From positions 1,088,001 through 1,152,000 of the forward strand of contig OY760937.1 of NCBI GenBank assembly GCA_963664225.1: a stretch of DNA of 64,000 bases. Reading direction: 5' to 3'. This DNA comes from Verrucomicrobiia bacterium. GTDB lineage: Bacteria > Verrucomicrobiota > Verrucomicrobiia > Limisphaerales > UBA1319. Of the stretch, positions 1 to 64,000 are shown piece by piece; the stretch's first letter is position 1; each line of letters begins with the position of its first letter. Made by a program: the position numbers and the translations under genes. The notes beneath the pieces are model-generated. The model saw only the letters and a program-made list of their open reading frames with translations, was not told the origin of the DNA and did not search any database.

Positions 1-1
1 G

Positions 2-3000
2 GATTTTCCGATTTCGGCCGGGGATTGGTTTTACTCGGTGGGCAATAACAGCGGGGAATTTGTGCAATTTGACGTTCAGACATCCATCATTGTTTCCAAT
101 GCCTACGGGAATTACTACCAGGTGCTCAAGCAAATCAACGATGACTGCGGGCCCTACTACCGTTACGAGACCGGCACCAGCATGTCGGCGCCGGTGGTGT
201 CTGGAATCCTGGCGTTGATGAAGGAGTTTTTCGAGCAAAAGCTGCCTGCGGACAAGCGTATGACCAACAGCCCGGCCCTGATGAAGGCGCTGATCATCAA
301 TGGCGCGCATTCGGTGAGCGGGCGTTATGATCTCTCGCCAAACAAAACTCGCAATATCGAGGGTTGGGGCATTGTGGATCTGACCAACAGCATTCCGATG
401 GCCTTAACCAACGGCGTTACCACCAACGGACCTTTGGTGCTGGTGGAGCAGAGCGTGACGAACGCCCTGGCCACGACGCAAAGCAAGACCTGGGCGGTTG
501 GTGTTTCGTCCGATGCCACTAATTCAGGCCTGAAGTTCACGCTTGTGTGGACCGATCCCCCAGGAAATCCGAATGCCTCTTCCAAACTGGTCAACGATCT
601 GGACCTGGTGGTGACTAATCTGGACACGGGGGACGTGTATGTGGGCAACGACATTCCTGAGCAGAGCGATTATAACACCGTTCAAACCACAAACAGCGTT
701 TCCCGATTCGATTTGGTGAACAATGTGGAGAATGTATTCATCCGCGAGGCCAGGGGCACCAACTACAGCGTGACCGTTCTGGGACGACGTGTGAATGTAA
801 ACGCGGTGACGGCCAATACCAACCTTGTGGTGCAGGATTATGCGCTGGTGATCTCCTGCGGCGACCTGACACTGACCAACGGCCTTGGATTGACGGCCCT
901 GGCGCCGGTGAGTTCCGTCGCAACCACGAACGCGCTGGTCACGCGCCCGACGAGGGAAATAACCAATGGCGTGGCGTTGATGAACGAGAGGGTGGGCGCC
1001 AACTCGGCCTTGGCCTCGACAAACCGTGTCCTCCCCCTGGCGGCCACGAACGGCACGGCTGTGCAGTGGAATTTTTACGTGTTTACCAATTCCATTTCGA
1101 CCAATAACCCAACAGGTCTCACCAATGGTCCCAACGTGGCTTTCATTACTTTCCAACCGCCGAACCTGTCCAATTCGAGGTTGTTGGATGCGGATATCGA
1201 CCTGTATGTTTCCACTAATCCGGCGTTGACCAATCTGGATCCGCTGGTGATTTCCGCGGCGGACAAGTCCACAAGTCGCGGAGGGACGGAACTGGTGTTT
1301 TATACCAACGCGCCCTTAGGCCGGGTTTACTACATCGGCGTGAAATCCGAAGACCAAAAGGCGGCGGAGTACGGGTTCATAGGATTGTCGAGCCAGGTGC
1401 CGTTTTCGCAGAACATCAATGGGAGCATGCTGATGCAGGTCTTTCCACTATTTCAGGTTATTCCCGATGGCGCGGCTGACCGGCCGGGCCGCACGAATGC
1501 CTTTGCGATCGGGACCTTCCCGCTGAAGGTCGGCAGGGTGGTGGTGACCAATGTGATCACCCATCAGGATTTGGGAGACATAGTGGAAACCCTCAGCCAT
1601 AACCAAAGCTATGTGACACTGTTCAACCACAATTTGAACAACACAAATTTTGCGGGGACGAATATGATGTTTGTCTTCGATGACAGCAATGGCGGAGGCA
1701 TTCCATTCAGTCGGCCCTCGGACGGCCCGGGTTCCCTGTTGGACTTTAAAAATCAGCAGGCGTTGGGTGTTTGGATGCTGAACATGACTGATAACGGACT
1801 GACGCACACCGGACGCGTTGAGAGTTGTTCGATCTGGATCGATCCGTTCCCGGCCTTGACCGGTCTGGCCGGCCGTGTCGAACCCAGAACCTGGCAGTAT
1901 TATGGAATTACAGTTCCGCCCGAGGCCACTAACTTGACGGTGACCGTTTGGGATCTCAACCCGGCGCTGCCCTTGGATGTGTATGTGCGCGGCGGAGATT
2001 ATCCGGGCGCCAATGTTTACGACAAGCATGTGCGCGTGGATCCGAACCTGCCGTTCGACCCCACCAAGCCGACGCTGCAATTGGGGTTGGGCGACTCGCC
2101 GCCCTTGGTTCCCGGGCAGTTCTATTACATCGGGGTGTATAATCCCAATAATGTGGCGATCGATTTCCGGATCGATGCGAGCCTTCAGTATGATTTGTCA
2201 GGCGGCTTGGCGCAGACCTTCATTTCCCAAGATACGCCGATGCCGATTCTGGACGATGCGTTGACGATTTCGAGCAACTTTGTGTCGCTCAACCGGCAGA
2301 TCATCGATGTGCGCGTCGGTTTGCGCATCGACCATCCCCGACTCTCGGATTTGTCCATTCATCTGGTAAGTCCGCAAGGCACGCGCGTGTTGCTGGATGA
2401 AAACCGCGGACAGCAAGCGGGGACGCAATTTGGTTATACCATCGGCACGAACATCAATTACGCGACTTTTGCTGAGCTGACGAATTATCCATCGACGCCG
2501 ATCAAATTCGCGCAGCCACAATTCACCAACAGCATCATCGGTCCGATCATCTATCAACAGGACTTTGAGACAGTGGCGCCGGGGAGCTACCCAACGGGAC
2601 CACGGTTCGATAACTGGCTGGTCATTGGCAATCCGGTGACGGTGTTGACCGATCCGGTGCTGGCCAATTCAGGAACGAATCTGTTGGAAATGTCGGGAAG
2701 CCGAATCCGGCGGGTGCTTCCGACACAGGCAGGCACAGATTACGAATTAACCTTTGCCTACCGGAAATATCCGTCGCTGGACGGCCTGATTGGTTGGTGG
2801 CCCGGTGAAGGCAACGGCAGTGATGTTTTCGGGCGTCAAAACGCATTGCTCACCAACGGGGTCATCTTCGAGAATGCCGTGGTCGGGCAGGGTATGAGGT
2901 TTAACGGCGTCCGCAATTACGGGGTTCTTACAGGGGATCCTGCGGCTTTGGCCGTTCCCCATTACACGGTTGAGGCCTGGGTAAAACCGCTGACCCAAGT

Positions 3001-5800
3001 GAATAATTTTCAGGGTCAGTCGCTTGTTTTTGGTCAGGCGTTTGGCCGGGCCCAATTGGTTTTGCGGCCGGGCACCACGGGCGTAAAAGTGGCCTGGCAA
3101 TTTGCCGACTCGCGCTTCAGCGTGGTGAGTGTGGAAAGCACCCGTGAAATTCCGATCAACCAGTTCACCCATCTGGCGGGAACCTGGGATGGATCGAATT
3201 TGCGGATTTATATCAACGGCGTGCTTGATGCCACGCTGGCCACTCCCAGCGCTCCCCGGTTGTCCACGGCGGGATTTTATATTGGCGGATTTAATTCGCG
3301 CGGCGCAGAGGGACTGGCGATCGGCCAGTACTTGAACGGAACGATCGACGAGATCGGTTATTTCAATGTTGCGCTTGACGCCACCAACATTGCCGCGATT
3401 TACGCAACGGGTTCGCAAGGGAAATGCTCAATGCAGGTTTCTCCGGAACCTTGCAAAGCGACTGTGAATGTCTCGCTGGCCGGGGTTGGTACCAATGATA
3501 TTTTTGGCGATTCGACATGGCAGGTGTTCAAGTTGCCATTCAAAGCGCCTGCCAACAATATCGCGATCAATCTGCAAAACACTCTGGGGAACATGCTGAT
3601 TGAGGATGTTGTCCTGCGCGAGAAGGGGCGGATCTATCAGGCGGAGGAGTCCCTGGAAGCGTTCAAGGACGAGCCCAGTCAGGGCAACTGGCGGTTGGAG
3701 GTTGAGGACTCCCGCGTGGGACCAGGGGTGGGTGCGCTGCCCGTGGCATCAATAGTGAGCTGGGAACTGCAATTCATCTTTGCGTCCCCATCGATCAGTG
3801 TCGTCACATTGACCAACGCCGTTGCCTATACCAACGTTGTCGTTGGCGGCGACACGAAGTATTTCAAGATTGTTGTGCCGCTCTCGGCGCATTTCGCCAC
3901 GAATACGCTCACTGGCACGGGTGACTTGATCCTGATCGGAAACCGGGCGGGGCTGCCCACGGGGGATTCGTTGCTCGACGATTATTATGTCGATAACCGG
4001 GGTGTGAATGGCGGCGAATATCTTTTGTTGAGCACAGGCAGTCCGCTGAACGCTCCCTTGCAACCCGGCGGTGTGTATTACCTCGGGGTGAGGAATAAGG
4101 ATCCGAGGCAGAACAACACCTTCAGCATACGCGTGGATTTCGACCAGGTCGATCAGCCCGCGAATGTCATCACGCTAACGAGCGGCGTTCCCATCACCCG
4201 TTCGGTGAACCAGGGAAACCTCCCGGATTATTTTCGGTTCACCGTGACCGCGCTGGCCTACGAGGCCACATTCGATCTCTTCCCGAGCAACGGCGATGTC
4301 AATCTGGTTTTGCGCAAGGGAGGGCCTGAGGTCGATCCGCTTCCGACGCTGACGCGCTATGATTATGCCAGCACGCAACCGGGCACCACGCCCGACCAGG
4401 TGGTGGTCACAACCAATTCGTTCCCGGTCAAATTGAGTCCCGGTGTCTGGTATCTGGCGGTGTATAATGCGGATACCAATACTGTGGACTATACCATCCG
4501 CGCGACGGAGTTCCTGAACATCGTCACCAACGTGGTGCAGCTGACAAATAATGCACCGCTCAATGCGCAGCAGACCTTTGGTCCCTATCTGACCAATTTC
4601 TACCGTTTGAGCATTACGGAGACCAATCCAAGCTTCCGTCTCGATCTGTATAATCTGACTGGGAACGGGAATCTGGTGTTGCGCCGGGGACAGTATCCGA
4701 CCAGCAATCTTTTCGATGCATCGAGCATCAATCTCGGGACCAATTCCGAGACCATCGTGGTGACCACCAATGCGTTGGCGCCCGATCTCAATGGGGACTG
4801 GTATGTTGCGGTGCTCAATCGGGAAACCAACGCGGTGGACTTCACCTTGCGGGCCATTGTTGCTCCGCAAGTAACACCCCTGGCCGATACTGTGGGGATC
4901 ACTGATGTGGTCAAGGCGGGGCCGGGCTGGCATTATTACTCCTTTAATGTAAGCACGGACGCTGTGGCGGCCTCGTTCGAATTGCTGCCACAGAATGGCG
5001 ATGTCGGTTTGTATGTGCTTAACTCGACCAATATCCTTTATCCCTGGCCGACGCTGACGAGCTACAATTACCGCAGCGACCAGTCGGGAACAAATCGGGA
5101 GTTGATCACGGTATCGACCAATTCAATCCCGAAAGCACTGACTGGAGGGACTTGGTTTGTCGGCGTGTATAATCCCGGCACGAACGCTGTGATTTATCAG
5201 ATCATGGCCACCGAGCTGCGTCCTTCGGTTACGCCGATCATCACACTGTTCAACAATGTGATTGTGAATCGTCCGGCGTTGACCAACGGCAATGTCGCGT
5301 ATTTCCAATTCCAGGTCAGCGTCCAGGCGACGCAGGCGATTTTTGAGACGTTCTTTGCCACTGGAAATATGAGCCTCTATGCGCGGCAAGGTCTGCCTTT
5401 GCCCACACCTGTTAATGCGCATTTCAGCAGCACGAATGCCGGCGCGGCGGATGAGATGATCCGGGTTTACACGAATTCGCAGCCTGTGGCGTTGAGTCCG
5501 GGCTGGTGGTTCCTGACGGTCAGCAACAGTGATGTAAGTCCTCAGAAATATTCGATTCGCGCGGTGGAATTGTCAGCGACCCCGCTGGCGATCCGTCCGC
5601 AATTGAGTTTCAGTCCCTCGACGGTGTGCCTGACTTGGAGTTCGTTGATCGGCGAAAGTTATTCGATTCAGGGTAAGGCCAAAATCACCGATCCGATCTG
5701 GATTCCGCTCGCGCCGACACAGGTGGCCAGCAATCAATTGACCACGATCTGTCTGCCGACTCCGGCCACGAACCAATACTTCTTCTGGGTGCATCCGTGA
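2..5800 (+). CDS. Giant secreted S8 (subtilisin-like) serine peptidase with P-domains, LamG-like domain, PPC-like repeats and C-terminal sorting-like domain; 5' end lies outside the window
   Basis: The frame is open from base 2. Catalytic-Ser motif GTSMSAPVVSG and 'SPALMKALIINGA'. Proprotein-convertase P-like segments (ITHQDLGD..., IDHPRLSDLSIHLVSPQGT). LamG motif (YTVEAWVKP...HLAGTWDGSNLRIYINGVL). About 5 tandem ~120-aa PPC-like repeats near the C-terminus. Confidence 0.9.
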   Translation, partial: DFPISAGDWFYSVGNNSGEFVQFDVQTSIIVSNAYGNYYQVLKQINDDCGPYYRYETGTSMSAPVVSGILALMKEFFEQKLPADKRMTNSPALMKALIINGAHSVSGRYDLSPNKTRNIEGWGIVDLTNSIPMALTNGVTTNGPLVLVEQSVTNALATTQSKTWAVGVSSDATNSGLKFTLVWTDPPGNPNASSKLVNDLDLVVTNLDTGDVYVGNDIPEQSDYNTVQTTNSVSRFDLVNNVENVFIREARGTNYSVTVLGRRVNVNAVTANTNLVVQDYALVISCGDLTLTNGLGLTALAPVSSVATTNALVTRPTREITNGVALMNERVGANSALASTNRVLPLAATNGTAVQWNFYVFTNSISTNNPTGLTNGPNVAFITFQPPNLSNSRLLDADIDLYVSTNPALTNLDPLVISAADKSTSRGGTELVFYTNAPLGRVYYIGVKSEDQKAAEYGFIGLSSQVPFSQNINGSMLMQVFPLFQVIPDGAADRPGRTNAFAIGTFPLKVGRVVVTNVITHQDLGDIVETLSHNQSYVTLFNHNLNNTNFAGTNMMFVFDDSNGGGIPFSRPSDGPGSLLDFKNQQALGVWMLNMTDNGLTHTGRVESCSIWIDPFPALTGLAGRVEPRTWQYYGITVPPEATNLTVTVWDLNPALPLDVYVRGGDYPGANVYDKHVRVDPNLPFDPTKPTLQLGLGDSPPLVPGQFYYIGVYNPNNVAIDFRIDASLQYDLSGGLAQTFISQDTPMPILDDALTISSNFVSLNRQIIDVRVGLRIDHPRLSDLSIHLVSPQGTRVLLDENRGQQAGTQFGYTIGTNINYATFAELTNYPSTPIKFAQPQFTNSIIGPIIYQQDFETVAPGSYPTGPRFDNWLVIGNPVTVLTDPVLANSGTNLLEMSGSRIRRVLPTQAGTDYELTFAYRKYPSLDGLIGWWPGEGNGSDVFGRQNALLTNGVIFENAVVGQGMRFNGVRNYGVLTGDPAALAVPHYTVEAWVKPLTQVNNFQGQSLVFGQAFGRAQLVLRPGTTGVKVAWQFADSRFSVVSVESTREIPINQFTHLAGTWDGSNLRIYINGVLDATLATPSAPRLSTAGFYIGGFNSRGAEGLAIGQYLNGTIDEIGYFNVALDATNIAAIYATGSQGKCSMQVSPEPCKATVNVSLAGVGTNDIFGDSTWQVFKLPFKAPANNIAINLQNTLGNMLIEDVVLREKGRIYQAEESLEAFKDEPSQGNWRLEVEDSRVGPGVGALPVASIVSWELQFIFASPSISVVTLTNAVAYTNVVVGGDTKYFKIVVPLSAHFATNTLTGTGDLILIGNRAGLPTGDSLLDDYYVDNRGVNGGEYLLLSTGSPLNAPLQPGGVYYLGVRNKDPRQNNTFSIRVDFDQVDQPANVITLTSGVPITRSVNQGNLPDYFRFTVTALAYEATFDLFPSNGDVNLVLRKGGPEVDPLPTLTRYDYASTQPGTTPDQVVVTTNSFPVKLSPGVWYLAVYNADTNTVDYTIRATEFLNIVTNVVQLTNNAPLNAQQTFGPYLTNFYRLSITETNPSFRLDLYNLTGNGNLVLRRGQYPTSNLFDASSINLGTNSETIVVTTNALAPDLNGDWYVAVLNRETNAVDFTLRAIVAPQVTPLADTVGITDVVKAGPGWHYYSFNVSTDAVAASFELLPQNGDVGLYVLNSTNILYPWPTLTSYNYRSDQSGTNRELITVSTNSIPKALTGGTWFVGVYNPGTNAVIYQIMATELRPSVTPIITLFNNVIVNRPALTNGNVAYFQFQVSVQATQAIFETFFATGNMSLYARQGLPLPTPVNAHFSSTNAGAADEMIRVYTNSQPVALSPGWWFLTVSNSDVSPQKYSIRAVELSATPLAIRPQLSFSPSTVCLTWSSLIGESYSIQGKAKITDPIWIPLAPTQVASNQLTTICLPTPATNQYFFWVHP

Positions 5801-6786
5801 CCCGACGCAAAGACAGTCCCAAACAAGTTACTGCGAAAATGCAGTCCTCGCCTGGGGCTTTGGTGTTGTCGCTGAATCCGGCGGTGGATTTGGAGTGGAT
5901 CGTTCCGGTGGTGCGCTGGAACGAGAAGAACACGATCGAGGCCGAACGTCGCTGGGCTGGCGGAAAGGGTGTGAACGTCGCCCGATGGTTGCGGCACGTG
6001 GGTTGTCGGCTTAAATTAATGATTCCTCTGGGAGGCGCGCCAGGGGATGAAATGCGCGCCGCTTTGCGCCGTGAAAAAATACCCACCCGGATTATTCCTT
6101 TGCATGAGGCCTCACGGGTGGATGCCGTGGTGACCGCAGCCGATGGCCGCCAACTACGCTTCAATCCGCGTGGTCCCCGCCTTGCCGAATCCGAATGGCG
6201 CCGGTTGGAGAAGGAGTTTAAGAGCCTCCTCAAACAATCCCGATTACTCGTGATTTCCGGCAGCATGCCGCCGGGCGCGCCGGTCGATCTATACGCGCGC
6301 TGGACTCGGATGGCGCAAGGGCAGGGCCTTCAAGCGCTGGTGGATTGCGATGGGCCGGTGTTTGCTGAAGCCGTGAAGGCGGGACCGTTCTTGGTCAAGC
6401 CCAACGCGCATGAGCTCGCCCAATGGATCGGCAAACCCCTGAAAGGGATTGCGGAATTGCGAGCCGCCGCAGTGGCATTGTCCCAGGCGACAGGCGGATG
6501 GGTGGCTGTTTCCCGGGGGCCTCAAGCGGCTTGGTTGCTGCGGGCGGAAAGCGGCGAGTTTTATCAGGCCACGCCTCCCGCGATGGAGATTCAAACTACG
6601 AATGGAGCGGGGGATGCAATGCTGGCCGGGATGGCCGGTCGAATCTTGCATGACGCCGAGCCTGCGGATTGGTTGCGCCATGGGGTTGCCACTGGAGTTG
6701 CGGCCACACAATGCCCGGCGGGAACCACGCCAACGCAAGAGGTCTTCGATTGCTGTATTAAACAAATCAAGGTCGTGGCGGGATAA
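5797..6786 (+). CDS. 1-phosphofructokinase-family hexose kinase (PfkB family)
   Basis: LSLNPAVD, AGGKGVNVAR, ISGSMPPG, VKPNAHEL, TTNGAGDAMLAG motifs. GTGA overlap with the upstream stop. Confidence 0.9.
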   Translation: MTRRKDSPKQVTAKMQSSPGALVLSLNPAVDLEWIVPVVRWNEKNTIEAERRWAGGKGVNVARWLRHVGCRLKLMIPLGGAPGDEMRAALRREKIPTRIIPLHEASRVDAVVTAADGRQLRFNPRGPRLAESEWRRLEKEFKSLLKQSRLLVISGSMPPGAPVDLYARWTRMAQGQGLQALVDCDGPVFAEAVKAGPFLVKPNAHELAQWIGKPLKGIAELRAAAVALSQATGGWVAVSRGPQAAWLLRAESGEFYQATPPAMEIQTTNGAGDAMLAGMAGRILHDAEPADWLRHGVATGVAATQCPAGTTPTQEVFDCCIKQIKVVAG

Positions 6787-6910
6787 TCCGCGGGAGCGCG
6801 AATAAGGGCTGTGGGATTGCGATCAATGCGATTTCAGCCGCGCCATGATCCCGAAAACACAGGCAAATTCCTGCTCGCAGTGGTCTCTCGATCCCATTAA
6901 AACAACGGAT

Positions 6911-9574
6911 GTGAAACACCCTTGCTCATTCGGAAAAGTTGCTGCTGTAGGAATGTTTTTGATGGCCTGCGTCGGCACCGGCTTTGGGGATATCGCGATT
7001 CGCACCATCAAAGTCGGCATGTCCGGGGCTGCCTTGCTCATTAACGGCAATTTCGATGAGCAAAGCGCCAAGGCCGCCAATGCCTGGCGTGGATGGCAAA
7101 AGGGTTTTCAGATGGTTGCCGATGAGGGCAGGAATGGCTCCCGGGCGGTCGTTTGCTCGCGAAAGGAAGGCGACGGTGAAAATGGCGCCAGCCAGACTCT
7201 TGAATTAAGACGGACGAATACAGCACCGATCATCGTCAGCGGTTGGAGCAAAGCTGAGGATGTTAGCGGCAGCCCGGACAGCGGATACTCGCTCTATGCG
7301 GACCTCGTTTTTGAAGATGGCACCACCCTTTGGGGGCAGACTGCAAATTTCTCTTGCGGCACACACGATTGGGAACAAGGCGAGTTTGTGATTCTGCCGG
7401 ATAAACCGATCCGATCGCTCACCTTGCACTGCCTGTTCCGGGGACACACGGGCAAGGTCTGGTTTGATGACGTTGTGTTGCAGGAGATGAATATTCCATC
7501 AGGGGCCGTCATGTATCAGGGCGCGCCGATTGAAACGAATTCAGCCCAAATCAAGCCTGTGCCAGGCGAGCCTGCCAAAACAATCGAATCCGAGGGCCTG
7601 GCAATGACGTTCCAAGGTCAAACGATCGCCTCCATGGCCATGAATCAGAAAAAAATGGACTCGGCCGCGCCGGGTGGTTTTCTGGTCCGTGATTTTGAGG
7701 CCAAATCCGATTTTCACACCTTCAAAAACGGGGTTTGTGAAGAGTTGGGGCTGAAGATAAACGCCGCTTTTACCAAGGCGAAAAACCATGTCGTGGTGTC
7801 TGGAGAAGTTCAAAATACCACAGGAAAAGATCGCGCTGTCACGCTGCTTTTTTCATTGCCCGTGGATGCCACTGGCTGGACCTGGGGGGATGACGTGCGG
7901 CATGTGCGCCTCATCCAGGGGAATGAAGAATATGCCAACACGTTCAACCTCCATAGCGGAGCCAACGGCAAAATGTCCTATTATCCGTTGGCGGCCGTTT
8001 GGAATCAAAAAGCTGGAATCGCCCTGGGTATGGATATGGATTACCCGGCGCAATACCGGCTGGTTTGCAACAGTGCGTTACGCCAATTCTTCATTGCCTA
8101 TGATTTTGGACTGACTCCTGAGACATCCAATTCACATGGGCAGGCAAAGTTTCGCTTTGTCATTTACACGTTTGAACCGCAATGGGGATTTCGTGCGGCG
8201 CTTCAAAAATATTATGAGATATTTCCCCAGCACTTCACAAAGCGAGTCCGGCGCGAGGGCAACTGGATGCCTTTTACCGATATTTCAAAAGTGAAGGGGT
8301 TCGAGGATTTTGCCTTTGCCTTTCAGGAGGGCGCCCCCAATGTGGTCTTTGACGATCAGCATGATATCGCCAGTTTCGTATATGTGGAGCCGATGAGCCA
8401 TTGGCTGCCGATGCCGATGGCGGTTCCTCGAACTTATGACGGGACACTCAGTCTTTTGCGCGAAGACCTCTCGGGCAAGAGAGGGGACACTTTGAAACAG
8501 ATGGCCTCGGCCACATTCAGCAGCGGCTCTCATCAGGCGAATGGGCAGTTTGCCATGTCCATTCAAAAGGCACCGTGGTGTGATGGGGCCGTCATCTACT
8601 TAAATCCGATGCCCGGTATCGTAACGAATGCCACCTATCCATCCTCCAAAGCCAGCGTCATGAAGAGGTACATCCAAGAGGCGTTCGAGAGCAACGCTCC
8701 GAAGACCCAAACAAGTGTGCCCATGGCTGGCCTTGACGGCGTGTACCTGGATTCGATCGAGATGGCCGCTGAAGAACTCAACTACAGACGGGAACATTTT
8801 CGTGTGACCAAAACACCGCTGGTCTTTGACCAACAAGGCCGACCATGCCAATTAATGATGCTGGCCACGTGGGAATTTGCCCAATCCGAAGCCAGCGAAA
8901 TGCATCGGCAGAACAAGTTTATGTTCGCCAATTCCGCGCTCTGGAAATTCAGTTTCAATGCGCCATTACTGGATGTGATGGGCACCGAAGTGGATTGGAT
9001 GACGGGCGGACGTTACCAGCCTTCCACAGATACGATCATGAATTTTCGGAGGGCATTGTGTTATCAAAAGCCTTACTGCCTGTTGATGAACACGGATTAT
9101 AGTGCATTTACGCCCGAAAAGGTGGAACGCTATTTCCAACGGTGTCTCTTTTACGGAATCTGGCCTGGCTTCTTCGATCAGGAAGCCGCGTCCAAGGATC
9201 CGTATTGGGATTCCAAAGGCCGCTGGTATGAGCGCGACCGGGCATTGTTTAAGAAATACATGCCTCTCTTCCAGCAAACCACTGCTGCGGGCTGGAATCC
9301 GATCACATTTGCACAAGCGGACAATAACGATATTCATCTGGAGCGCTTTGGTCCTGACGCACAAAAGCGCCTTTTCATTACGCTCTGCAATGAATCGGAG
9401 AAAACACAATCGGGCCGGGTGAATGTCGATTTTGTAGGGCTGGGGATAAAGCCAATGGTCGAAGCCACGGAATTGATCTCGGGATACAGACACCTGGCGG
9501 ACAAGGAAGGATGGCCTGTTGAGCTTAAGCCTCAGGAAACCGAGGTGCTGGTGCTTGATTTCAAAAACAACTGA
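6911..9574 (+). CDS. Secreted carbohydrate-binding / putative glycoside hydrolase of unassigned family
   Basis: Signal-peptide-like N-terminus from GTG 6911 (ORF open from 6845). CBM4/9-like domain (LLINGNFDE...GKVWFDDVVL), then a TIM-barrel-like region with LDGVYLDSIE. Confidence 0.6.
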   Translation: MKHPCSFGKVAAVGMFLMACVGTGFGDIAIRTIKVGMSGAALLINGNFDEQSAKAANAWRGWQKGFQMVADEGRNGSRAVVCSRKEGDGENGASQTLELRRTNTAPIIVSGWSKAEDVSGSPDSGYSLYADLVFEDGTTLWGQTANFSCGTHDWEQGEFVILPDKPIRSLTLHCLFRGHTGKVWFDDVVLQEMNIPSGAVMYQGAPIETNSAQIKPVPGEPAKTIESEGLAMTFQGQTIASMAMNQKKMDSAAPGGFLVRDFEAKSDFHTFKNGVCEELGLKINAAFTKAKNHVVVSGEVQNTTGKDRAVTLLFSLPVDATGWTWGDDVRHVRLIQGNEEYANTFNLHSGANGKMSYYPLAAVWNQKAGIALGMDMDYPAQYRLVCNSALRQFFIAYDFGLTPETSNSHGQAKFRFVIYTFEPQWGFRAALQKYYEIFPQHFTKRVRREGNWMPFTDISKVKGFEDFAFAFQEGAPNVVFDDQHDIASFVYVEPMSHWLPMPMAVPRTYDGTLSLLREDLSGKRGDTLKQMASATFSSGSHQANGQFAMSIQKAPWCDGAVIYLNPMPGIVTNATYPSSKASVMKRYIQEAFESNAPKTQTSVPMAGLDGVYLDSIEMAAEELNYRREHFRVTKTPLVFDQQGRPCQLMMLATWEFAQSEASEMHRQNKFMFANSALWKFSFNAPLLDVMGTEVDWMTGGRYQPSTDTIMNFRRALCYQKPYCLLMNTDYSAFTPEKVERYFQRCLFYGIWPGFFDQEAASKDPYWDSKGRWYERDRALFKKYMPLFQQTTAAGWNPITFAQADNNDIHLERFGPDAQKRLFITLCNESEKTQSGRVNVDFVGLGIKPMVEATELISGYRHLADKEGWPVELKPQETEVLVLDFKNN

Positions 9575-9581
9575 CAATCCA

Positions 9582-10271
9582 TTATTCCGGTCCCCCCGAC
9601 ATTTGTGGAGGAGAATCGAGAGGTTGATCTTCAGATTCAAAAGAATTGTACATGTCCACCAGATCATTATAGGCCTCAGCAAATGCGTTTGCGTTGACTT
9701 CGTCCATCGCATCCGGGCCCACCAACTCGATGATCTCAATCCGCCTCTCAATGAGCGGTAAATCGTCCGCAGTCAGATTCTCCGGGTCAGGGAAGCCTTC
9801 CTCATTCAGGTCTTCGATCAGGTTCTGGCGCTCATCGGCGGATAGAGTCGGATCGTTAATGGCGGCATACCAGTAATCCTCGGCGTCGCGATCGATGCCA
9901 ACATAACGTAAAGCAAAGCGCGCCATGGGATATTGGTCTGGCTCCACCCAATCAAAGATGGACCAGGAAAAGTCCAACGTAGCCTCTGGATTTAAATCCA
10001 CCCCGGCGAAGATCCCGGCTGGCGGTGCTGTGGGAGTCACCTTGGGAGAAATGTTGGTTTCCGCGCCCTGAATTGGTTCCAATTCGGCGGGAGGAATCTC
10101 CATGGGCTTGGCGCGGGTCGCTTCAGTTTTAGGCCGATCGGCTTGAATGTTGGGCCTGATTCTGGCTACCGGCATGACAATCTGCGGCGTTGTGGTGTGG
10201 GTAAGTATGAGAAAGTCCACAGTCAGCGTAGCAAACACCGCAATAATGATGAGTTTTCTGCCAGTTCGCAT
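9582..10271 (-). CDS. Membrane-anchored acidic hypothetical protein
   Basis: 229-aa ORF: basic N-terminus, one hydrophobic helix, Pro-rich linker, very acidic helical C-domain. Confidence 0.7.
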   Translation of the reverse strand: MRTGRKLIIIAVFATLTVDFLILTHTTTPQIVMPVARIRPNIQADRPKTEATRAKPMEIPPAELEPIQGAETNISPKVTPTAPPAGIFAGVDLNPEATLDFSWSIFDWVEPDQYPMARFALRYVGIDRDAEDYWYAAINDPTLSADERQNLIEDLNEEGFPDPENLTADDLPLIERRIEIIELVGPDAMDEVNANAFAEAYNDLVDMYNSFESEDQPLDSPPQMSGGPE

Positions 10272-10461
10272 ATCGTTGTTATTCGGGCCATCCGGCTGGT
10301 TGCCAATGCCTTTACGCCGTCTTATCCTGCCTTTTCCAAACCGGTGTTACCCGTTCCACAGAGGTAACTTCGCCGCTCTTCGCGTTCACCGCAACTGTTG
10401 TGGTGATCCTGGGATTTTGTGGAGCAATGCAAAACCTGAAAACAATGGAAATCCACCACTG

Positions 10462-10628
10462 GGCACCTGCCGATCCGTTGCTGGCAGGGCATATGCCTGT
10501 GAAGGTGCCAACACAGCGAGGTGGAAGGCCTCGTTAAGTTAAGCGTTTGTTTACGAGCCTGTGACCGAGGGTAACTGCGGCATGGTAACACGACCATGGA
10601 GAGCAACCGGAGGTGAACCGTCATTCCT
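10462..10628 (+). ncRNA. Structured RNA, possibly a 5' (domain I) fragment of a group II intron
   Basis: Nested stems ggcacct/aggtgcc, ctgcc/ggcag, cgagg/cctcg, catggt/accatg. The segment 'gagggtaactgcg...ggagagcaaccggaggtgaac' resembles group II intron domain I as I recall it. No RT gene or domain V follows. Confidence 0.35.
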
Positions 10629-10738
10629 TCACCATTAACCCGGGGCGTCCGCCTCGCGCTTTTGCCTTTTTTACTCTCTCTATCAGCGCCAGACGTTGAC
10701 GTTCGCCCCGGATTTTGCACGCCGCTCCGATCCCGGAT

Positions 10739-12619
10739 TCAGGCTTTGTCCGGGGTTTTGGTGGTCAGTACTTGCTCAAGCAATTCGTTGAGGCGTTTGA
10801 GCATGGTGCGAGGATCCTCAAGAATACCGGCGGCAACGCGGGCGTTGTCCAGCACCTGTTCGGCCACTTTGGCCGCCAGGGCAGGGTCCTGCTGGCGCAT
10901 GGTCTGGAGCCTTACAATGATGGGGTGACGTGGGTTCATTTCCAAATCCTGTTGGCCTCCAGCGGGGGCGTCCTGATCCTTGTGCATGGCCTTCAGGATG
11001 CGTCGCATGCTTGCTGTCATCATTTTGTCAGGATCGACAACCACAGCGGGACTGTCCACCAGACGCTGCGATGCGCGCACTTCGTGGACTTTATTTCCCA
11101 GGGTGTCCTTCATCCATTTCGCAAGGTCTTGAGCCTCGGTATCGCTCAACGCCCCTTCGCGGTTTGGATTTTCGACGGTGATATCCGCCTTTTCAGCCGG
11201 CTTGAGCGATTTGCCATCGAACTCACGCAAATGGTCCATGACAAACTCATCCCAGGGATCGCTGAGGAATATGACCTCAAAATGGCGTGCCTTGAAGGCC
11301 TCGTAATAAGGGCTGTTCTCGAGCGATTCCCTGTTGGGCCCCAGCAAATAGTAGATCTCCTTTTGCTCCGAGGGCATCCGTTTGACGTAATCCGCGAGCG
11401 AGGTCTTTTCGCCTTTGGGCAGGCTGGAGGTCTCGTAGCGCAATAGTTTGCCCAATGCCGCGCTATGGGTGTAATCCGTGACGATGCCTTCCTTGATGAA
11501 CCGATTGTATTGTTCATAGAACTTGTCGTATGCAGCCGGGTCTTTTGCAGATTGCTCATCGAGAAATTTGATGAAACGACTGGTCAGAATCTTGTTGAGC
11601 TTCTCCATCAGGCTGGTGTCCTGCATCATTTCCCGCGAGATGTTCAGGGGGATGTCCTCGCTGTCCACGACACCGCGCAGAAAGCGAAGCCAGTCCGGCA
11701 GTAAATCCTTGGGGCGGGACATGATAAGGACTTTGCGGCTGTAGAGATGCACCTCGCATTCGGTTCTTGAGATTCCCAATGCCTCAATATTGCTGGGCGG
11801 CACAAAGAGGAGCGCCTGGATCGAGAGCGGGGCGTCCGTGGAGAAATGCAGCCGGAAGAGGGGATTTACCCGGTCATGACCGATGTAATGATAGAATTCG
11901 TTGTAATCCTCGTCCTTGATTTCGTTTTTGTTGCGGGCCCACAGCGCGCCAACGGTGTTGATGGTTTTGCCATTCAACGTGATGGGGAAGGGGACGAAGT
12001 TCGAATAACGTTTGATGATGCCTTCAAGCCTGTCCGCATTGGCAAATTCCTTTTGATCATCCTTGAGCTGAAGGACGATTTTTGTGCCTCGCGGGGCGTC
12101 GATGATGGCATCAAGCTCATAACCTGTAGAACCTTCGGAGGTCCAGCGCCATGGGCTTTCTTCGGTGACATAGGAGCGGGTATCGACGACGACTTTTTTT
12201 GCCGCCATGAATGCTGCGTAGAACCCCACCCCAAATTGGCCGATCAAGTTCGCTTCAGGTTGGGAGGCCTCGCGGTTTTCTTTGAGCTTTTGGAGGAACG
12301 CCTTGGACCCGGAGTGCGCAATGGTGCCCAGGTTGTCCACGAGTTCGGCGCGGGTCATTCCCACGCCCGTATCTGTAAAGGTGATGGTGCCTTCTTTTTC
12401 ATCCGTGGTGATCGCAATGCCTAGCGCGAGATCAGCCTGAAATATAGTTTTCCCGGAACTGGTGAGAAAACGCAGCTTTTCAAGGGCATCGGCCGCATTG
12501 GAGATCAGTTCGCGGACAAAGATTTCTTTATCGGTATAGAGCGAATGAACAACAATGTTTAGCAATTGTTCGATTTCCGCCTGAAAATGATGTTTTTCGG
12601 TCGTATTCATGTCTGCCAT
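10739..12619 (-). CDS. htpG: Molecular chaperone HtpG (Hsp90)
   Basis: FQAEIEQLL...SLYTDKEIFVRELISNAADA, NLGTIAHSGSKAF, IGQFGVGFY, GVVDSEDIPLNISRE, LEMNPRHP. Confidence 0.97.
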   Translation of the reverse strand: MADMNTTEKHHFQAEIEQLLNIVVHSLYTDKEIFVRELISNAADALEKLRFLTSSGKTIFQADLALGIAITTDEKEGTITFTDTGVGMTRAELVDNLGTIAHSGSKAFLQKLKENREASQPEANLIGQFGVGFYAAFMAAKKVVVDTRSYVTEESPWRWTSEGSTGYELDAIIDAPRGTKIVLQLKDDQKEFANADRLEGIIKRYSNFVPFPITLNGKTINTVGALWARNKNEIKDEDYNEFYHYIGHDRVNPLFRLHFSTDAPLSIQALLFVPPSNIEALGISRTECEVHLYSRKVLIMSRPKDLLPDWLRFLRGVVDSEDIPLNISREMMQDTSLMEKLNKILTSRFIKFLDEQSAKDPAAYDKFYEQYNRFIKEGIVTDYTHSAALGKLLRYETSSLPKGEKTSLADYVKRMPSEQKEIYYLLGPNRESLENSPYYEAFKARHFEVIFLSDPWDEFVMDHLREFDGKSLKPAEKADITVENPNREGALSDTEAQDLAKWMKDTLGNKVHEVRASQRLVDSPAVVVDPDKMMTASMRRILKAMHKDQDAPAGGQQDLEMNPRHPIIVRLQTMRQQDPALAAKVAEQVLDNARVAAGILEDPRTMLKRLNELLEQVLTTKTPDKA

Positions 12620-12806
12620 AAAATTTACTTAAACCTTCAACATAATTAAGAAAGAGAAGGGTGCAGTGTGTCAAGCATGACGTGCTATGCAGATTTGCAG
12701 AAAAACACAGAACAAGGAATGTCGCGCCTTTAAGACAGGGGATGCAGGAACGACGAAGTGCCCTTTGCATAATCAGGATGCTGAAACCGCAATAGGTCAG
12801 TGTCGC

Positions 12807-14693
12807 TTACTTATAGGTCAGCCCGTAACCAAACTTAAACAGTGGATCATAGGGCTTGCCACCAACGTTGATCGGAATCTGCGCAACCGAGCGCGGCCAG
12901 GAGTGAGAGAGTTTGCCCGTGGGCTTGTAGTCACCGAACAAAACGTCGGCCACGCCCTGACCTTCAGAACCTGGCAGCCAGGCCGCAACCAGGGCATCGG
13001 ACTGACTCAGAATATCGCCAAGAATCATCGGACGTCCGGACAGGAGAACCACAACCACGGGGATCCCCGCCTTCTTCATATTGGCCAATACTTGGATTTG
13101 GGACTTCTCCAAAGCCAGGTCGGCGTTGTCCCCGCTGAATTCAGCGTAGGGTTTTTCTCCAATAACGACGACACCCACATCCGCGCCTTCGGCGCCCGTT
13201 CCGTCTGTGGAGAAGGTCACCTGGTTGCTATTCGCAGCAGTGTGCTTGATGGCATCCAGAATCGTGGTGCCGCCCGGGATTTGGTTGGTCAGAGAACCCT
13301 GCCAATCGATGGTCCATCCTCCGCATTGCATTCCCAGATTATTGGCCCCAATGCCGGCGACATGGATGCGCCTGGCGTTTTTTGTCAGGGGCAGAGTTTT
13401 ATTCTCGTTTTTCAGGAGGACGAGGCTTTCCCGGACGGCCTTGCGGGCGACAGCGCGATGCTCGGCCGAACCAAAGGATTTGTGCAGATTGCGATCCGCC
13501 AGCGGTGAGCGGCTTTTGTCCATCAGGCCCATGGCGAACTTGACTCTGAGAATTCGCGTGACCGCGTCGTCTATGCGTGACATGGGCACCTTGCCTTCGT
13601 TGACCAACTCCTTGAGTTGACGGCAAAAATCCGGGTATTTATCCGTCAGCATCACCATGTCGATGCCTGCGTTGATCGATTGTTCGATGCAATTCTTGTA
13701 ATCCACGTTTTTCGCGTCCGGAGCAAGCTGATCGATGGCATTATAGTCGGAAATCAGGAAGCCTTCGAAACCCAGTTCGCCTTTGAGCAGGTCCGTCAGC
13801 AGATACTTTTCACCGCTGCATTTTTTGCCGTTCCAACTGCTATAGGAGGGCATGATTGTTGCTACGCCTTCTTTTACGGTGGTTATGTAACCTTGGAGAT
13901 GAATGCGGCGCAATGTGGCTTCATCGCAGCGCGTGTCACCCTGATCCAGGGCGTGGAGATCGTTTTTTGTGGAAGTGCCGTAAGTCGTCCCGCCGTCCCC
14001 AATGAAGTGTTTGGCGCAGGCAGCGACTGAGACCAGTTCCGAGAGGTTGGCACCCTGAAAACCCCGAACCGCTGCCCGCCCCAGATTTTTGACGATTTTG
14101 GGATTTTCCGAATACCCTTCATAGGTTCGTCCCCAGCGTTCGTCCCTGGGCACGGTAACGCAGGGGGCGAAAGCCCAATTGATGCCCGTCGCGCGCACTT
14201 CCTCGGCGGTAACGCGTTCAATTTTTTCGACCAACTTCCGATCATTGGCGCAGCCCAAGCCGATGTTGTGAGGGAAGATCACGGCGCCGGGGATGTTATT
14301 ATGGCCATGCACGGCATCAACACCGTAGATCAATGGAATGCCAAGCCGGGTTTTGATGGCGTGCTGCTGGAAGCCGTCCACCATGTCTGTCCATCCCTTC
14401 AGGGTGTAGTCCGCCTTATCTTTGGGGCCTGAACCACCGCCGCTCAAAAGCGAGCCGAGAAAGTATTTTTCAATGTCCGTGGGACTCTTGAGGAACGCCT
14501 GGTCAGGCTGGCACATTTGTCCGATCTTTTCGTCCAAAGTCATTTTACCCAGTAATTCCCTGGCCTGTGGGTTAAATGCAGTGAAGACCTTCTGCTTCGA
14601 TTCAGCCTTTGTCATCGCGGAAAAGGATAGCAAAAGACCCGCAATCACGGGAACGATGGGCAGCATGACTCCATCGAGAATTGTGTTTCTCAT
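12807..14693 (-). CDS. Secreted GH3 beta-glucosidase / exo-glucanase
   Basis: [49 protein letters not shown] (nucleophile Asp), [17 protein letters not shown]. Signal-peptide-like start from ATG 14693. Confidence 0.93.
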
Positions 14694-14712
14694 AACATTA
14701 GTGTGGTCCCGC

Positions 14713-14741
14713 AAATATGAATATCTCCCATATGGTGTCAA
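14713..14741 (-). promoter_or_regulatory. Putative sigma70-type promoter of the GH3 gene
   Basis: Minus strand reads TTGACA, then 16-17 nt, then CATATT/ATATTT, ending about 20 nt upstream of ATG 14693. Confidence 0.4.
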
Positions 14742-14968
14742 TTCGCTTTCGTGCTCGACTTAATTTATTTTGACGCTCACTTCAATGATCTGGCCGCCAG
14801 TGGTCGCTTGCTCATTGCCCGGGTTTGAGACCTGTTCTCCAGTTGCAACCAGCCGAAAAGGATGGCAGGACGGACACTGCAGGCCCAAACCGCCGATTAT
14901 TTTCGTATTGCGGTTGAAGCCTCTTTTCGCCAAGGCTATGGGGCTATTAATTGAGCTTTGGACCAGAT

Positions 14969-17683
14969 ATGATGACCAGCAGCCAGATACGCCAGTCGTT
15001 CCTCGATTTTTTCAAATCGAAGCAGCACACCATTGTACCCTCCTCGAGTCTGCTGCCGGATTCGCCCAACCTGTTGTTTACCAACGCGGGGATGAACCAG
15101 TTCGTGCCGATTTTTCTCGGCCAACAAAAGTGTCCCTACACCCCCGGACGGGCGGCCGACACACAGAAGTGTATCCGCGCGGGCGGCAAGCATAACGACC
15201 TGGAGGATGTCGGTTTGGACACCTATCACCACACCTTTTTCGAGATGCTGGGAAACTGGAGCTATGGCAATTATTTCAAGACCGAAGCCATTGACTGGGC
15301 CTGGGAACTGGTGACCGGGGTTTGGAAATTTCCGAAGGAACGTCTCTACGCCACGGTCTATTGCCCGGACAAGTCCAAGGGCGATCCCAGCGATTTCGAC
15401 CAGGAAGCTTACGATGCCTGGGCCGTGAAATTCACCGCCGCCGGTTTGGACCCGAAGGTCCACATCTTGAACGGCAACAAAAAGGATAATTTCTGGATGA
15501 TGGGCGAGACGGGTCCCTGTGGACCCTGTTCCGAATTGCATTTTGACCTCACGCCTGCGGGCGATACCGGCGGCTCCCTGGTCAACATGGGCAGCCCCAA
15601 GTGCATTGAAATCTGGAACCTGGTGTTCATGCAGTTCAACGCGAACCCGGATGGCACGTTCTCGCAACTCCCGGCCAGGAACGTGGACACCGGCATGGGC
15701 TTTGAACGCGTCACGAGCATCATGCAGTGTACGCACGGTTTTAAGGACTTCACGGGGATCATTTCCAATTACGAAACCGATATTTTCCGCCCTATTTTCG
15801 ACCGTCTGGAAAAGATGAGCGGCAGGAAGTATGGGTCAACGCTTCCCAAACCGGGTTCGATTGGCGACACCGTGCAGGAAAAAGAGGACATTGCCTTCCG
15901 TGTCATCGCCGACCATATCCGCACGCTGAGCTTTGCCATCGCGGACGGAATCACGCCGGGCAACAACGACCGCAATTACGTTTTGCGCCGCATTCTCCGC
16001 CGCGCGGTTCGTTTTGGCCGCACGCTCGGGTTCCAGGAGCCGTTTTTCTACAAGTTGGTCGATGTCCTCGCCGCCACAATGGGCGATGTCTTCCCCGAGA
16101 TTCGGGCCAAGGCTGACGTCGTGCAAAACACCATCCGGGTTGAGGAGGAGTCGTTCAACAAGACCCTGGATCGCGGCATCGAATTGTTCCGCGAGGAAGT
16201 GGCGTCACTTGGCGACAGCAAAAAACTGACCGGTGACTTTGCCTTCAAGCTCTACGACACGTATGGATTTCCCCTCGACCTGACCGAGTTGATGGCTCGC
16301 GAGCAGGGATTGACGGTGGACACCGCCGGTTTCGAGAAGTTGATGGAGGAGCAGCGGACCATGGCGCGCTCGGCCCAGAAACGGGAAATCATCAGCGTCT
16401 CCAATGTTCAGACCACCGTGCCGACCCGCTTTGTGGGCTACGACCAGATGGAGGCAGATGCCACGGTTCAGGAGATCGTCAAGATCAAGGACAAGACGGC
16501 CGTGGTGTTGGATGTTTCCGCCTGCTACGCCGAGATGGGCGGCCAGGTGGGGGACATGGGCAAACTCTCGGGACAAGGCCATGAGTGGCACATTGCGAAC
16601 ACGCAGAAGGCGGCGGCCACGTTCCTCCATATTCTGGACAAGAACGCTACAGATGGCGCGAGTCTCCCGGAAGTGGGCAGTCCGGTGAAATTGGTGGTGG
16701 ATGCGGCCCGTCGCGCGGCCATCCAACGGCACCATACCGTGACGCATTTACTGCATTGGGCATTGCATGAGGTGGTCAGCCGCGAGGCCTCGCAAAAGGG
16801 TTCGTTCGTTGGCCCGGACAAGTTGACCTTCGATTTCAACGGCAGCGCCCTGACTCCCGGGCAGGTTGCCGATGTGGAGCGCCTGGTCAATGAGCGGATC
16901 GTTGAGAATGCCCCGGTCATGTGGATGGACGTGCCTTTCGAGGAGATCAAGGGCCGTCCCGAGGTGATGCAATTTTTCGGCGAAAAATACGGGGACGTCG
17001 TGCGTGTCATTCAAATCGGCGGGAAAGCCGGTCAATTCAATGGTTACTCCATGGAATTGTGCGGCGGCACTCACACCCATGCCACGGGGGAGATCGGCTT
17101 GTTTCGCATTGCGGCGGAATCCGCCATTGCGGCCGGGGTGCGGCGCATCGAGGCCATGGCGGGATTGTGCGCCTATGAAAAAGCGCGCCACGACGCGGGG
17201 CTGTTGCTGACCTTGGCCGGCAAGATCAATTCGCCCGTGGCCGAGGTGGAGAAGAAAATTGAAACGCTGCTCGCTCAACAGAAGGAACTGGAGCATCAGC
17301 TCAAGACCGTCAAAATGAAACAGGCTGGCGAGATGGCCCGCAGTTTGCAGGCGCAGGCGAAAACCTATGGATCCGTGAAGGCGATCATTCAGGCCATCGC
17401 CGATGCCGATGGAGATTTTCTCCAAAGCGTGGTGGAAACGCTCAAGAGCGAGTTCAAAGGCGTCGTGGTTCTTGCCAGCGTTAACGGGTCCACAGTGGCC
17501 CTGGCCGCAGGTGTTTCGCATGAGCTGACAAAACAGATTCAGGCGGGGAAAATCATTCAGGCCATCGCGCCAATCCTTGGCGGCAAGGGCGGCGGCAAAC
17601 CTGATTTTGCGCGCGGGGCCGGCAAGGAAGCCAACAAGGTTGCCGAGGCGCTTGCCAAGGCCGAATCGTTGATGCCTGCTTGA
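14969..17683 (+). CDS. alaS: Alanine--tRNA ligase
   Basis: LLFTNAGMNQF, QKCIRAGGKHNDL, HHTFFEMLGNW, GPCGPCSE, VDTGMGFER, editing HTVTH...ELCGGTH, GGKGGG. Confidence 0.98.
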   Translation: MMTSSQIRQSFLDFFKSKQHTIVPSSSLLPDSPNLLFTNAGMNQFVPIFLGQQKCPYTPGRAADTQKCIRAGGKHNDLEDVGLDTYHHTFFEMLGNWSYGNYFKTEAIDWAWELVTGVWKFPKERLYATVYCPDKSKGDPSDFDQEAYDAWAVKFTAAGLDPKVHILNGNKKDNFWMMGETGPCGPCSELHFDLTPAGDTGGSLVNMGSPKCIEIWNLVFMQFNANPDGTFSQLPARNVDTGMGFERVTSIMQCTHGFKDFTGIISNYETDIFRPIFDRLEKMSGRKYGSTLPKPGSIGDTVQEKEDIAFRVIADHIRTLSFAIADGITPGNNDRNYVLRRILRRAVRFGRTLGFQEPFFYKLVDVLAATMGDVFPEIRAKADVVQNTIRVEEESFNKTLDRGIELFREEVASLGDSKKLTGDFAFKLYDTYGFPLDLTELMAREQGLTVDTAGFEKLMEEQRTMARSAQKREIISVSNVQTTVPTRFVGYDQMEADATVQEIVKIKDKTAVVLDVSACYAEMGGQVGDMGKLSGQGHEWHIANTQKAAATFLHILDKNATDGASLPEVGSPVKLVVDAARRAAIQRHHTVTHLLHWALHEVVSREASQKGSFVGPDKLTFDFNGSALTPGQVADVERLVNERIVENAPVMWMDVPFEEIKGRPEVMQFFGEKYGDVVRVIQIGGKAGQFNGYSMELCGGTHTHATGEIGLFRIAAESAIAAGVRRIEAMAGLCAYEKARHDAGLLLTLAGKINSPVAEVEKKIETLLAQQKELEHQLKTVKMKQAGEMARSLQAQAKTYGSVKAIIQAIADADGDFLQSVVETLKSEFKGVVVLASVNGSTVALAAGVSHELTKQIQAGKIIQAIAPILGGKGGGKPDFARGAGKEANKVAEALAKAESLMPA

Positions 17684-17696
17684 CAATGCCATTCAA

Positions 17697-17798
17697 GCAT
17701 CCCGGAAGGGATGCCAGCGATTAGCCGGGGATGCGGTCGTCGAGACCGCAATCCCCGGACACCCACGCAAATGAACACGATCCCGGTAGGGATCGCAG
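17697..17798. repeat. REP-like tripartite palindromic element
   Basis: Hairpins gcatccc-ggaa-gggatgc (17697-17714), ccgggga-tgcggtc..gaccgca-atccccgg (17725-17758) and cgatccc-ggta-gggatcg (17778-17795), directly after the alaS stop. Confidence 0.65.
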
Positions 17799-17871
17799 GA
17801 GCTTCTCCACATATCCCAGACAACTGTAGGTTCCAACAGCGTCGGGCTTTTTTCCTTCTTTAATTCTGAAT

Positions 17872-17916
17872 CGCCAACGGCGCGACCTTATATCAGCCTG
17901 GGCCATCGGCCCAGGT
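17872..17916. repeat. Left part of a second REP-like element, including left copy of the 21-bp target duplication (17896-17916)
   Basis: cgcc-aac-ggcg mini-hairpin, then GCCTGGGCCATCGGCCCAGGT (hairpin CCTGGGCC-ATC-GGCCCAGG) abutting the IS end. Confidence 0.8.
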
Positions 17917-17938
17917 CTGGAGTTTGGCCCCCTTACGA

Positions 17939-19381
17939 TCAGTTAAGACTTAGAAAGATGGCGGCTTCTAGTGGTGGATCGCATTTTCTGCCGTTCTGGG
18001 TGGGAATGGTATTTGATGAGAGCGGCAGAAAATGGGTGGTTAGGGCTGTAGCCCAAAGTTCATAACGCAATTGCGTGATTAATTCGTTGGTTGTGGCTCT
18101 CTGGCCGGGCTTACGTTTGTACCAGCACGGGCGTTTGAAGGTCTCCGGCTGGCCGTCGGCACCGTAGGTTTTGACGGCGCCCAGGAGCAGTAGCGCGTAG
18201 GCTGCCACGGCCAGCGCCGGGGCATTCTGATTGGAAGCCTCGGACCGAACCTGGGCCTGTCCGACCCCCAGAAGAGTTTTCTCATCCCGGAAGTTGACTT
18301 CGATATCCCATCGCCAGAGATAAAACTGCACCACCTTTTCCAGGGGCAGATTCAGATCAGTGCAGATGAGAAAAGCCGGTTCGCGCCGTTCCAGCTTGCT
18401 GGACCTGGTACGGCGGTAAGCCACCGGCTCGATGACGACCAGACGCAGGGAGTGGCCGGCCTTGTCCATCTGCGAGTAGACGGGCGCCAGGGTTTTGACC
18501 CGGAACTGGTAGCGTTTGCCTGCCGCAAAGGCCTCCACGGTTTGCCAGGGTTGGGCCGGGTCCTTGAGCAGTTGTTCCGGCGTGGGGCAGTGGGCCCCAT
18601 ACTTGCGTTTGCGGCCGTGCGCGGCCTGCCCTGTCGGGGGAAAGTAAAAGGCCGAGTCCTTGCGCACGCGGCCAATGAGGGTGGTCCGCTCCGGAATCTG
18701 CCCCAGAACGGTGCCATTGGTGAAGCGGCCATCGAGGGTGGCAATCAGCGGCCGCTGGCTCGAACCGCTTTGATCCATTTGCCGGCGCATGTGGGTCAGG
18801 CGATTGCGGCCCGCCACATTGATATTCATTTTGGCCCGTTGCTCCCGGTAGGCGGCCCAGCGCTCTGGCGCGGCATCCTTGCGCGGCTTGGCGGGCAGGG
18901 CCGCATGCTGGAAGTCCACCGGAATCATCCGTGCCGCCCCTTGTGAGCCCAGCGGCACGGCCGCAGAAATCTGCAGGACCCGCAGACCCCGGACAAAGTT
19001 GACCTGGAATGGGGGGCTCAAGGGATCACGCTGAAAACGGGAGCCAAAGATGCGCGGACCGGTTTTGCGCAAGAGCGAGTCGTCCATGGCCACGACCAGA
19101 GGATCCTTGGACGGGAAGTCCTGCTCGATTTGGGCGCGGATCCGGTCGAAAACCCAGTCCTCGTCGAAATGATCCTCGGAATAGAAGCGGTAATCGGCCG
19201 TCCAATCCTGTTGGGTGCGGTTTTGATTGCGCAAGAGCCCTGTAATGGTGTGGCGGCCGAAGCACACCAACTGGGAAAGCAGATGGCGGCGGCCCCGAGC
19301 CCAGGCCTGCGGGGAAGAGAAGCCGGGAGCACATAGATCGATCAGCTCCTCGATTTGGTCGAGGAGGGAGGCGTTTTTTTT
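17939..19381 (-). CDS. DDE transposase (IS701/DDE_5-like), probably expressed as a -1 frameshift fusion with the upstream ORF
   Basis: VVAMDDSLLRKTG, IATLDGRF and YLWRWDIEVNFRDEKTLLG give a D-D-E triad with a YREK-like signature. The frame is open to 19516, but the transposase-like sequence begins at the A8 run (FKKNASLL). Confidence 0.88.
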   Translation of the reverse strand, partial: KKNASLLDQIEELIDLCAPGFSSPQAWARGRRHLLSQLVCFGRHTITGLLRNQNRTQQDWTADYRFYSEDHFDEDWVFDRIRAQIEQDFPSKDPLVVAMDDSLLRKTGPRIFGSRFQRDPLSPPFQVNFVRGLRVLQISAAVPLGSQGAARMIPVDFQHAALPAKPRKDAAPERWAAYREQRAKMNINVAGRNRLTHMRRQMDQSGSSQRPLIATLDGRFTNGTVLGQIPERTTLIGRVRKDSAFYFPPTGQAAHGRKRKYGAHCPTPEQLLKDPAQPWQTVEAFAAGKRYQFRVKTLAPVYSQMDKAGHSLRLVVIEPVAYRRTRSSKLERREPAFLICTDLNLPLEKVVQFYLWRWDIEVNFRDEKTLLGVGQAQVRSEASNQNAPALAVAAYALLLLGAVKTYGADGQPETFKRPCWYKRKPGQRATTNELITQLRYELWATALTTHFLPLSSNTIPTQNGRKCDPPLEAAIFLSLN

Positions 19382-19566
19382 AAAGCGACCGGGTTGGGGG
19401 GGACCTGGTCGCGCGAGAGAATGAGGTGACCTTTGTCGGCAATGGTCCACCGGACATCCTCTCCCTTGTCGAAATCCATGGCCTGGGCGATGGCGGAGGG
19501 GAAGTTGATGTACCATTGCTGGCTTTGCTTGCGTTGGATGAGCTGGACTTTAGTTGGATAACCCAT
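19342..19566 (-). CDS. AbrB/MazE/SpoVT-like small DNA-binding protein (IS OrfA)
   Basis: MGYPTKVQLIQRKQSQQWYINFPSAIAQAMDFDKGEDVRWTIADKGHLILSR matches the swapped-hairpin pattern (I.P..I...l...GD.V.w.....l.l). It lies inside the IS ends. Confidence 0.75.
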   Translation of the reverse strand: MGYPTKVQLIQRKQSQQWYINFPSAIAQAMDFDKGEDVRWTIADKGHLILSRDQVPPNPVALKKTPPSSTKSRS

Positions 19567-19654
19567 AGTGGCCATATCTAGTCACATAACTAGACCACGC
19601 GCAACAAAATAATAATCCCACCAGCGGTTTGTCTAGTCCGGGGCCAAACTCCAG

Positions 19655-19717
19655 GCCTGGGCCATCGGCCCAGGTAACCTGCCGTAAAACTTAAATAGGG
19701 CTGTAAGCCCGATCCAT
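19655..19717. repeat. Right copy of the 21-bp target duplication and remainder of the interrupted REP-like element
   Basis: GCCTGGGCCATCGGCCCAGGT at 19655-19675, a spacer, then mini-hairpin gggct-gta-agccc (19698-19710). Confidence 0.8.
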
Positions 19718-19792
19718 CCAGATAAACATCCCTCCCATCCTGCCGGGCCTCCTCCTTCGCGACTTCGCGCGAGACAATATTCAGAGCCCCCC

Positions 19793-20287
19793 TCAATTGG
19801 CGGTCTTCTCCACTTCAAATCCCTCCATATCGGCGGGATTCACGAATACCAGGTCGGCGCTGCCGTTTCCGCGTCGCACAAGGGCGGCTGGATGTTTCGT
19901 CAGGCATGCCAGTAATTCGTCATCGCCCAGTATTTTAAAGCCGCCAGCCTTCGTGTGGATGGCGGTAAATGCAAGCGGAGAGCTCTTCACCGCCGTCACA
20001 GACTCGCGTGTTGCCAGCAACATGCCAGGATTGAGCTTTTGAGAATGGATGATTGACAGGGCACTTTCCTGTTCAACGCGATTCAGGGGCGCCACGGGCC
20101 TATGCAAAAAAAACGTCACCGCAACAGCGACGACAACAAGGACCAGTCCCGATCGGACAGCCTGTCGGACCTGCTTCCGCCGTCGTGCCGCGCGAAAGGT
20201 GTTTTCCATCAGCGCAGCCTGGAACTCAGCCGGGGTGCCTTGCTCCAGAACCTCCTGCAATAAATCCGTAACTTCTCTATTCTTCAT
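19793..20287 (-). CDS. Putative single-pass membrane anti-sigma factor
   Basis: Overlaps the ECF sigma stop. Short cytoplasmic N-domain, RRRK motif, one TM helix (GLVLVVVAVAVTFFL), small periplasmic domain. Confidence 0.65.
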   Translation of the reverse strand: MKNREVTDLLQEVLEQGTPAEFQAALMENTFRAARRRKQVRQAVRSGLVLVVVAVAVTFFLHRPVAPLNRVEQESALSIIHSQKLNPGMLLATRESVTAVKSSPLAFTAIHTKAGGFKILGDDELLACLTKHPAALVRRGNGSADLVFVNPADMEGFEVEKTAN

Positions 20288-20885
20288 CTTTCAACCTTTC
20301 GAGAATCAGGCTCTTCAGCCGGACGCGAATGCGGGTCAGGCGCGATTCCACCGCTTTTTCTGAGAGGGCCAGCGCGATGGCAATCTCGCGGACCGATTCG
20401 CCTTCGAAATACTTTCGTGCGATCAAACTCCGATCTTCATCAGGCAGTGCCGGGAGAGTCGCTGCCAGACAATCCGCCAGCCGGTCTTCGGCCTGCGGCA
20501 CAATTCGGGTGGGGGATTCCTTCTGTTCAAACCAGCGAGTTAAAAACGTCAGGTAACGTTTGAATTTTCGCCGCTCATCCACCAGCGAACTATGGGCCAG
20601 TACCGCCAGCCAGCTCCAGAAGGCCTCCTCGGTGTCGAACTTTTTCACATGCCGCGCCACCCGCACCAGCGTCAATTGCAGGGCCTCGCGCGCCAATTCC
20701 TCGTTTCCATGCGCCATCACCAGCAGATAGCGCAGGAGCCTTTGGAAATAGAGGCCGAAGAAGGTGCGAAAGGCGGCTTCGTCGCTGCGCGCCATGGCGG
20801 TCGTGAGCGTGGACATGGAAGGCGCCTCATCCGAATTCGTCTTTGCGACTGCTTGTTCGGTGATCAAGCTGGTGTTGATAAGCAA
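20277..20885 (-). CDS. ECF-type RNA polymerase sigma factor
   Basis: DEAAFRTFF..Y..RLLRY, region 2 'FWSWLAVLAHSSLVDERRK', region 4 'LPDEDRSLI..KYFEGESVREIAIAL..SEKAVESRLTR'. Start is uncertain (alternative ATG 20816). Confidence 0.9.
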   Translation of the reverse strand: MLINTSLITEQAVAKTNSDEAPSMSTLTTAMARSDEAAFRTFFGLYFQRLLRYLLVMAHGNEELAREALQLTLVRVARHVKKFDTEEAFWSWLAVLAHSSLVDERRKFKRYLTFLTRWFEQKESPTRIVPQAEDRLADCLAATLPALPDEDRSLIARKYFEGESVREIAIALALSEKAVESRLTRIRVRLKSLILERLKDEE

Positions 20886-20951
20886 TTACAAACTTAGGAC
20901 CGCCAGCCCGCGCTGAGCACAGAAACTGGCGTCCCTTCTTAACGGCGAAGC

Positions 20952-21698
20952 CTACTTTGGAGTCCCGGGATTACCTGGTAATAGCGGTCGGGGCATGCCC
21001 GGCAGCGTTGGTTGCCGGGGTCTCAATTGTTCCAAGACACTCTCAATGATCTTGAGATTCTCTTCCGATCCGACGGCAATCAACAGCTTGGTTTCAGGAT
21101 GGAATTTGAGCTGCGGCACTTTGGTCACATGGAGCATTTCCCAGCCGGATTGGATCGCTGTTGTGATGTCTTCGATTTTGTTTTTTTCCAGCAAGGGCTC
21201 TAATTGGTAGAAGCGGCAGATATCCTTGATCGGCGGTAGTTCCGTGGGTTTTTGAACCTGGAAATACCAGACAGTATTGTCGCCGTTGCCTTGTGTTGCA
21301 AAGCCATAATTGGTTTCAGCTTGGCTGTATCCATTTCCATAAGGAATGGTTACAACTCTACGACTAACCATTTGCAGTGCTTTGAAGAGTTCTTTGACGG
21401 TCACGTTACTCATCTTCAGCGGCGGAATTTGGACATCGTTACAATCGTCCGGAACGATGGCGTTGAGAGGTTTGTGCATGGCTTTTTCAATGGCCGCCAC
21501 AAATTCTTTAGGGTTGCCTCCGGAAAAGTCCAGGTCAAATTGGATTTCATCGGAAGCAGGCTGAGCAGGTTGTCCAGGTTGAGGCATTGCCGGTGGTGGC
21601 AAGCGGACCGGCATAGGGTTTTGTCCGTGAAGTGCCAGTGGCATCAAGGACGACGCCAGCAGGATTGCGATAAGGGTTCTTTTCATACGTTTGTTCAT
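20952..21698 (-). CDS. Secreted protein with a secretin N-domain (NolW-like) segment
   Basis: Signal peptide and Pro-rich termini. C-terminal 'QLKFHPETKLLIAVGSEENLKIIESVLEQL' resembles secretin N3/NolW repeats. No beta-barrel. Confidence 0.55.
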   Translation of the reverse strand: MNKRMKRTLIAILLASSLMPLALHGQNPMPVRLPPPAMPQPGQPAQPASDEIQFDLDFSGGNPKEFVAAIEKAMHKPLNAIVPDDCNDVQIPPLKMSNVTVKELFKALQMVSRRVVTIPYGNGYSQAETNYGFATQGNGDNTVWYFQVQKPTELPPIKDICRFYQLEPLLEKNKIEDITTAIQSGWEMLHVTKVPQLKFHPETKLLIAVGSEENLKIIESVLEQLRPRQPTLPGMPRPLLPGNPGTPK

Positions 21699-21781
21699 TT
21701 CACATCCAATCTTTTAATAGGATACACGCCAGCCGTTTGAAAATCCTTCAAACAATTTTCATAAAACCTCCGGCTTTATTC

Positions 21782-23293
21782 TCATCTCACAACGGTTTGC
21801 AGCAAGGCGGGCAGACGACAATCCGTGCAAGTAGCGTTGGAACAGTCGCAAAAGTCGTGGACGATCTGGTGGAGACCCTGTTGTTCAGCCGCAGTGCGAA
21901 GTTCAATCTTTGAGCTGCATAGCAGGCGTTCGCGCGCCAATTTGAGAACCGCGTTGTCGTCGGTTTTGGGCCAATTAAGGCAGGCGGTTTCTGCTGCGGC
22001 CATCAGGTCGGTATTGTGGCCGGCTTGAGCACGGGCCCAAAACCAGGGCAGCAGTGCGTTCATGGCGATATCCGTCACACGCGAGGGGCCGACCAGCGGT
22101 TCCAATTTGGGCAGACTGGCCGAGCCAAAACTCCAGTGTTGCGACCAGAATACGTCCGGTCCGGATTGCAGCGTGGCGGTCAGGGTTTGGTGACACCGAT
22201 TCCAGCAGGGATCGCGGCGGCTTGGGGTTTCTGCGTTTATCCCGGAGGCGTTCTTCGATACGCCGACGTCATTCGACAATTCCTCAAACCAGTGTTCCAG
22301 CGAGGCAATAAAGTGGTTGGACGATAACCAATGGGCGGCGAGGGCGAGTCTGCGATGCGGGTGATTGGCGGGCCGCAGACCGTTCATGCGCCACACTTTT
22401 GGCGGCAGTATGAAATCCGTGAGCACGCCCCGTTCCCGCCACCAGGAATCCCAAAGCAGTTTCAGATAAGGGGTGGTTTCCATTCGCGCTTTTGGAGGAT
22501 CGCCGGGCATCAGGCCGGAGAGCCCCAAAAGGCGCGCCTGCCAGCCAATGAGCGTTTCGGGAAGCGGTCCGGGCGTTTGGCGCAGGGCAGGGAGCGTTTC
22601 CGCAATACGAACCATGGGCCAGGTATTATTTTTAAAACCCAGCGCTCTGAAAAGGGACTCCCACAGCGCCTGTGCCCAGCCGGCCTCACGGGCACGCGCC
22701 TGGATTTGCAGGGCTTTGGCGCAGAGGCGGACCTTCGCCGCCTGACGGAGCAATTCACTTCCAGTCTCGGGTTCAAGTCGTCGCCACAATCCAGCGCACG
22801 CACCGGTGAATGCCGGAGGCCATTCCTCTGCGGAATCCGTCCCCAGCCACTGGGTCAGCTCATTAAGAGGAGCGTCCAGGAACGGTTCCAATGCCAAAGT
22901 GGGCAGCGAGGATTTGGAATCGGCGTCTGAGCTCCAGACCACATGCAGGAGAACCTTGGAAAAATCGGGATTGCGATCGTGCCGGTGGGAGTGCCAGCAC
23001 GAGGGTTCAATGTCCACTTCGATGTCTCCAACCTGTGGCGCCTCGCCATTGAATTGGACGACGGCCTGGCGAAAGTCGGGTCCGGCCTCGCGATTGAGAA
23101 ATCCAGGGTGAAGGATTTGGAGGGTGCGTTCGTCCAACGTATGAAGTTGGCCGCGCCGGATGCGCTGATGTCGCCAGACGGCCTGCATCAGGCGCTCGGG
23201 CGGTGAGGCATGCCGTGGTGTTTCGTGCACTGCAATTTCCGCCGGTTTTACGACACGCCAGTCCTGATAAAGCAACGGGTGGAGCAAATGCAT
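21782..23293 (-). CDS. DUF2851 family protein
   Basis: ERLMQAVW, ILHPGFLNREAGPDF, GDIEVD...WHSHRHDRNPDFSKVLLHVVW, RPANHPHRRL, QQGLHQI..DFC...CTDC. Start placed at ATG 23293. Confidence 0.85.
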   Translation of the reverse strand: MHLLHPLLYQDWRVVKPAEIAVHETPRHASPPERLMQAVWRHQRIRRGQLHTLDERTLQILHPGFLNREAGPDFRQAVVQFNGEAPQVGDIEVDIEPSCWHSHRHDRNPDFSKVLLHVVWSSDADSKSSLPTLALEPFLDAPLNELTQWLGTDSAEEWPPAFTGACAGLWRRLEPETGSELLRQAAKVRLCAKALQIQARAREAGWAQALWESLFRALGFKNNTWPMVRIAETLPALRQTPGPLPETLIGWQARLLGLSGLMPGDPPKARMETTPYLKLLWDSWWRERGVLTDFILPPKVWRMNGLRPANHPHRRLALAAHWLSSNHFIASLEHWFEELSNDVGVSKNASGINAETPSRRDPCWNRCHQTLTATLQSGPDVFWSQHWSFGSASLPKLEPLVGPSRVTDIAMNALLPWFWARAQAGHNTDLMAAAETACLNWPKTDDNAVLKLARERLLCSSKIELRTAAEQQGLHQIVHDFCDCSNATCTDCRLPALLQTVVR

Positions 23294-23481
23294 GGAATTG
23301 CTTTTCCGTTGGAAGCGATGCAAAGTCAAGCGTTGGATGCGGAAATGTCTGACACTGGGCCTTTTGGATTGGGTGGTGAAGGCTGCGGACGAAGCGTCAT
23401 CAATGAAATGAAAGATGGAATTTTGATGTGTTAGTCTTTGCCAGCAACCGCCTCGACAGTGTATAAGAAACGGTTGAATCA

Positions 23482-24447
23482 ATGAACGATGGCGCAATGA
23501 TAGAAGTAGCGAATTTGACCAAGCGTTACGCGGGCCACGCGGCGATAAATGACTTGTCGTTTACCGTGACGCGCGGGGAGATCGTGGGTCTGCTCGGGCC
23601 GAACGGCGCCGGGAAGAGCACCACCATGCGCATCCTGGCCTGTTTCATGCCCGCTTCTTCAGGAACGGCGCGGGTCGCCGGTTACGATGTGTTCAGCCAG
23701 TCGCGGGAAGTCCGAAGCCGGATCGGCTACATGCCTGAGAACAATCCGTTGTATCAGGAAATGCGGGTGCGCGAGTATTTGAGCTTTCGCGCGCGGCTCA
23801 AGGGATTGAGTTGGCGCAGGACTCGCGAGCGTGTGGGCACCGTTATGGACCAGTGCGCATTGACCGATGTGAACCGTAAGATCATCGGGCAACTCTCAAT
23901 GGGTTACAGGCAGCGCGTGGGCCTGGCCGACGCCTTGGTTCATGAACCGGAATTGGTGATTTTGGACGAACCGACCTTGGGTCTTGATCCGAATCAGATC
24001 CGGACCGTGCGCCAGCTTATCAAAAGTCTGGGAGGCAGCCATACGGTTTTGATCTCGACGCATATTCTGCCCGAGGTGGAAATGACCTGCAGCCGGGTGC
24101 TGATTTTGCACGAGGGGCGGATTCTGGCCGCGGACACTCCGGAGAATCTCCAGGCGACACTCAGCGACGGCGGTCAGGTAATTGCGGAAATTTCGGCGCC
24201 GTTGACGGAGGTGCGGGAGTTTTGCAGCGGAGTGGAAGGAGTGGCGCGGTTCGATGTCACACCTGTGGACGGGGCTTTTTTGCGTTGCACGCTCACACCC
24301 AAACCCGGCATCGATCTGCGGACCCCGGTGTTTGACGCAGTGCGTGCCCGTGGATGGTCGTTGCGTGAATTGACGCGCTCACGGCCGAGTTTGGAGGACG
24401 TGTTCGTGCACATCACACGGGCGGAGAAGGAAGAGGAGGAGAACTGA
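23482..24447 (+). CDS. ABC transporter ATP-binding protein (GldA-like)
   Basis: GPNGAGKSTT, LSMGYRQRVGLADAL, VILDEPTLGLDPNQI, STHILPEV. Confidence 0.93.
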   Translation: MNDGAMIEVANLTKRYAGHAAINDLSFTVTRGEIVGLLGPNGAGKSTTMRILACFMPASSGTARVAGYDVFSQSREVRSRIGYMPENNPLYQEMRVREYLSFRARLKGLSWRRTRERVGTVMDQCALTDVNRKIIGQLSMGYRQRVGLADALVHEPELVILDEPTLGLDPNQIRTVRQLIKSLGGSHTVLISTHILPEVEMTCSRVLILHEGRILAADTPENLQATLSDGGQVIAEISAPLTEVREFCSGVEGVARFDVTPVDGAFLRCTLTPKPGIDLRTPVFDAVRARGWSLRELTRSRPSLEDVFVHITRAEKEEEEN

Positions 24448-24449
24448 CG

Positions 24450-25202
24450 ATGCAGGTTTTTTTGACATTGGTTCGGCGCGAACTGGGCAGTTATTTCGCC
24501 TCGCTCACGGGTTACGTGATCATTGGCGCGGTCCTGTTTTTATTGGGCTTGAGCTTTACCGATTTGATGGACCGTTTGAACAGCGAAGCCACCGATATGC
24601 CGATAACCGAGTTGTTTTATCAGACGTGGTATTTCTGGCTGATCCTGCTCCTGGCCTCGCCGTTGATCACCATGCGGACCTTTGCCCTGGAAAAAGCGTC
24701 GGGCACCTTTGAAACACTGACGACGACTCCGATCTCCGATGCGCAAATCGTGCTGGGCAAATTCACCGGGGCCTTATTGTTCCATCTTTGCCTCTGGCTG
24801 CCATTGTTGGGGAGCATTTTTATCGTGCGTCATTTCACCAATGACATCACAGCATTTAATCCGGGAGTGCTGGCGAGCACGTTTCTGGGGATTTTCCTCG
24901 TGGGCGCTTTGTTCATGTCCATGGGATGTTTTGCTTCGGCGTTGACTCGCAGCCAGATCATTGCGGCGATGATCAGTTTCGTCCTGGGGATCGCGTTCTT
25001 TATGCTCAGCTTCCGGTCGTTTTTTGGGCTGCCGCAGAACACCTGGACCTCCAGCGTGCTGGCTCGCATTTCCATGATTGAGCACATGCAGGATTTTGTG
25101 CGGGGAATTGTGGATACACGCTTTGTGGTTTTTTATGTGAGCGTGACGACTTTTTTTCTGTATCTGACCTTAAAGGTGGTGGAAAGCAGGCGCTGGAAAT
25201 AA
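24450..25202 (+). CDS. ABC-2 type permease (GldF-like)
   Basis: RRELGSYF, PLITMRTFALEKASGTFETLTTTPISDAQIVLGKF, SALTRSQIIAA; about 6 TM helices. Confidence 0.9.
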   Translation: MQVFLTLVRRELGSYFASLTGYVIIGAVLFLLGLSFTDLMDRLNSEATDMPITELFYQTWYFWLILLLASPLITMRTFALEKASGTFETLTTTPISDAQIVLGKFTGALLFHLCLWLPLLGSIFIVRHFTNDITAFNPGVLASTFLGIFLVGALFMSMGCFASALTRSQIIAAMISFVLGIAFFMLSFRSFFGLPQNTWTSSVLARISMIEHMQDFVRGIVDTRFVVFYVSVTTFFLYLTLKVVESRRWK

Positions 25203-25203
25203 A

Positions 25204-26718
25204 ATGTCAAATTATACGGATAAACAGGCGAGTTTTTCGCTCGGGAAGCGGTGGACCATCGGGTTCAATGTGGTTGTTTCCGTGACAGCCTTGCTGGCGC
25301 TGGTGTTCATGGTGAATTTCCTGGCGTCGCGCCATTCCACGCGGTTCATGTGGTCGGGCCAGAATCCCAATCAACTCTCGGCTTTGACAGTTCAATTGCT
25401 GGGTAATTTGACGAATCAGGTGAAAGTTGTTGTTTTTTTCGACAAACAGGAAGCCTTGTACAGCTCAGTTTCATCTTTGCTGAACGAATACCAGTTGGCA
25501 TGTCCGCGATTAAGCGTTGAATATGTCGATTATCTGCGCAACCCCGGATCAGCCCAATTGATGATCGAACGATACAAACTCTCATTTCCATCCGAAGATT
25601 ATTACAAGAACCTGGTGATCTTCGATTGCAACGGTCGGATCAAGATTGTTTATGAGAAGGAAATGTCAGACATGGATATTTCCGGTCCTTTGAGCGGAAC
25701 CTCCAAGGAAATCAAACGCAGCAATTTCAAGGGCGAGCTTTTGTTCACTTCGGCCATTGTCAGCGTCACCGATTCGCGGCGTCTGAAGGCGTATTTCTTA
25801 GAGGGCCACCGCGAGGCCAATCCGCAGAGCGATGAACCGAGCGGTTTTTCGAAATTGTCGCAGTTGCTCCAGCAGAACAACATTCAAGTGGAGCTTCTGT
25901 CGCTTGCCAGCCAGGAAGTTCCGGCTGACTGCAATTTGCTGGTCGTTATCGGTCCCCAACAACGTTTCGATCCGGAAGAACTGGCGCGGATGGACAAGTA
26001 TTTGAGCCAGGGGGGGCGGATGTTTATCTGCATGAACAATCTGGGCCGGACAGGCATTGAGAAACTGTTGGAGACTTGGGGGGTTCGCGTGGGGGATAAC
26101 CTGGTGTTCGATGTTCCATCGTCGAGCAAAGGTGCGGACGTGACACTAAATCCCGATTTGATTGCAACCAATTACGTCACCCCCAGTCATCCAATTGTTA
26201 AACCGTTATTGCGCTCGAGATTACGCCTGGTTTTGCCTCGCAGCGTTGAAATTGCGATCACCAATAAATCGGCGGCTGATGCACCGAAAGTGGAGGAATT
26301 GGCCTCCTCGGGGCAGGATGGAATTGTGGTAACGGATATTCGCAACGGTGTGCCTTATCCCGATTTATATCGCGACCGGCGCGGTAGTATCCCAGTGATG
26401 GCTGCTGTGGAAAAGGGAACCGTGCAGGGGATAGGGGCGGATCGCGGGGCCACTCGGATCGTTGTGGTTGGGGACTCGATCTTTCTAAGCAATCAACTCA
26501 TCGATTTTCTGGCTAACCGGGACATTGCGGTGCTGGCAGTGAACTGGCTTTTGGACCGGTCGTATTTAATGGGTGGAATTGGCCCGAGGCCCATAAGGGA
26601 ATTTCATCTTGTGATGAGTCCTGCACAATTGTTGATGGTGCGCTGGGTCATGCTGGGTGCCTTGCCTGGAGGCGTTTTGTTTTTGGGCGGATTGGTTTGG
26701 TGGCGTCGCCGACATTAA
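25204..26718 (+). CDS. GldG/GIFT-domain ABC auxiliary protein
   Basis: N- and C-terminal TM helices; LSALTVQLL..L, KAYFLEGHRE, VPADCNLLVVIGPQ, YLSQGGR, RIVVVGDSIFLSN, AVNWL. Confidence 0.87.
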   Translation: MSNYTDKQASFSLGKRWTIGFNVVVSVTALLALVFMVNFLASRHSTRFMWSGQNPNQLSALTVQLLGNLTNQVKVVVFFDKQEALYSSVSSLLNEYQLACPRLSVEYVDYLRNPGSAQLMIERYKLSFPSEDYYKNLVIFDCNGRIKIVYEKEMSDMDISGPLSGTSKEIKRSNFKGELLFTSAIVSVTDSRRLKAYFLEGHREANPQSDEPSGFSKLSQLLQQNNIQVELLSLASQEVPADCNLLVVIGPQQRFDPEELARMDKYLSQGGRMFICMNNLGRTGIEKLLETWGVRVGDNLVFDVPSSSKGADVTLNPDLIATNYVTPSHPIVKPLLRSRLRLVLPRSVEIAITNKSAADAPKVEELASSGQDGIVVTDIRNGVPYPDLYRDRRGSIPVMAAVEKGTVQGIGADRGATRIVVVGDSIFLSNQLIDFLANRDIAVLAVNWLLDRSYLMGGIGPRPIREFHLVMSPAQLLMVRWVMLGALPGGVLFLGGLVWWRRRH

Positions 26719-26780
26719 CACTCAAGAGCACTCGCAAGCTATGGATGGCGCAATGACATTCAGGGGGCCCTGAAAAATAA

Positions 26781-28625
26781 ATGAATTCAAAGAGAACTTT
26801 AATTTTGCTCGCGTTGGTGGCCGGTATGCTGGGGTTCATCATCCTGTTTGAAAGGCAGGGAAACGAAGAGGCCACGACCGTCGGCAAGACGGCGCGCTTG
26901 TTTGCCAATTTCAATCCCTCATCGGCGAGCGCGGTGGAAATCGTGCTGCGCACCAACAGAATCATCAGAGCCGAGCGTGTTCATGATGATTGGATGCTCA
27001 AGATGCCCATTCAATACCCGGCGAATGCCGCGCGGATCGACGGGTTGCTCAACGCCCTTTCTTTATTGAATCGCCAGTCCCATATCACCGCCCAGGAGTT
27101 GCTTTCTCAAAAACAGAACCTGGCTGCCTTTGGTCTGGATCCGCCGCTGGCCAGCATCATTGTCGAACTACCCCATGAACGAGTGGAACTCAAAGTGGGC
27201 GGCAAATCGCCCGTGGGAAACCAGGTCTATGTGCAACTGGTGGGATCAGATGGCATCTTTTTCACCGACGCGCTGCTGCATGAGCGCATTCCTCAGCAAC
27301 CTGACGATTGGCGGGATCCGACGTTTCTACGGCTGCGTGGCCTGACATTCAACCGGTTGGAAGTGGTGAGTAAGGCAGGGGATGTTGAATTACAGATCGA
27401 TCCCTCGACTCAATTATGGCGGTTGACCAAGCCGATGAATGCGCGGGCGGACAATCAAAAGATCGCTCAGTTGATTCGCCTGCTTGAGGACTGGCCCATT
27501 GCGCGGTTTCTGCCTGAGTCCATGACGCCCGACTTTGATGCGCTGGGGTTGCAAACGCCCGAGGCCTCCCTGATGGTGGGCCAGGGCACCAACGACATTT
27601 TTGTGGTGCATTTTGGAAAATCTCCGACCAATGAGGCGGGGCTGGTTTATGCGCGGAGTTTGCCGCAGACCAATGTAATGCTGGTGCCGCGTGATGTTCT
27701 GACGCGCTTGCAGGCGCCATTTATTGAATTGCGCGAACCACACATGATCTCGACGCCGATAACGGCCGTGGATTTGATTGAAGTCAAATCGCAGGAGTCA
27801 TTCACCCTGCGCAAAATGGCCGATAACTCCTGGGCGATCGCCGGGGCGACCACCGTTCCTGCGGATGAGGAACTGATGAAGAATTTTCTGGCGGATCTGG
27901 CCTCGTTGCGGATCACGTCGTATGTCAAAGATGTGGTCACGGATTTTTCGGCCTATGGCCTGGATTCGCCAGGCCGACAATACACGCTGAGGCGGATCAT
28001 GACCAACACGGTGTCCGGGGTGGTCAATCCCATCCTGGCCCAAATCAATTTTGGGACAAATAACGCCGACCAGATCTATGCGCGATTGAGCAACGAAACC
28101 TCCGTTTATTCCACAAAATGGGTGGACAGTTGGAAATTGCCTACGCAGGCGTACCAATTGCGCTACCGCCAGATTTGGAATTTCACCACCAACGATGTGA
28201 GCAACCTGACCATTAATTTTCAAGGTCGGACCAACAAGTTGGTGAGAAACGCGGCCCGACAATGGACGCTTGCGCCTGACCCCACTCCCTTGGGCGGGCC
28301 TTTAACGAACCTTGTGGATGAGGTTCTATTTCGTCTGGGGCAGCTTCGGGCCGAATCGTGGACTGCTTCCGGAGACGACCAGATGGCTCGATTTGGTTTT
28401 CCTACGCCCCGGCATCAGATCACCGTGGAAGTTGGAGTCACAAATCAAGCCCAGTCTCTTTCCCTGGATTTTGGAGGGGAATCACCGACCCAAAACATGT
28501 ACGGCGCAATTCTGCGCGATGGCCAGAGGTTGATTTTTGAATTTCGAATGCCTGTCTATCTCTTGTATTCGGAAATCTTGCGACAACTTTCCGTGCCGCC
28601 AGCCAATAAACCGCCCAAATCCTGA
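26781..28625 (+). CDS. DUF4340 domain protein (about three repeats)
   Basis: N-terminal anchor; repeated W.l..P...A....i..Ll..L....FGL..P motifs (AFGLDPP, ALGLQTP, AYGLDSP, RFGFPTP); follows gldG-like gene. Confidence 0.8.
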   Translation: MNSKRTLILLALVAGMLGFIILFERQGNEEATTVGKTARLFANFNPSSASAVEIVLRTNRIIRAERVHDDWMLKMPIQYPANAARIDGLLNALSLLNRQSHITAQELLSQKQNLAAFGLDPPLASIIVELPHERVELKVGGKSPVGNQVYVQLVGSDGIFFTDALLHERIPQQPDDWRDPTFLRLRGLTFNRLEVVSKAGDVELQIDPSTQLWRLTKPMNARADNQKIAQLIRLLEDWPIARFLPESMTPDFDALGLQTPEASLMVGQGTNDIFVVHFGKSPTNEAGLVYARSLPQTNVMLVPRDVLTRLQAPFIELREPHMISTPITAVDLIEVKSQESFTLRKMADNSWAIAGATTVPADEELMKNFLADLASLRITSYVKDVVTDFSAYGLDSPGRQYTLRRIMTNTVSGVVNPILAQINFGTNNADQIYARLSNETSVYSTKWVDSWKLPTQAYQLRYRQIWNFTTNDVSNLTINFQGRTNKLVRNAARQWTLAPDPTPLGGPLTNLVDEVLFRLGQLRAESWTASGDDQMARFGFPTPRHQITVEVGVTNQAQSLSLDFGGESPTQNMYGAILRDGQRLIFEFRMPVYLLYSEILRQLSVPPANKPPKS

Positions 28626-28633
28626 ACTGCGAC

Positions 28634-31600
28634 ATGGCTTCTCGGGTGACCAGGAAAATTTGGCGGAGACTCCGGCTTGGCTTCCGCTATTTCCGCGTGA
28701 CGCTCTGGCTTATTGTGCTGATCGTGGCGGCGTTCCTGGTTTACCTCAACGAGGTCGGTCTGCCTGACTTTGTTAAGAACCCAATTCTGACGGAATTGCG
28801 CGCCCGCGGGCTGGAATTGGATTTCAGCCGGTTGAGACTCTTATGGTATCGTGGCATCGTCGCCGAAAACATCAACTTGGGTTCGCGGGAAGCAGGCGGT
28901 CCGCAATTTTTTATCGACGAGGCGGAGGTGCATTTGCGGTATGGCGCGTTGGTGCACTTTCGCGTCGAACTCGAGTCTCTGGCGATCCGGCAGGCTCGCT
29001 TCTGCTGGAACCTCCCCGCGCTGGAGGAATACCCCTCCCGTCTATTGAGTGTGGACGATATCACAACTGAATTGCAGTTCTTGCCGGAGGACGTTTGGGT
29101 GCTGTCAAACCTGCGCGGTCATTTTTTGGGCGCGGATTTGGTTTTTGCCGGCGCCGTGACCAATGCCTCGTTTCTCAAGGAACTAAAGGGGCCCGTGGAT
29201 ACCAACAAGGTTGCGGTCTCTCAAGGCAACCTGTGGCATCGACTTTTGTATTTGCGCGACAGCATCGATTTTCAATCCACACCACGTATCGAAGCGCACC
29301 TGCAAATCGACGCGCTGCACCCGGAGCGATTCACGGGCGACGCGAGCATCAAATTGCCCGGCGCCCGCTTCCCAGGAGGAAACGTTGGGGAAGTGCATTT
29401 AAACGTCAAGGGGAGATCCGCTGATGATGAAGTCGGACCTTCGAAGGCGGACCTCGTTGCCAAAGTGGCCGGAATGCAAATCGAGAATTACCGTGTCGCA
29501 ACGGCTCAATTCAATTCACGCGTCGAACTCAATGGCGCCAATTCAATGCCGGAACTTGTGACCGTTCAGGCGAACCTGCGTCACGGAGCGTTGCCATGGG
29601 GAACCTTTGCAATGGCTTCAATTTCAGGTGAAACGCGTCCTGACAAAACGATCGAGGGCTGGAAAACTCAGTGGCACGGCGAGGTGGATCGTCCGAATAC
29701 ACCATGGGGTTCGGCCGATTCCCTGGAAACAAAAGGGCAGTGCGCCATGCCTGCGCTGTCATTCACGAATGTTGACTCCACGGCGGGTGGTTCGGTCGGC
29801 TTGGGCAGATGGCTCCGGGCATATTGGGCTGCAGTGAAGAATCAAGCCAATACGAACACCCAAGCGGCCATAGAGACAACTCTGAAGAAAGTGAAAACCA
29901 AATGGGCGGATGCCAGCTTAGCACATCTCTCGGTGCATGCGAGCCGCAATGCGCAACCTGGAGTCCGCGAGGTTTTCGGCGCGAACAAGGCGGAGTGGTG
30001 GGATGCTTTCAAGCCGTTTGACGCGCAAGTCGAGGGTTCGTTGGATGGTGTTACAAGCGTTTATGGACCAGTGGATCGTTTCGAGTTTTCCAGTCAATGG
30101 CAGCCGCCCAATTTGAATTTGAGCGGGCTTCATGCCCGGCTGTTCGGGGGGCATTTCAATGCCAGAGCGGGGGTGAACTTGAACGCACGTAAGGCGGATG
30201 CTGAAATTGAGTCCAACTTCGACGTTCATCAAATCGGCATCCTGGTTGGACCCGGGAGCCAGCGTTGGCTGCGGCAATTCGGCTGGGGCACGCCGCCCCA
30301 AGTTCGCGCTCAGGTCAGTGCGACATTGCCGGATTGGAGCCTTCCCTTTGAACAATGGCCCGATGCAATGGATCCGACACTCACCGTCGCAGGATCGGTG
30401 TCCAGTTGGCCCGCGTCGTTTCGCGGCGTGCCCGCCTCCTCGGCGGAACTGCACTTCAACTATGAGAATGGCATGTGGTTTATTCCGGACATTTCCGTTC
30501 AGAGGCCGGAAGGCGGGGTGTTCTTGACTTATGTGGAAGATCCCGAATCGCACGGATTTTTCTGGGAAGGTCGCAGTTCGATCGATCTGGCGGCTCTTAA
30601 ACCGCTTTTTACCGAATCCCAATTCAAGGCGATGAATCTATTTCATTTCAACAGTCCGCCGGTGATTGCAGGCAATGTATGGGGAATCTGGCATGGCGAA
30701 GACAGCCTCGGTTTGCGGGCGGTTGTGGACGCCAGGGATTTTGCCTTTCGCGGTGAATCCATCGCCCAGGCGCATCTCCCATTAGCGTTTACCAACGAGT
30801 GGCTGACTTCCACCGGGGCTGTCCTCCGGCATCAGGACCAGCCCGTTGAAGTCGGTCAGACGTGGTTTAACACCCGTGAAATGCGTCTCTATTTGACCAA
30901 TGCAATCGCGCGTATCGATCCGGGCGTGGTCGGCCGTGCCATCGGGCCCATGACAGCCGAGATTCTGGAACCTTACCATTTTGGCAAGCCTCCAAAAGTC
31001 CTGGTCAACGGCTGGCTGGATGTAACGGATACTGACCAGGCCGATATGATGTTTCAGGTCGAGGGCGGCCCATTTCGATACTGGCGGTTTAACTTGGATG
31101 CCGTGTCCGCCGGGGTCCACTGGAAAGGACCTTCTCTGAGCATCAGAGATTTGAATGGGAAGTTTTATCGTGGTCAAATACAAGGTGTGTTGGATGCGGA
31201 TTTCACCCCGCGAATCGGCACCGATGTCAGCTATCGAATCGCCATCACCAACACGGACATGCGGACTTTGATGCAGGACATTTCCAATGCGACCAACCGG
31301 TTGGAGGGAACGCTGGCTGGGGAATTAAACATCACGCACTTGAATTCCGCGGATTGGAAAAGTTGGCAGGGCAATGGACGCATGCATCTTAAGCAGGGAT
31401 TGATCTGGGATATTCCCATGTTTGGCATGGTCTCCACTGTTCTAAACTCGATTGTTCCTGGCATTGCCAACAGTCGGGCTGAGGAGGGCAATGCCACGTT
31501 CACCATCACCAACAGCCTCATCAACACAAAAGACCTCGATATCCGTGCTTCGGCGATGCGCCTCTATTATTCGGGAACGGTCGATTTCGATGCCAATGTA

Positions 31601-31858
31601 AATGCGCGTTTGGAAGCGTCCTTGTTTCGGGACTGGTGGTTGCCGGGCAAGGTGTTTGGCCTGGCTTTGACTCCGTTGACCAAGCTTTTGGAATACAAGG
31701 TCACGGGCACGCTGAGCAATCCAAAGAGCGAGCCACTTTATATTTTGCCCAAATTTCTACTTGCGCCGTTGCATCCCATTAAAGCAATCAAGGATTTGTT
31801 CCCTGCAGAAGACCGCTCCAATTCAAGCGCAAAGGATCCCGTTGTGGATAAAAAGTAA
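28634..31858 (+). CDS. AsmA-like (YhdP/TamB superfamily) protein
   Basis: N-terminal TM anchor, long beta-rich body, AsmA-like C-terminus (FYRGQIQG...GTLAGEL...GNGRMHLKQG...YYSGTVDFD...YKVTGTLSNPK). Confidence 0.78.
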   Translation: MASRVTRKIWRRLRLGFRYFRVTLWLIVLIVAAFLVYLNEVGLPDFVKNPILTELRARGLELDFSRLRLLWYRGIVAENINLGSREAGGPQFFIDEAEVHLRYGALVHFRVELESLAIRQARFCWNLPALEEYPSRLLSVDDITTELQFLPEDVWVLSNLRGHFLGADLVFAGAVTNASFLKELKGPVDTNKVAVSQGNLWHRLLYLRDSIDFQSTPRIEAHLQIDALHPERFTGDASIKLPGARFPGGNVGEVHLNVKGRSADDEVGPSKADLVAKVAGMQIENYRVATAQFNSRVELNGANSMPELVTVQANLRHGALPWGTFAMASISGETRPDKTIEGWKTQWHGEVDRPNTPWGSADSLETKGQCAMPALSFTNVDSTAGGSVGLGRWLRAYWAAVKNQANTNTQAAIETTLKKVKTKWADASLAHLSVHASRNAQPGVREVFGANKAEWWDAFKPFDAQVEGSLDGVTSVYGPVDRFEFSSQWQPPNLNLSGLHARLFGGHFNARAGVNLNARKADAEIESNFDVHQIGILVGPGSQRWLRQFGWGTPPQVRAQVSATLPDWSLPFEQWPDAMDPTLTVAGSVSSWPASFRGVPASSAELHFNYENGMWFIPDISVQRPEGGVFLTYVEDPESHGFFWEGRSSIDLAALKPLFTESQFKAMNLFHFNSPPVIAGNVWGIWHGEDSLGLRAVVDARDFAFRGESIAQAHLPLAFTNEWLTSTGAVLRHQDQPVEVGQTWFNTREMRLYLTNAIARIDPGVVGRAIGPMTAEILEPYHFGKPPKVLVNGWLDVTDTDQADMMFQVEGGPFRYWRFNLDAVSAGVHWKGPSLSIRDLNGKFYRGQIQGVLDADFTPRIGTDVSYRIAITNTDMRTLMQDISNATNRLEGTLAGELNITHLNSADWKSWQGNGRMHLKQGLIWDIPMFGMVSTVLNSIVPGIANSRAEEGNATFTITNSLINTKDLDIRASAMRLYYSGTVDFDANVNARLEASLFRDWWLPGKVFGLALTPLTKLLEYKVTGTLSNPKSEPLYILPKFLLAPLHPIKAIKDLFPAEDRSNSSAKDPVVDKK

Positions 31859-31896
31859 GTGAATGCGCCGCTGATACTCGGCAGCGCGCAAGGCCC

Positions 31897-33795
31897 CTAA
31901 TTCTCCGCCGAATGTAGCCCGCCAGCGCCGCTCTTGAATTTCAAATTGGTGCGTTCCCCCTGGCCGGTCGGTTGTGCGCAGTTCCACAGGCACGCCCCGC
32001 AGTGAATGCACTTTTCGCGGTCGAACGAAGGCACGCCGTTGGGACCTGGGGCAATCGCCTGACCTGAACAGACTTCGATGCAGATTTTCGTTCCGCATTG
32101 CTGGCAGAGGTTCGGGTAAAGAAATTCAACATGATCAGCCCAGCCCGCGGGCGCCTGCACCTTGCCGCCCATCAGAAGAGCGTCCTGATGTGAAACGAGC
32201 AATTGGCCGTCATAGGGAATTGCAGGCCAGCCGCAACGCTGCATCAATGCTCCGTGCAGGGATATCCCTTGCGCATCGCATTGCTTGCGCAGAATTCCCA
32301 GTTCCTCCGTTGAGATCTTGCCCCGGTAATATTCTTCCAGCGAGGGAATGCGCTTATAGGGCGGCATCGGCTTTCCGGGGACCGAGAACATGCCCTTGGT
32401 CATGCCCGTCAACGCCATTCCGATCATGCCGGTAACCACTCCGCGTTGGAATCCGTCCCGGGATTTCTCCGCAATAAGTCCCTCTTTTTCGACCCAACTG
32501 TTCCGCCGACGTTTCACATAGGCTTCTTCGAGATTGGCTTGCGTGAATGGCTTTTTGGCTTTGAGCAATTCGAGAACGCCTTCGGCCAGTTGTGTTCCGG
32601 TGGCCCACGCTTCATCCACACCCGAGCCAGTTAGAACATTGGTTGCACCGGAACCTTCGCCGATGCGCGCAAATCCGTTTCCCACCAGTTGGGGTTCGCC
32701 ACGCCGACCGGACTCTTGCAGCGTTTTGGCTCCCCAGGAACGAAGGCGTCCGCCTTTCAAATGCTTCCATAAATACGGATGCATCATCCAATGCTGCAAA
32801 TAGCGGTAGGAGGTCCGTACGGGGCTGTCGAACCAGGAGGGCACAAAGATGCCAACCGAAGCAACCCGGTCCGGATGCACATAGAAAAATCCAAATATTT
32901 CCGGCTCAGGAAAGCCGAACGTGTGTAATACCGTGCCCGGAGTGAGTTTGGTATCCTCTGGCAGATCCACCACCATCTTCATGCCCACAGCCCAATCGTG
33001 CACGTGATGGCCTTCGGGCAATCCGAATTGCTCGTCCAACTGCTGGCCGATGGCGCCGACCGGTCCATCCCCGACAACGGTCAATGCGGCGTGAATATCC
33101 ATGCCCGGCATGAATCCATCACCAGGTTGGCCTTTTTTGTCCGTGCCCTGGTCGGCCAGTTGAATGCCCGCTACTTTTCCATCCTCGATGAGAACCTTCG
33201 CCACAGGTGTGCCCGGCCAGATTTGCACGGCGCCGGAGCTCATTAATTGAGCGCCCACCCATTGATTGAATTGGCCCATCGAAAGGATCAACCCGCCTTT
33301 TTTGTGCAGGAAAGAGGGTGTGATGGGAAGCTCCACCGCATCATCTTCAAATGGCAGCGCCCATTTCATGGTCCGAACCATTTTGTCAGCCGCGCGCAGG
33401 ACCAGGGAACGACGGCTGGCACCCACTGGATCGAGCAGGTAAAGCACCTTTTCCTGGGCGACTGGAGTCGCCATTGGGATTTGCGCCGGGTCCAGATTGG
33501 GCAGGGACTCTCGAATGCTGCGACCTTTGGTGACCACACCAGATACCCCGAAACCCAAATCCTCGGCGCGTTCGTAGCAAAGGACTTGGGGTGGCATCCC
33601 AGGCATGGACGCGCTTTCCAAAGCAGGCGTTCCATCCTCATTGGTTTTCGTCAACTGGTGTGACAACGTGGTGAGAAAGCCACCCATGGCGGGACCGAAT
33701 CCCACGCACACAATATCAGCGTCCATCTTCGGACGTTCGATGTCAGAAACCGTATCGGGCATATCAGATTGATCGTGGTCGTCCTGTGCTGGCAT
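31897..33795 (-). CDS. ETF:quinone oxidoreductase / FixC-like flavoprotein fused to a FixX-like 4Fe-4S ferredoxin
   Basis: DIVCVGFGPAMG FAD-binding motif, WGAKTLQESG, IGEGSG..NVLTGSGV, C-terminal CQQCGTKICIEVC and CIHCGACLWNC. ATG 33795 overlaps the upstream stop (TGATG). Confidence 0.85.
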   Translation of the reverse strand: MPAQDDHDQSDMPDTVSDIERPKMDADIVCVGFGPAMGGFLTTLSHQLTKTNEDGTPALESASMPGMPPQVLCYERAEDLGFGVSGVVTKGRSIRESLPNLDPAQIPMATPVAQEKVLYLLDPVGASRRSLVLRAADKMVRTMKWALPFEDDAVELPITPSFLHKKGGLILSMGQFNQWVGAQLMSSGAVQIWPGTPVAKVLIEDGKVAGIQLADQGTDKKGQPGDGFMPGMDIHAALTVVGDGPVGAIGQQLDEQFGLPEGHHVHDWAVGMKMVVDLPEDTKLTPGTVLHTFGFPEPEIFGFFYVHPDRVASVGIFVPSWFDSPVRTSYRYLQHWMMHPYLWKHLKGGRLRSWGAKTLQESGRRGEPQLVGNGFARIGEGSGATNVLTGSGVDEAWATGTQLAEGVLELLKAKKPFTQANLEEAYVKRRRNSWVEKEGLIAEKSRDGFQRGVVTGMIGMALTGMTKGMFSVPGKPMPPYKRIPSLEEYYRGKISTEELGILRKQCDAQGISLHGALMQRCGWPAIPYDGQLLVSHQDALLMGGKVQAPAGWADHVEFLYPNLCQQCGTKICIEVCSGQAIAPGPNGVPSFDREKCIHCGACLWNCAQPTGQGERTNLKFKSGAGGLHSAEN

Positions 33796-36014
33796 CAGAC
33801 GGGGTAATCGAGCGCTTCGGGGATCATGACCTGCGTCAATGCCTCTGCCGCGCGATCTTTTGCAAGTCGCGAACCTGTAAGGCATCCGTCCAGCTTGAGA
33901 CGCATGCGCGAGAAGGGTTCAAGACCGATCGCCTGAACACAAGGTCCTGCCTTGTGAGGATGCGCGGCGTTGATTTCAGTCACGTCGTTGACTCCGCGCG
34001 CGCTGCTCGCGATTCCCGGAATCACCCCTTCGAGGGTGTCCAGATCATCCGCTCCATAACAACTGCCGCATCCTGCCTGGTCCCATGCAGGATGGCGGTT
34101 GTAGCCATGCACCAATTCGGCGCAAATGCGGCCGGTTTCACCGGCGGCGCGGGCGCACTGCACATGGCATAGGTCGGTCATGAATTGGGTCAGCCCCTCG
34201 AGTCCCTCTGCAAGGGCGGGATTGGAGGGCCCTTTGGCCTCCAGTTCGAGTGTATCCAACAGAAAGGCACGGGCGGCCAGCAACCAACAGAGTACGTCGG
34301 CCAGGGGGAACGTGACACCCTGACGCGTTCCGTGATAAAGCCGCGCGCCGTTGGCGTCGGCTGTGTTTTGAAGGTGATTGAGCGTCCAGAGCCACATTTC
34401 CATGGCCGAGGCCAGTGTGCAGGCTCCCGTACCGGGCTTCTCCGAGGCGATGAGTCGCAAATCCCCGATCCATTTCTTGAATAAAGCGAGAAACACCTCG
34501 CTGCACATGGTCACACTGAGTTGTCTGCGCTGAACTGATTCCGGGCCCTCGTAAGTGGCTTCAAGCTGGGCATCCATCCATTTATGCCCAAGGAATCCCG
34601 GGCAATCCTCGGTCACCCCGTATCCACCCATGAGGCTCACCGCTTCGCGCATCATGGTCGCGCCATAGCCGGTGTTCCACAATTTACAGGCGGGACAGAA
34701 GACATTGGCCTGGGCGTCCTGAAGAACAAATGAAACGATCGGATCCTGTTGAAGCGCTGCAAGGCGGGCGGCATCACGCTTGTTTTCGGGCGCGGCGGCC
34801 AGGGCCAGGTATTCCAGGGCGTCTTTTCCGCTCTTGGCCAGGGCCTTCAACTGAGCGCGTGCGCCGGTGATGTTTTGTTGAGCAAACAGTGCATCCTTCG
34901 TCTTCTCGATGGGATCCAACTCGTCATACATCCGCGCCGCGGTGAATCCCAGTGAGGCGCTTGCCTCCCCGGTGGCCCAGACGTCGATCAAACGGTGCAG
35001 GCTGTCCTGCTTTTGTTGCAGCCCCAGCTCGTAACGGGGGGAATTGGTGTCACCGACATCGCCGCCGCGGAAACGCGTGCGCTGATAGCGGATGACCGGC
35101 TCCACGGCGGATAGCAATTTGGCTGCAGTCATCAAGCCGACCGTGACACGGGTGCGGCGAAATACGCTTTCAATGATTTCGCTATGATCGTGATTGGGAA
35201 TGATTACGCCATTCTTGACCGTATAGCCACCGACGATGCGGCTGGCGGGAACGCGCAGGCTGAAGATGGGATCGCACGTCGAGGAAAGCTGATGAACGAG
35301 CTTTTTCGTGGCCGAACCACGATCGAATAGTCCCGGATCGGTTTCTTCGAGAATGATCATGCAACTGCCCTTGATCCGCGTATCGGAAGAATCCACAGCC
35401 GCAGTGACGATGTTGGCAAAGCCCATGTTTGTGATGAAGCGGCCCCGCTTCTCCACCTGGAGCATCGGTTCCTCGCCTTCCTTCCATTCGGCAATGCAAA
35501 TCTTGCCGCTCAGCATGCTGGTCTCCACACCCACGAAGGGCAGGGGTTCTGTCAGTGCGAAGGCGGCACGCTCCGTTTTTCGGTTTTCACCCGGTTTGGC
35601 CGGGGCGCATCGGGCCATGTAATGATCGCGCTGCTCTGGAGTGCCGCATTCATGAATGGGCGCCAACCCCAGATTGCTGGCAAGGCTGCAAGTGGCCGCG
35701 CCCGCATCCACCCAGGCCAGTTCGAAGGCGACCAGGGCAAGGGCGAGATTTTTCGGTCCTTCGATAAAACCGCCCTGCGCGGGATCGAGGAATGACGCAG
35801 TGATGCCGGAATCGTCGTACACCGCCAGGAGGCTGTTCTTTTCCGGCGTCCACTCATGGGAATTGCGCCCGCCTTGGGCCACCAATCGAGCGACGGGGCC
35901 TCGAGCCACCGGACGGACCGATTGTACGAGCATGGCCAGGTCGAAACGGTCGGCATAACGCCACATTATTTGGCGCACATCGTCACCGGGCAACGTTCTT
36001 AAGGTTTGTTTCAT
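33795..36014 (-). CDS. Long acyl-CoA dehydrogenase family protein
   Basis: ELAWVDAGAA, GTPEQRDHY, AFALTEP, KRGRFITN, AVSLMGGYGVTED, ATYEGPESVQ. Start placed at ATG 36014 (ORF open to 36056). Confidence 0.88.
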   Translation of the reverse strand: MKQTLRTLPGDDVRQIMWRYADRFDLAMLVQSVRPVARGPVARLVAQGGRNSHEWTPEKNSLLAVYDDSGITASFLDPAQGGFIEGPKNLALALVAFELAWVDAGAATCSLASNLGLAPIHECGTPEQRDHYMARCAPAKPGENRKTERAAFALTEPLPFVGVETSMLSGKICIAEWKEGEEPMLQVEKRGRFITNMGFANIVTAAVDSSDTRIKGSCMIILEETDPGLFDRGSATKKLVHQLSSTCDPIFSLRVPASRIVGGYTVKNGVIIPNHDHSEIIESVFRRTRVTVGLMTAAKLLSAVEPVIRYQRTRFRGGDVGDTNSPRYELGLQQKQDSLHRLIDVWATGEASASLGFTAARMYDELDPIEKTKDALFAQQNITGARAQLKALAKSGKDALEYLALAAAPENKRDAARLAALQQDPIVSFVLQDAQANVFCPACKLWNTGYGATMMREAVSLMGGYGVTEDCPGFLGHKWMDAQLEATYEGPESVQRRQLSVTMCSEVFLALFKKWIGDLRLIASEKPGTGACTLASAMEMWLWTLNHLQNTADANGARLYHGTRQGVTFPLADVLCWLLAARAFLLDTLELEAKGPSNPALAEGLEGLTQFMTDLCHVQCARAAGETGRICAELVHGYNRHPAWDQAGCGSCYGADDLDTLEGVIPGIASSARGVNDVTEINAAHPHKAGPCVQAIGLEPFSRMRLKLDGCLTGSRLAKDRAAEALTQVMIPEALDYPV

Positions 36015-36230
36015 CGAGTCAGCAAGTCGCGATTCCATAGCAAATAATACAGGCACGCATTAAAGCGGGCTGTGGAATAACACGCAAGTCAAAGCGTCAG
36101 CCGTTACGGGTTAAAATGCCAATGTTCGGGACATGGAGACCATGTAATCCGTTGGCCCGGACGGCAAAGAGGATCTGTAACACTGTTTGGGAAAATCACT
36201 GATGACGATTGGAAATACTGCGCAACTCCG

Positions 36231-37010
36231 TTACGGTTCGAGCTGGAAGAGGGAATCCGGCAGGCGACCGATTATTTGTTCCGGGAGGCGTGCATCCAGG
36301 GAGCCAGGATCAGGTTTTTCGATACCGATATGGTTATCGCAGAAAAGAACGTTCGCCTTTTTAACATGTCTGAAATGTACGGTGGCCTCGGCCCGGTTTG
36401 TGCCAATATAGTAAAATTCCTCGAGCATCGGGTGATCGCGGGAGGCCGGTGCCTGGAAATCGTTGATTTGCGCCGCATCCGCCATGAGGGCCAGTTGTGA
36501 AGGATGGGGGATTTTAGAGACCTGAAACGGCGGCGCGCTCAATGGGGATGAAAGCAGGAAATTGTAGCCGTAGCCATAGGCGGCGCCCACAGCCTTGAGT
36601 TTAAACTGGCTCATGGCGTAATTGAGCGATGGGCAGATGCTGATACCGCGGCCCGTCAGATAGGCGCGAAGGGCCCCCTGGGCAGGATCGAAAGCGCGCT
36701 GGCTTTCATTGCCGCGTTCAAGCCAGCCAAACCAGTAAATATCCCCTCCGTTTGTATAAGCCCCCCGGTAGCGAAAGGCCCGGCCATCATTGTCATCCCA
36801 ATACATGTGAACGGCCATCCCCAGTTGCCGCAAATTCGAGCCGCATTGGACCCGGCGGGCTGATTGGCGGCTGCGGCTTAGCGTGGGCAGGAGCAGGCTT
36901 GCCAGCAATGCGATGATTGCTATGACGACCAGCAATTCAATCAACGTGAACGCAGATATCCGCCGTGTGACTATTTTGCGCAGATTTCCGGTTGTCCAGA
37001 GAATCATCAT
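36231..37010 (-). CDS. Prepilin-type N-terminal cleavage/methylation protein, DUF1559-like with H-X9-DG-type motif
   Basis: [46 protein letters not shown]-terminal [17 protein letters not shown] 37010 overlaps the upstream stop (ATGA). Confidence 0.9.
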
Positions 37011-37987
37011 GGGAGCACGGCTTTGACTCGATAAAACGCAAAATTGACGGGGGCGTTGGTATCGGTAATGACGATGGGTGCCGTGTCGCCCAAAACCGGG
37101 GTGGCGGCCGTTTGCCAGAAGACCAGGTCCACACTTCTTTCCATCGTGTAGAACCATCGCGGGCTGCCATTGAATGCCGCCTGGTTTTGATTGTTTTGGA
37201 GCACGAATCGCAAATTGCGGATCGGCGGGTCTGGAAACGTCAGGATTAAATTGTCAATGGTGCCTTGCGCAAATAGGGACCCTGCAAAACCGGGTTGCTG
37301 GCCGATATCCGAATAGCTGGTGATGGATAAAGCGTTAATGCGGAAATCCACCGAGGCGTCGGGCAGAAGGACATCCTCAATGGGGCCAAACGGTTCGCCG
37401 TTGAGGGTGATCATTGTGGACAAGGCCTTCTTGGCAGCGGAGTAGGTCATTGTGATGTGGAACAAGCCACCCGGCGTTAGTTCCATTGGAAAATTGAAAG
37501 AAGGAAAGAACCGCGAATTGGTGGTGGAAATGACTGGAGAAATGGTGGCACCGAAACCGGTGTCTGGAAAGTACGTCCATTCAATGAGATTGGGAGTGTT
37601 GGCCGATGTGCCTCGAATAAAACCAGTCTTGAAGGCTTGTTCCAGATTCAAAAAGCCAAAGGCCAGCTCAAAGGCATATGGCTTGTCAGGATCAATGCCA
37701 GCTTGGATGTTGTGCATGACGAGATCAAGATCCAGGCTGAAATCGTCCGCCATACTGACAACCGTGTTGAGCGGATGGTAAAAGAAACTGTTCGAATTGG
37801 AGGAATCCCAAGTGACATCGAGCGCCTGGGATTCAACGTTCCATACAAACAGATTGGTTGCGCCGACCATTTTCCAGCCATTCGGAGCGGGATCACTTGA
37901 AAAATCCTCCCTCAACTCCGCGCCCCATGCCGTGGCAACGCTCAGGGACATCAGAAGGAACAGGGTCGCGAGACGCAATTGTTTCAT
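37007..37987 (-). CDS. Secreted beta-sandwich (lectin-like) protein with C-terminal sorting-like domain
   Basis: Signal peptide (…ATAWG/AE); EDFSSDP…W…IDNL jelly-roll pattern; C-terminus [13 protein letters not shown]…[20 protein letters not shown]. Confidence 0.7.
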
Positions 37988-38037
37988 AAAACGGCGGATT
38001 TTAAGAAATCTTTCGTATTAGCTCTGTATGCGGGCCG

Positions 38038-38865
38038 TCAATCTCGCACGCGCTTTTTCATGTGCCAACCAAGAAGACACAGGCCGGATGCTAACAATGC
38101 ACTTGTAGCCGGTTCAGGCACCGGCGAAACAGTGGAAAAACCGTCGATTTCATAATAACCGTCCAACACGTCGATTCGGACATATTGAACACTGTCGAGT
38201 TGGACCTTTTCTCCGTGATTGTCGATGGCCCAATCCAGATCATAGCCCGTGCCCCCGGCCGAGCCCGCATAAAGAGCGCGAATTCCGGCCAGATCTTTGC
38301 CGCCGAAATCAGAATCCTTGAGAGCGGGGTTCACGGGCAGAGTGAAGCTGCCAGATCCATCGGTGGGATAAAGCTTATCAAAGACCGGAGCCAGAGAGGA
38401 ATCCAGCGTGTAAAATGTTTGGTTATCCGGGCTGACAGAGATGCGCACCGCGCCCAGGCGTGGATTGAAGATGGAGCCATCTGTAATGCCACCGCCTGAG
38501 AAATCGCCGTTGGTAATACTGAATCCGGCACCTCCGAATACAATGAAATCAACCCCGTATGGATTCGATGGAGAATTGATGGCAGGGACCCCCAACTGCA
38601 CGGTGAGCGTTCCGTTGGTGCCAACGGCCAGCAATTGGCTGTTAAGATAAGGCGGGCTGAAAGGATCAACCGACCCGCCATACACGCCCGGTGTGACCCG
38701 CGAGGGTTCGCCGATGACGCTGGAAGAGTTGGTATAACTTGCAATGTTCGAACGAAGCGCGCCCGGATTGTAGTCCGTGACGGCGCTTGCAAAAGACGCT
38801 GCCTGGTTGGTGGAAACGGTCGTTGCCACGCTGGCTCCCAGAGCCAGCCACGATAGAATTCGCAT
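38038..38865 (-). CDS. PEP-CTERM cell-surface protein, candidate cobalamin-binding protein
   Basis: Signal peptide; C-terminal VPEPATSALLASGLCLLGWHMKKRVRD (PEP, TM, basic tail); first gene behind the cobalamin riboswitch. Confidence 0.85.
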   Translation of the reverse strand: MRILSWLALGASVATTVSTNQAASFASAVTDYNPGALRSNIASYTNSSSVIGEPSRVTPGVYGGSVDPFSPPYLNSQLLAVGTNGTLTVQLGVPAINSPSNPYGVDFIVFGGAGFSITNGDFSGGGITDGSIFNPRLGAVRISVSPDNQTFYTLDSSLAPVFDKLYPTDGSGSFTLPVNPALKDSDFGGKDLAGIRALYAGSAGGTGYDLDWAIDNHGEKVQLDSVQYVRIDVLDGYYEIDGFSTVSPVPEPATSALLASGLCLLGWHMKKRVRD

Positions 38866-39099
38866 GATTCAGTTTTTCGTTGGTTCCGCGTTAATGCGGA
38901 GGTTGCATTTTCTGGAGACCAGCGCGGAGTCTGGAAAAAAACCTCCAGACCCCGGCAAAACGGAGAATGAAGGCATCCAACGACCCCGCCGAAAACAGAT
39001 CAGCGGGCTGGCCTCATCCTTCTCTTTGACGGAGAAGCGGTTTGTGAAGATCAGGACCTGTAGCAGGTACAAGAAATTCACAAACCTGACGAGCGCAGC

Positions 39100-39330
39100 C
39101 AAACCGGTATCCTGACTTCGAGCTATTGCTTGAGAAGTGTCCGGCACACTGGAATGCATGATTCCGGAGTGTGCGAACGCCATTCAAACATGGACCTTGC
39201 TCCCGCCTTCCCAGTCCTGTGACCAGTGGCATCATGGAGCTTGTAACCCGTTACAGTGGCGCAACCGTCCCCGATTTTCACGGGGTTCCCTGACATTTTG
39301 CTGCGTATCAACACGCAAACCTCCACAAGT
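39100..39330 (-). promoter_or_regulatory. Cobalamin riboswitch
   Basis: Minus strand: AGGGAA-ccccGTGAAAATCgggg-acggttgc-GCCACTGTAA … GCCACTG … CTGGGAAGGC … AAGTCAGGATACC. These are the conserved core and B12-box elements in the correct order. Confidence 0.92.
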
Positions 39331-39364
39331 TACTCAGAACTTGTGACACGAGGTCTGCGATCTT

Positions 39365-40549
39365 TCAAAGAGCGGGATTATGGTGGATTGGCTCCTCTGC
39401 GTTGCCAAGAATAAAAGAGCGTGAAATTTTACCTCCGCGTTCGATGTGGTGAAGATTGCCGCGCCACTGCACATGGTCGATGAACAAGGAGAAAGACCAC
39501 AGGAGTGACTGAAGCAGATCCTTGATGAGAACGGGCCAGAAAAAGGCGGCGGTGGGTTGTGTGCGGGTTAATCGTTGTTGTAAAGCCGCGGCTGCGGTAA
39601 TGCGAATCCACAGACAGGCGGCGGCGGCACTTAGAACTGAGAGGCTGGGACTTGTGGCGAGCCAGAGAAGGGGCCAGAGGCTGCCAGTGCTCAATATGCT
39701 GAAGAAATAGGGCAGGGGTTTGCAGTGTCGTATGGTGATGGCCCATCGCAGTTGGTGGATCCAGACTTCCCGCCAGGTCATTGGCGAGGACCAGCATTCC
39801 ACGGGGATGGTGCTAAGGATGATTTTTCCACCCTGGCGATGTATGAGTTGGCCCAGTTCGTAATCATCAGCCAGATGGTCTTTCAAGGCGTGGAAACCGC
39901 CAATCTCATGGATCCATTTGCGCGTGGTGGCCATGACGGCACCGAGGGCGAAATCCATCGGGCCGAGATTCCGGCTCTGGCATACCTGGCTCCAGAAATC
40001 CGCATTGATGGCCACCGCTTCCCAATGCATGGCGGGCGTATGTGGATTCGCCAGACAATAGAAACAGTTTACCAGACCTGTTTCCGAATCTTGAAAAGGA
40101 GGCGCCAGGTGGGTGAGAAGATCCGTGGGTGCGAGGACATCCGCATCGGAAACGACCAACAGATCGTGTTTGGCCAGTTTTTCGAGCTGTATTAAAGTGG
40201 ATACCTTCGCATTGGCGCCGAGTGTCGGATCGCAGATAATCAAGCGCGCGTCGATGTGGGGATGTTTTTGAATCAGGCGTCGGACCACATTGCAGACGGG
40301 GTCTTTTTCTGTAGCCACGCCGAAAAGGATTTGCACGGGACCGGCATATGTCTGGCTAAACCAGCTTTTGAGGCATTTCAAAGTGGAGATTTCGACCCCC
40401 TTGAGAGGTTTTAAGACCGAGATTCCAGGGGAAAACTCCACGACAGGCGGACGTTGATGCAGGGGAAAACGACGTGCCGCACTCCATTGCCAAAGTACAA
40501 TGGCGCAACTTAAAAAGGCCAAAAAGCCAAGTATAACGGTTAAAACCAT
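39365..40549 (-). CDS. hpnI: GT2/GT21 glycosyltransferase, HpnI / ceramide glucosyltransferase-like
   Basis: ISVLKPLKG, QILFGV, GANAKVSTL, VVSDADV, FALGAVMA, LADDYELG, HQLRWAITIR, VQWRG. Confidence 0.75.
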   Translation of the reverse strand: MVLTVILGFLAFLSCAIVLWQWSAARRFPLHQRPPVVEFSPGISVLKPLKGVEISTLKCLKSWFSQTYAGPVQILFGVATEKDPVCNVVRRLIQKHPHIDARLIICDPTLGANAKVSTLIQLEKLAKHDLLVVSDADVLAPTDLLTHLAPPFQDSETGLVNCFYCLANPHTPAMHWEAVAINADFWSQVCQSRNLGPMDFALGAVMATTRKWIHEIGGFHALKDHLADDYELGQLIHRQGGKIILSTIPVECWSSPMTWREVWIHQLRWAITIRHCKPLPYFFSILSTGSLWPLLWLATSPSLSVLSAAAACLWIRITAAAALQQRLTRTQPTAAFFWPVLIKDLLQSLLWSFSLFIDHVQWRGNLHHIERGGKISRSFILGNAEEPIHHNPAL

Positions 40550-40765
40550 TCCAGATGCCATTTAGCAGGTAAATCGCCATTATGGCGAGGAAAGAATCGA
40601 CAGATTTGCAGTGCCAACGGCCAGAATGGGATATGCAGCGGTATTACAATTGATCGAGGGCTGTGACGCACAAGATCTCCTCCAAAGTGATCTTACTGCT
40701 CAAGGCCTGCTTTAAACCGTTCTGGCACAGGTTATGTGGGTATTGTGACGAATGGCTCAATGGTT

Positions 40766-41203
40766 TCATTGAACAGGTTGGACGTTCATGTCCAGCCAAT
40801 AATGGAGGGTTTCTCTTAGCAGATTTGAAAACTCGATAAAATCGACCGGTTTGCGCAGGTAACTATTGGCTCCCCGCCGGAAGCTCTCCTGAACATCTTT
40901 CTCTTCGGTCGAACAACTCAAAACGATCACGATCAAGGAGCGGGTTCGATCATCGGCCCTGAGTCGTCGAAGCACTTCGAGACCGTCCATTTTTGGAAGT
41001 TTTAAATCCAAAAAGACCAAGTCGGGCATGTGAGTGTTTAAGACACCTTCAAGGGCGGCTTTGCCCGTAAGAAAATCAATGGCTTCGACACCGTCCCGGG
41101 CGACAAGAAATTCCTGTTGAGCACGGTTGTTCTTCAAGGCCTGTTTGCATAACATGACATCATCAGGATTGTCTTCCACCAGCATGATGATTTTGTCGTT
41201 CAT
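40766..41203 (-). CDS. Single-domain response regulator (Rcp1-like)
   Basis: MLVEDNPDD, PDLVFLDLKLPKMDGLEVL, GANSYLRKPVDF. Confidence 0.93.
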   Translation of the reverse strand: MNDKIIMLVEDNPDDVMLCKQALKNNRAQQEFLVARDGVEAIDFLTGKAALEGVLNTHMPDLVFLDLKLPKMDGLEVLRRLRADDRTRSLIVIVLSCSTEEKDVQESFRRGANSYLRKPVDFIEFSNLLRETLHYWLDMNVQPVQ

Positions 41204-41233
41204 AAAAAGTCCCGGTGATTTACCAACATTGAT

Positions 41234-41974
41234 CTACGACTTCAAAGTTTTGACAGGTTTTTCCTTTTTAGGATGATCCACGGAGACTTTCTCGAATTTT
41301 AACCATTCGAGCGCCCGGCGTGCAAGGGATTTTGCGTCTGGCAAGTCCATTTTCTGGCGGATGTGCTCGCAATGAGATTCGATCGTGTTGATACTGACAT
41401 GGAGGCGGGTGGCCATTTCATGCGTGTTCAAACCCTGACCTATCAATTCGAACACCTCCAGTTCGCGGTCGCTCAATCGCTCAACTGTCTGCCCAGTGGC
41501 GCTTCCATGGTTCTCCAGCATGTTGCAAGCCATCGCCTGGGCTATGGAAGGGCTGACATAGGGTCTTCCGGAAAGCACCGTGCGGCACCCTTCAAACATA
41601 TTTGCCGGACTGTCGTTTTTTGAGAGAAAACCACGTGCTCCCGCGCGGAGGGTTCGTTCCGCGAAGAATGGATCTTCGTGCATGGTTAGCACAACGATAG
41701 GCAGTCCGGGACAGCGGTTCTTAAAATCCCGGATAAGTTCGAGTCCGGCGCCGATTTCCAGCAGCATATCCGCCAGGACAAGGTCGGGCTTGAGGCTTTC
41801 TGCAGCGGACAGGGCTTCCTGGAGGATTCCATATTCGCCGCACACGGTAAAGTCGGGTTCGGCATTAAGCAGGAGTTTGATGCCCTCGCGGATAATCGGA
41901 TGGTCGTCCACGAGTAGGACGCGGGCTTTGCCCGACCTGATTGGACAGTTGTTTTTCGAGGCTCCAGACATCAT
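41234..41974 (-). CDS. NarL/LuxR-family response regulator
   Basis: VLLVDDHPIIREG, VLTMHED, GARGFLSK, LSDRELEVFELIGQG…SINTIESH. Confidence 0.93.
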   Translation of the reverse strand: MMSGASKNNCPIRSGKARVLLVDDHPIIREGIKLLLNAEPDFTVCGEYGILQEALSAAESLKPDLVLADMLLEIGAGLELIRDFKNRCPGLPIVVLTMHEDPFFAERTLRAGARGFLSKNDSPANMFEGCRTVLSGRPYVSPSIAQAMACNMLENHGSATGQTVERLSDRELEVFELIGQGLNTHEMATRLHVSINTIESHCEHIRQKMDLPDAKSLARRALEWLKFEKVSVDHPKKEKPVKTLKS

Positions 41975-42286
41975 TTACTTTTGTTGCGATGGGACGTTGA
42001 AACGGCGGCATTATATCAGGCTGCTTTGCTTCATCAGCCGGTTGTTGATGCAATCTTGCATGGGATTGCACAAAGGGCAGTCCCCGGTTTCGCAATTTTT
42101 AATCCGTTGCCTGCCAAGCCTTCAGGACGACTGCGCAAATGGACATGTCTCGCACAGCAACCAGAATGCCGCTCATAATATGCGACTCCTCCAAACTGTT
42201 TTGGTTTCCGCACAAGCTGTAATGTATTAATCAATGTAATGAACAAACCTCGTTTGTCAAAAAAGGATGGGATTCAAAATAAAAAC

Positions 42287-43375
42287 TTACGATGCTCCAA
42301 GCCACAAATCGATCGGTTTATTAACCTTGGGATGGAAAGGCAGCGGCACCCGTCGTCCAGTTCCAGCCGATTCATAGGCGGCCAGCATAAGTTCCATTAC
42401 CGCGCGGCCATCTTCGCCGGTGACCATGGGCTGTTTGTCATCACGAACGCACTCGATGAAGTGTTTCAGTTCATGCGGATAACCTTGGTTGAAGGCTTCC
42501 TCGAAAATCGTAAAACTCCAGCCTTGTGTTGAGCCCGCTTTTTCCATGGCGTAACCATAACCCTTTTCGCTGAACGTCAGCGCCGAGTTGCCGACAAACA
42601 GGTCCGCATAGATCACTCCACCGGTGCCATAAACCTCGATGCGGTCATCCATGCCGCCTTGCTTGGCCCAGCTATTCTCGGCCACACCGATCGCGCCGGT
42701 ATCGAATTCGACAATGATGAGGGAATTGTCTTCCGCTTTGGTTCTCGCCGAATGGTGGATCGATGCCATATGCGCATAGGCACTGACCGGTTTGACTTTC
42801 GCTCCCAACATCCAGCGGAACCATCCCAGGCCATGGCAGCCCATGTCCATGACCGCGCCACCGCCGGATTGTTCGATGTTGTAAAACCAATCGCTATGCG
42901 GGCCCGAGTGTTTTTCGCACTGCCTCAATTGGAAGATTTTGCCCACAGCCCCTTCATTGACCACTTTTCGAACGCGCTCGTATTTGGGCGCAAAGCAAAG
43001 CTCCTCAGCGTACATGAGTTTGCAGTGATTAGCCTTGCAGACGTCAATCATGGCATCGGCTTCCTCCAGATTCATGCACAAGGGCTTTTCGATGATCACG
43101 TGTTTGTGCGCCTTGGCGGCTGCGGTGACCGCGCGCGCATGAAGAAAATTGGGCAGACAGACATCCACAACGTCGCAGTCGGATTCCCCAATGGCCTGAT
43201 CCAAATTAGAAAACCCGCGGGGAATATGGTGTTTTTTGGCCATGGCCTCCGCTTTTTCCGGGTTGCGGGTATAAATGGCGACAACTTCCGCTTCGGGAAT
43301 GAAACGGCGATAGGATTCCAGATGGATGTCGGCGATGAAACCCGCGCCCAGCAAGGTTACTTTGGTTCGGTTCAT
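42287..43375 (-). CDS. Gfo/Idh/MocA family oxidoreductase
   Basis: LGAGFIA, VCLPNFLH, KHVIIEKPL, SGGGAVMDMGCH. Confidence 0.93.
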   Translation of the reverse strand: MNRTKVTLLGAGFIADIHLESYRRFIPEAEVVAIYTRNPEKAEAMAKKHHIPRGFSNLDQAIGESDCDVVDVCLPNFLHARAVTAAAKAHKHVIIEKPLCMNLEEADAMIDVCKANHCKLMYAEELCFAPKYERVRKVVNEGAVGKIFQLRQCEKHSGPHSDWFYNIEQSGGGAVMDMGCHGLGWFRWMLGAKVKPVSAYAHMASIHHSARTKAEDNSLIIVEFDTGAIGVAENSWAKQGGMDDRIEVYGTGGVIYADLFVGNSALTFSEKGYGYAMEKAGSTQGWSFTIFEEAFNQGYPHELKHFIECVRDDKQPMVTGEDGRAVMELMLAAYESAGTGRRVPLPFHPKVNKPIDLWLGAS

Positions 43376-43460
43376 ATCGTGATGATGTTTGTGGTGTGAG
43401 TGTAGTCAATTGCGACAGAATTGTCACGGTGAAAACATTGCCATCGGACAGCTCCCTGAC

Positions 43461-43491
43461 AAAAAAGCCGCCGGTTAAACTCGGCGGCTTT
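43461..43491 (-). terminator. Rho-independent terminator after the DUF1080/ThuA gene
   Basis: Minus strand aaagccgccga-gtttaa-ccggcggc-TTTTTT: GC stem followed by a U-tract, about 50 nt past the stop at 43540. Confidence 0.75.
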
Positions 43492-43539
43492 ATCGCAATG
43501 GACTTATTGGAAAGCCCGTTTTATTCGACAGGTTGCAGC

Positions 43540-45084
43540 TTACTTAGGGAGCCAGGGGGCCGGAATGGATTTCTGGTCATCCACGGGTTTGAGGTTGTAT
43601 TTCATGTCATCCGGTTCGATTTTTGTGACCACACCATCGGCCGGAACTTCCATTTTTGCGGTCCACAAAAACGCATTTAACAGGAGTTTACGGCAATCCT
43701 CGTTGGCCCAGGATTTGTGGAAATGGCCTCCGGTGTATCCGAAACCGCGGCCGCCATCCGAACGTTGCTTGGCCCAGGCTAAAATTTCCGAGCGACCCGG
43801 AAATTCCTTGGCAGCGGCCGTACCCCTAGTTTGATCGGGAGGAGTGGCCTTGAGGATGGGGGTAAAACCGGACTGTTCGGCGGGAAACTGGATGTTGTAA
43901 TACCATTCGTCATTGAGTTTGAAGGGCTTCACTCCATGCGTGATGGGATGCTCGGGCAGGTTCGTGAAATCCGCCTCCCACATGGGATTCGTCGAATAAC
44001 CCGTTTCGTAATACCCGCCGATCCAGTGTGTCAATTCAGCGCCACCTTTGTTCTTGGGCACTTCCACCGTGTAATGAACGCAGGCCAATCCAACGCCTTT
44101 TTTCATCAATGCATCGAGGATTGCGAGATGGTCTTTCTGGATGAGCGCATTGCCATCGCCGCCATCCATGAAAAACACGATCGAATCGGCATTGTCAAAG
44201 GCGGTGATGTCCTTGGGCCAGCCGTTATTGTTGAGATAGGCTTGGGCGATGACCCCGGGAACCTGATCGAGACAATGTTTCCATAATGCGACTCCCGCGT
44301 CGTGCTCGTGATCTCCAGGACCGTGGCTCACTCCTCCTGCAACCATGACAATTTTGCGGACATCCCCCATGGGCAGGCGCTTGAGTCGGATGTCTTTGAA
44401 TTGAACGGTCATGGCCTTGCCGGCGTGGAGTTGCAGGGCAAGAATCCCGGAACGGGAGCGCTTGCTGACTTGTTCATCAGTGACATCCACTGTGACGTTG
44501 CCATTGATTTTGTGGATCAAATGGTTGCCCTGGGCAATAATGACATATTCATTCCAGTCGCCGGGCTTGATTTGTGATTGGATTGCAGAGCTGTCCCCCA
44601 CAGAGCCAGTGACCTGAATTTTGCCATCCTTGTCGATGGTGACCTTCTGGCCGCGCTCGGCGAGGATGCCCCGGCCCCGTTCTTCATAAAGGATGCCGGA
44701 GTAGGACTTGCCGCATTCCATGTCGCCTTGGTAGCCGCCCGCGACCCAGTTCCCCTCGTGTTTGCTGCGGTATTGAATGCCGGAGTTTCCAAATTTATCG
44801 TCGTTGTTCGAAATCAGGCGATAGGTGGTGCGCAGTTCAAAATCATCGGTCATTCCTTCGCGCCAGATGATGAATGTGTTTCCTTTGGTCGGATTTTCCG
44901 GTGTGGTTTGGCCTGTTATGGCGCCATCCTTGACAGACCAGAACGCGGGATCCCCATCCCAGCCGCTCAAATCCGTTCCATTAAAGATGCTTTTAAAGCC
45001 GGTTTCATCCTCTGCGAATGCCGGGAGCGCCACGGCGATGACTCCCAGGGCTGCCGTGAGGAGAAGTTGTTTGAGTATTTTCAT
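43540..45084 (-). CDS. Secreted DUF1080 (3-keto-disaccharide hydrolase-like) + ThuA-like fusion protein
   Basis: Signal peptide; SIFNGTDLSGW, GNSGIQYRS, WNEYVI…GILALQLH…VQFKDIRLK; then SHGPGDHEH, HPITHGV..F…DEWYY, GRGFGYTGGHFH. Confidence 0.88.
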   Translation of the reverse strand: MKILKQLLLTAALGVIAVALPAFAEDETGFKSIFNGTDLSGWDGDPAFWSVKDGAITGQTTPENPTKGNTFIIWREGMTDDFELRTTYRLISNNDDKFGNSGIQYRSKHEGNWVAGGYQGDMECGKSYSGILYEERGRGILAERGQKVTIDKDGKIQVTGSVGDSSAIQSQIKPGDWNEYVIIAQGNHLIHKINGNVTVDVTDEQVSKRSRSGILALQLHAGKAMTVQFKDIRLKRLPMGDVRKIVMVAGGVSHGPGDHEHDAGVALWKHCLDQVPGVIAQAYLNNNGWPKDITAFDNADSIVFFMDGGDGNALIQKDHLAILDALMKKGVGLACVHYTVEVPKNKGGAELTHWIGGYYETGYSTNPMWEADFTNLPEHPITHGVKPFKLNDEWYYNIQFPAEQSGFTPILKATPPDQTRGTAAAKEFPGRSEILAWAKQRSDGGRGFGYTGGHFHKSWANEDCRKLLLNAFLWTAKMEVPADGVVTKIEPDDMKYNLKPVDDQKSIPAPWLPK

Positions 45085-45163
45085 ATCGATGGATCAATAA
45101 ATGTCGGAGACCTCATGTGCAAGGTCCCTTGGGCATAATTATCTGACTGTTCTGAGGCTGGTT

Positions 45164-46009
45164 TTATTTAAATGTTTTCTTAAGGAATTTGAGGCCCTTG
45201 ACGGCGATATCTTCGTTGTTGGGTTCAATCTGCCGCCAGATGGCCGCAGCCTTGGCGATGACTTTGACATCCGGAGTGAAGGACTCAATGGCGACATCCT
45301 TATTATAGCGGATCTTCTTCAACGCGGCGCCGGTGGCCACCCAATCGATATGGTCGTTGCCGGGACAGCCGCGGTCACTGCCGCTGGCATGGAAATGCCC
45401 CAGGTTCTTGCCTGCCTTGATTATGGCTTTAATGGGGTCTTTTTCCTCGATGTTCATATGGAAGGTGTCCAAATGAATGGCCAGGGCTGGATTGTTCACA
45501 TCCGCCAGCATGGCAAGCGCCTGATCGCAAGTGTTGATGAAGTCGGTCTCAAACCGGTTCAGCGGTTCGATGGCGATGGTGATGCCCTTGTCCTCGGCTA
45601 TCTTGCAAAGTTTTTTGAGATTCTTGACGACCAGCTTCCATTGGGTCTTTTTGTCCTTGTCGGATACCGCCTCTGCGCGGCCAACGGCGGAATAAGCCGG
45701 CCCGGCAAATGTCGTGCAACCCAGGACAGCCATCTGGTCCATCAGCCCGGTCACGTAATTCATGCTGTTTTGCTGACTCTCGGGCGTGCCTCTCAGGTCG
45801 CGGTCCGGTCCGAAAGCCCCGCACACCGTCCCGCAAACGAGACCGTTTTTATCCAGGGCGTCTTTGACACGCGCCGGATCGATATGGGATGGATCCTCAA
45901 TGGCGAGTTCCGCAGAATCGAAACCCCACTTTTTAAATTGTTTGAAAAGCTTGACGCTTTCAGTTGTGAATGGAGAGGTAAACAGAAATGTGTTTATGCC
46001 GAATCTCAT
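45164..46009 (-). CDS. Sugar phosphate isomerase/epimerase (xylose isomerase-like TIM barrel; D-psicose/tagatose 3-epimerase-like)
   Basis: IEPLNRFETDFINT, HLDTFHMNIEE, HFHASGSDRGCPG, VAIESF. Start placed at ATG 46009. Confidence 0.9.
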   Translation of the reverse strand: MRFGINTFLFTSPFTTESVKLFKQFKKWGFDSAELAIEDPSHIDPARVKDALDKNGLVCGTVCGAFGPDRDLRGTPESQQNSMNYVTGLMDQMAVLGCTTFAGPAYSAVGRAEAVSDKDKKTQWKLVVKNLKKLCKIAEDKGITIAIEPLNRFETDFINTCDQALAMLADVNNPALAIHLDTFHMNIEEKDPIKAIIKAGKNLGHFHASGSDRGCPGNDHIDWVATGAALKKIRYNKDVAIESFTPDVKVIAKAAAIWRQIEPNNEDIAVKGLKFLKKTFK

Positions 46010-46056
46010 AGGTGGTTTGGTTTTTTCGAAAAATACCGCAGAACGAATGGGAGTCA

Positions 46057-48066
46057 ATGAATATTCAAACATTCCATCGCTTTTTCATGCGATCTTTATT
46101 TTGCGCATACGCGCTTCTGGTCGCCGTAATGGCATCTGAAACCCAGCCCGGCGAGGCCGCGGTCAAGGGGCGGTTTTCCCAACCGGACAAAAAGGGCATG
46201 CCTGGCTTGTATGTATGGACGGACCTGTGCAACGTCTATGTCCTACGCGAGGGCGATACGGCGTTGCTGGTGGACTTGGGGGATGGCAGCGTGCTGGAAC
46301 ACCTCGGGGAAATCGGCGTTCATTCGGTCGAATGGGTGCTGTTCACCCATCATCATCGCGAGCAATGCCAGGGGTACGGGCGGTTGAAAGGTTGGCATCC
46401 GAAAATCGGCGTTCCCGACGCGGAGCTGACCCTGTTCGAGCACCCGAATGATTTTCGTAAAATGCATCCTTCATTGGCGGATCCGTTCACCGTATATGGA
46501 TCGAGTTATGTGCGTCCTCCCATCGAATCGGTGACCGTGGACCGGTCCTTTCAAGGTATGGATATGTTTCGTTGGCGCGGGCATCAATTCTGGTGCGTGG
46601 ACACACGGGGGAATAGTCCGGGCGGGATGTCCTATCTGTATAAAACTCAAGACCGGTGGCGGGCATTTTCCGGGGATGTGATGCTTGCAGGTGCGCGCCT
46701 GCACAACTGGTTCGATTCGGAGTGGGATTACGGATTTGGAGCCGGAATTTACGCATTGGCTAGGTCAGCCGCCACTTTACGCAATCTCGATCCGGAAATA
46801 CTTCTGCCAGCGCATGGCGACATGATTCGGGAGCCTATCAAGACCTTGGGAGATTTCGATGGAAAGCTCCGTAGGCTTGAGAAACTCTATTTGCGCGGCT
46901 ACGAGCTGAACACCTTTGCGGAGGCCAGTCAGGACCCTGTATCCAGGCCCACGCTCGTGACCGACCTGTGGCAAATCTCACCGCATTTGTTCAAATTCAA
47001 GGGGATCAATTCCTGGCCGAATTTCGGATTGATCCTTTCGGATTCGGGGCGGGCTCTGGTGGTGGACTGCGGATTGCTGGACGTCGGGTATTTAGATCGG
47101 GCGCTGGAGGGCATGAAGTCGCAGTTTGGTCTCAAATCAGTCGATGCAGTGGTCATCACACACATGCATGGGGATCATTTCCTGGAAGTGCCGCATTTAC
47201 AGAAAAAATGGGGCGCGTCTGTGTGGGGCCTGGAGTGTATGCAGGGCCCGTGCGAAACGCCGGAGCGGTATGATTACGCGGCTTCAATAAACGCTTATGG
47301 CAGGGAATTCAGCGCGATTCATTTCGATCGACTGTTCAAATCGGGCGAGACCTTTGCATGGGAGGGTTTTGTTTTTACAGTGGATTGGATGCCCGGGCAG
47401 ACGGAATTCGCCTTGTGCCTCCATGGTCGGATCGACGGTCGCACGGTGGCATTCACCGGGGACAATATTTTGGGCAATCCACGCGATTCGCGGCAATCCG
47501 GTCACGAAGCGGTGGTCGCGCATAATGGCAGCGTGCTGGAGGAAGGTTACATTTATGGATCGCAATATTTGCTCGAACTGAAGCCTGACTTGCTGGTAGG
47601 CGGCCACTCTTGGGTGATGGATCAGCCGGGTGCCTTGCTGAAGCGTTATCACCGATGGTCCCTGGACATGCGTTCCGCCTTCAAGGATCTTCTTTGCACA
47701 GAGGACTACCGATACGGTTACGATCCGTTCTGGGTAAGGGCCGAACCTTACCGCACGCGCATTGGGCCCGCCGGGGATCAGACGGTGAGGGTTCATTTGA
47801 GGAATTTTAAGAAAACTCCGCAGGTTCATCGCATTGAATTCCATAGTCCGCAGGGGATCAAAGTGGAACCCGCGGTGATCACAGGCCAACTGCCCGGCCA
47901 AAGCCGGGGTCAGTGGCCGATAAGGATTCACGCGGAGACGTCAGCGAGCCAGGGCGTGCAAATGATTGCAATGGACGTAACTACCGACGGTCACCGCTAT
48001 GGGGAATGGTTTGATTTTGTAGTGCAAGTGGATGGCGCCCAATCAGGCGGTGTTGACTCAAAGTAA
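46057..48066 (+). CDS. Tandem metallo-beta-lactamase-fold hydrolase
   Basis: Two MBL domains: LVDLGDG…FTHHHREQ…FSGD…LPAHG, and VVDCG…ITHMHGDH…FTGD…VGGH. Ig-like C-terminus. Confidence 0.8.
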   Translation: MNIQTFHRFFMRSLFCAYALLVAVMASETQPGEAAVKGRFSQPDKKGMPGLYVWTDLCNVYVLREGDTALLVDLGDGSVLEHLGEIGVHSVEWVLFTHHHREQCQGYGRLKGWHPKIGVPDAELTLFEHPNDFRKMHPSLADPFTVYGSSYVRPPIESVTVDRSFQGMDMFRWRGHQFWCVDTRGNSPGGMSYLYKTQDRWRAFSGDVMLAGARLHNWFDSEWDYGFGAGIYALARSAATLRNLDPEILLPAHGDMIREPIKTLGDFDGKLRRLEKLYLRGYELNTFAEASQDPVSRPTLVTDLWQISPHLFKFKGINSWPNFGLILSDSGRALVVDCGLLDVGYLDRALEGMKSQFGLKSVDAVVITHMHGDHFLEVPHLQKKWGASVWGLECMQGPCETPERYDYAASINAYGREFSAIHFDRLFKSGETFAWEGFVFTVDWMPGQTEFALCLHGRIDGRTVAFTGDNILGNPRDSRQSGHEAVVAHNGSVLEEGYIYGSQYLLELKPDLLVGGHSWVMDQPGALLKRYHRWSLDMRSAFKDLLCTEDYRYGYDPFWVRAEPYRTRIGPAGDQTVRVHLRNFKKTPQVHRIEFHSPQGIKVEPAVITGQLPGQSRGQWPIRIHAETSASQGVQMIAMDVTTDGHRYGEWFDFVVQVDGAQSGGVDSK

Positions 48067-48107
48067 CGCTTGCCGATTCGGTGAAATCCAAGAAACTGAG
48101 GGGAGTT

Positions 48108-48386
48108 ATGAAATACGTTTGGATTTTACTCTTGGGACTGGCGCTGGTGGGCTGTCAAACAACCTCGCGCACGTTCAATAAAATCAAGCCCGGCATGTCG
48201 CGTGCGGATGTTGTGGCCATCCTGGGACAGCCTGAGTCTGTGTCCAGGGTCAGGGATACGGAGGTGATGCGCTATCAGATCAAGGAAACCATAAACGAAT
48301 GGTACCCGGATACCTATTATGTGCAGTTGCGCAACGGCCAGGTGATTTCTTCTGGACCGCTGAATTCCTTTCCCGCTTCATACTGA
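48108..48386 (+). CDS. SmpA/BamE-like small lipoprotein
   Basis: SD GAGGGGAG; lipobox LVGC; IKPGMSRADVVAILGQP. Confidence 0.8.
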   Translation: MKYVWILLLGLALVGCQTTSRTFNKIKPGMSRADVVAILGQPESVSRVRDTEVMRYQIKETINEWYPDTYYVQLRNGQVISSGPLNSFPASY

Positions 48387-48397
48387 TTATCTGACAA

Positions 48398-50494
48398 ATG
48401 AGCCTTGCGACGCCTCAGGATTGCGAAACGACCTCCTTCCGATCGCCAGCCGAGTTGCATATCGATTACGAGCGGGATCTTAATCCTGAGCAATATGCGG
48501 CGGTGATTGCCCCTCCGGGGCCAGCGTTGGTTCTCGCGGGGGCAGGGGCGGGCAAGACGCGCACTTTGATCTATCGGGTCGCCTATCTGCTGGAACAGGG
48601 TATTCCGGCCGACCGCATTTTGTTGCTTACATTCACGAACAAAGCGGCCCGGGAGATGATGCGGCGGGTGTCCGAACTCTTGGATGGCGCCGGACAGGCT
48701 TTATGGGGCGGAACTTTTCATTCCGTTGGCAACCGATTGTTGCGCCGCCATGCCGATGCCCTGGGGTTTTACCCGGATTTCAGCATTCTGGACAGCGACG
48801 ATGCCAAGCATTTGATTGGCGTCTGCCTGACGGAGAGCGATCTGAAAAAGACCGATAAACATTTTCCAAAAACAGAGGTTCTGGCGTCCATTTTCTCGCT
48901 TGGCATCAACACATGCGCGCCGATTCACAGGGTGCTTGAGAAACGGTTTCCACATTTCATTCATTTCGGGAAGGAGATCAAAGAGCTGCACGAAATGTAT
49001 CAGGAGCGCAAAAAGGCTTCCAATGCGATGGACTATGACGACTTGCTGGATCTGTGGCTGAAATTGCTGCAATCACGCAAAGATATGTGCGAGAGATACC
49101 AGCGGCAGTTCCAGTTCATTCTGGTCGATGAATATCAGGACACCAATCAAATCCAGGGCGATGTCGTGGATTTGCTTGGCGCGCGCCATCATAACATCAT
49201 GGCCGTGGGGGATGATTCCCAAAGCATCTACTCGTGGCGCGGCGCCAATTTCCGAAACATTCTCGATTTTCCAAACAAACATCCGGGAACCAGGATCTAC
49301 AAGATTGAAAAGAATTACCGCAGCACGCCGGAGATTCTGGAATTGGCCAATCAAGCCATCTCGGCCAACACGAACCAATTTCCGAAGGAATTGGCGGCCG
49401 TCCGCAAATCGGGTGCCAAACCGGTATTGGTAAAATGTGAGGACGCCTTCCAACAGGCGCAGTTTGTGGCGGACCGCATCAGGGAGCTGCGCGAGCAGGG
49501 CGTTTCCATGTCGGAAGTGGCGGTGCTTTACCGGGCCCATTTTCACGCAATGGAGCTTCAGATGGAATTCGTGCGCCAGCACATTCCCATGGCGATCACG
49601 AGCGGAGTGCGCTTTTTTGAGCAAGCCCACATCAAGGACGTAGTGGCGTGGCTTAAGCTCGTGGCCAATCCCAGGGATGAAATGGCCTTTAAGCGCATCC
49701 TGCAGCAATTGCCGGGAGTGGGTCCCAAAGCTGCGGACAAATTGTGGCAGGCCTTTCAATCCACAGTGGTCCCAAAGAAATCAGACGGCCCCGTTGCCAA
49801 TGTGCTTCCGACTCGAAAAGACAAGGGACGCCCCAGCGTAATTGGCGCAATGCCGGCTGAGGATTTAAGCCCAATGGCTCAACGCGCTGCGAATTGCGCT
49901 TCGGCGATGCCCAAAAAGGCCCAGTCTCTTTGGCCAGCCATTGCCGCAACCCTTGTCGATCTGGCCGATCCCCGGATCTGCAGCACTCCCGGGGCAATGA
50001 TCGAACATGTCCTGAACTCCGGATATGCGGAATATTTGAAGGTGACCTATGAGAACAGTGAATTGCGAATGGAGGATGTTCGCCAATTGATCGAGTTCTC
50101 TGGAAAATACAATGATTTGAGCGATTTTCTGGCGGAACTCTCCCTGCAAACCAATGTGGAAGCCCAGGAGAACACTCAAACGGTGGACGATAACGACAAG
50201 GTGCGTCTATCCACGATTCACCAAGCCAAGGGTTTGGAATACCATGCCGTATTTGTCATTATGCTCTGCGACGGCCTGTTCCCGAGCGCAAAATCCCAGG
50301 AATCGCCAGACATGGAGGAAGAGGAGCGACGGCTTTTTTATGTGGCCATCACGCGCGCGCGCAATGAGCTTTACCTGTGCTATCCGCAATTCAGACAGAG
50401 CGGGGGCTGGCAGGATGGGTATCAATTGCCATCGCGTTTTTTATCTGAAATCAAAGGGAAAAACCTGGATAAATGGTCTTCCGAGAAAGATTGA
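48398..50494 (+). CDS. UvrD/PcrA/Rep family ATP-dependent DNA helicase
   Basis: LNPEQ, AGAGAGKT, TFTNKAA, LVDEYQDTN, VGDDSQSIYSWRGA, NYRS, STIHQAKGLE, EERRLFYVAITRA. Confidence 0.95.
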   Translation: MSLATPQDCETTSFRSPAELHIDYERDLNPEQYAAVIAPPGPALVLAGAGAGKTRTLIYRVAYLLEQGIPADRILLLTFTNKAAREMMRRVSELLDGAGQALWGGTFHSVGNRLLRRHADALGFYPDFSILDSDDAKHLIGVCLTESDLKKTDKHFPKTEVLASIFSLGINTCAPIHRVLEKRFPHFIHFGKEIKELHEMYQERKKASNAMDYDDLLDLWLKLLQSRKDMCERYQRQFQFILVDEYQDTNQIQGDVVDLLGARHHNIMAVGDDSQSIYSWRGANFRNILDFPNKHPGTRIYKIEKNYRSTPEILELANQAISANTNQFPKELAAVRKSGAKPVLVKCEDAFQQAQFVADRIRELREQGVSMSEVAVLYRAHFHAMELQMEFVRQHIPMAITSGVRFFEQAHIKDVVAWLKLVANPRDEMAFKRILQQLPGVGPKAADKLWQAFQSTVVPKKSDGPVANVLPTRKDKGRPSVIGAMPAEDLSPMAQRAANCASAMPKKAQSLWPAIAATLVDLADPRICSTPGAMIEHVLNSGYAEYLKVTYENSELRMEDVRQLIEFSGKYNDLSDFLAELSLQTNVEAQENTQTVDDNDKVRLSTIHQAKGLEYHAVFVIMLCDGLFPSAKSQESPDMEEEERRLFYVAITRARNELYLCYPQFRQSGGWQDGYQLPSRFLSEIKGKNLDKWSSEKD

Positions 50495-50647
50495 TCCAAT
50501 GATTCCGATGATCGCGGTCGGCAGAAAGAGCAGGGGATTCTTCATTTCCCACCCTGCCCATGGACAGTCTATAAAGCCTTAAAACCCGTTCCCAGCCGCG
50601 GTAATTCGCGCGCTGAGATCCCGCCTCCAATTCTCGGCCACGCACTT

Positions 50648-52750
50648 TCAAGGGGCCAGTGTTTTGAGCAGGAAGGAGTATTCGAGCGCTTTCATGAATG
50701 CCGATTGTTTATTGTCGGCCGCACCGCCGTGCCCGCCTTCGATGTTTTCGTAATAGAGGATGTCGTGACCTTGCTCCTTCATCCGGGCAACCATTTTACG
50801 GGCGTGCGCGGGATGAACGCGGTCGTCGCGGGTGGAGGTGCGGAAGAACACGCGGGGGTATTTTTGGTCTTTGAAGACGTTTTGATAAGGGGAGTATTTG
50901 CGAATGTATTCCCAATCGGCGGTATCGGGATTGCCGTATTCATCCATCCAACTGGCCCCTGCCAGGAGTTTGTTGAATCGGCGCATATCCAGCAGCGGGA
51001 CCTGGCAGACGACCGCACCGAAGAGGTCAGGGCGTTCAGTGAGCATGACGCCCATGAGGAGTCCGCCGTTGGAGCCGCCCATGATTCCAAGATGTTTGGG
51101 CGAGGTGACCTTGCGTGATGCCAGGTCCTCGGCGATTGCGATGAAATCGTCATAGGCGCGCTGGCGATTTTGTTTGCGGGCGGCTTCGTGCCAGTTGGGG
51201 CCGAACTCGCCACCACCGCGGATGTTGGCAAGCACGTAAACGTTTCCACGCTCCAGCCATGCGGCGCCGGTTTCGGCATAGTACCCTGGGCGCATGGAGA
51301 TTTCGAATCCGCCATAGCCATAGAGGAGAGTCGGGTTTTTACCGTCCAGCGCCATGCCTTTGCGGCTGACCTGAAAGTAAGGGACCTTTGTGCCGTCCTT
51401 GGAAGTGGCTTCAAATTGGCGCACTTCCAGACCCTCGCTTTTGAAATAAGCGGGCAGGCTCTTGAGTTTATCCCGGTCAGGGCGTCCAATGGTCCCCAGC
51501 GAAAGTGTGGTGGGATTCAGAAACTCGGTGATGGTCATGAAATAGTCGTCCGATTCATCGGCATCAATTCCATAAGCACTCACACTGCCAAGGTCGGGAG
51601 CTGGCAAGGGAGTCCTGGTCCATTTGCCGTCTTTGTGCTGCCAGATGAAGAGCTTGTTGCGGACGTTTTCGAGCTCGTTGACGATGAGATAATTCTTTGT
51701 GGCGCTGGTTGCTTCGAGGGATTTGCGAGCCGTCGGTTCGAACAGGGGAAAGAAGGCGCGATCGCCTTTGAGGTAGGCTTCAAGATTCGCGGCCAGGAAT
51801 GATCCAGCGGGGTAGGTTTTGCCATTCAGGGTCCAATCCAGACGCAGGCGCAGGAGGATTTGATTCTCAAAAGTGGAGATTTCCACGTCGTCCGGCTTTT
51901 CGATTTTAACCCAGGAATCACCACGCCGGATGAAAGTCTCATTGCTGAAGAACGTGACGCCACGGCCAATGAATTCGTAGGTGTGCCCGTGATCATGAGC
52001 CACGCTGGCGCTCACGGCAACGTCGGTGGTTTTGCCTTCAAAGAGGGTTCGGGCCTGCGCCAGCGGGGTGCCGCGTCTCCATTCCTTGACGATGCGCGGG
52101 TATCCTGAATCAGTGAGCGAACCGGGACCGAAATCGGTGCCGACGTAAAGGGTGTCGCGGTCTCGCCAGGCAACGTCGCTCTTGGCTTCGGGCAGGAAAA
52201 ATCCGTTGGTGATGAAGCTCCTTGTTTTGAGATCGAACTCGCGGGTGACCGTGGCATCCGCACCACCGCGCGAGAGTAAAACGAGGCAGCGTTCATAATC
52301 CGGGTAGAGGGCATGAAACCCTTTCCAGACCCAATTTTCCTTTTCATCGAGGGCTAATTGATCGAGATCGAGCACGTTTTCCCAGGCTGGAGTGGTCTTT
52401 TTATATTCAGCAAGCGTGGTTCGTCGCCAGAGGCCTTTAATGTTTTTTTCGTCCCGCCAGAAGTTGTAATAGAAGGGTCCTTGTTTGGTGACGTACGGGA
52501 TTTTTTCCTTTGAATCGTAAATGGAAAGGAGGCGTTGACGGATCTTCTCGAATTCCGTCGATGCCTCAAGTTCGCGCGTGCTCAGGGCGTTTTGCTCTTT
52601 GACCCAGGCAAGAGCTTTGTCGCCGGTGACATCCTCAAGCCAGAGATACGAGTCGTCAGATTGCGGCGAAGGCGCCGTTTCGGCCTGTACGATCGAAAGA
52701 ACACTGGCCAGGAGGATAAACAATCCGCTAAAAATTGAGAGCTTGTGCAT
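50648..52750 (-). CDS. Secreted prolyl oligopeptidase (S9A)
   Basis: YLWLED, LYGYGGF, NIRGGGEFG, GGSNGGLL (Ser), DDRVHP (Asp), GGHG (His). Signal peptide from ATG 52750. Confidence 0.93.
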   Translation of the reverse strand: MHKLSIFSGLFILLASVLSIVQAETAPSPQSDDSYLWLEDVTGDKALAWVKEQNALSTRELEASTEFEKIRQRLLSIYDSKEKIPYVTKQGPFYYNFWRDEKNIKGLWRRTTLAEYKKTTPAWENVLDLDQLALDEKENWVWKGFHALYPDYERCLVLLSRGGADATVTREFDLKTRSFITNGFFLPEAKSDVAWRDRDTLYVGTDFGPGSLTDSGYPRIVKEWRRGTPLAQARTLFEGKTTDVAVSASVAHDHGHTYEFIGRGVTFFSNETFIRRGDSWVKIEKPDDVEISTFENQILLRLRLDWTLNGKTYPAGSFLAANLEAYLKGDRAFFPLFEPTARKSLEATSATKNYLIVNELENVRNKLFIWQHKDGKWTRTPLPAPDLGSVSAYGIDADESDDYFMTITEFLNPTTLSLGTIGRPDRDKLKSLPAYFKSEGLEVRQFEATSKDGTKVPYFQVSRKGMALDGKNPTLLYGYGGFEISMRPGYYAETGAAWLERGNVYVLANIRGGGEFGPNWHEAARKQNRQRAYDDFIAIAEDLASRKVTSPKHLGIMGGSNGGLLMGVMLTERPDLFGAVVCQVPLLDMRRFNKLLAGASWMDEYGNPDTADWEYIRKYSPYQNVFKDQKYPRVFFRTSTRDDRVHPAHARKMVARMKEQGHDILYYENIEGGHGGAADNKQSAFMKALEYSFLLKTLAP

Positions 52751-52951
52751 CACGGCCGCTACAAAAAGCCCGGATCGACCCGAGGTCAATTCATTTCTTG
52801 GGTTAAACAGGAAAATGAATTCATGCAAAGTGGGGCGCTGTCATTACTCTTTTCCCGGCATGAGCATCAGTTTTCGATTTAACGCATCAAAAACATTCGC
52901 TGCGAACGATGCGGAATATCCGATCCAGTGCGCTCTTCGCGGTCGCGATCA

Positions 52952-55900
52952 TCAGGGCAGTTGCGGAGTCCGCACCCGGTAATATCGATTGGTTAGAGTG
53001 TCGGGATCGGTGATTTGGATCAGGCGCGTCGGTGGTCCTGAAACCGCAGGAACGTCCACCAGCCGTTGCCAGGAACCAGGCGTTAGCGAATCGCTGAACT
53101 CAATGGTGTAAGATTTCTCTGCCATTGCGGAGAAGGTCAATGTCAGCGAATTCCCCCTGGCTACCTTCAGGCTCAACTCACTGGTTGGATCGAGAGGATT
53201 GGTTCCGGCCAGGTATTCCTGGAGGTTGGTCATGCCATCGTGATCCGGATCGGCTCCCGGTGCCGCCTCGGCGTTGGAGTAGGAGCCAAAGTACAGAATC
53301 TGCCAGGCGTCAGGTAAACCGTCGTTGTTGGCGTCCACCGGGGCGCTGGTATTGGGTTGGCCGGGGGTCGGAACGGCGGTGAACCAATTCGCGGGATCAT
53401 TTCCATAGGCAGACAACGTCTGACGCTGCAGAGAGAAGCCTGTGCCCATGGCGCCCATGGACCAGGGCAATGTGCCAGAATAGCGAACCTCCTCCACCAG
53501 GACATAAGGGACATATCCCGCGTCGGGATGCGGCGCGACTTGCGGAGCATCGGGTCTGTAGAGGGCAACCTTGTCGCTGGAATTCCCCAGGTGACCGGTG
53601 TAAGGCCCGTAAATCGGGACGTCGGCGCTGGCTGGATAGCGGTTGCGGAATGCTTGCAGGGCGAGGGGATCCGCTGGATCGATGTTGACCAGCAGTAAAC
53701 GTCCTCCGGCGGGCAACGAGACATTCTGTTGGAATGTATAGCCCACACCGCCCTTGATCATCCAGGTGTTGGTGGAAGCCGCGGGATCAAAGAGAACCGC
53801 TGTGGCTGTCGAGATGTTTTGCAGCTCGATGAATTCATCGAGCGTGTTGTCCTCGCCATCGGCGAAGGTCGGCGGAAAGAACATGATTTCACTGATGACC
53901 ACCGGGCCGATCAGCGGCGAAGCGTTGGCAGCGCCCGTGCCCGTGCGGAATTGCTCGACTGTCTGGGGATGATCCATCCCGAAGGTGGTGGCGCTCATGG
54001 GAACCAGATCCACTTGGCCGATGCTGTTGGTATGGCGACCGAAGGAGACCCCGTTGGCGCCAGCGCCGAAAGATTTCACGGCGCGATATCCGGTCATTGT
54101 TCCATCCGGCAGCGCTTCGGACAGGCAGACGGAATCCCCATGGGCGGAGTTAAACGTGAACGGAAGGCCCGAGCCATTCGTGGGGCTGAACTGGTATTCA
54201 TAGAAGACAATGTAGCCGTGCGCCGGAATGGAGGTGCCGCTGGGAATCTGATATTTTTTGGGCGACTCCTGAACATTGCTCAGGAACCAACCGCTCAAAT
54301 CCACCGGGGCCGCGCCATCATTGTAGAATTCAACCGCATCTTCCAGCGGCGGATCGGTGTGGGTGAGGACTTCGTTAACCACCACACCATTCAAGGGTAG
54401 GTAGTTGCTCGTGCCGGGTGTTGCGCTGGTGGCAAAGCGGACGACGTTTGTCGATCCATCCGGGAATCGTCCCTCGGAGACGCCGGTCTGTTGAGTGGCG
54501 AACGAGACGGCCGTGATCAATGTTTCCGCGGATGAAAAGAGGCCTATGGTTTCGCCCGTCTTACTCAGTTTTAAGTTAACATGATCCGCGCCTGAATTGA
54601 GGCTGCCATCCGCAAGGAACTGGATGTAGCCATGAATTCCCGAGCCAATAAATGACAACGGCGGAACAGGCGAGAGCGTCTTTTGTGTCAGGTTGTCCGT
54701 GAAGCACATGCGCCCCAGAGCCACTGGCTGGGCGCCGCTGTTAAACAGCTCGAACCAGTCGCTTCCACTCGCGGGATCCGCCATCCACTCGTTAACGATC
54801 AGTCCGGCGGCGGTTCCCAGTCCGGCGGCACTGTTCATGGCGACGGGTGTGGGCACATTAAGCGTCCAGGTGCCTGTGCCATCCGGCACGCGCCCAATGG
54901 AGTAATCCGGGGTCTGCAGGCCAAAGGTAATGGCGTCTATCAGTCCACCGCCGTTGGTCGCGCTGTTGAACAGGAACACGGATGTCCCTTTGGCCGAAAG
55001 GTTGAAGCCCGTATTGTCCGCTGAGGCCGGTTGGTTGCTATCGCAATAAAGAAGCAGGAACCCATTGGCGGGAACGAGCGTATTGGTCGCGAAAACGAAT
55101 TTGCGCGGGATGTTGGGATCATCGCTGAGGCTTAAACCCGCCAGGTTGATTTGGTTGGTCGAGGTGTTGGCCAACTCGATCCAATCGGATGTGCTTCCGT
55201 TGGCATTGGTGATCGACTCATTGCTGGCGAGTATTTCGTTGAGAACCACCGGCACGCCTTCCGTGGTGGTGGTGATGATGTTGGTGGTGTAATGCACCGC
55301 GGATAGTTGCATGCCAAACACGTCGTCGGAACTGCTTCCATTGACCTGGTGAACCTCCACAGCGATGACGTTGTCACCCACTACTGGCTGATTCGTTAAA
55401 ATGAGAAATTCCGGCGCGCCTTCATTAGGCTGATCCCCCGCGGTTGTCGCGTAGGTAACCACATCGGGCATCCGCAACGAGCCTGAGCGAACGCCATTCA
55501 GGTAATACACCGCTCCGTCATCCACAAAGTTGGTTGAGACCAGGACAATATTGTCCAGGCTTCCGTCCCATTGGAAATGAGTGCGATAATACACGGTAAT
55601 ATGACCGTTGGCCTGGGCCGGGGCAGGGATGGTGGTCACGAAGGGATACGGGTACTCCAGCGGAGTTGTCTCGCGGCCAAAGAGTCCCGTGCCGGTTGGC
55701 CAGGTGGAATCTGCGAATGCCGGTTCGCGCCAGGCGGTGCCGCGATCCGTGCCGGAGTTGTCGTAGCGCCAGGTGTTCGTAATGTCGAGCAGCTTGATGA
55801 CCTGCGAGGTGATATTGGTGACTGAAATTGTGCCTCCGTTCGCGACGGCATTGGGGCCGCCGGCGGTTGGCTGCGGGAAGCTCACAATGACATCACTGCC

Positions 55901-58900
55901 GCTGGGGCTGCGGCCCTGGGAGACGTCTGTGGACTGGGCGCCATAAGTGATGGTGTCGATCGGATTTAACAGGGCATCCGAAAGCAGAATGATTCCAACA
56001 TTCGGATTGAGCTTGAAGTTCAGATGATTTGCCCCCTGGGCGGGAGTGGCGTCCGCCACGAAGGACAGGTATCCACCGGCATCGATGTAACTGAATGCGG
56101 CCAGCCGATTGAGGTTTGGAGCGCCCTCGGCATTGGACAGATAGCAGCCTTGGAGGGCCACAGGATTGGTGGCCGTATTGTAAAGCTCCACAAAATCATT
56201 GTTCGCCAGGAACATGGAATCCGCCAGCCATTCGTTGATTTTCAAGTGATGGGGATCGTCCAGTGCCAGCGCAATGTTTTCACCTCCGAATGTGGGACGG
56301 CACAGAACCCAGGTGCCGTCCGCGGCGCGGCCCAGGGAGTGATCCGTTATTTGCTGGCCAAAGGTAATGGTGTCCAGAAGCCCGCCGCCGCGAATGCTTG
56401 AGTCATGGAGGAACAGGCTGTCTCCCGTTTGTTTCAAGGCGTAGCCAAGGTGCAAACCGTCCGTGCTGAACGCGCTGTCACCATACAAAACAAGGTATGC
56501 CCCAGCCGCCAGGGTGGTCCCAGGCGAGAAGGTGAAGGCGTAAGGTTGGAGGGAACTGGTGCTCAGGCCCATTCCCGATAAATCGACCGTGCTGGTCCCG
56601 TAGTTATGGATCTCGACCAGGTCCGGCGTGGTCCCGGCGTGGATCAATGCCGCTGAGTTCTTGGCCAGGATTTCATTGATCCGTATTGCGGGTGTTGTGG
56701 CGGGTGTCCAGGAGCTGTCGACCACCCATGTTCCGGTCGAGGTGATGATGGTCTCTTCACCCAACGCCGGATCATCCTGGTACCAACCGGAATCGCGTTT
56801 GCCAGTCACATCCACGGAATGGGGCCCGTTGGCAAGATTGGCAACCGTGATGGGCGTGGCAATGCCCGTTTCCGCGCTCCAGGCGCCGCCGTCCAGCCGC
56901 CATTTGTAGGCGACATAGCCCGATCCCTGTGGAAATCCCGCCGTGGGGATGCCAGATCCAGTCCGATTTACACCCACAAAGAGTGTGGCCGTGGTGAGGT
57001 TGTTGGTTCCTTTGGGGGCTCCCGAAATGGAGGCGCCAATCGGAATATTTCCACCCATGTCGCGACCATTGGGGCCGGTTCCACGCGCTGGGGAGCCAGG
57101 CAGCAGGCTCAACCAATCCCGCATGATTTGGGCGTCCTGCCAGTTGGTGAAGAAGGTTTCCGACACCTTTGGAATGTATGTCAGCAGGGGAGCGATTACC
57201 TGGTTGTTCGTACCCGGACCGGTCCATGCAAAAGGCAGGATGTTATTATTGAAGGTCACAGTCACCTGCGCCGGATCGTAATTGCGCACCAGTTGCTCGG
57301 CATCCTGAACAATATTTCCCTCAAGGTAATAGCCCTTGCCGAACGTGGTGATTGAAGGAGTGGTGTCGCGGACATTGACCACTCCCGAGTCGAAATCCTG
57401 TCCTCCGGCTTTGGTGGCGTGGATGATGGTGTTGTTGATCAGGGTGAAGTAATTCCCTTCCTTGATGGTGGCGGCGTTGTCGCAGTCGAAGAAGATGTTG
57501 CCGATGGCCGTGATCTCGGATGTATGCCCTGAATCGGCGCCTCCAGATATTGCGCTGGAACTGTCTGGAGAACCATTCCTGTGATTGTGCAGGAAAATGT
57601 TGCCCTCGATCCAGGCATCCGTGCCGTCCAGATCGAGGATGTCGTCACTGGCTCCCGCAAAGACGTTGTTGTAATACTGGATGATGGGCTGGCCCAGATC
57701 GCGATTGCCCCCGGTGAAATCCATGATGTCGTTATAACCCGTGGTCGTGCCAAAGAAACACTCCCGCACGATGCCCCGTCCGCCTGCCTTGACCCCGCCT
57801 GTGCCATGGAGCAATTCAAAGGGAGCCGTCGTGGTCGGAAAGACGCAGTGACTGAGCAGGAACGAGCTGCCATCCAGTGCGACATACTGGTGGGTGGTGG
57901 TTCCAAAAGTGGCGTGATCGAGGTAAATCGTGCCTCCGGCAACCTCGATGCAGGTTGTTCCGTTGCCCTCGAAGTGGACATAAGCCAGACGGGTCTCCGG
58001 TGAACCCACCGCGCCATCGATTGTCATGCCGCCCCAACTCACGCCAGTCCCGGGAGTCGTGGTGAAGAGGATGGGCTGCGTGTCCGTCCCTTCGGCTACG
58101 ATGCGACCGCCGTTGGCAACGACGATGTTCACACCGGAACCGAGATAAACCGTCGTGCCCGGTTCGATGGTGAGCGTGCTGCCGCTGTTCACGGTAAGGC
58201 TCGAGGTAATATTATAAGGCCCGCCTGCTGCGGTCCAGGTGGTGTTGGCGGCAATCGCGCCTCCCTCGGTTTGAACCGAGCCATCGTCATACCAGATGTC
58301 CGAATAGGTCCGGGCGCGTTCAATGCCATTCGCGTCGAGCGATTGAACCAGGACGTGGTTGATGCCCGGGGTCAGCGGCACATTGCTGATGGACCAGGTT
58401 CCCTCCCAAGCCACCCAGGCGGCGGCGATTCCATTGACCTTTACGCTGCGGGTGTCAATCGCGTTGGCGGCGCCCGTCAGCGAAACACTCCCAGTGGTTG
58501 TGTGGGGATAACCGCTCTGAACCGCCAGTGCATTTGAAACGGATAAGGAAAGGGGGATTTGAGAGAGCACCCAATTGACCTGCGCGGCGTTATACGCCTT
58601 CATGTTGTCGATTTTGTCCTGGGGCACCCACGAATTGAATAGTCGATCCAGCAGCGAATTCATCTGGTCAGGCCTGAACGCTGTATCCGCCAGTGTTTTA
58701 AGCCAGCGATAATAGATCGGGGCGAACTCGGGTGTCTTCATGAACTTGTTCATGACACTCAGGGCGTTCATCCGGAAAATGCTGTGCCTGGGCGGAATGG
58801 GTGTCAGACCTCGTCCCATCATGGTGTCCATGTCATAGGGTGTGGCTAGAAATCGCGTATCCGCCGCGCCGCGGTAAAGCGCGTAATCATCACCCACGCC

Positions 58901-60676
58901 GTTCGCCAGACAGGTCTCACCGTTATCCAGCAGCGTGTCGATGGCCATGTATTTCATCCATTCGTCCACGTTGATGCGTTTTTCCATGTCCGCCACGTAA
59001 TTCGATGGGGAATGGCCATTAACGCTATTGAGCACGGCAATCAGATCGATCAGATCGGACCAATCATTCTGAAGGGTGTTGTTCTGCTTGAAATAGGTGT
59101 TGGTGTAAACCTCCTGGGCAAAGTCAGCCCCGTGCCAGGTGAGATCCGCAACGTTGTTGGCATACTGGGGATCGCTCAACGCGGCCTGACGGATGCCGCG
59201 ATAGGAATTGCCATTGGGGTCCAGAGGAAACGCGCGCTGGATAAAATCCTTGTTGTATTGTTCGTTGGCGGCGTAAGCGCCGTAGGAATTGTTATCGGGC
59301 AACCCGGAAAGACTCATGAGATTGGTCCCGTTGATGCGAACCTGAACCGCGCGCGATTCTGCCATCGGGATATCGAGACTCCGATAAACCGTGCTGCCCA
59401 GCACCTGGCTGTAACTGTATTGTGAATTAAGATTGATGCCCGTCAGACCTTTCCAGGAACGATCGCCCGGGATGTTGACATGGTAATTATTCGGATTGGA
59501 CAAACGCGTGCCATGCCCGCGATTGCGCACGCCGCAATTGTAGCGGAGCTGGAGCGTGGTGCCGCCAGTCATCACATTGTCAGAAGTAATCCAGGTCGCA
59601 TTCATCTGCGCATCGCTGTCGCCATCGGGAAAATTCCGGCCCATTTGATAAAGTTCAGCGCGTTCGTCTTCCCGCATGATCACGCGGTACACCGGCTGCG
59701 CGCCTGTGTATGAGCTGTTGTCAACTTGATAGAGCAGGTTGGCCGTGCGTGAGGAGGCGGTGGTCAGGCTATACACCGGGTAGGTGCGCGTGTTGTTCTC
59801 CTTGTCCGTTGCCTGGAGGAAAAACTCGATCACGGTCCCGTTGGCCTCTGGCGCCATAAAAGCGCCATAAATGCCGTCGCCCGCCAATCCATCCCCATGT
59901 GTCCCATCATCATACATCGCGACGGCGGTAAAAGACACGGTTCCATCCGTCCGCCAATGAAGCGTGACGGTCACGCCATCGGCGTGTTCGTCTACTATCC
60001 GCGCGCTGATCGCCACGGTATCGGTGGAATTTGGAATCGCTGGTAAATGTTGAACCTCGGTAATAATCGGCGCTGCATTTGTGCGCGCGATGGAATTGGC
60101 GCGCCCCGGTGTGCCGCCAATCTCGGAACTGCTGCCCCAGTTTAGCGCGAAGGTGTTCGGCAGCAGGGGATTGACCAGCTCGAGCGAACTGCCCTGTCCG
60201 TCATGCGGGGTGTTCCATTCCCAGCCGTAGTGTCCGTAAGTGGCAAATCCATTGGTTGTCAACACGCGCGAGGACCAGTCGCCATCATTGTAATACTGCA
60301 CCTCGCTAATCACTTGGCCCAGAACGTCTGCGAGTTGCAGATGGCTACCCATGGGGGGCGTCCATCCCGAGAGGAAATTGGTCACGCCGGGATGCTTCGC
60401 CGCAAATACGGCTCCATCCGCCGCCACCACCAGATATCCCCCGGGGCTGAGAATCGTATTCGCAGGCATGACAAAATGCACTCCTTTAGTGAACTGCCAT
60501 CCGGACAAATTCGCCGCCACTGTCCCCGGATTATACAACTCGACATAACTTTCGAGCAGGTTCTCCGAGGAGGGGTGATACATGATCTCGTTTATGACCA
60601 CGTTCTGTGCGCGGGCGATCATCGCGGATCCCACCAGGAAACCGAGACACGTTAATATTCTTAACAGTTTCTTCAT
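52952..60676 (-). CDS. Giant secreted CotH-kinase / lamin-tail-domain / beta-helix protein with C-terminal sorting-like domain
   Basis: Signal peptide; repeated lamin-tail starts (VVINEIMYHP, IRINEILA, LKINEWLA, VVLNEILA, LIVNEWMA, VVVNEVL, VVISEIMF); CotH-like GVRNRGHGT…PYDMD; Ca-binding-type DANNDGLPDAWQ/DPDHDGMTNLQEY; C-terminus NRYYRVRTP. Confidence 0.88.
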   Translation of the reverse strand: MKKLLRILTCLGFLVGSAMIARAQNVVINEIMYHPSSENLLESYVELYNPGTVAANLSGWQFTKGVHFVMPANTILSPGGYLVVAADGAVFAAKHPGVTNFLSGWTPPMGSHLQLADVLGQVISEVQYYNDGDWSSRVLTTNGFATYGHYGWEWNTPHDGQGSSLELVNPLLPNTFALNWGSSSEIGGTPGRANSIARTNAAPIITEVQHLPAIPNSTDTVAISARIVDEHADGVTVTLHWRTDGTVSFTAVAMYDDGTHGDGLAGDGIYGAFMAPEANGTVIEFFLQATDKENNTRTYPVYSLTTASSRTANLLYQVDNSSYTGAQPVYRVIMREDERAELYQMGRNFPDGDSDAQMNATWITSDNVMTGGTTLQLRYNCGVRNRGHGTRLSNPNNYHVNIPGDRSWKGLTGINLNSQYSYSQVLGSTVYRSLDIPMAESRAVQVRINGTNLMSLSGLPDNNSYGAYAANEQYNKDFIQRAFPLDPNGNSYRGIRQAALSDPQYANNVADLTWHGADFAQEVYTNTYFKQNNTLQNDWSDLIDLIAVLNSVNGHSPSNYVADMEKRINVDEWMKYMAIDTLLDNGETCLANGVGDDYALYRGAADTRFLATPYDMDTMMGRGLTPIPPRHSIFRMNALSVMNKFMKTPEFAPIYYRWLKTLADTAFRPDQMNSLLDRLFNSWVPQDKIDNMKAYNAAQVNWVLSQIPLSLSVSNALAVQSGYPHTTTGSVSLTGAANAIDTRSVKVNGIAAAWVAWEGTWSISNVPLTPGINHVLVQSLDANGIERARTYSDIWYDDGSVQTEGGAIAANTTWTAAGGPYNITSSLTVNSGSTLTIEPGTTVYLGSGVNIVVANGGRIVAEGTDTQPILFTTTPGTGVSWGGMTIDGAVGSPETRLAYVHFEGNGTTCIEVAGGTIYLDHATFGTTTHQYVALDGSSFLLSHCVFPTTTAPFELLHGTGGVKAGGRGIVRECFFGTTTGYNDIMDFTGGNRDLGQPIIQYYNNVFAGASDDILDLDGTDAWIEGNIFLHNHRNGSPDSSSAISGGADSGHTSEITAIGNIFFDCDNAATIKEGNYFTLINNTIIHATKAGGQDFDSGVVNVRDTTPSITTFGKGYYLEGNIVQDAEQLVRNYDPAQVTVTFNNNILPFAWTGPGTNNQVIAPLLTYIPKVSETFFTNWQDAQIMRDWLSLLPGSPARGTGPNGRDMGGNIPIGASISGAPKGTNNLTTATLFVGVNRTGSGIPTAGFPQGSGYVAYKWRLDGGAWSAETGIATPITVANLANGPHSVDVTGKRDSGWYQDDPALGEETIITSTGTWVVDSSWTPATTPAIRINEILAKNSAALIHAGTTPDLVEIHNYGTSTVDLSGMGLSTSSLQPYAFTFSPGTTLAAGAYLVLYGDSAFSTDGLHLGYALKQTGDSLFLHDSSIRGGGLLDTITFGQQITDHSLGRAADGTWVLCRPTFGGENIALALDDPHHLKINEWLADSMFLANNDFVELYNTATNPVALQGCYLSNAEGAPNLNRLAAFSYIDAGGYLSFVADATPAQGANHLNFKLNPNVGIILLSDALLNPIDTITYGAQSTDVSQGRSPSGSDVIVSFPQPTAGGPNAVANGGTISVTNITSQVIKLLDITNTWRYDNSGTDRGTAWREPAFADSTWPTGTGLFGRETTPLEYPYPFVTTIPAPAQANGHITVYYRTHFQWDGSLDNIVLVSTNFVDDGAVYYLNGVRSGSLRMPDVVTYATTAGDQPNEGAPEFLILTNQPVVGDNVIAVEVHQVNGSSSDDVFGMQLSAVHYTTNIITTTTEGVPVVLNEILASNESITNANGSTSDWIELANTSTNQINLAGLSLSDDPNIPRKFVFATNTLVPANGFLLLYCDSNQPASADNTGFNLSAKGTSVFLFNSATNGGGLIDAITFGLQTPDYSIGRVPDGTGTWTLNVPTPVAMNSAAGLGTAAGLIVNEWMADPASGSDWFELFNSGAQPVALGRMCFTDNLTQKTLSPVPPLSFIGSGIHGYIQFLADGSLNSGADHVNLKLSKTGETIGLFSSAETLITAVSFATQQTGVSEGRFPDGSTNVVRFATSATPGTSNYLPLNGVVVNEVLTHTDPPLEDAVEFYNDGAAPVDLSGWFLSNVQESPKKYQIPSGTSIPAHGYIVFYEYQFSPTNGSGLPFTFNSAHGDSVCLSEALPDGTMTGYRAVKSFGAGANGVSFGRHTNSIGQVDLVPMSATTFGMDHPQTVEQFRTGTGAANASPLIGPVVISEIMFFPPTFADGEDNTLDEFIELQNISTATAVLFDPAASTNTWMIKGGVGYTFQQNVSLPAGGRLLLVNIDPADPLALQAFRNRYPASADVPIYGPYTGHLGNSSDKVALYRPDAPQVAPHPDAGYVPYVLVEEVRYSGTLPWSMGAMGTGFSLQRQTLSAYGNDPANWFTAVPTPGQPNTSAPVDANNDGLPDAWQILYFGSYSNAEAAPGADPDHDGMTNLQEYLAGTNPLDPTSELSLKVARGNSLTLTFSAMAEKSYTIEFSDSLTPGSWQRLVDVPAVSGPPTRLIQITDPDTLTNRYYRVRTPQLP

Positions 60677-60737
60677 TTAAGGATTTTCAGTTTCAGACGA
60701 TGCCCGGACGGGGCGCAGACCTGATTGGTCACCATGT

Positions 60738-60753
60738 AGCAAATATCATGCCG
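60738..60753 (-). promoter_or_regulatory. Putative sigma54 (-24/-12) promoter of the CotH gene
   Basis: Minus strand CGGCATGATATTTGCT: GG-N10-GC spacing and YGGCAYR-N4-TTGCW consensus, about 60 nt upstream of the ATG, next to AT-rich DNA. Confidence 0.55.
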
Positions 60754-61155
60754 ATTTATCATTCAAAAGATTGCCAAGATGCACCATATATTAGAACGGA
60801 TTATCTTAATTACAAGGGACATTCAAAACGCAACGCCTGACTTGGTGGCCTGCAAATTTGAATGACAGTGTCAATTCATAAGGACAGACGGCCTTCCGTG
60901 AAGCTCGCCCGTAAAAATCCGTTGTCTGCCGGCATGGGCCTTCTTCAACGGCCAATCCTAGGCAACTCACCTTAACAGAACCTTACAGAAACACTCGAAA
61001 ACAGGAAAATAAAGCAAAACCGGGCTCCTCCACCGCCATTACGCCCTCTCGAGTTTCGTGTTGTATCAGGATGACGATGCCCGCCACCGTCAAAGCGACA
61101 AAACTTACAAGTCTCCCGATTCGCATCACGAGCCTTTCTCGCCAATCCGACGCTG

Positions 61156-61497
61156 TTATTTCTCTTTCTTTTCCTTCTCTTCCTGCGCCGGGGTTTCCTG
61201 TTCGACCGAGATAACATCGCCAGTGATGGCGTCCACTGCAACTTCGGTTGTGTTCTTTGAATCTGGTACTGAGATGTCGAATGACCAGATCAATTTGCCT
61301 TTCTCCTCTTCAAGTTCGCCCGACTGGAGCGTGCCGCCAGGCGCCTTGGTGAGGGCGATTTGTTGAGCTTGGTCCCGGGAGATTTTGGCCTTGGATTGCA
61401 ATTCAGCCGATGTTTTTTCGGTGGCGCAACCGCCGGACAATCCAAGAATAGCGGCCAGGAGCAAGGAGCTTTGTACGCTTAGGATCGTTTTTTTCAT
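61156..61497 (-). CDS. PepSY-domain lipoprotein
   Basis: Lipobox-like LSGGC; AKISRDQAQQIAL…ELEEEKGKLIWSFDI…EVAVDAITGDVI. Confidence 0.88.
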   Translation of the reverse strand: MKKTILSVQSSLLLAAILGLSGGCATEKTSAELQSKAKISRDQAQQIALTKAPGGTLQSGELEEEKGKLIWSFDISVPDSKNTTEVAVDAITGDVISVEQETPAQEEKEKKEK

Positions 61498-62963
61498 GGT
61501 TTTACATTAGTGTTTTTGGTTTCCGTTATTACTGAAGTTCGCATTGGTGGAGTGTTTGCACTCGGTTGTCCTATTGGCCCGATTACGGCCATGGAAAGTT
61601 CGCCCTGGTGGTTCATGGCTGCTTCCAAACGACAGCCCATCGCAGACGTCAATGCCCGCACCAGGGATAAACCCAGGCCCGAATGGCCCCGGTTTGAGCG
61701 AGCCGCGTCTTTACGCCAGAACCGCTCGCCGAGGTGGGGTAAATCCGCGATTTGGAGATGTTCGACTGGGTTGATGACCGTCAGGGTGAATTGGCCTGCC
61801 TTCGCCTCGCAATGAGCGCGAACTGTGGCGCCTGATGGCGAATATTCGATGGAGTTTTCCAAAAGGTTGCTCAAAATCATGCGCCATAGGATGGGATCGC
61901 TTTGGATGACGAACGTCGCTGACTCGTTTGCTTTGAACGCAATACCGCGGGCTGACGCCCGGGTTTCCAGCGATTGGTAGATTGTGACAATCAAATCGGA
62001 GAGGCAGATGGGTTCGAACGAGACCGGGACCGGCCCGCGCTCACTGCGGGCGATGGCGAGCAACCGGGTGAGGATGCCTTCCATTTGGATTGTGACCGCG
62101 AGGATATGGCGGTCAAAATCGGCATCGCGGGTGTCCGGCCACCTCACAGCGAGTTCCGCCAGACTCCGGATTTCGGCGAGTGGCGTGCGCATTTCGTGTG
62201 CCAGATCGGCGCTGAATTGGCGTTCGCGTTCGAACGCCGTCTGCAATCGTTCCAGCAGGTCGTTGAGGCATGTGGTGATGGGGATTAATTCTCCGGGCAA
62301 CCCTTCGTTTGAAAACCGGGTGGAAAGCGAATGGGCATCGATGCGCATTGTCTCTTCCGTCAGGAAGTGCAGTGGCGCCAATTCGCGCCGCAATAAGAGC
62401 GGCAAGGTTGCCGCAGAGAGTGCCAGCATCAGCAGTCCGCAGCCTCCCAAAACCAATGCCAGGATTTTCAAGGTGTTGTCCAATTCACGACGGTTGACGG
62501 CCATGACAAGGATGGCCTCGAACGGATCGATTATTTTGCGATTTTCATCAGCAGGCTGCGGTTGATATTTGAAACCAACAGCGCGAGCCATGGCGCCATT
62601 GGGCAAAGGCAGATCCCAGCAATCGGGTTTGGGCAGGGTGCCGTATCGCAATGGCAGGCTGTCTCCATGGAGGGATTTCGACCGGCGCAACACAGTGCCA
62701 TCGGTCCGCCAGATTTGAAATAGAGTCGTGCTTCCCTGTGCATCGAACTCCCTCATGAACTGGACAGGAAGTTCGAGCTCGATGTTGCCTTCTGTCTGTT
62801 CGAACAGCGCCGAGAGAGCCATGGCTTTGGCTTGAATGGCATCGTCGAATTGCCGGGTCAGGGCAGTACGGGCCAGTAAGTAAGCGGCGAACAAACCTGC
62901 GCTCAGCAGCAACGTCCAGCCCAGCAGTAAATGCCCGGTCAGACGATGGCGAATGGTGGTCAT
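61494..62963 (-). CDS. Sensor histidine kinase (QseC/CusS-like)
   Basis: Two TM helices, HAMP, FSADLAHEMRTPL, NLLENSIEYS, ERFWRKDAARS…GLGLSLV. Confidence 0.93.
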   Translation of the reverse strand: MTTIRHRLTGHLLLGWTLLLSAGLFAAYLLARTALTRQFDDAIQAKAMALSALFEQTEGNIELELPVQFMREFDAQGSTTLFQIWRTDGTVLRRSKSLHGDSLPLRYGTLPKPDCWDLPLPNGAMARAVGFKYQPQPADENRKIIDPFEAILVMAVNRRELDNTLKILALVLGGCGLLMLALSAATLPLLLRRELAPLHFLTEETMRIDAHSLSTRFSNEGLPGELIPITTCLNDLLERLQTAFERERQFSADLAHEMRTPLAEIRSLAELAVRWPDTRDADFDRHILAVTIQMEGILTRLLAIARSERGPVPVSFEPICLSDLIVTIYQSLETRASARGIAFKANESATFVIQSDPILWRMILSNLLENSIEYSPSGATVRAHCEAKAGQFTLTVINPVEHLQIADLPHLGERFWRKDAARSNRGHSGLGLSLVRALTSAMGCRLEAAMNHQGELSMAVIGPIGQPSANTPPMRTSVITETKNTNVKP

Positions 62964-63637
62964 GACCTGGCCACCTCCAGCACATAACCCAGACCTCGCC
63001 GGGTGTGGATGAGCGGGGCGGGATTCGGCTCGCCCAGTTTGTGCCGCAATGAAGATATCACGGATTCTATGACGTTGCTCATCGGTTCGGACTCGTCATC
63101 GTAGAGATGTTGTGCAATTTCGGTTTGGGTTACGACTTCGCCCCGCCGGAATGCGAGATACTCAAGGAGTTGATATTCACGCGGCTTGAGTCTCACAGCC
63201 TGACCTGCGCGCCAGACCCGCTTGCCACTCGTGTCGATCTCCAGATCGGAGATTTTTAGATTTGTTCCTTTATTGCCATACGCGCGTCGGCAAAGCGCTT
63301 CCACGCGGGCGAGCAATTCCTCCAATGCAAAGGGTTTGATCAGGTAATCGTCAGCGCCTGATCGCAGTCCCTGGACGCGATCCTGAATCGAATCACGGGC
63401 GGTTAACAACAATACGTGAGTGAGTTTGCCACATTCCCGTAATCGCTGCAGGACCGACAAACCATCGAGCTTGGGCAGCATGATATCGAGTATGATCACG
63501 TCATAATCGATGGTTTTGGCCCGCCAAAGGCCGTCCTCACCGTCAACCGAGACATCGACCGCATAGCCGGTCCGCCTCAAGGCAGTGCCCAATGTTTGCT
63601 GGAGCAGAAGTGAATCTTCCACCAATAATACGCGCAT
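62960..63637 (-). CDS. OmpR-family response regulator
   Basis: MRVLLVED, ILDIMLPKLDG, LLTARD, GADDYLIKPF, IHTRRGLGY. Confidence 0.95.
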   Translation of the reverse strand: MRVLLVEDSLLLQQTLGTALRRTGYAVDVSVDGEDGLWRAKTIDYDVIILDIMLPKLDGLSVLQRLRECGKLTHVLLLTARDSIQDRVQGLRSGADDYLIKPFALEELLARVEALCRRAYGNKGTNLKISDLEIDTSGKRVWRAGQAVRLKPREYQLLEYLAFRRGEVVTQTEIAQHLYDDESEPMSNVIESVISSLRHKLGEPNPAPLIHTRRGLGYVLEVARS

Positions 63638-64000
63638 AATGACAGACCCAATTCAATCGCATTCTCTGACAAGCGCAACCAGGCGCGATCTGATGGGCGC
63701 GAAACTAACAGAGGTCACCTTATCGCACGCTGAACGCCGGGTCACGCGGAAGAATCATTTGGTTTGCGCAAAATTGAATTCTTCAGCCGTAATGATAACT
63801 CGGCCCAAGCGATGATTGACGCAAAATGCACCTCCAGGGGGCATTGGGTGCTTCAAATTGCATTGCGTTCGCGATACTTTTTGCGTAGATCGTTGAGCCG
63901 GTCCGGATTCAGGTATTTTCGAGCGCCGTGGTCTGGATGGCTCGAGGCCGTCGAAGTCATTGGTGTGGTTTTGAAAGCAGATGAAATAGGTTTCCATTAA

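Follow-up and report, generated by a model that had tools for sequence, protein, structure and literature searches.

Most microbes need vitamin B12 but few make it, and the route of its acquisition consequently shapes microbial communities. Known B12 uptake in Gram-negative bacteria rests on the TonB-dependent receptor BtuB. Uptake genes are classically shut off under ample B12, a control pattern established for btuB genes regulated by RF00174 riboswitches. Competence pili take up a large substrate by way of a secretin, and adhesion is a common role of pilins. Pilins of the DUF1559/H-X9-DG family are much expanded in PVC bacteria and, to our knowledge, have no assigned function.

Two families of B12-binding proteins are the closest described relatives or analogs of the proteins reported here. 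A KD of 6.4e-12 M for B12 has been reported for BtuH2, whose contacts with the vitamin include Tyr510, Trp511, His476, Trp577, Asn399 and Gln333, and whose domain was previously described from Bacteroidetes and three Firmicutes species (accessible text of PMC8941943). DUF4465, the family of BtuJ (PF14717), was shown by experiment to bind B12 and is represented by PDB structures 9FCT and 9I2L (accessible text of PMC13398666). Here we describe a gene cassette in which a BtuH-like protein, a lectin-fold protein and a DUF1559-type prepilin-like protein follow a cobalamin riboswitch. We found no published description of this cassette in the literature, and no link to B12 in the accessible parts of the literature on DUF1559.

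The operon and its riboswitch

The window analyzed is a stretch of 64,000 nt of contig OY760937.1 (GCA_963664225.1) from a Verrucomicrobiia bacterium of the order Limisphaerales, family UBA1319. The host genome (G000) is a single contig of 5,783,426 bases. The features of the locus, in the direction of transcription, are:

39085-39335, minus strand: cobalamin riboswitch aptamer (RF00174), identified with Rfam, full length (model positions 1-189)
38935-38973, minus strand: terminator-like hairpin followed by seven T, read from the sequence, about 70 nt before the p1 start
38038-38865, minus strand: p1, 275 aa, with a signal peptide, a BtuH-like domain (about 20-247) and a PEP-CTERM anchor (248-271)
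37007-37987, minus strand: p2, 326 aa, with a signal peptide, a jelly roll (about 20-252) and a C-terminal beta domain (about 257-326)
36231-37010, minus strand: p3, 259 aa, with a prepilin-type N-terminus (AFTLIE) and a globular domain with an H-X9-D(G/N) motif

The riboswitch matched RF00174 over its full length with 59.3 bits (E 3.7e-12, gathering score 31.5; Rfam scan of the window), which bears out the canonical cobalamin riboswitch that a preliminary description had placed ahead of the genes. A peripheral arm of the aptamer carries an insertion of about 100 nt. This is the sole Rfam match of the window at the gathering score and also the only RF00174 match found in the whole genome (150 of 415 candidates scored; a second search again returned one).

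The hairpin between aptamer and p1 is part of the minimum-free-energy fold of the leader (z -4.9). It was not flagged by a simple terminator scan because its stem contains an internal mismatch. Together with the T-run, it is a candidate expression platform, predicted to act as an OFF switch through premature termination. When we searched the stretch from riboswitch to first gene for hairpins of -10 kcal/mol or lower that precede a T-run, 62 of 72 related loci had one, compared to 11 of 72 reverse-complemented and 9 of 72 shuffled controls.

The three genes are co-oriented and tightly linked, as described earlier. The stop codon of p2 overlaps the start codon of p3 in the expected ATGA (37007-37010), while the gap between p1 and p2 counts 50 nt (37988-38037) and not the 51 bp first given. 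The open frame of p3 extends to 37157, and alignments of orthologs favor the ATG at 37010. The simple terminator scan found no terminator-like site between p1, p2 and p3 on the minus strand.

The three proteins and their fusions

The C-terminus of p1 matched PEP-CTERM models (PF07589 at residues 248-271, 23.7 bits with a cut-off of 20.7; TIGR02595, 16.6 with a cut-off of 16), in agreement with its first description as a PEP-CTERM protein. Its signal peptide, read from the sequence, has no cysteine, and the host genome carries one copy of the gene. We compared the AlphaFold2 model of p1 (pLDDT 82) with 350,542 PDB chains. The two best matches were the two solved BtuH-domain proteins, namely BtuH2 (7biz_A; Z 12.4, rmsd 3.5, 155 residues aligned, 18% identity) and the H-domain of BtuG1 (8blw_B; Z 12.1, rmsd 3.9, 160 residues aligned, 22% identity), and the third-best match dropped to Z 9.2. 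Beyond BtuH, the model resembled CBM32 modules at Z of about 8. A profile of the p1 family (30 sequences) also returned 8blw_B as its top PDB match (E 6.1e-5, in two collinear segments within the H-domain), while BtuH2 reached only E 0.37. In one aligned stretch, W212, the sole conserved tryptophan of p1 that can be aligned, lies opposite an asparagine of BtuH2. Fold and profile together support the homology of p1 with the B12-binding BtuH domain, of which it is a hidden relative, and p1 is predicted to bind corrinoid. This kinship extends the range of the domain past the taxa named in the accessible text of PMC8941943, which are Bacteroidetes and three species of Firmicutes.

No Pfam or NCBIfam family matched p2. 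Its AlphaFold2 model (pLDDT 89) consists of a beta-sandwich and a C-terminal beta domain. Residues 20-252 matched peanut lectin (1ciw_A) at Z 16.5, numerous further lectins and glycanases scored Z 12-15, and Foldseek gave E 1.7e-8, again with lectin/glycanase-type folds. The model thus presents p2 as a concanavalin-A-like lectin/glucanase jelly roll, an assignment that concerns the fold only, is generic and does not imply family membership. At least 15 other ORFs of the genome likewise end in this C-terminal domain of about 75 residues. This recurrence fits the 'sorting-like' label given to it before, and the early view of p2 as a beta-sandwich protein with such a domain stands. DUF4465 (PF14717) matched neither p1 nor p2 at E 0.1, and the alignment of p2 with a DUF4465 member by hhalign had a probability of 0.25%, which indicates no detectable relation.

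The N-terminus of p3 scored above the cut-off for N_methyl (26.9 bits against 21.2) and 23.1 bits for TIGR02532, and its first 60 residues matched solved pilins (E 8.5e-11). The DUF1559/SBP_bac_10 family (PF07596) was also recognized above its cut-off (30.9 bits against 23.3), in residues 47-71, corresponding only to profile positions 3-27 of 268. The DUF1559-like prepilin of the preliminary description is therefore confirmed, with PF07596 covering 25 residues. The score with the H-X9-DG model (TIGR04294) was 12.6, below the cut-off of 19. The alignment of orthologs revealed H215 and, after nine residues, D225, followed by glycine in 31 of 33 orthologs, by asparagine in the window copy and by alanine in one. 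The glutamate at position +5 (E25) is invariant among the aligned orthologs, and the residue at -1 to the cleavage site is alanine here and in 28 of the 33, instead of the canonical glycine. No solved relative of the globular part was found by sequence. On the ortholog profile p3 scored 401 bits, compared to 96 for the best of 39 pilin-like paralogs in the host genome, and the Atlas groups it with DUF1559/H-X9-DG clusters at 0.98. By its sequence, p3 belongs to a distinct and strongly conserved group of orthologs inside the DUF1559/H-X9-DG family. It is the most widely conserved part of the cassette, and its mean column identity of 60% exceeds that of p2 (48%). Seven secretin matches and one prepilin peptidase are encoded in the host genome, none of them linked to the cassette, and no assembly ATPase or platform gene was found linked to it.

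The three proteins are joined in several combinations in related genomes. P0017 is a fusion of p1 with p2, and 15 genomes in the sample of the order encode the two in a single open frame. In P0138, a p2-like domain is followed by a PEP-CTERM-like segment, a prepilin motif and a p3-like domain. In at least 17 protein clusters, a Peripla_BP_2 (BtuF-like) domain with no signal peptide lies N-terminal to a p3 ortholog. The p3 parts of these fusions share 45-64% identity with p3, and some of the proteins also carry a Cys-rich CWC domain. Such fusions place the N-terminus of p3 in the cytoplasm, beside the signal-less BtuF-like domain, and predict a bitopic membrane topology. In the 80 related cassettes that we analyzed, additional genes encode BtuF-like proteins (12 cassettes), DUF6580 (8), Dph6-like proteins (9) and CWC/DUF5522 (19), all on the cassette strand. 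These DUF6580, CWC/DUF5522 and Dph6-like ATP pyrophosphatase families thereby gain a candidate pathway. p3 is absent from 8 of the 80 loci despite at least 3.6 kb of sequence downstream of p2.

Distribution, alternation with btuB and host need for B12

The set of 80 loci was retained from 119 relatives of p2. A riboswitch-like match occurs upstream on the same strand in 72 of them, which are all 72 loci with enough sequence; the other eight have at most 438 nt before the first cassette gene. At the Rfam gathering score, the upstream riboswitch was confirmed in all 20 loci tested. In a separate sample of the host's order, 102 of 151 genomes carry p2, and 79 of the 108 genera are represented among them. 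The genomes of this sample are related and hence do not represent independent observations. We examined 99 of the 102 p2 genomes and, among the matches listed, found a riboswitch 214-2138 nt upstream of the cassette in 82. In 31 of these 82, p1 is absent and the switch lies directly before p2, at 214-399 nt. Five more genomes have a riboswitch before p1 on another contig, and 12 have no linked switch, some of the loci being truncated where a contig ends. No riboswitch match at all was obtained for two families whose p2 matches are divergent or partial. The gene-neighborhood survey thus indicates that the pairing of riboswitch and cassette is systematic and not a local chance.

Exactly one riboswitch was detected in 121 of 150 genomes of the order. 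In at least 25 genomes the riboswitch precedes the Plug domain of a TonB receptor by 314-496 nt (150 of 472 Plug matches listed), and none of these 25 carries p2 or p1 among the matches listed. The alternation is visible even within one genus (g162), where one genome has riboswitch-p1-p2 (G395) and two have riboswitch-Plug (G312 and G449). Cassette and riboswitch-btuB are therefore alternatives within the order, and this large soil and freshwater group of Verrucomicrobiota places its usually single B12 switch on one or the other. Plug domains are absent from 13 of 102 p2-positive and from 7 of 49 p2-negative genomes, so that 89 of the 102 bearers have at least one. Absence of a TonB-dependent receptor is thus not a trait of cassette bearers, most of which could use a receptor that is not linked to a riboswitch.

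Outside the order, 13 of the 300 genomes sampled from the phylum contained p3-type genes (164-224 bits), and in 7 of the 11 loci examined a co-oriented riboswitch lies upstream. Between switch and p3 stands a gene for a DUF4465 protein in one of these loci (L104, 166.7 bits) and for a distant p2 relative in two others (L095 and L098).

The host encodes a five-domain MetH of 1242 aa, together with a corrinoid protein and B12-radical-SAM enzymes, and no CobS, CobD/CbiB or CbiC was found in its genome. Judged by this gene content, the host depends on imported B12. A short MetE-like gene (345 aa, 59.6 bits) might reduce this need. The Plug, Peripla_BP_2 and FecCD models each returned zero matches in the host genome while control genomes responded, and BtuB, BtuF and BtuC are absent from this assembly, which is 96.35% complete by marker genes. 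The original remark that the operon has no BtuB/BtuFCD thus holds for the host genome. It does not hold for the family, given BtuF-like genes in 12 of 80 cassettes and TonB-dependent receptors in 89 of 102 bearers. Since some bearers, the host included, have no such receptor, these data point to a second route for a 1.3-kDa cofactor through the diderm envelope.

Explanations and known counterparts

We consider it probable that the cassette is a B12-repressed module for corrinoid acquisition, which occupies the regulatory and functional place of riboswitch-btuB. When cobalamin is plentiful, the aptamer would bind it, and the terminator hairpin with its U-run would halt transcription in the leader. 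When B12 is scarce, the three envelope proteins would be produced. The BtuH-type domain of p1, held by its PEP-CTERM end in what we assume to be a surface display, would capture corrinoid outside the cytoplasm. p2, with its lectin fold and terminal sorting or anchoring domain, would work as a physical partner of p1, because the two form one polypeptide in many relatives. In the order of hand-over that we infer, p3 would follow as a dedicated pilin-like protein with a cytoplasmic N-terminus and a periplasmic globular domain, linking capture to passage through the envelope. Parts encoded elsewhere, with the DUF6580 membrane protein as one candidate, would complete import into the cytoplasm. The preliminary description had similarly proposed surface-displayed corrinoid binders and a substrate-specific pilin or pseudopilin that feed an uptake machine encoded elsewhere. 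Its idea is partly supported by the systematic B12 link (72 of 72 evaluable loci), the kinship of p1 with BtuH, the alternation with btuB and the host need for B12. The lectin fold of p2 is generic, and the globular part of p3 has no solved relative by sequence.

For the mechanics of p3, we tentatively suggest that it may form the core of a TonB-independent import of large nutrients. As a short pseudopilus or an inner-membrane relay driven by one of the secretin and pilus machines of the host, it could receive corrinoid from interchangeable capture proteins (BtuH-like, lectin-like, DUF4465) and deliver it across the envelope to a DUF6580 permease or to a BtuF-like acceptor in the cytoplasm. 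In that case, each of the expanded DUF1559/H-X9-DG pilin families of PVC bacteria might serve the uptake of one nutrient as a substrate-specific adaptor. In any case, the cassette offers these pilins, of which the host has about 39 that are paralogous to p3, a first ligand-linked and testable context.

A rather unlikely alternative is that p1 and p2 only bind corrinoid and retain it at the envelope, either to store it or to deprive competitors, in the manner of the accessory binders of Bacteroides, with transport left to a TonB-dependent receptor not linked to the riboswitch or to an unknown channel, and with p3 as anchor or scaffold. Bacteroides BtuH and BtuJ are indeed accessory to BtuB-BtuG and not transporters (for BtuH, accessible text of PMC8941943), and BtuJ1 has been described, in the part of its report available, as an 'extracellular vitamin reservoir'. 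The Plug domains of 89 of 102 bearers agree with this alternative, but the host and 12 other bearers have none, and riboswitch-btuB and cassette were mutually exclusive (0 of 25, among the matches listed). Similarly, the bitopic topology of the p3 fusions would suit an anchor, but p3 is conserved beyond the needs of a passive one (60% compared to 48% for p2), and its fusion to a cytoplasmic BtuF-like domain points to traffic across the inner membrane.

It is improbable that B12 serves as a cue, for example of producer microbes, which switches lectin-type adhesins and a pilin for attachment or glycan uptake with no handling of corrinoid. Although the nearest folds of p2 are carbohydrate-binding lectins and glycanases, p1 resembles CBM32 modules and pilins commonly mediate adhesion, the top matches of p1 by fold and profile are the two B12-binding BtuH domains. 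Moreover, BtuF-like genes occur inside related cassettes, a DUF4465 B12 binder can replace the upstream partners, the switch fronts either the cassette or btuB, and control that is off when B12 is plentiful is the pattern of uptake genes. That only p1 is under the switch, with p2 and p3 as unrelated neighbors, as the 50-nt gap and the separate contigs of p1 with its riboswitch and of p2 in five genomes might suggest, is hardly credible in view of the switch directly before p2 in 31 of 82 linked genomes, the ATGA overlap, the p1-p2 and p2-like-p3 fusions and the lack of detected terminator-like sites between the genes on the minus strand.

The acquisition module that we favor shares features with several known systems. 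The best fold matches of p1, BtuH2/BT1956 (7BIZ) and the C-terminal H-domain of BtuG1/BT1490 (8BLW chain B) of Bacteroides thetaiotaomicron, of which BtuG1 is best by profile, are likewise exported proteins from B12-riboswitch-controlled loci of B12 auxotrophs. Unlike them, p1 is found in Verrucomicrobiota and not in Bacteroidota, has a PEP-CTERM anchor and has no lipoprotein cysteine, PKD domain or propeller. BtuH proteins partner BtuB-BtuG, whereas p1 partners lectin-fold and pilin-like proteins; with no cysteine in its signal peptide, a PEP-CTERM end and no Plug domain genome-wide, it does not qualify as a surface lipoprotein of a btuB locus. BtuJ and other DUF4465 proteins are also secreted, B12-controlled jelly-roll proteins, and in L104 their gene takes the place of p1 and p2 between riboswitch and p3-type pilin, but p1 and p2 do not match PF14717.

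The regulatory logic is that of the E. coli-type BtuB-TonB and BtuFCD system, and the usually single switch of the order fronts btuB in at least 25 cassette-free genomes. A BtuF-family gene occurs in some cassettes, whereas the BtuF-like domains fused to p3 relatives are signal-less and precede the pilin helix on its cytoplasmic face, unlike in BtuFCD. As a working analogy, p3 shares the canonical alpha-1 helix and Glu+5 with the pseudopilins of type II secretion (GspG) and competence (ComGC), from which it differs in its mostly alanine -1 residue and in having no linked assembly genes. With the DUF1559 (PF07596)/H-X9-DG (TIGR04294) proteins of Planctomycetota and Verrucomicrobiota, it shares the prepilin N-terminus and the start of DUF1559, and near its C-terminus it has a candidate H-x9-D(G) motif that scores below the TIGR04294 cut-off. 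Unlike this wider family, the p3 group is tied to a cobalamin riboswitch and to partners predicted to bind B12.

Riboswitch, operon layout and recurrence of the cassette

The cobalamin riboswitch that the preliminary description had placed ahead of three linked genes was confirmed by an Rfam scan as a full-length element (RF00174; 59.3 bits, E 3.7e-12). The genes encode a PEP-CTERM protein (p1), a secreted lectin-fold protein (p2) and a DUF1559/H-X9-DG prepilin-like protein (p3), and we refer to them together as the cassette. Cobalamin riboswitches are the sole Rfam family at gathering score within the 64-kb window, and this copy is the single RF00174 element in the 5.78-Mb one-contig genome (G000). 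The cassette comprises the only genes of G000 predicted to be regulated by B12.

Features of the cassette and its leader (window coordinates)
39453-39426 (-), weak -35/-10 match
39085-39335 (-), cobalamin riboswitch
38935-38973, hairpin followed by seven T
38038-38865 (-), p1, 275 aa
37007-37987 (-), p2, 326 aa
37007-37240, C-terminal domain of p2
36231-37010 (-), p3, 259 aa

The hairpin lies with its T-run between the aptamer and p1. The minimum-free-energy structure of the leader contains it, and we read it as a terminator-type expression platform. A hairpin with a T-run is found in the leaders of 62 of 72 related loci, compared with 11 of 72 reverse-complement and 9 of 72 shuffled controls. 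The promoter scan returned the one weak match listed, with two matches found and 2.4 expected by chance. Downstream of the leader, p1 and p2 are 50 nt apart, and the p2 stop and p3 start share an ATGA. The neighbouring genes, for a GT21 glycosyltransferase on the upstream side and for an acyl-CoA dehydrogenase and ETF-QO on the downstream side, are unrelated and are not kept beside the cassette in relatives. Elsewhere, the window holds two very long ORFs, one of 1932 aa with an open end (2-5800, +) and one of 2574 aa (52952-60676, -).

To survey the gene neighbourhood, we collected 119 encoded p2 relatives in species genomes and retained 80 loci. The association of riboswitch and cassette recurs: a riboswitch like that of the window lies upstream on the same strand in 72 of the 80, and in the remaining eight the contig breaks off 438 nt or less before the first gene of the cassette. 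Rfam confirmed the element at gathering score in all 20 loci tested. p1 is present in 45 of the 80 loci and p3 in 64; among the 16 loci without p3, eight are truncated and eight have room for the gene and lack it. In a separate sample of 151 genomes of the order Limisphaerales, 102 carry p2 and 70 carry p1. The riboswitch is listed upstream in 82 of the 99 p2 genomes covered: it lies 214-399 nt from p2 with no p1 in 31 of them, and 859-2138 nt from p2 with p1 in between in the other 51. In five further genomes it precedes p1 on a different contig from p2. One related locus carries a 6S RNA gene (76.4 bits, L080:4002-4185) about 170 nt downstream of p3. A second cobalamin riboswitch with a very high score (95-122 bits) lies on another contig in some genomes of the order, for example G316 C29:1048-1234, G399 C2:390354-390537 and G356 C328:1704-1895.

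The three encoded proteins

Besides a signal peptide, recognized by eye from the sequence, and the PEP-CTERM anchor, Pfam shows no other domain in p1. The two best matches of its AlphaFold2 model (pLDDT 82) in the whole PDB are the only two solved BtuH-domain proteins: BtuH2 (7biz_A, chain residues 314-592; Z 12.4 over 155 aligned residues with 18% identity) and BtuG1 (8blw_B, C-terminal H-domain; Z 12.1 over 160 aligned residues with 22% identity). The third-best match falls to Z 9.2. Similarly, a profile built from 30 p1 sequences has BtuG1 as its best match among all PDB sequences (E 6.1e-5). The B12-contact residues of BtuH2 did not map onto p1 by sequence profile: with the p1 sub-profile, unrelated proteins were placed between BtuG1 and BtuH2. 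Putnam et al. 2022 (PMC8941943) report picomolar B12 affinity for the BtuH domain, present BtuG1 as a propeller joined to such a domain, and describe BtuH only from Bacteroidetes and three Firmicutes species.

No family in Pfam or NCBIfam matches p2. Its model (pLDDT 89) shows a jelly roll of the concanavalin-A-like type (Z 16.5 against peanut lectin), to which a C-terminal domain of roughly 75 residues is attached; Pfam has no match for this domain either. It recurs in no fewer than 15 further ORFs of G000 (92-2560 aa; for example C1:1031866-1033587, -), always in secreted proteins whose C-terminus it reaches to within a few residues. A domain for sorting or anchoring would be expected at such a recurrent terminal position, and we propose this one as a candidate for that role. 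The p2 family counts 143 or more 'hypothetical' proteins which, where source labels exist, belong to Verrucomicrobiota. The possibility that p2 is a hidden DUF4465 protein was unsupported, both by Pfam (no PF14717 match) and by hhalign against a DUF4465 member; that BtuJ is absent among the best 50 structural matches displayed proves nothing in this respect.

p3 combines the DUF1559 start and the H-x9-D(G/N) motif with an alpha-1 helix of canonical pilin type (E 8.5e-11 against solved pilins). A profile of its orthologues separates it within G000, scoring 401 bits for p3 and at most 96 bits for 39 other pilin-like ORFs. An Ala in position -1 of the cleavage motif, considered as a hallmark of p3, is weakly distinguishing (28 of 33 orthologues and 12 of 32 motif-bearing G000 paralogues). 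A structure prediction for p2 and p3 together gave no answer (score 0.01, mark 0.32) and speaks neither for nor against their pairing.

Exchangeable partners and fusions

Several related cassettes hold additional genes between p2 and p3. These encode a DUF6580 membrane protein (8 of 80 cassettes), a Dph6-like ATP pyrophosphatase (PF01902; 9 of 80) and a Cys-rich CWC/DUF5522 protein (19 of 80), with examples in loci L047, L059, L062, L069, L070, L075, L078 and L054. DUF6580 has no match among PDB sequences and nothing from NCBIfam, and our literature search on it found no paper. Their place in B12-riboswitch operons may give these three families a functional context for the first time. By local profiles, G000 has no BtuF-like, Dph6-like or CWC gene, and its distant DUF6580 lies away from the cassette.

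Cassette proteins are also found fused. p1 and p2 are joined in protein P0017, and in 15 genomes both matches fall in one frame. Another protein (P0138) combines, in this order, a p2-like domain, a PEP-CTERM-like segment, a prepilin motif and a p3-like domain. In at least 17 protein clusters, a BtuF-like domain starting at about residue 6, without signal peptide, is fused ahead of a p3 orthologue (P0121-P0137, P0139; L078:2454-4664). Some of these proteins have a CWC motif next; the prepilin motif and a p3 part of 45-64% identity come after it. The N-terminus of pilins is cytoplasmic. The BtuF-like domains would therefore lie on the cytoplasmic side, with p3 crossing the inner membrane from there to the periplasm, so that a 'periplasmic binding protein' fold would be cytoplasmic in these fusions. 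The fused domain might be freed by prepilin peptidase.

Beyond the order, 13 of 300 genomes sampled across the phylum carry p3-type genes (164-224 bits), and the riboswitch is upstream on the same strand in 7 of the 11 loci examined within 1.5-kb flanks. The gene between riboswitch and p3 encodes a DUF4465 protein in one locus (L104; 166.7 bits) and a distant p2 relative in two others (L095 and L098; hhalign 98.6% and 97.1%). Since such relatives exist, the detection of p2 in 0 of 300 phylum genomes at E 1e-20 reflects threshold and divergence rather than absence. PMC13398666 reports B12 binding shown experimentally for DUF4465 (BtuJ) and a frequent link of this family to TonB and ABC systems. 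Across these loci p3 is thus the constant component, whereas the putative capture protein encoded ahead of it is exchangeable.

Alternation with btuB and the cobamide need of the host

The riboswitch is present in 139 of 150 genomes of the order, with exactly one copy in 121. It lies 314-496 nt ahead of a Plug domain, the mark of btuB, in at least 25 genomes from 16 families, counted among the 150 Plug matches listed out of 472; p2 and p1 are both missing from all 25, although genomes of one order are related and hence not independent samples. Within a single genus, one genome has riboswitch-p1-p2 (G395), whereas two have riboswitch-btuB (G312 and G449). A third architecture is seen in genomes without full-length p2, where the riboswitch is followed by an ORF of 641-773 aa that contains a weak p1-like (BtuH-like) domain. 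Three of them (G345, G417 and G435) lack both p2 and Plug, and their sole riboswitch fronts such a larger ORF.

Positions of weak p1-like domains
G345 C1:7414-8175
G417 C39:19748-20473
G435 C1:142246-142965
G351 C1:1828560-1829333
G321 C1:134488-135264

G000 encodes a five-domain MetH, a corrinoid protein and B12-radical-SAM enzymes, and has no CobS, CobD/CbiB or CbiC. Judging from this gene content, it must presumably import complete cobamides. A short MetE-like protein (C1:555877-556914; 345 aa, catalytic domain only, 59.6 bits) is encoded beside the full MetH; if it is a working B12-independent methionine synthase, it bears on how strict the B12 need is. The absence of BtuB and BtuFCD stated in the preliminary description holds for G000, which has no match to Plug, Peripla_BP_2 or FecCD, and does not extend to relatives, as a BtuF-family gene lies between p2 and p3 in 12 of 80 cassettes. 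G000 combines the lack of Plug with seven matches to secretins, a single prepilin peptidase and some 33 ORFs bearing the (G/A)FTLIEL prepilin motif, an unusual balance for a 5.8-Mb diderm.

We consider it probable that the cassette is a B12-repressed corrinoid-acquisition unit replacing riboswitch-controlled BtuB, in which p1 would bind the corrinoid, p2 would act as its partner and p3 would provide the link to passage across the envelope. A bolder version, possible if doubtful, is that p3 forms the core of a pilin-based, TonB-independent import system, and that DUF1559/H-X9-DG pilins generally are substrate-specific uptake adaptors. The chief rival, less likely than the main reading, is that the cassette serves capture or hoarding only while other machinery transports; in its favour, 89 of 102 bearers keep some Plug domain elsewhere in the genome. 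The cassette is not tied to loss of TonB-dependent receptors, since Plug is missing in 13 of 102 bearers and in 7 of 49 non-bearers.

Literature searches found no report of the cassette. Papers on DUF1559 showed no B12 link in titles or abstract starts, none paired a B12 riboswitch with PEP-CTERM, and the one on H-X9-DG was unrelated. Papers that bring together two of cobalamin riboswitches, Verrucomicrobia and prepilins were, judged by their listed entries, not on the cassette. Riboswitch-controlled B12-capture proteins are already known; what is new here is the pilin-based architecture.
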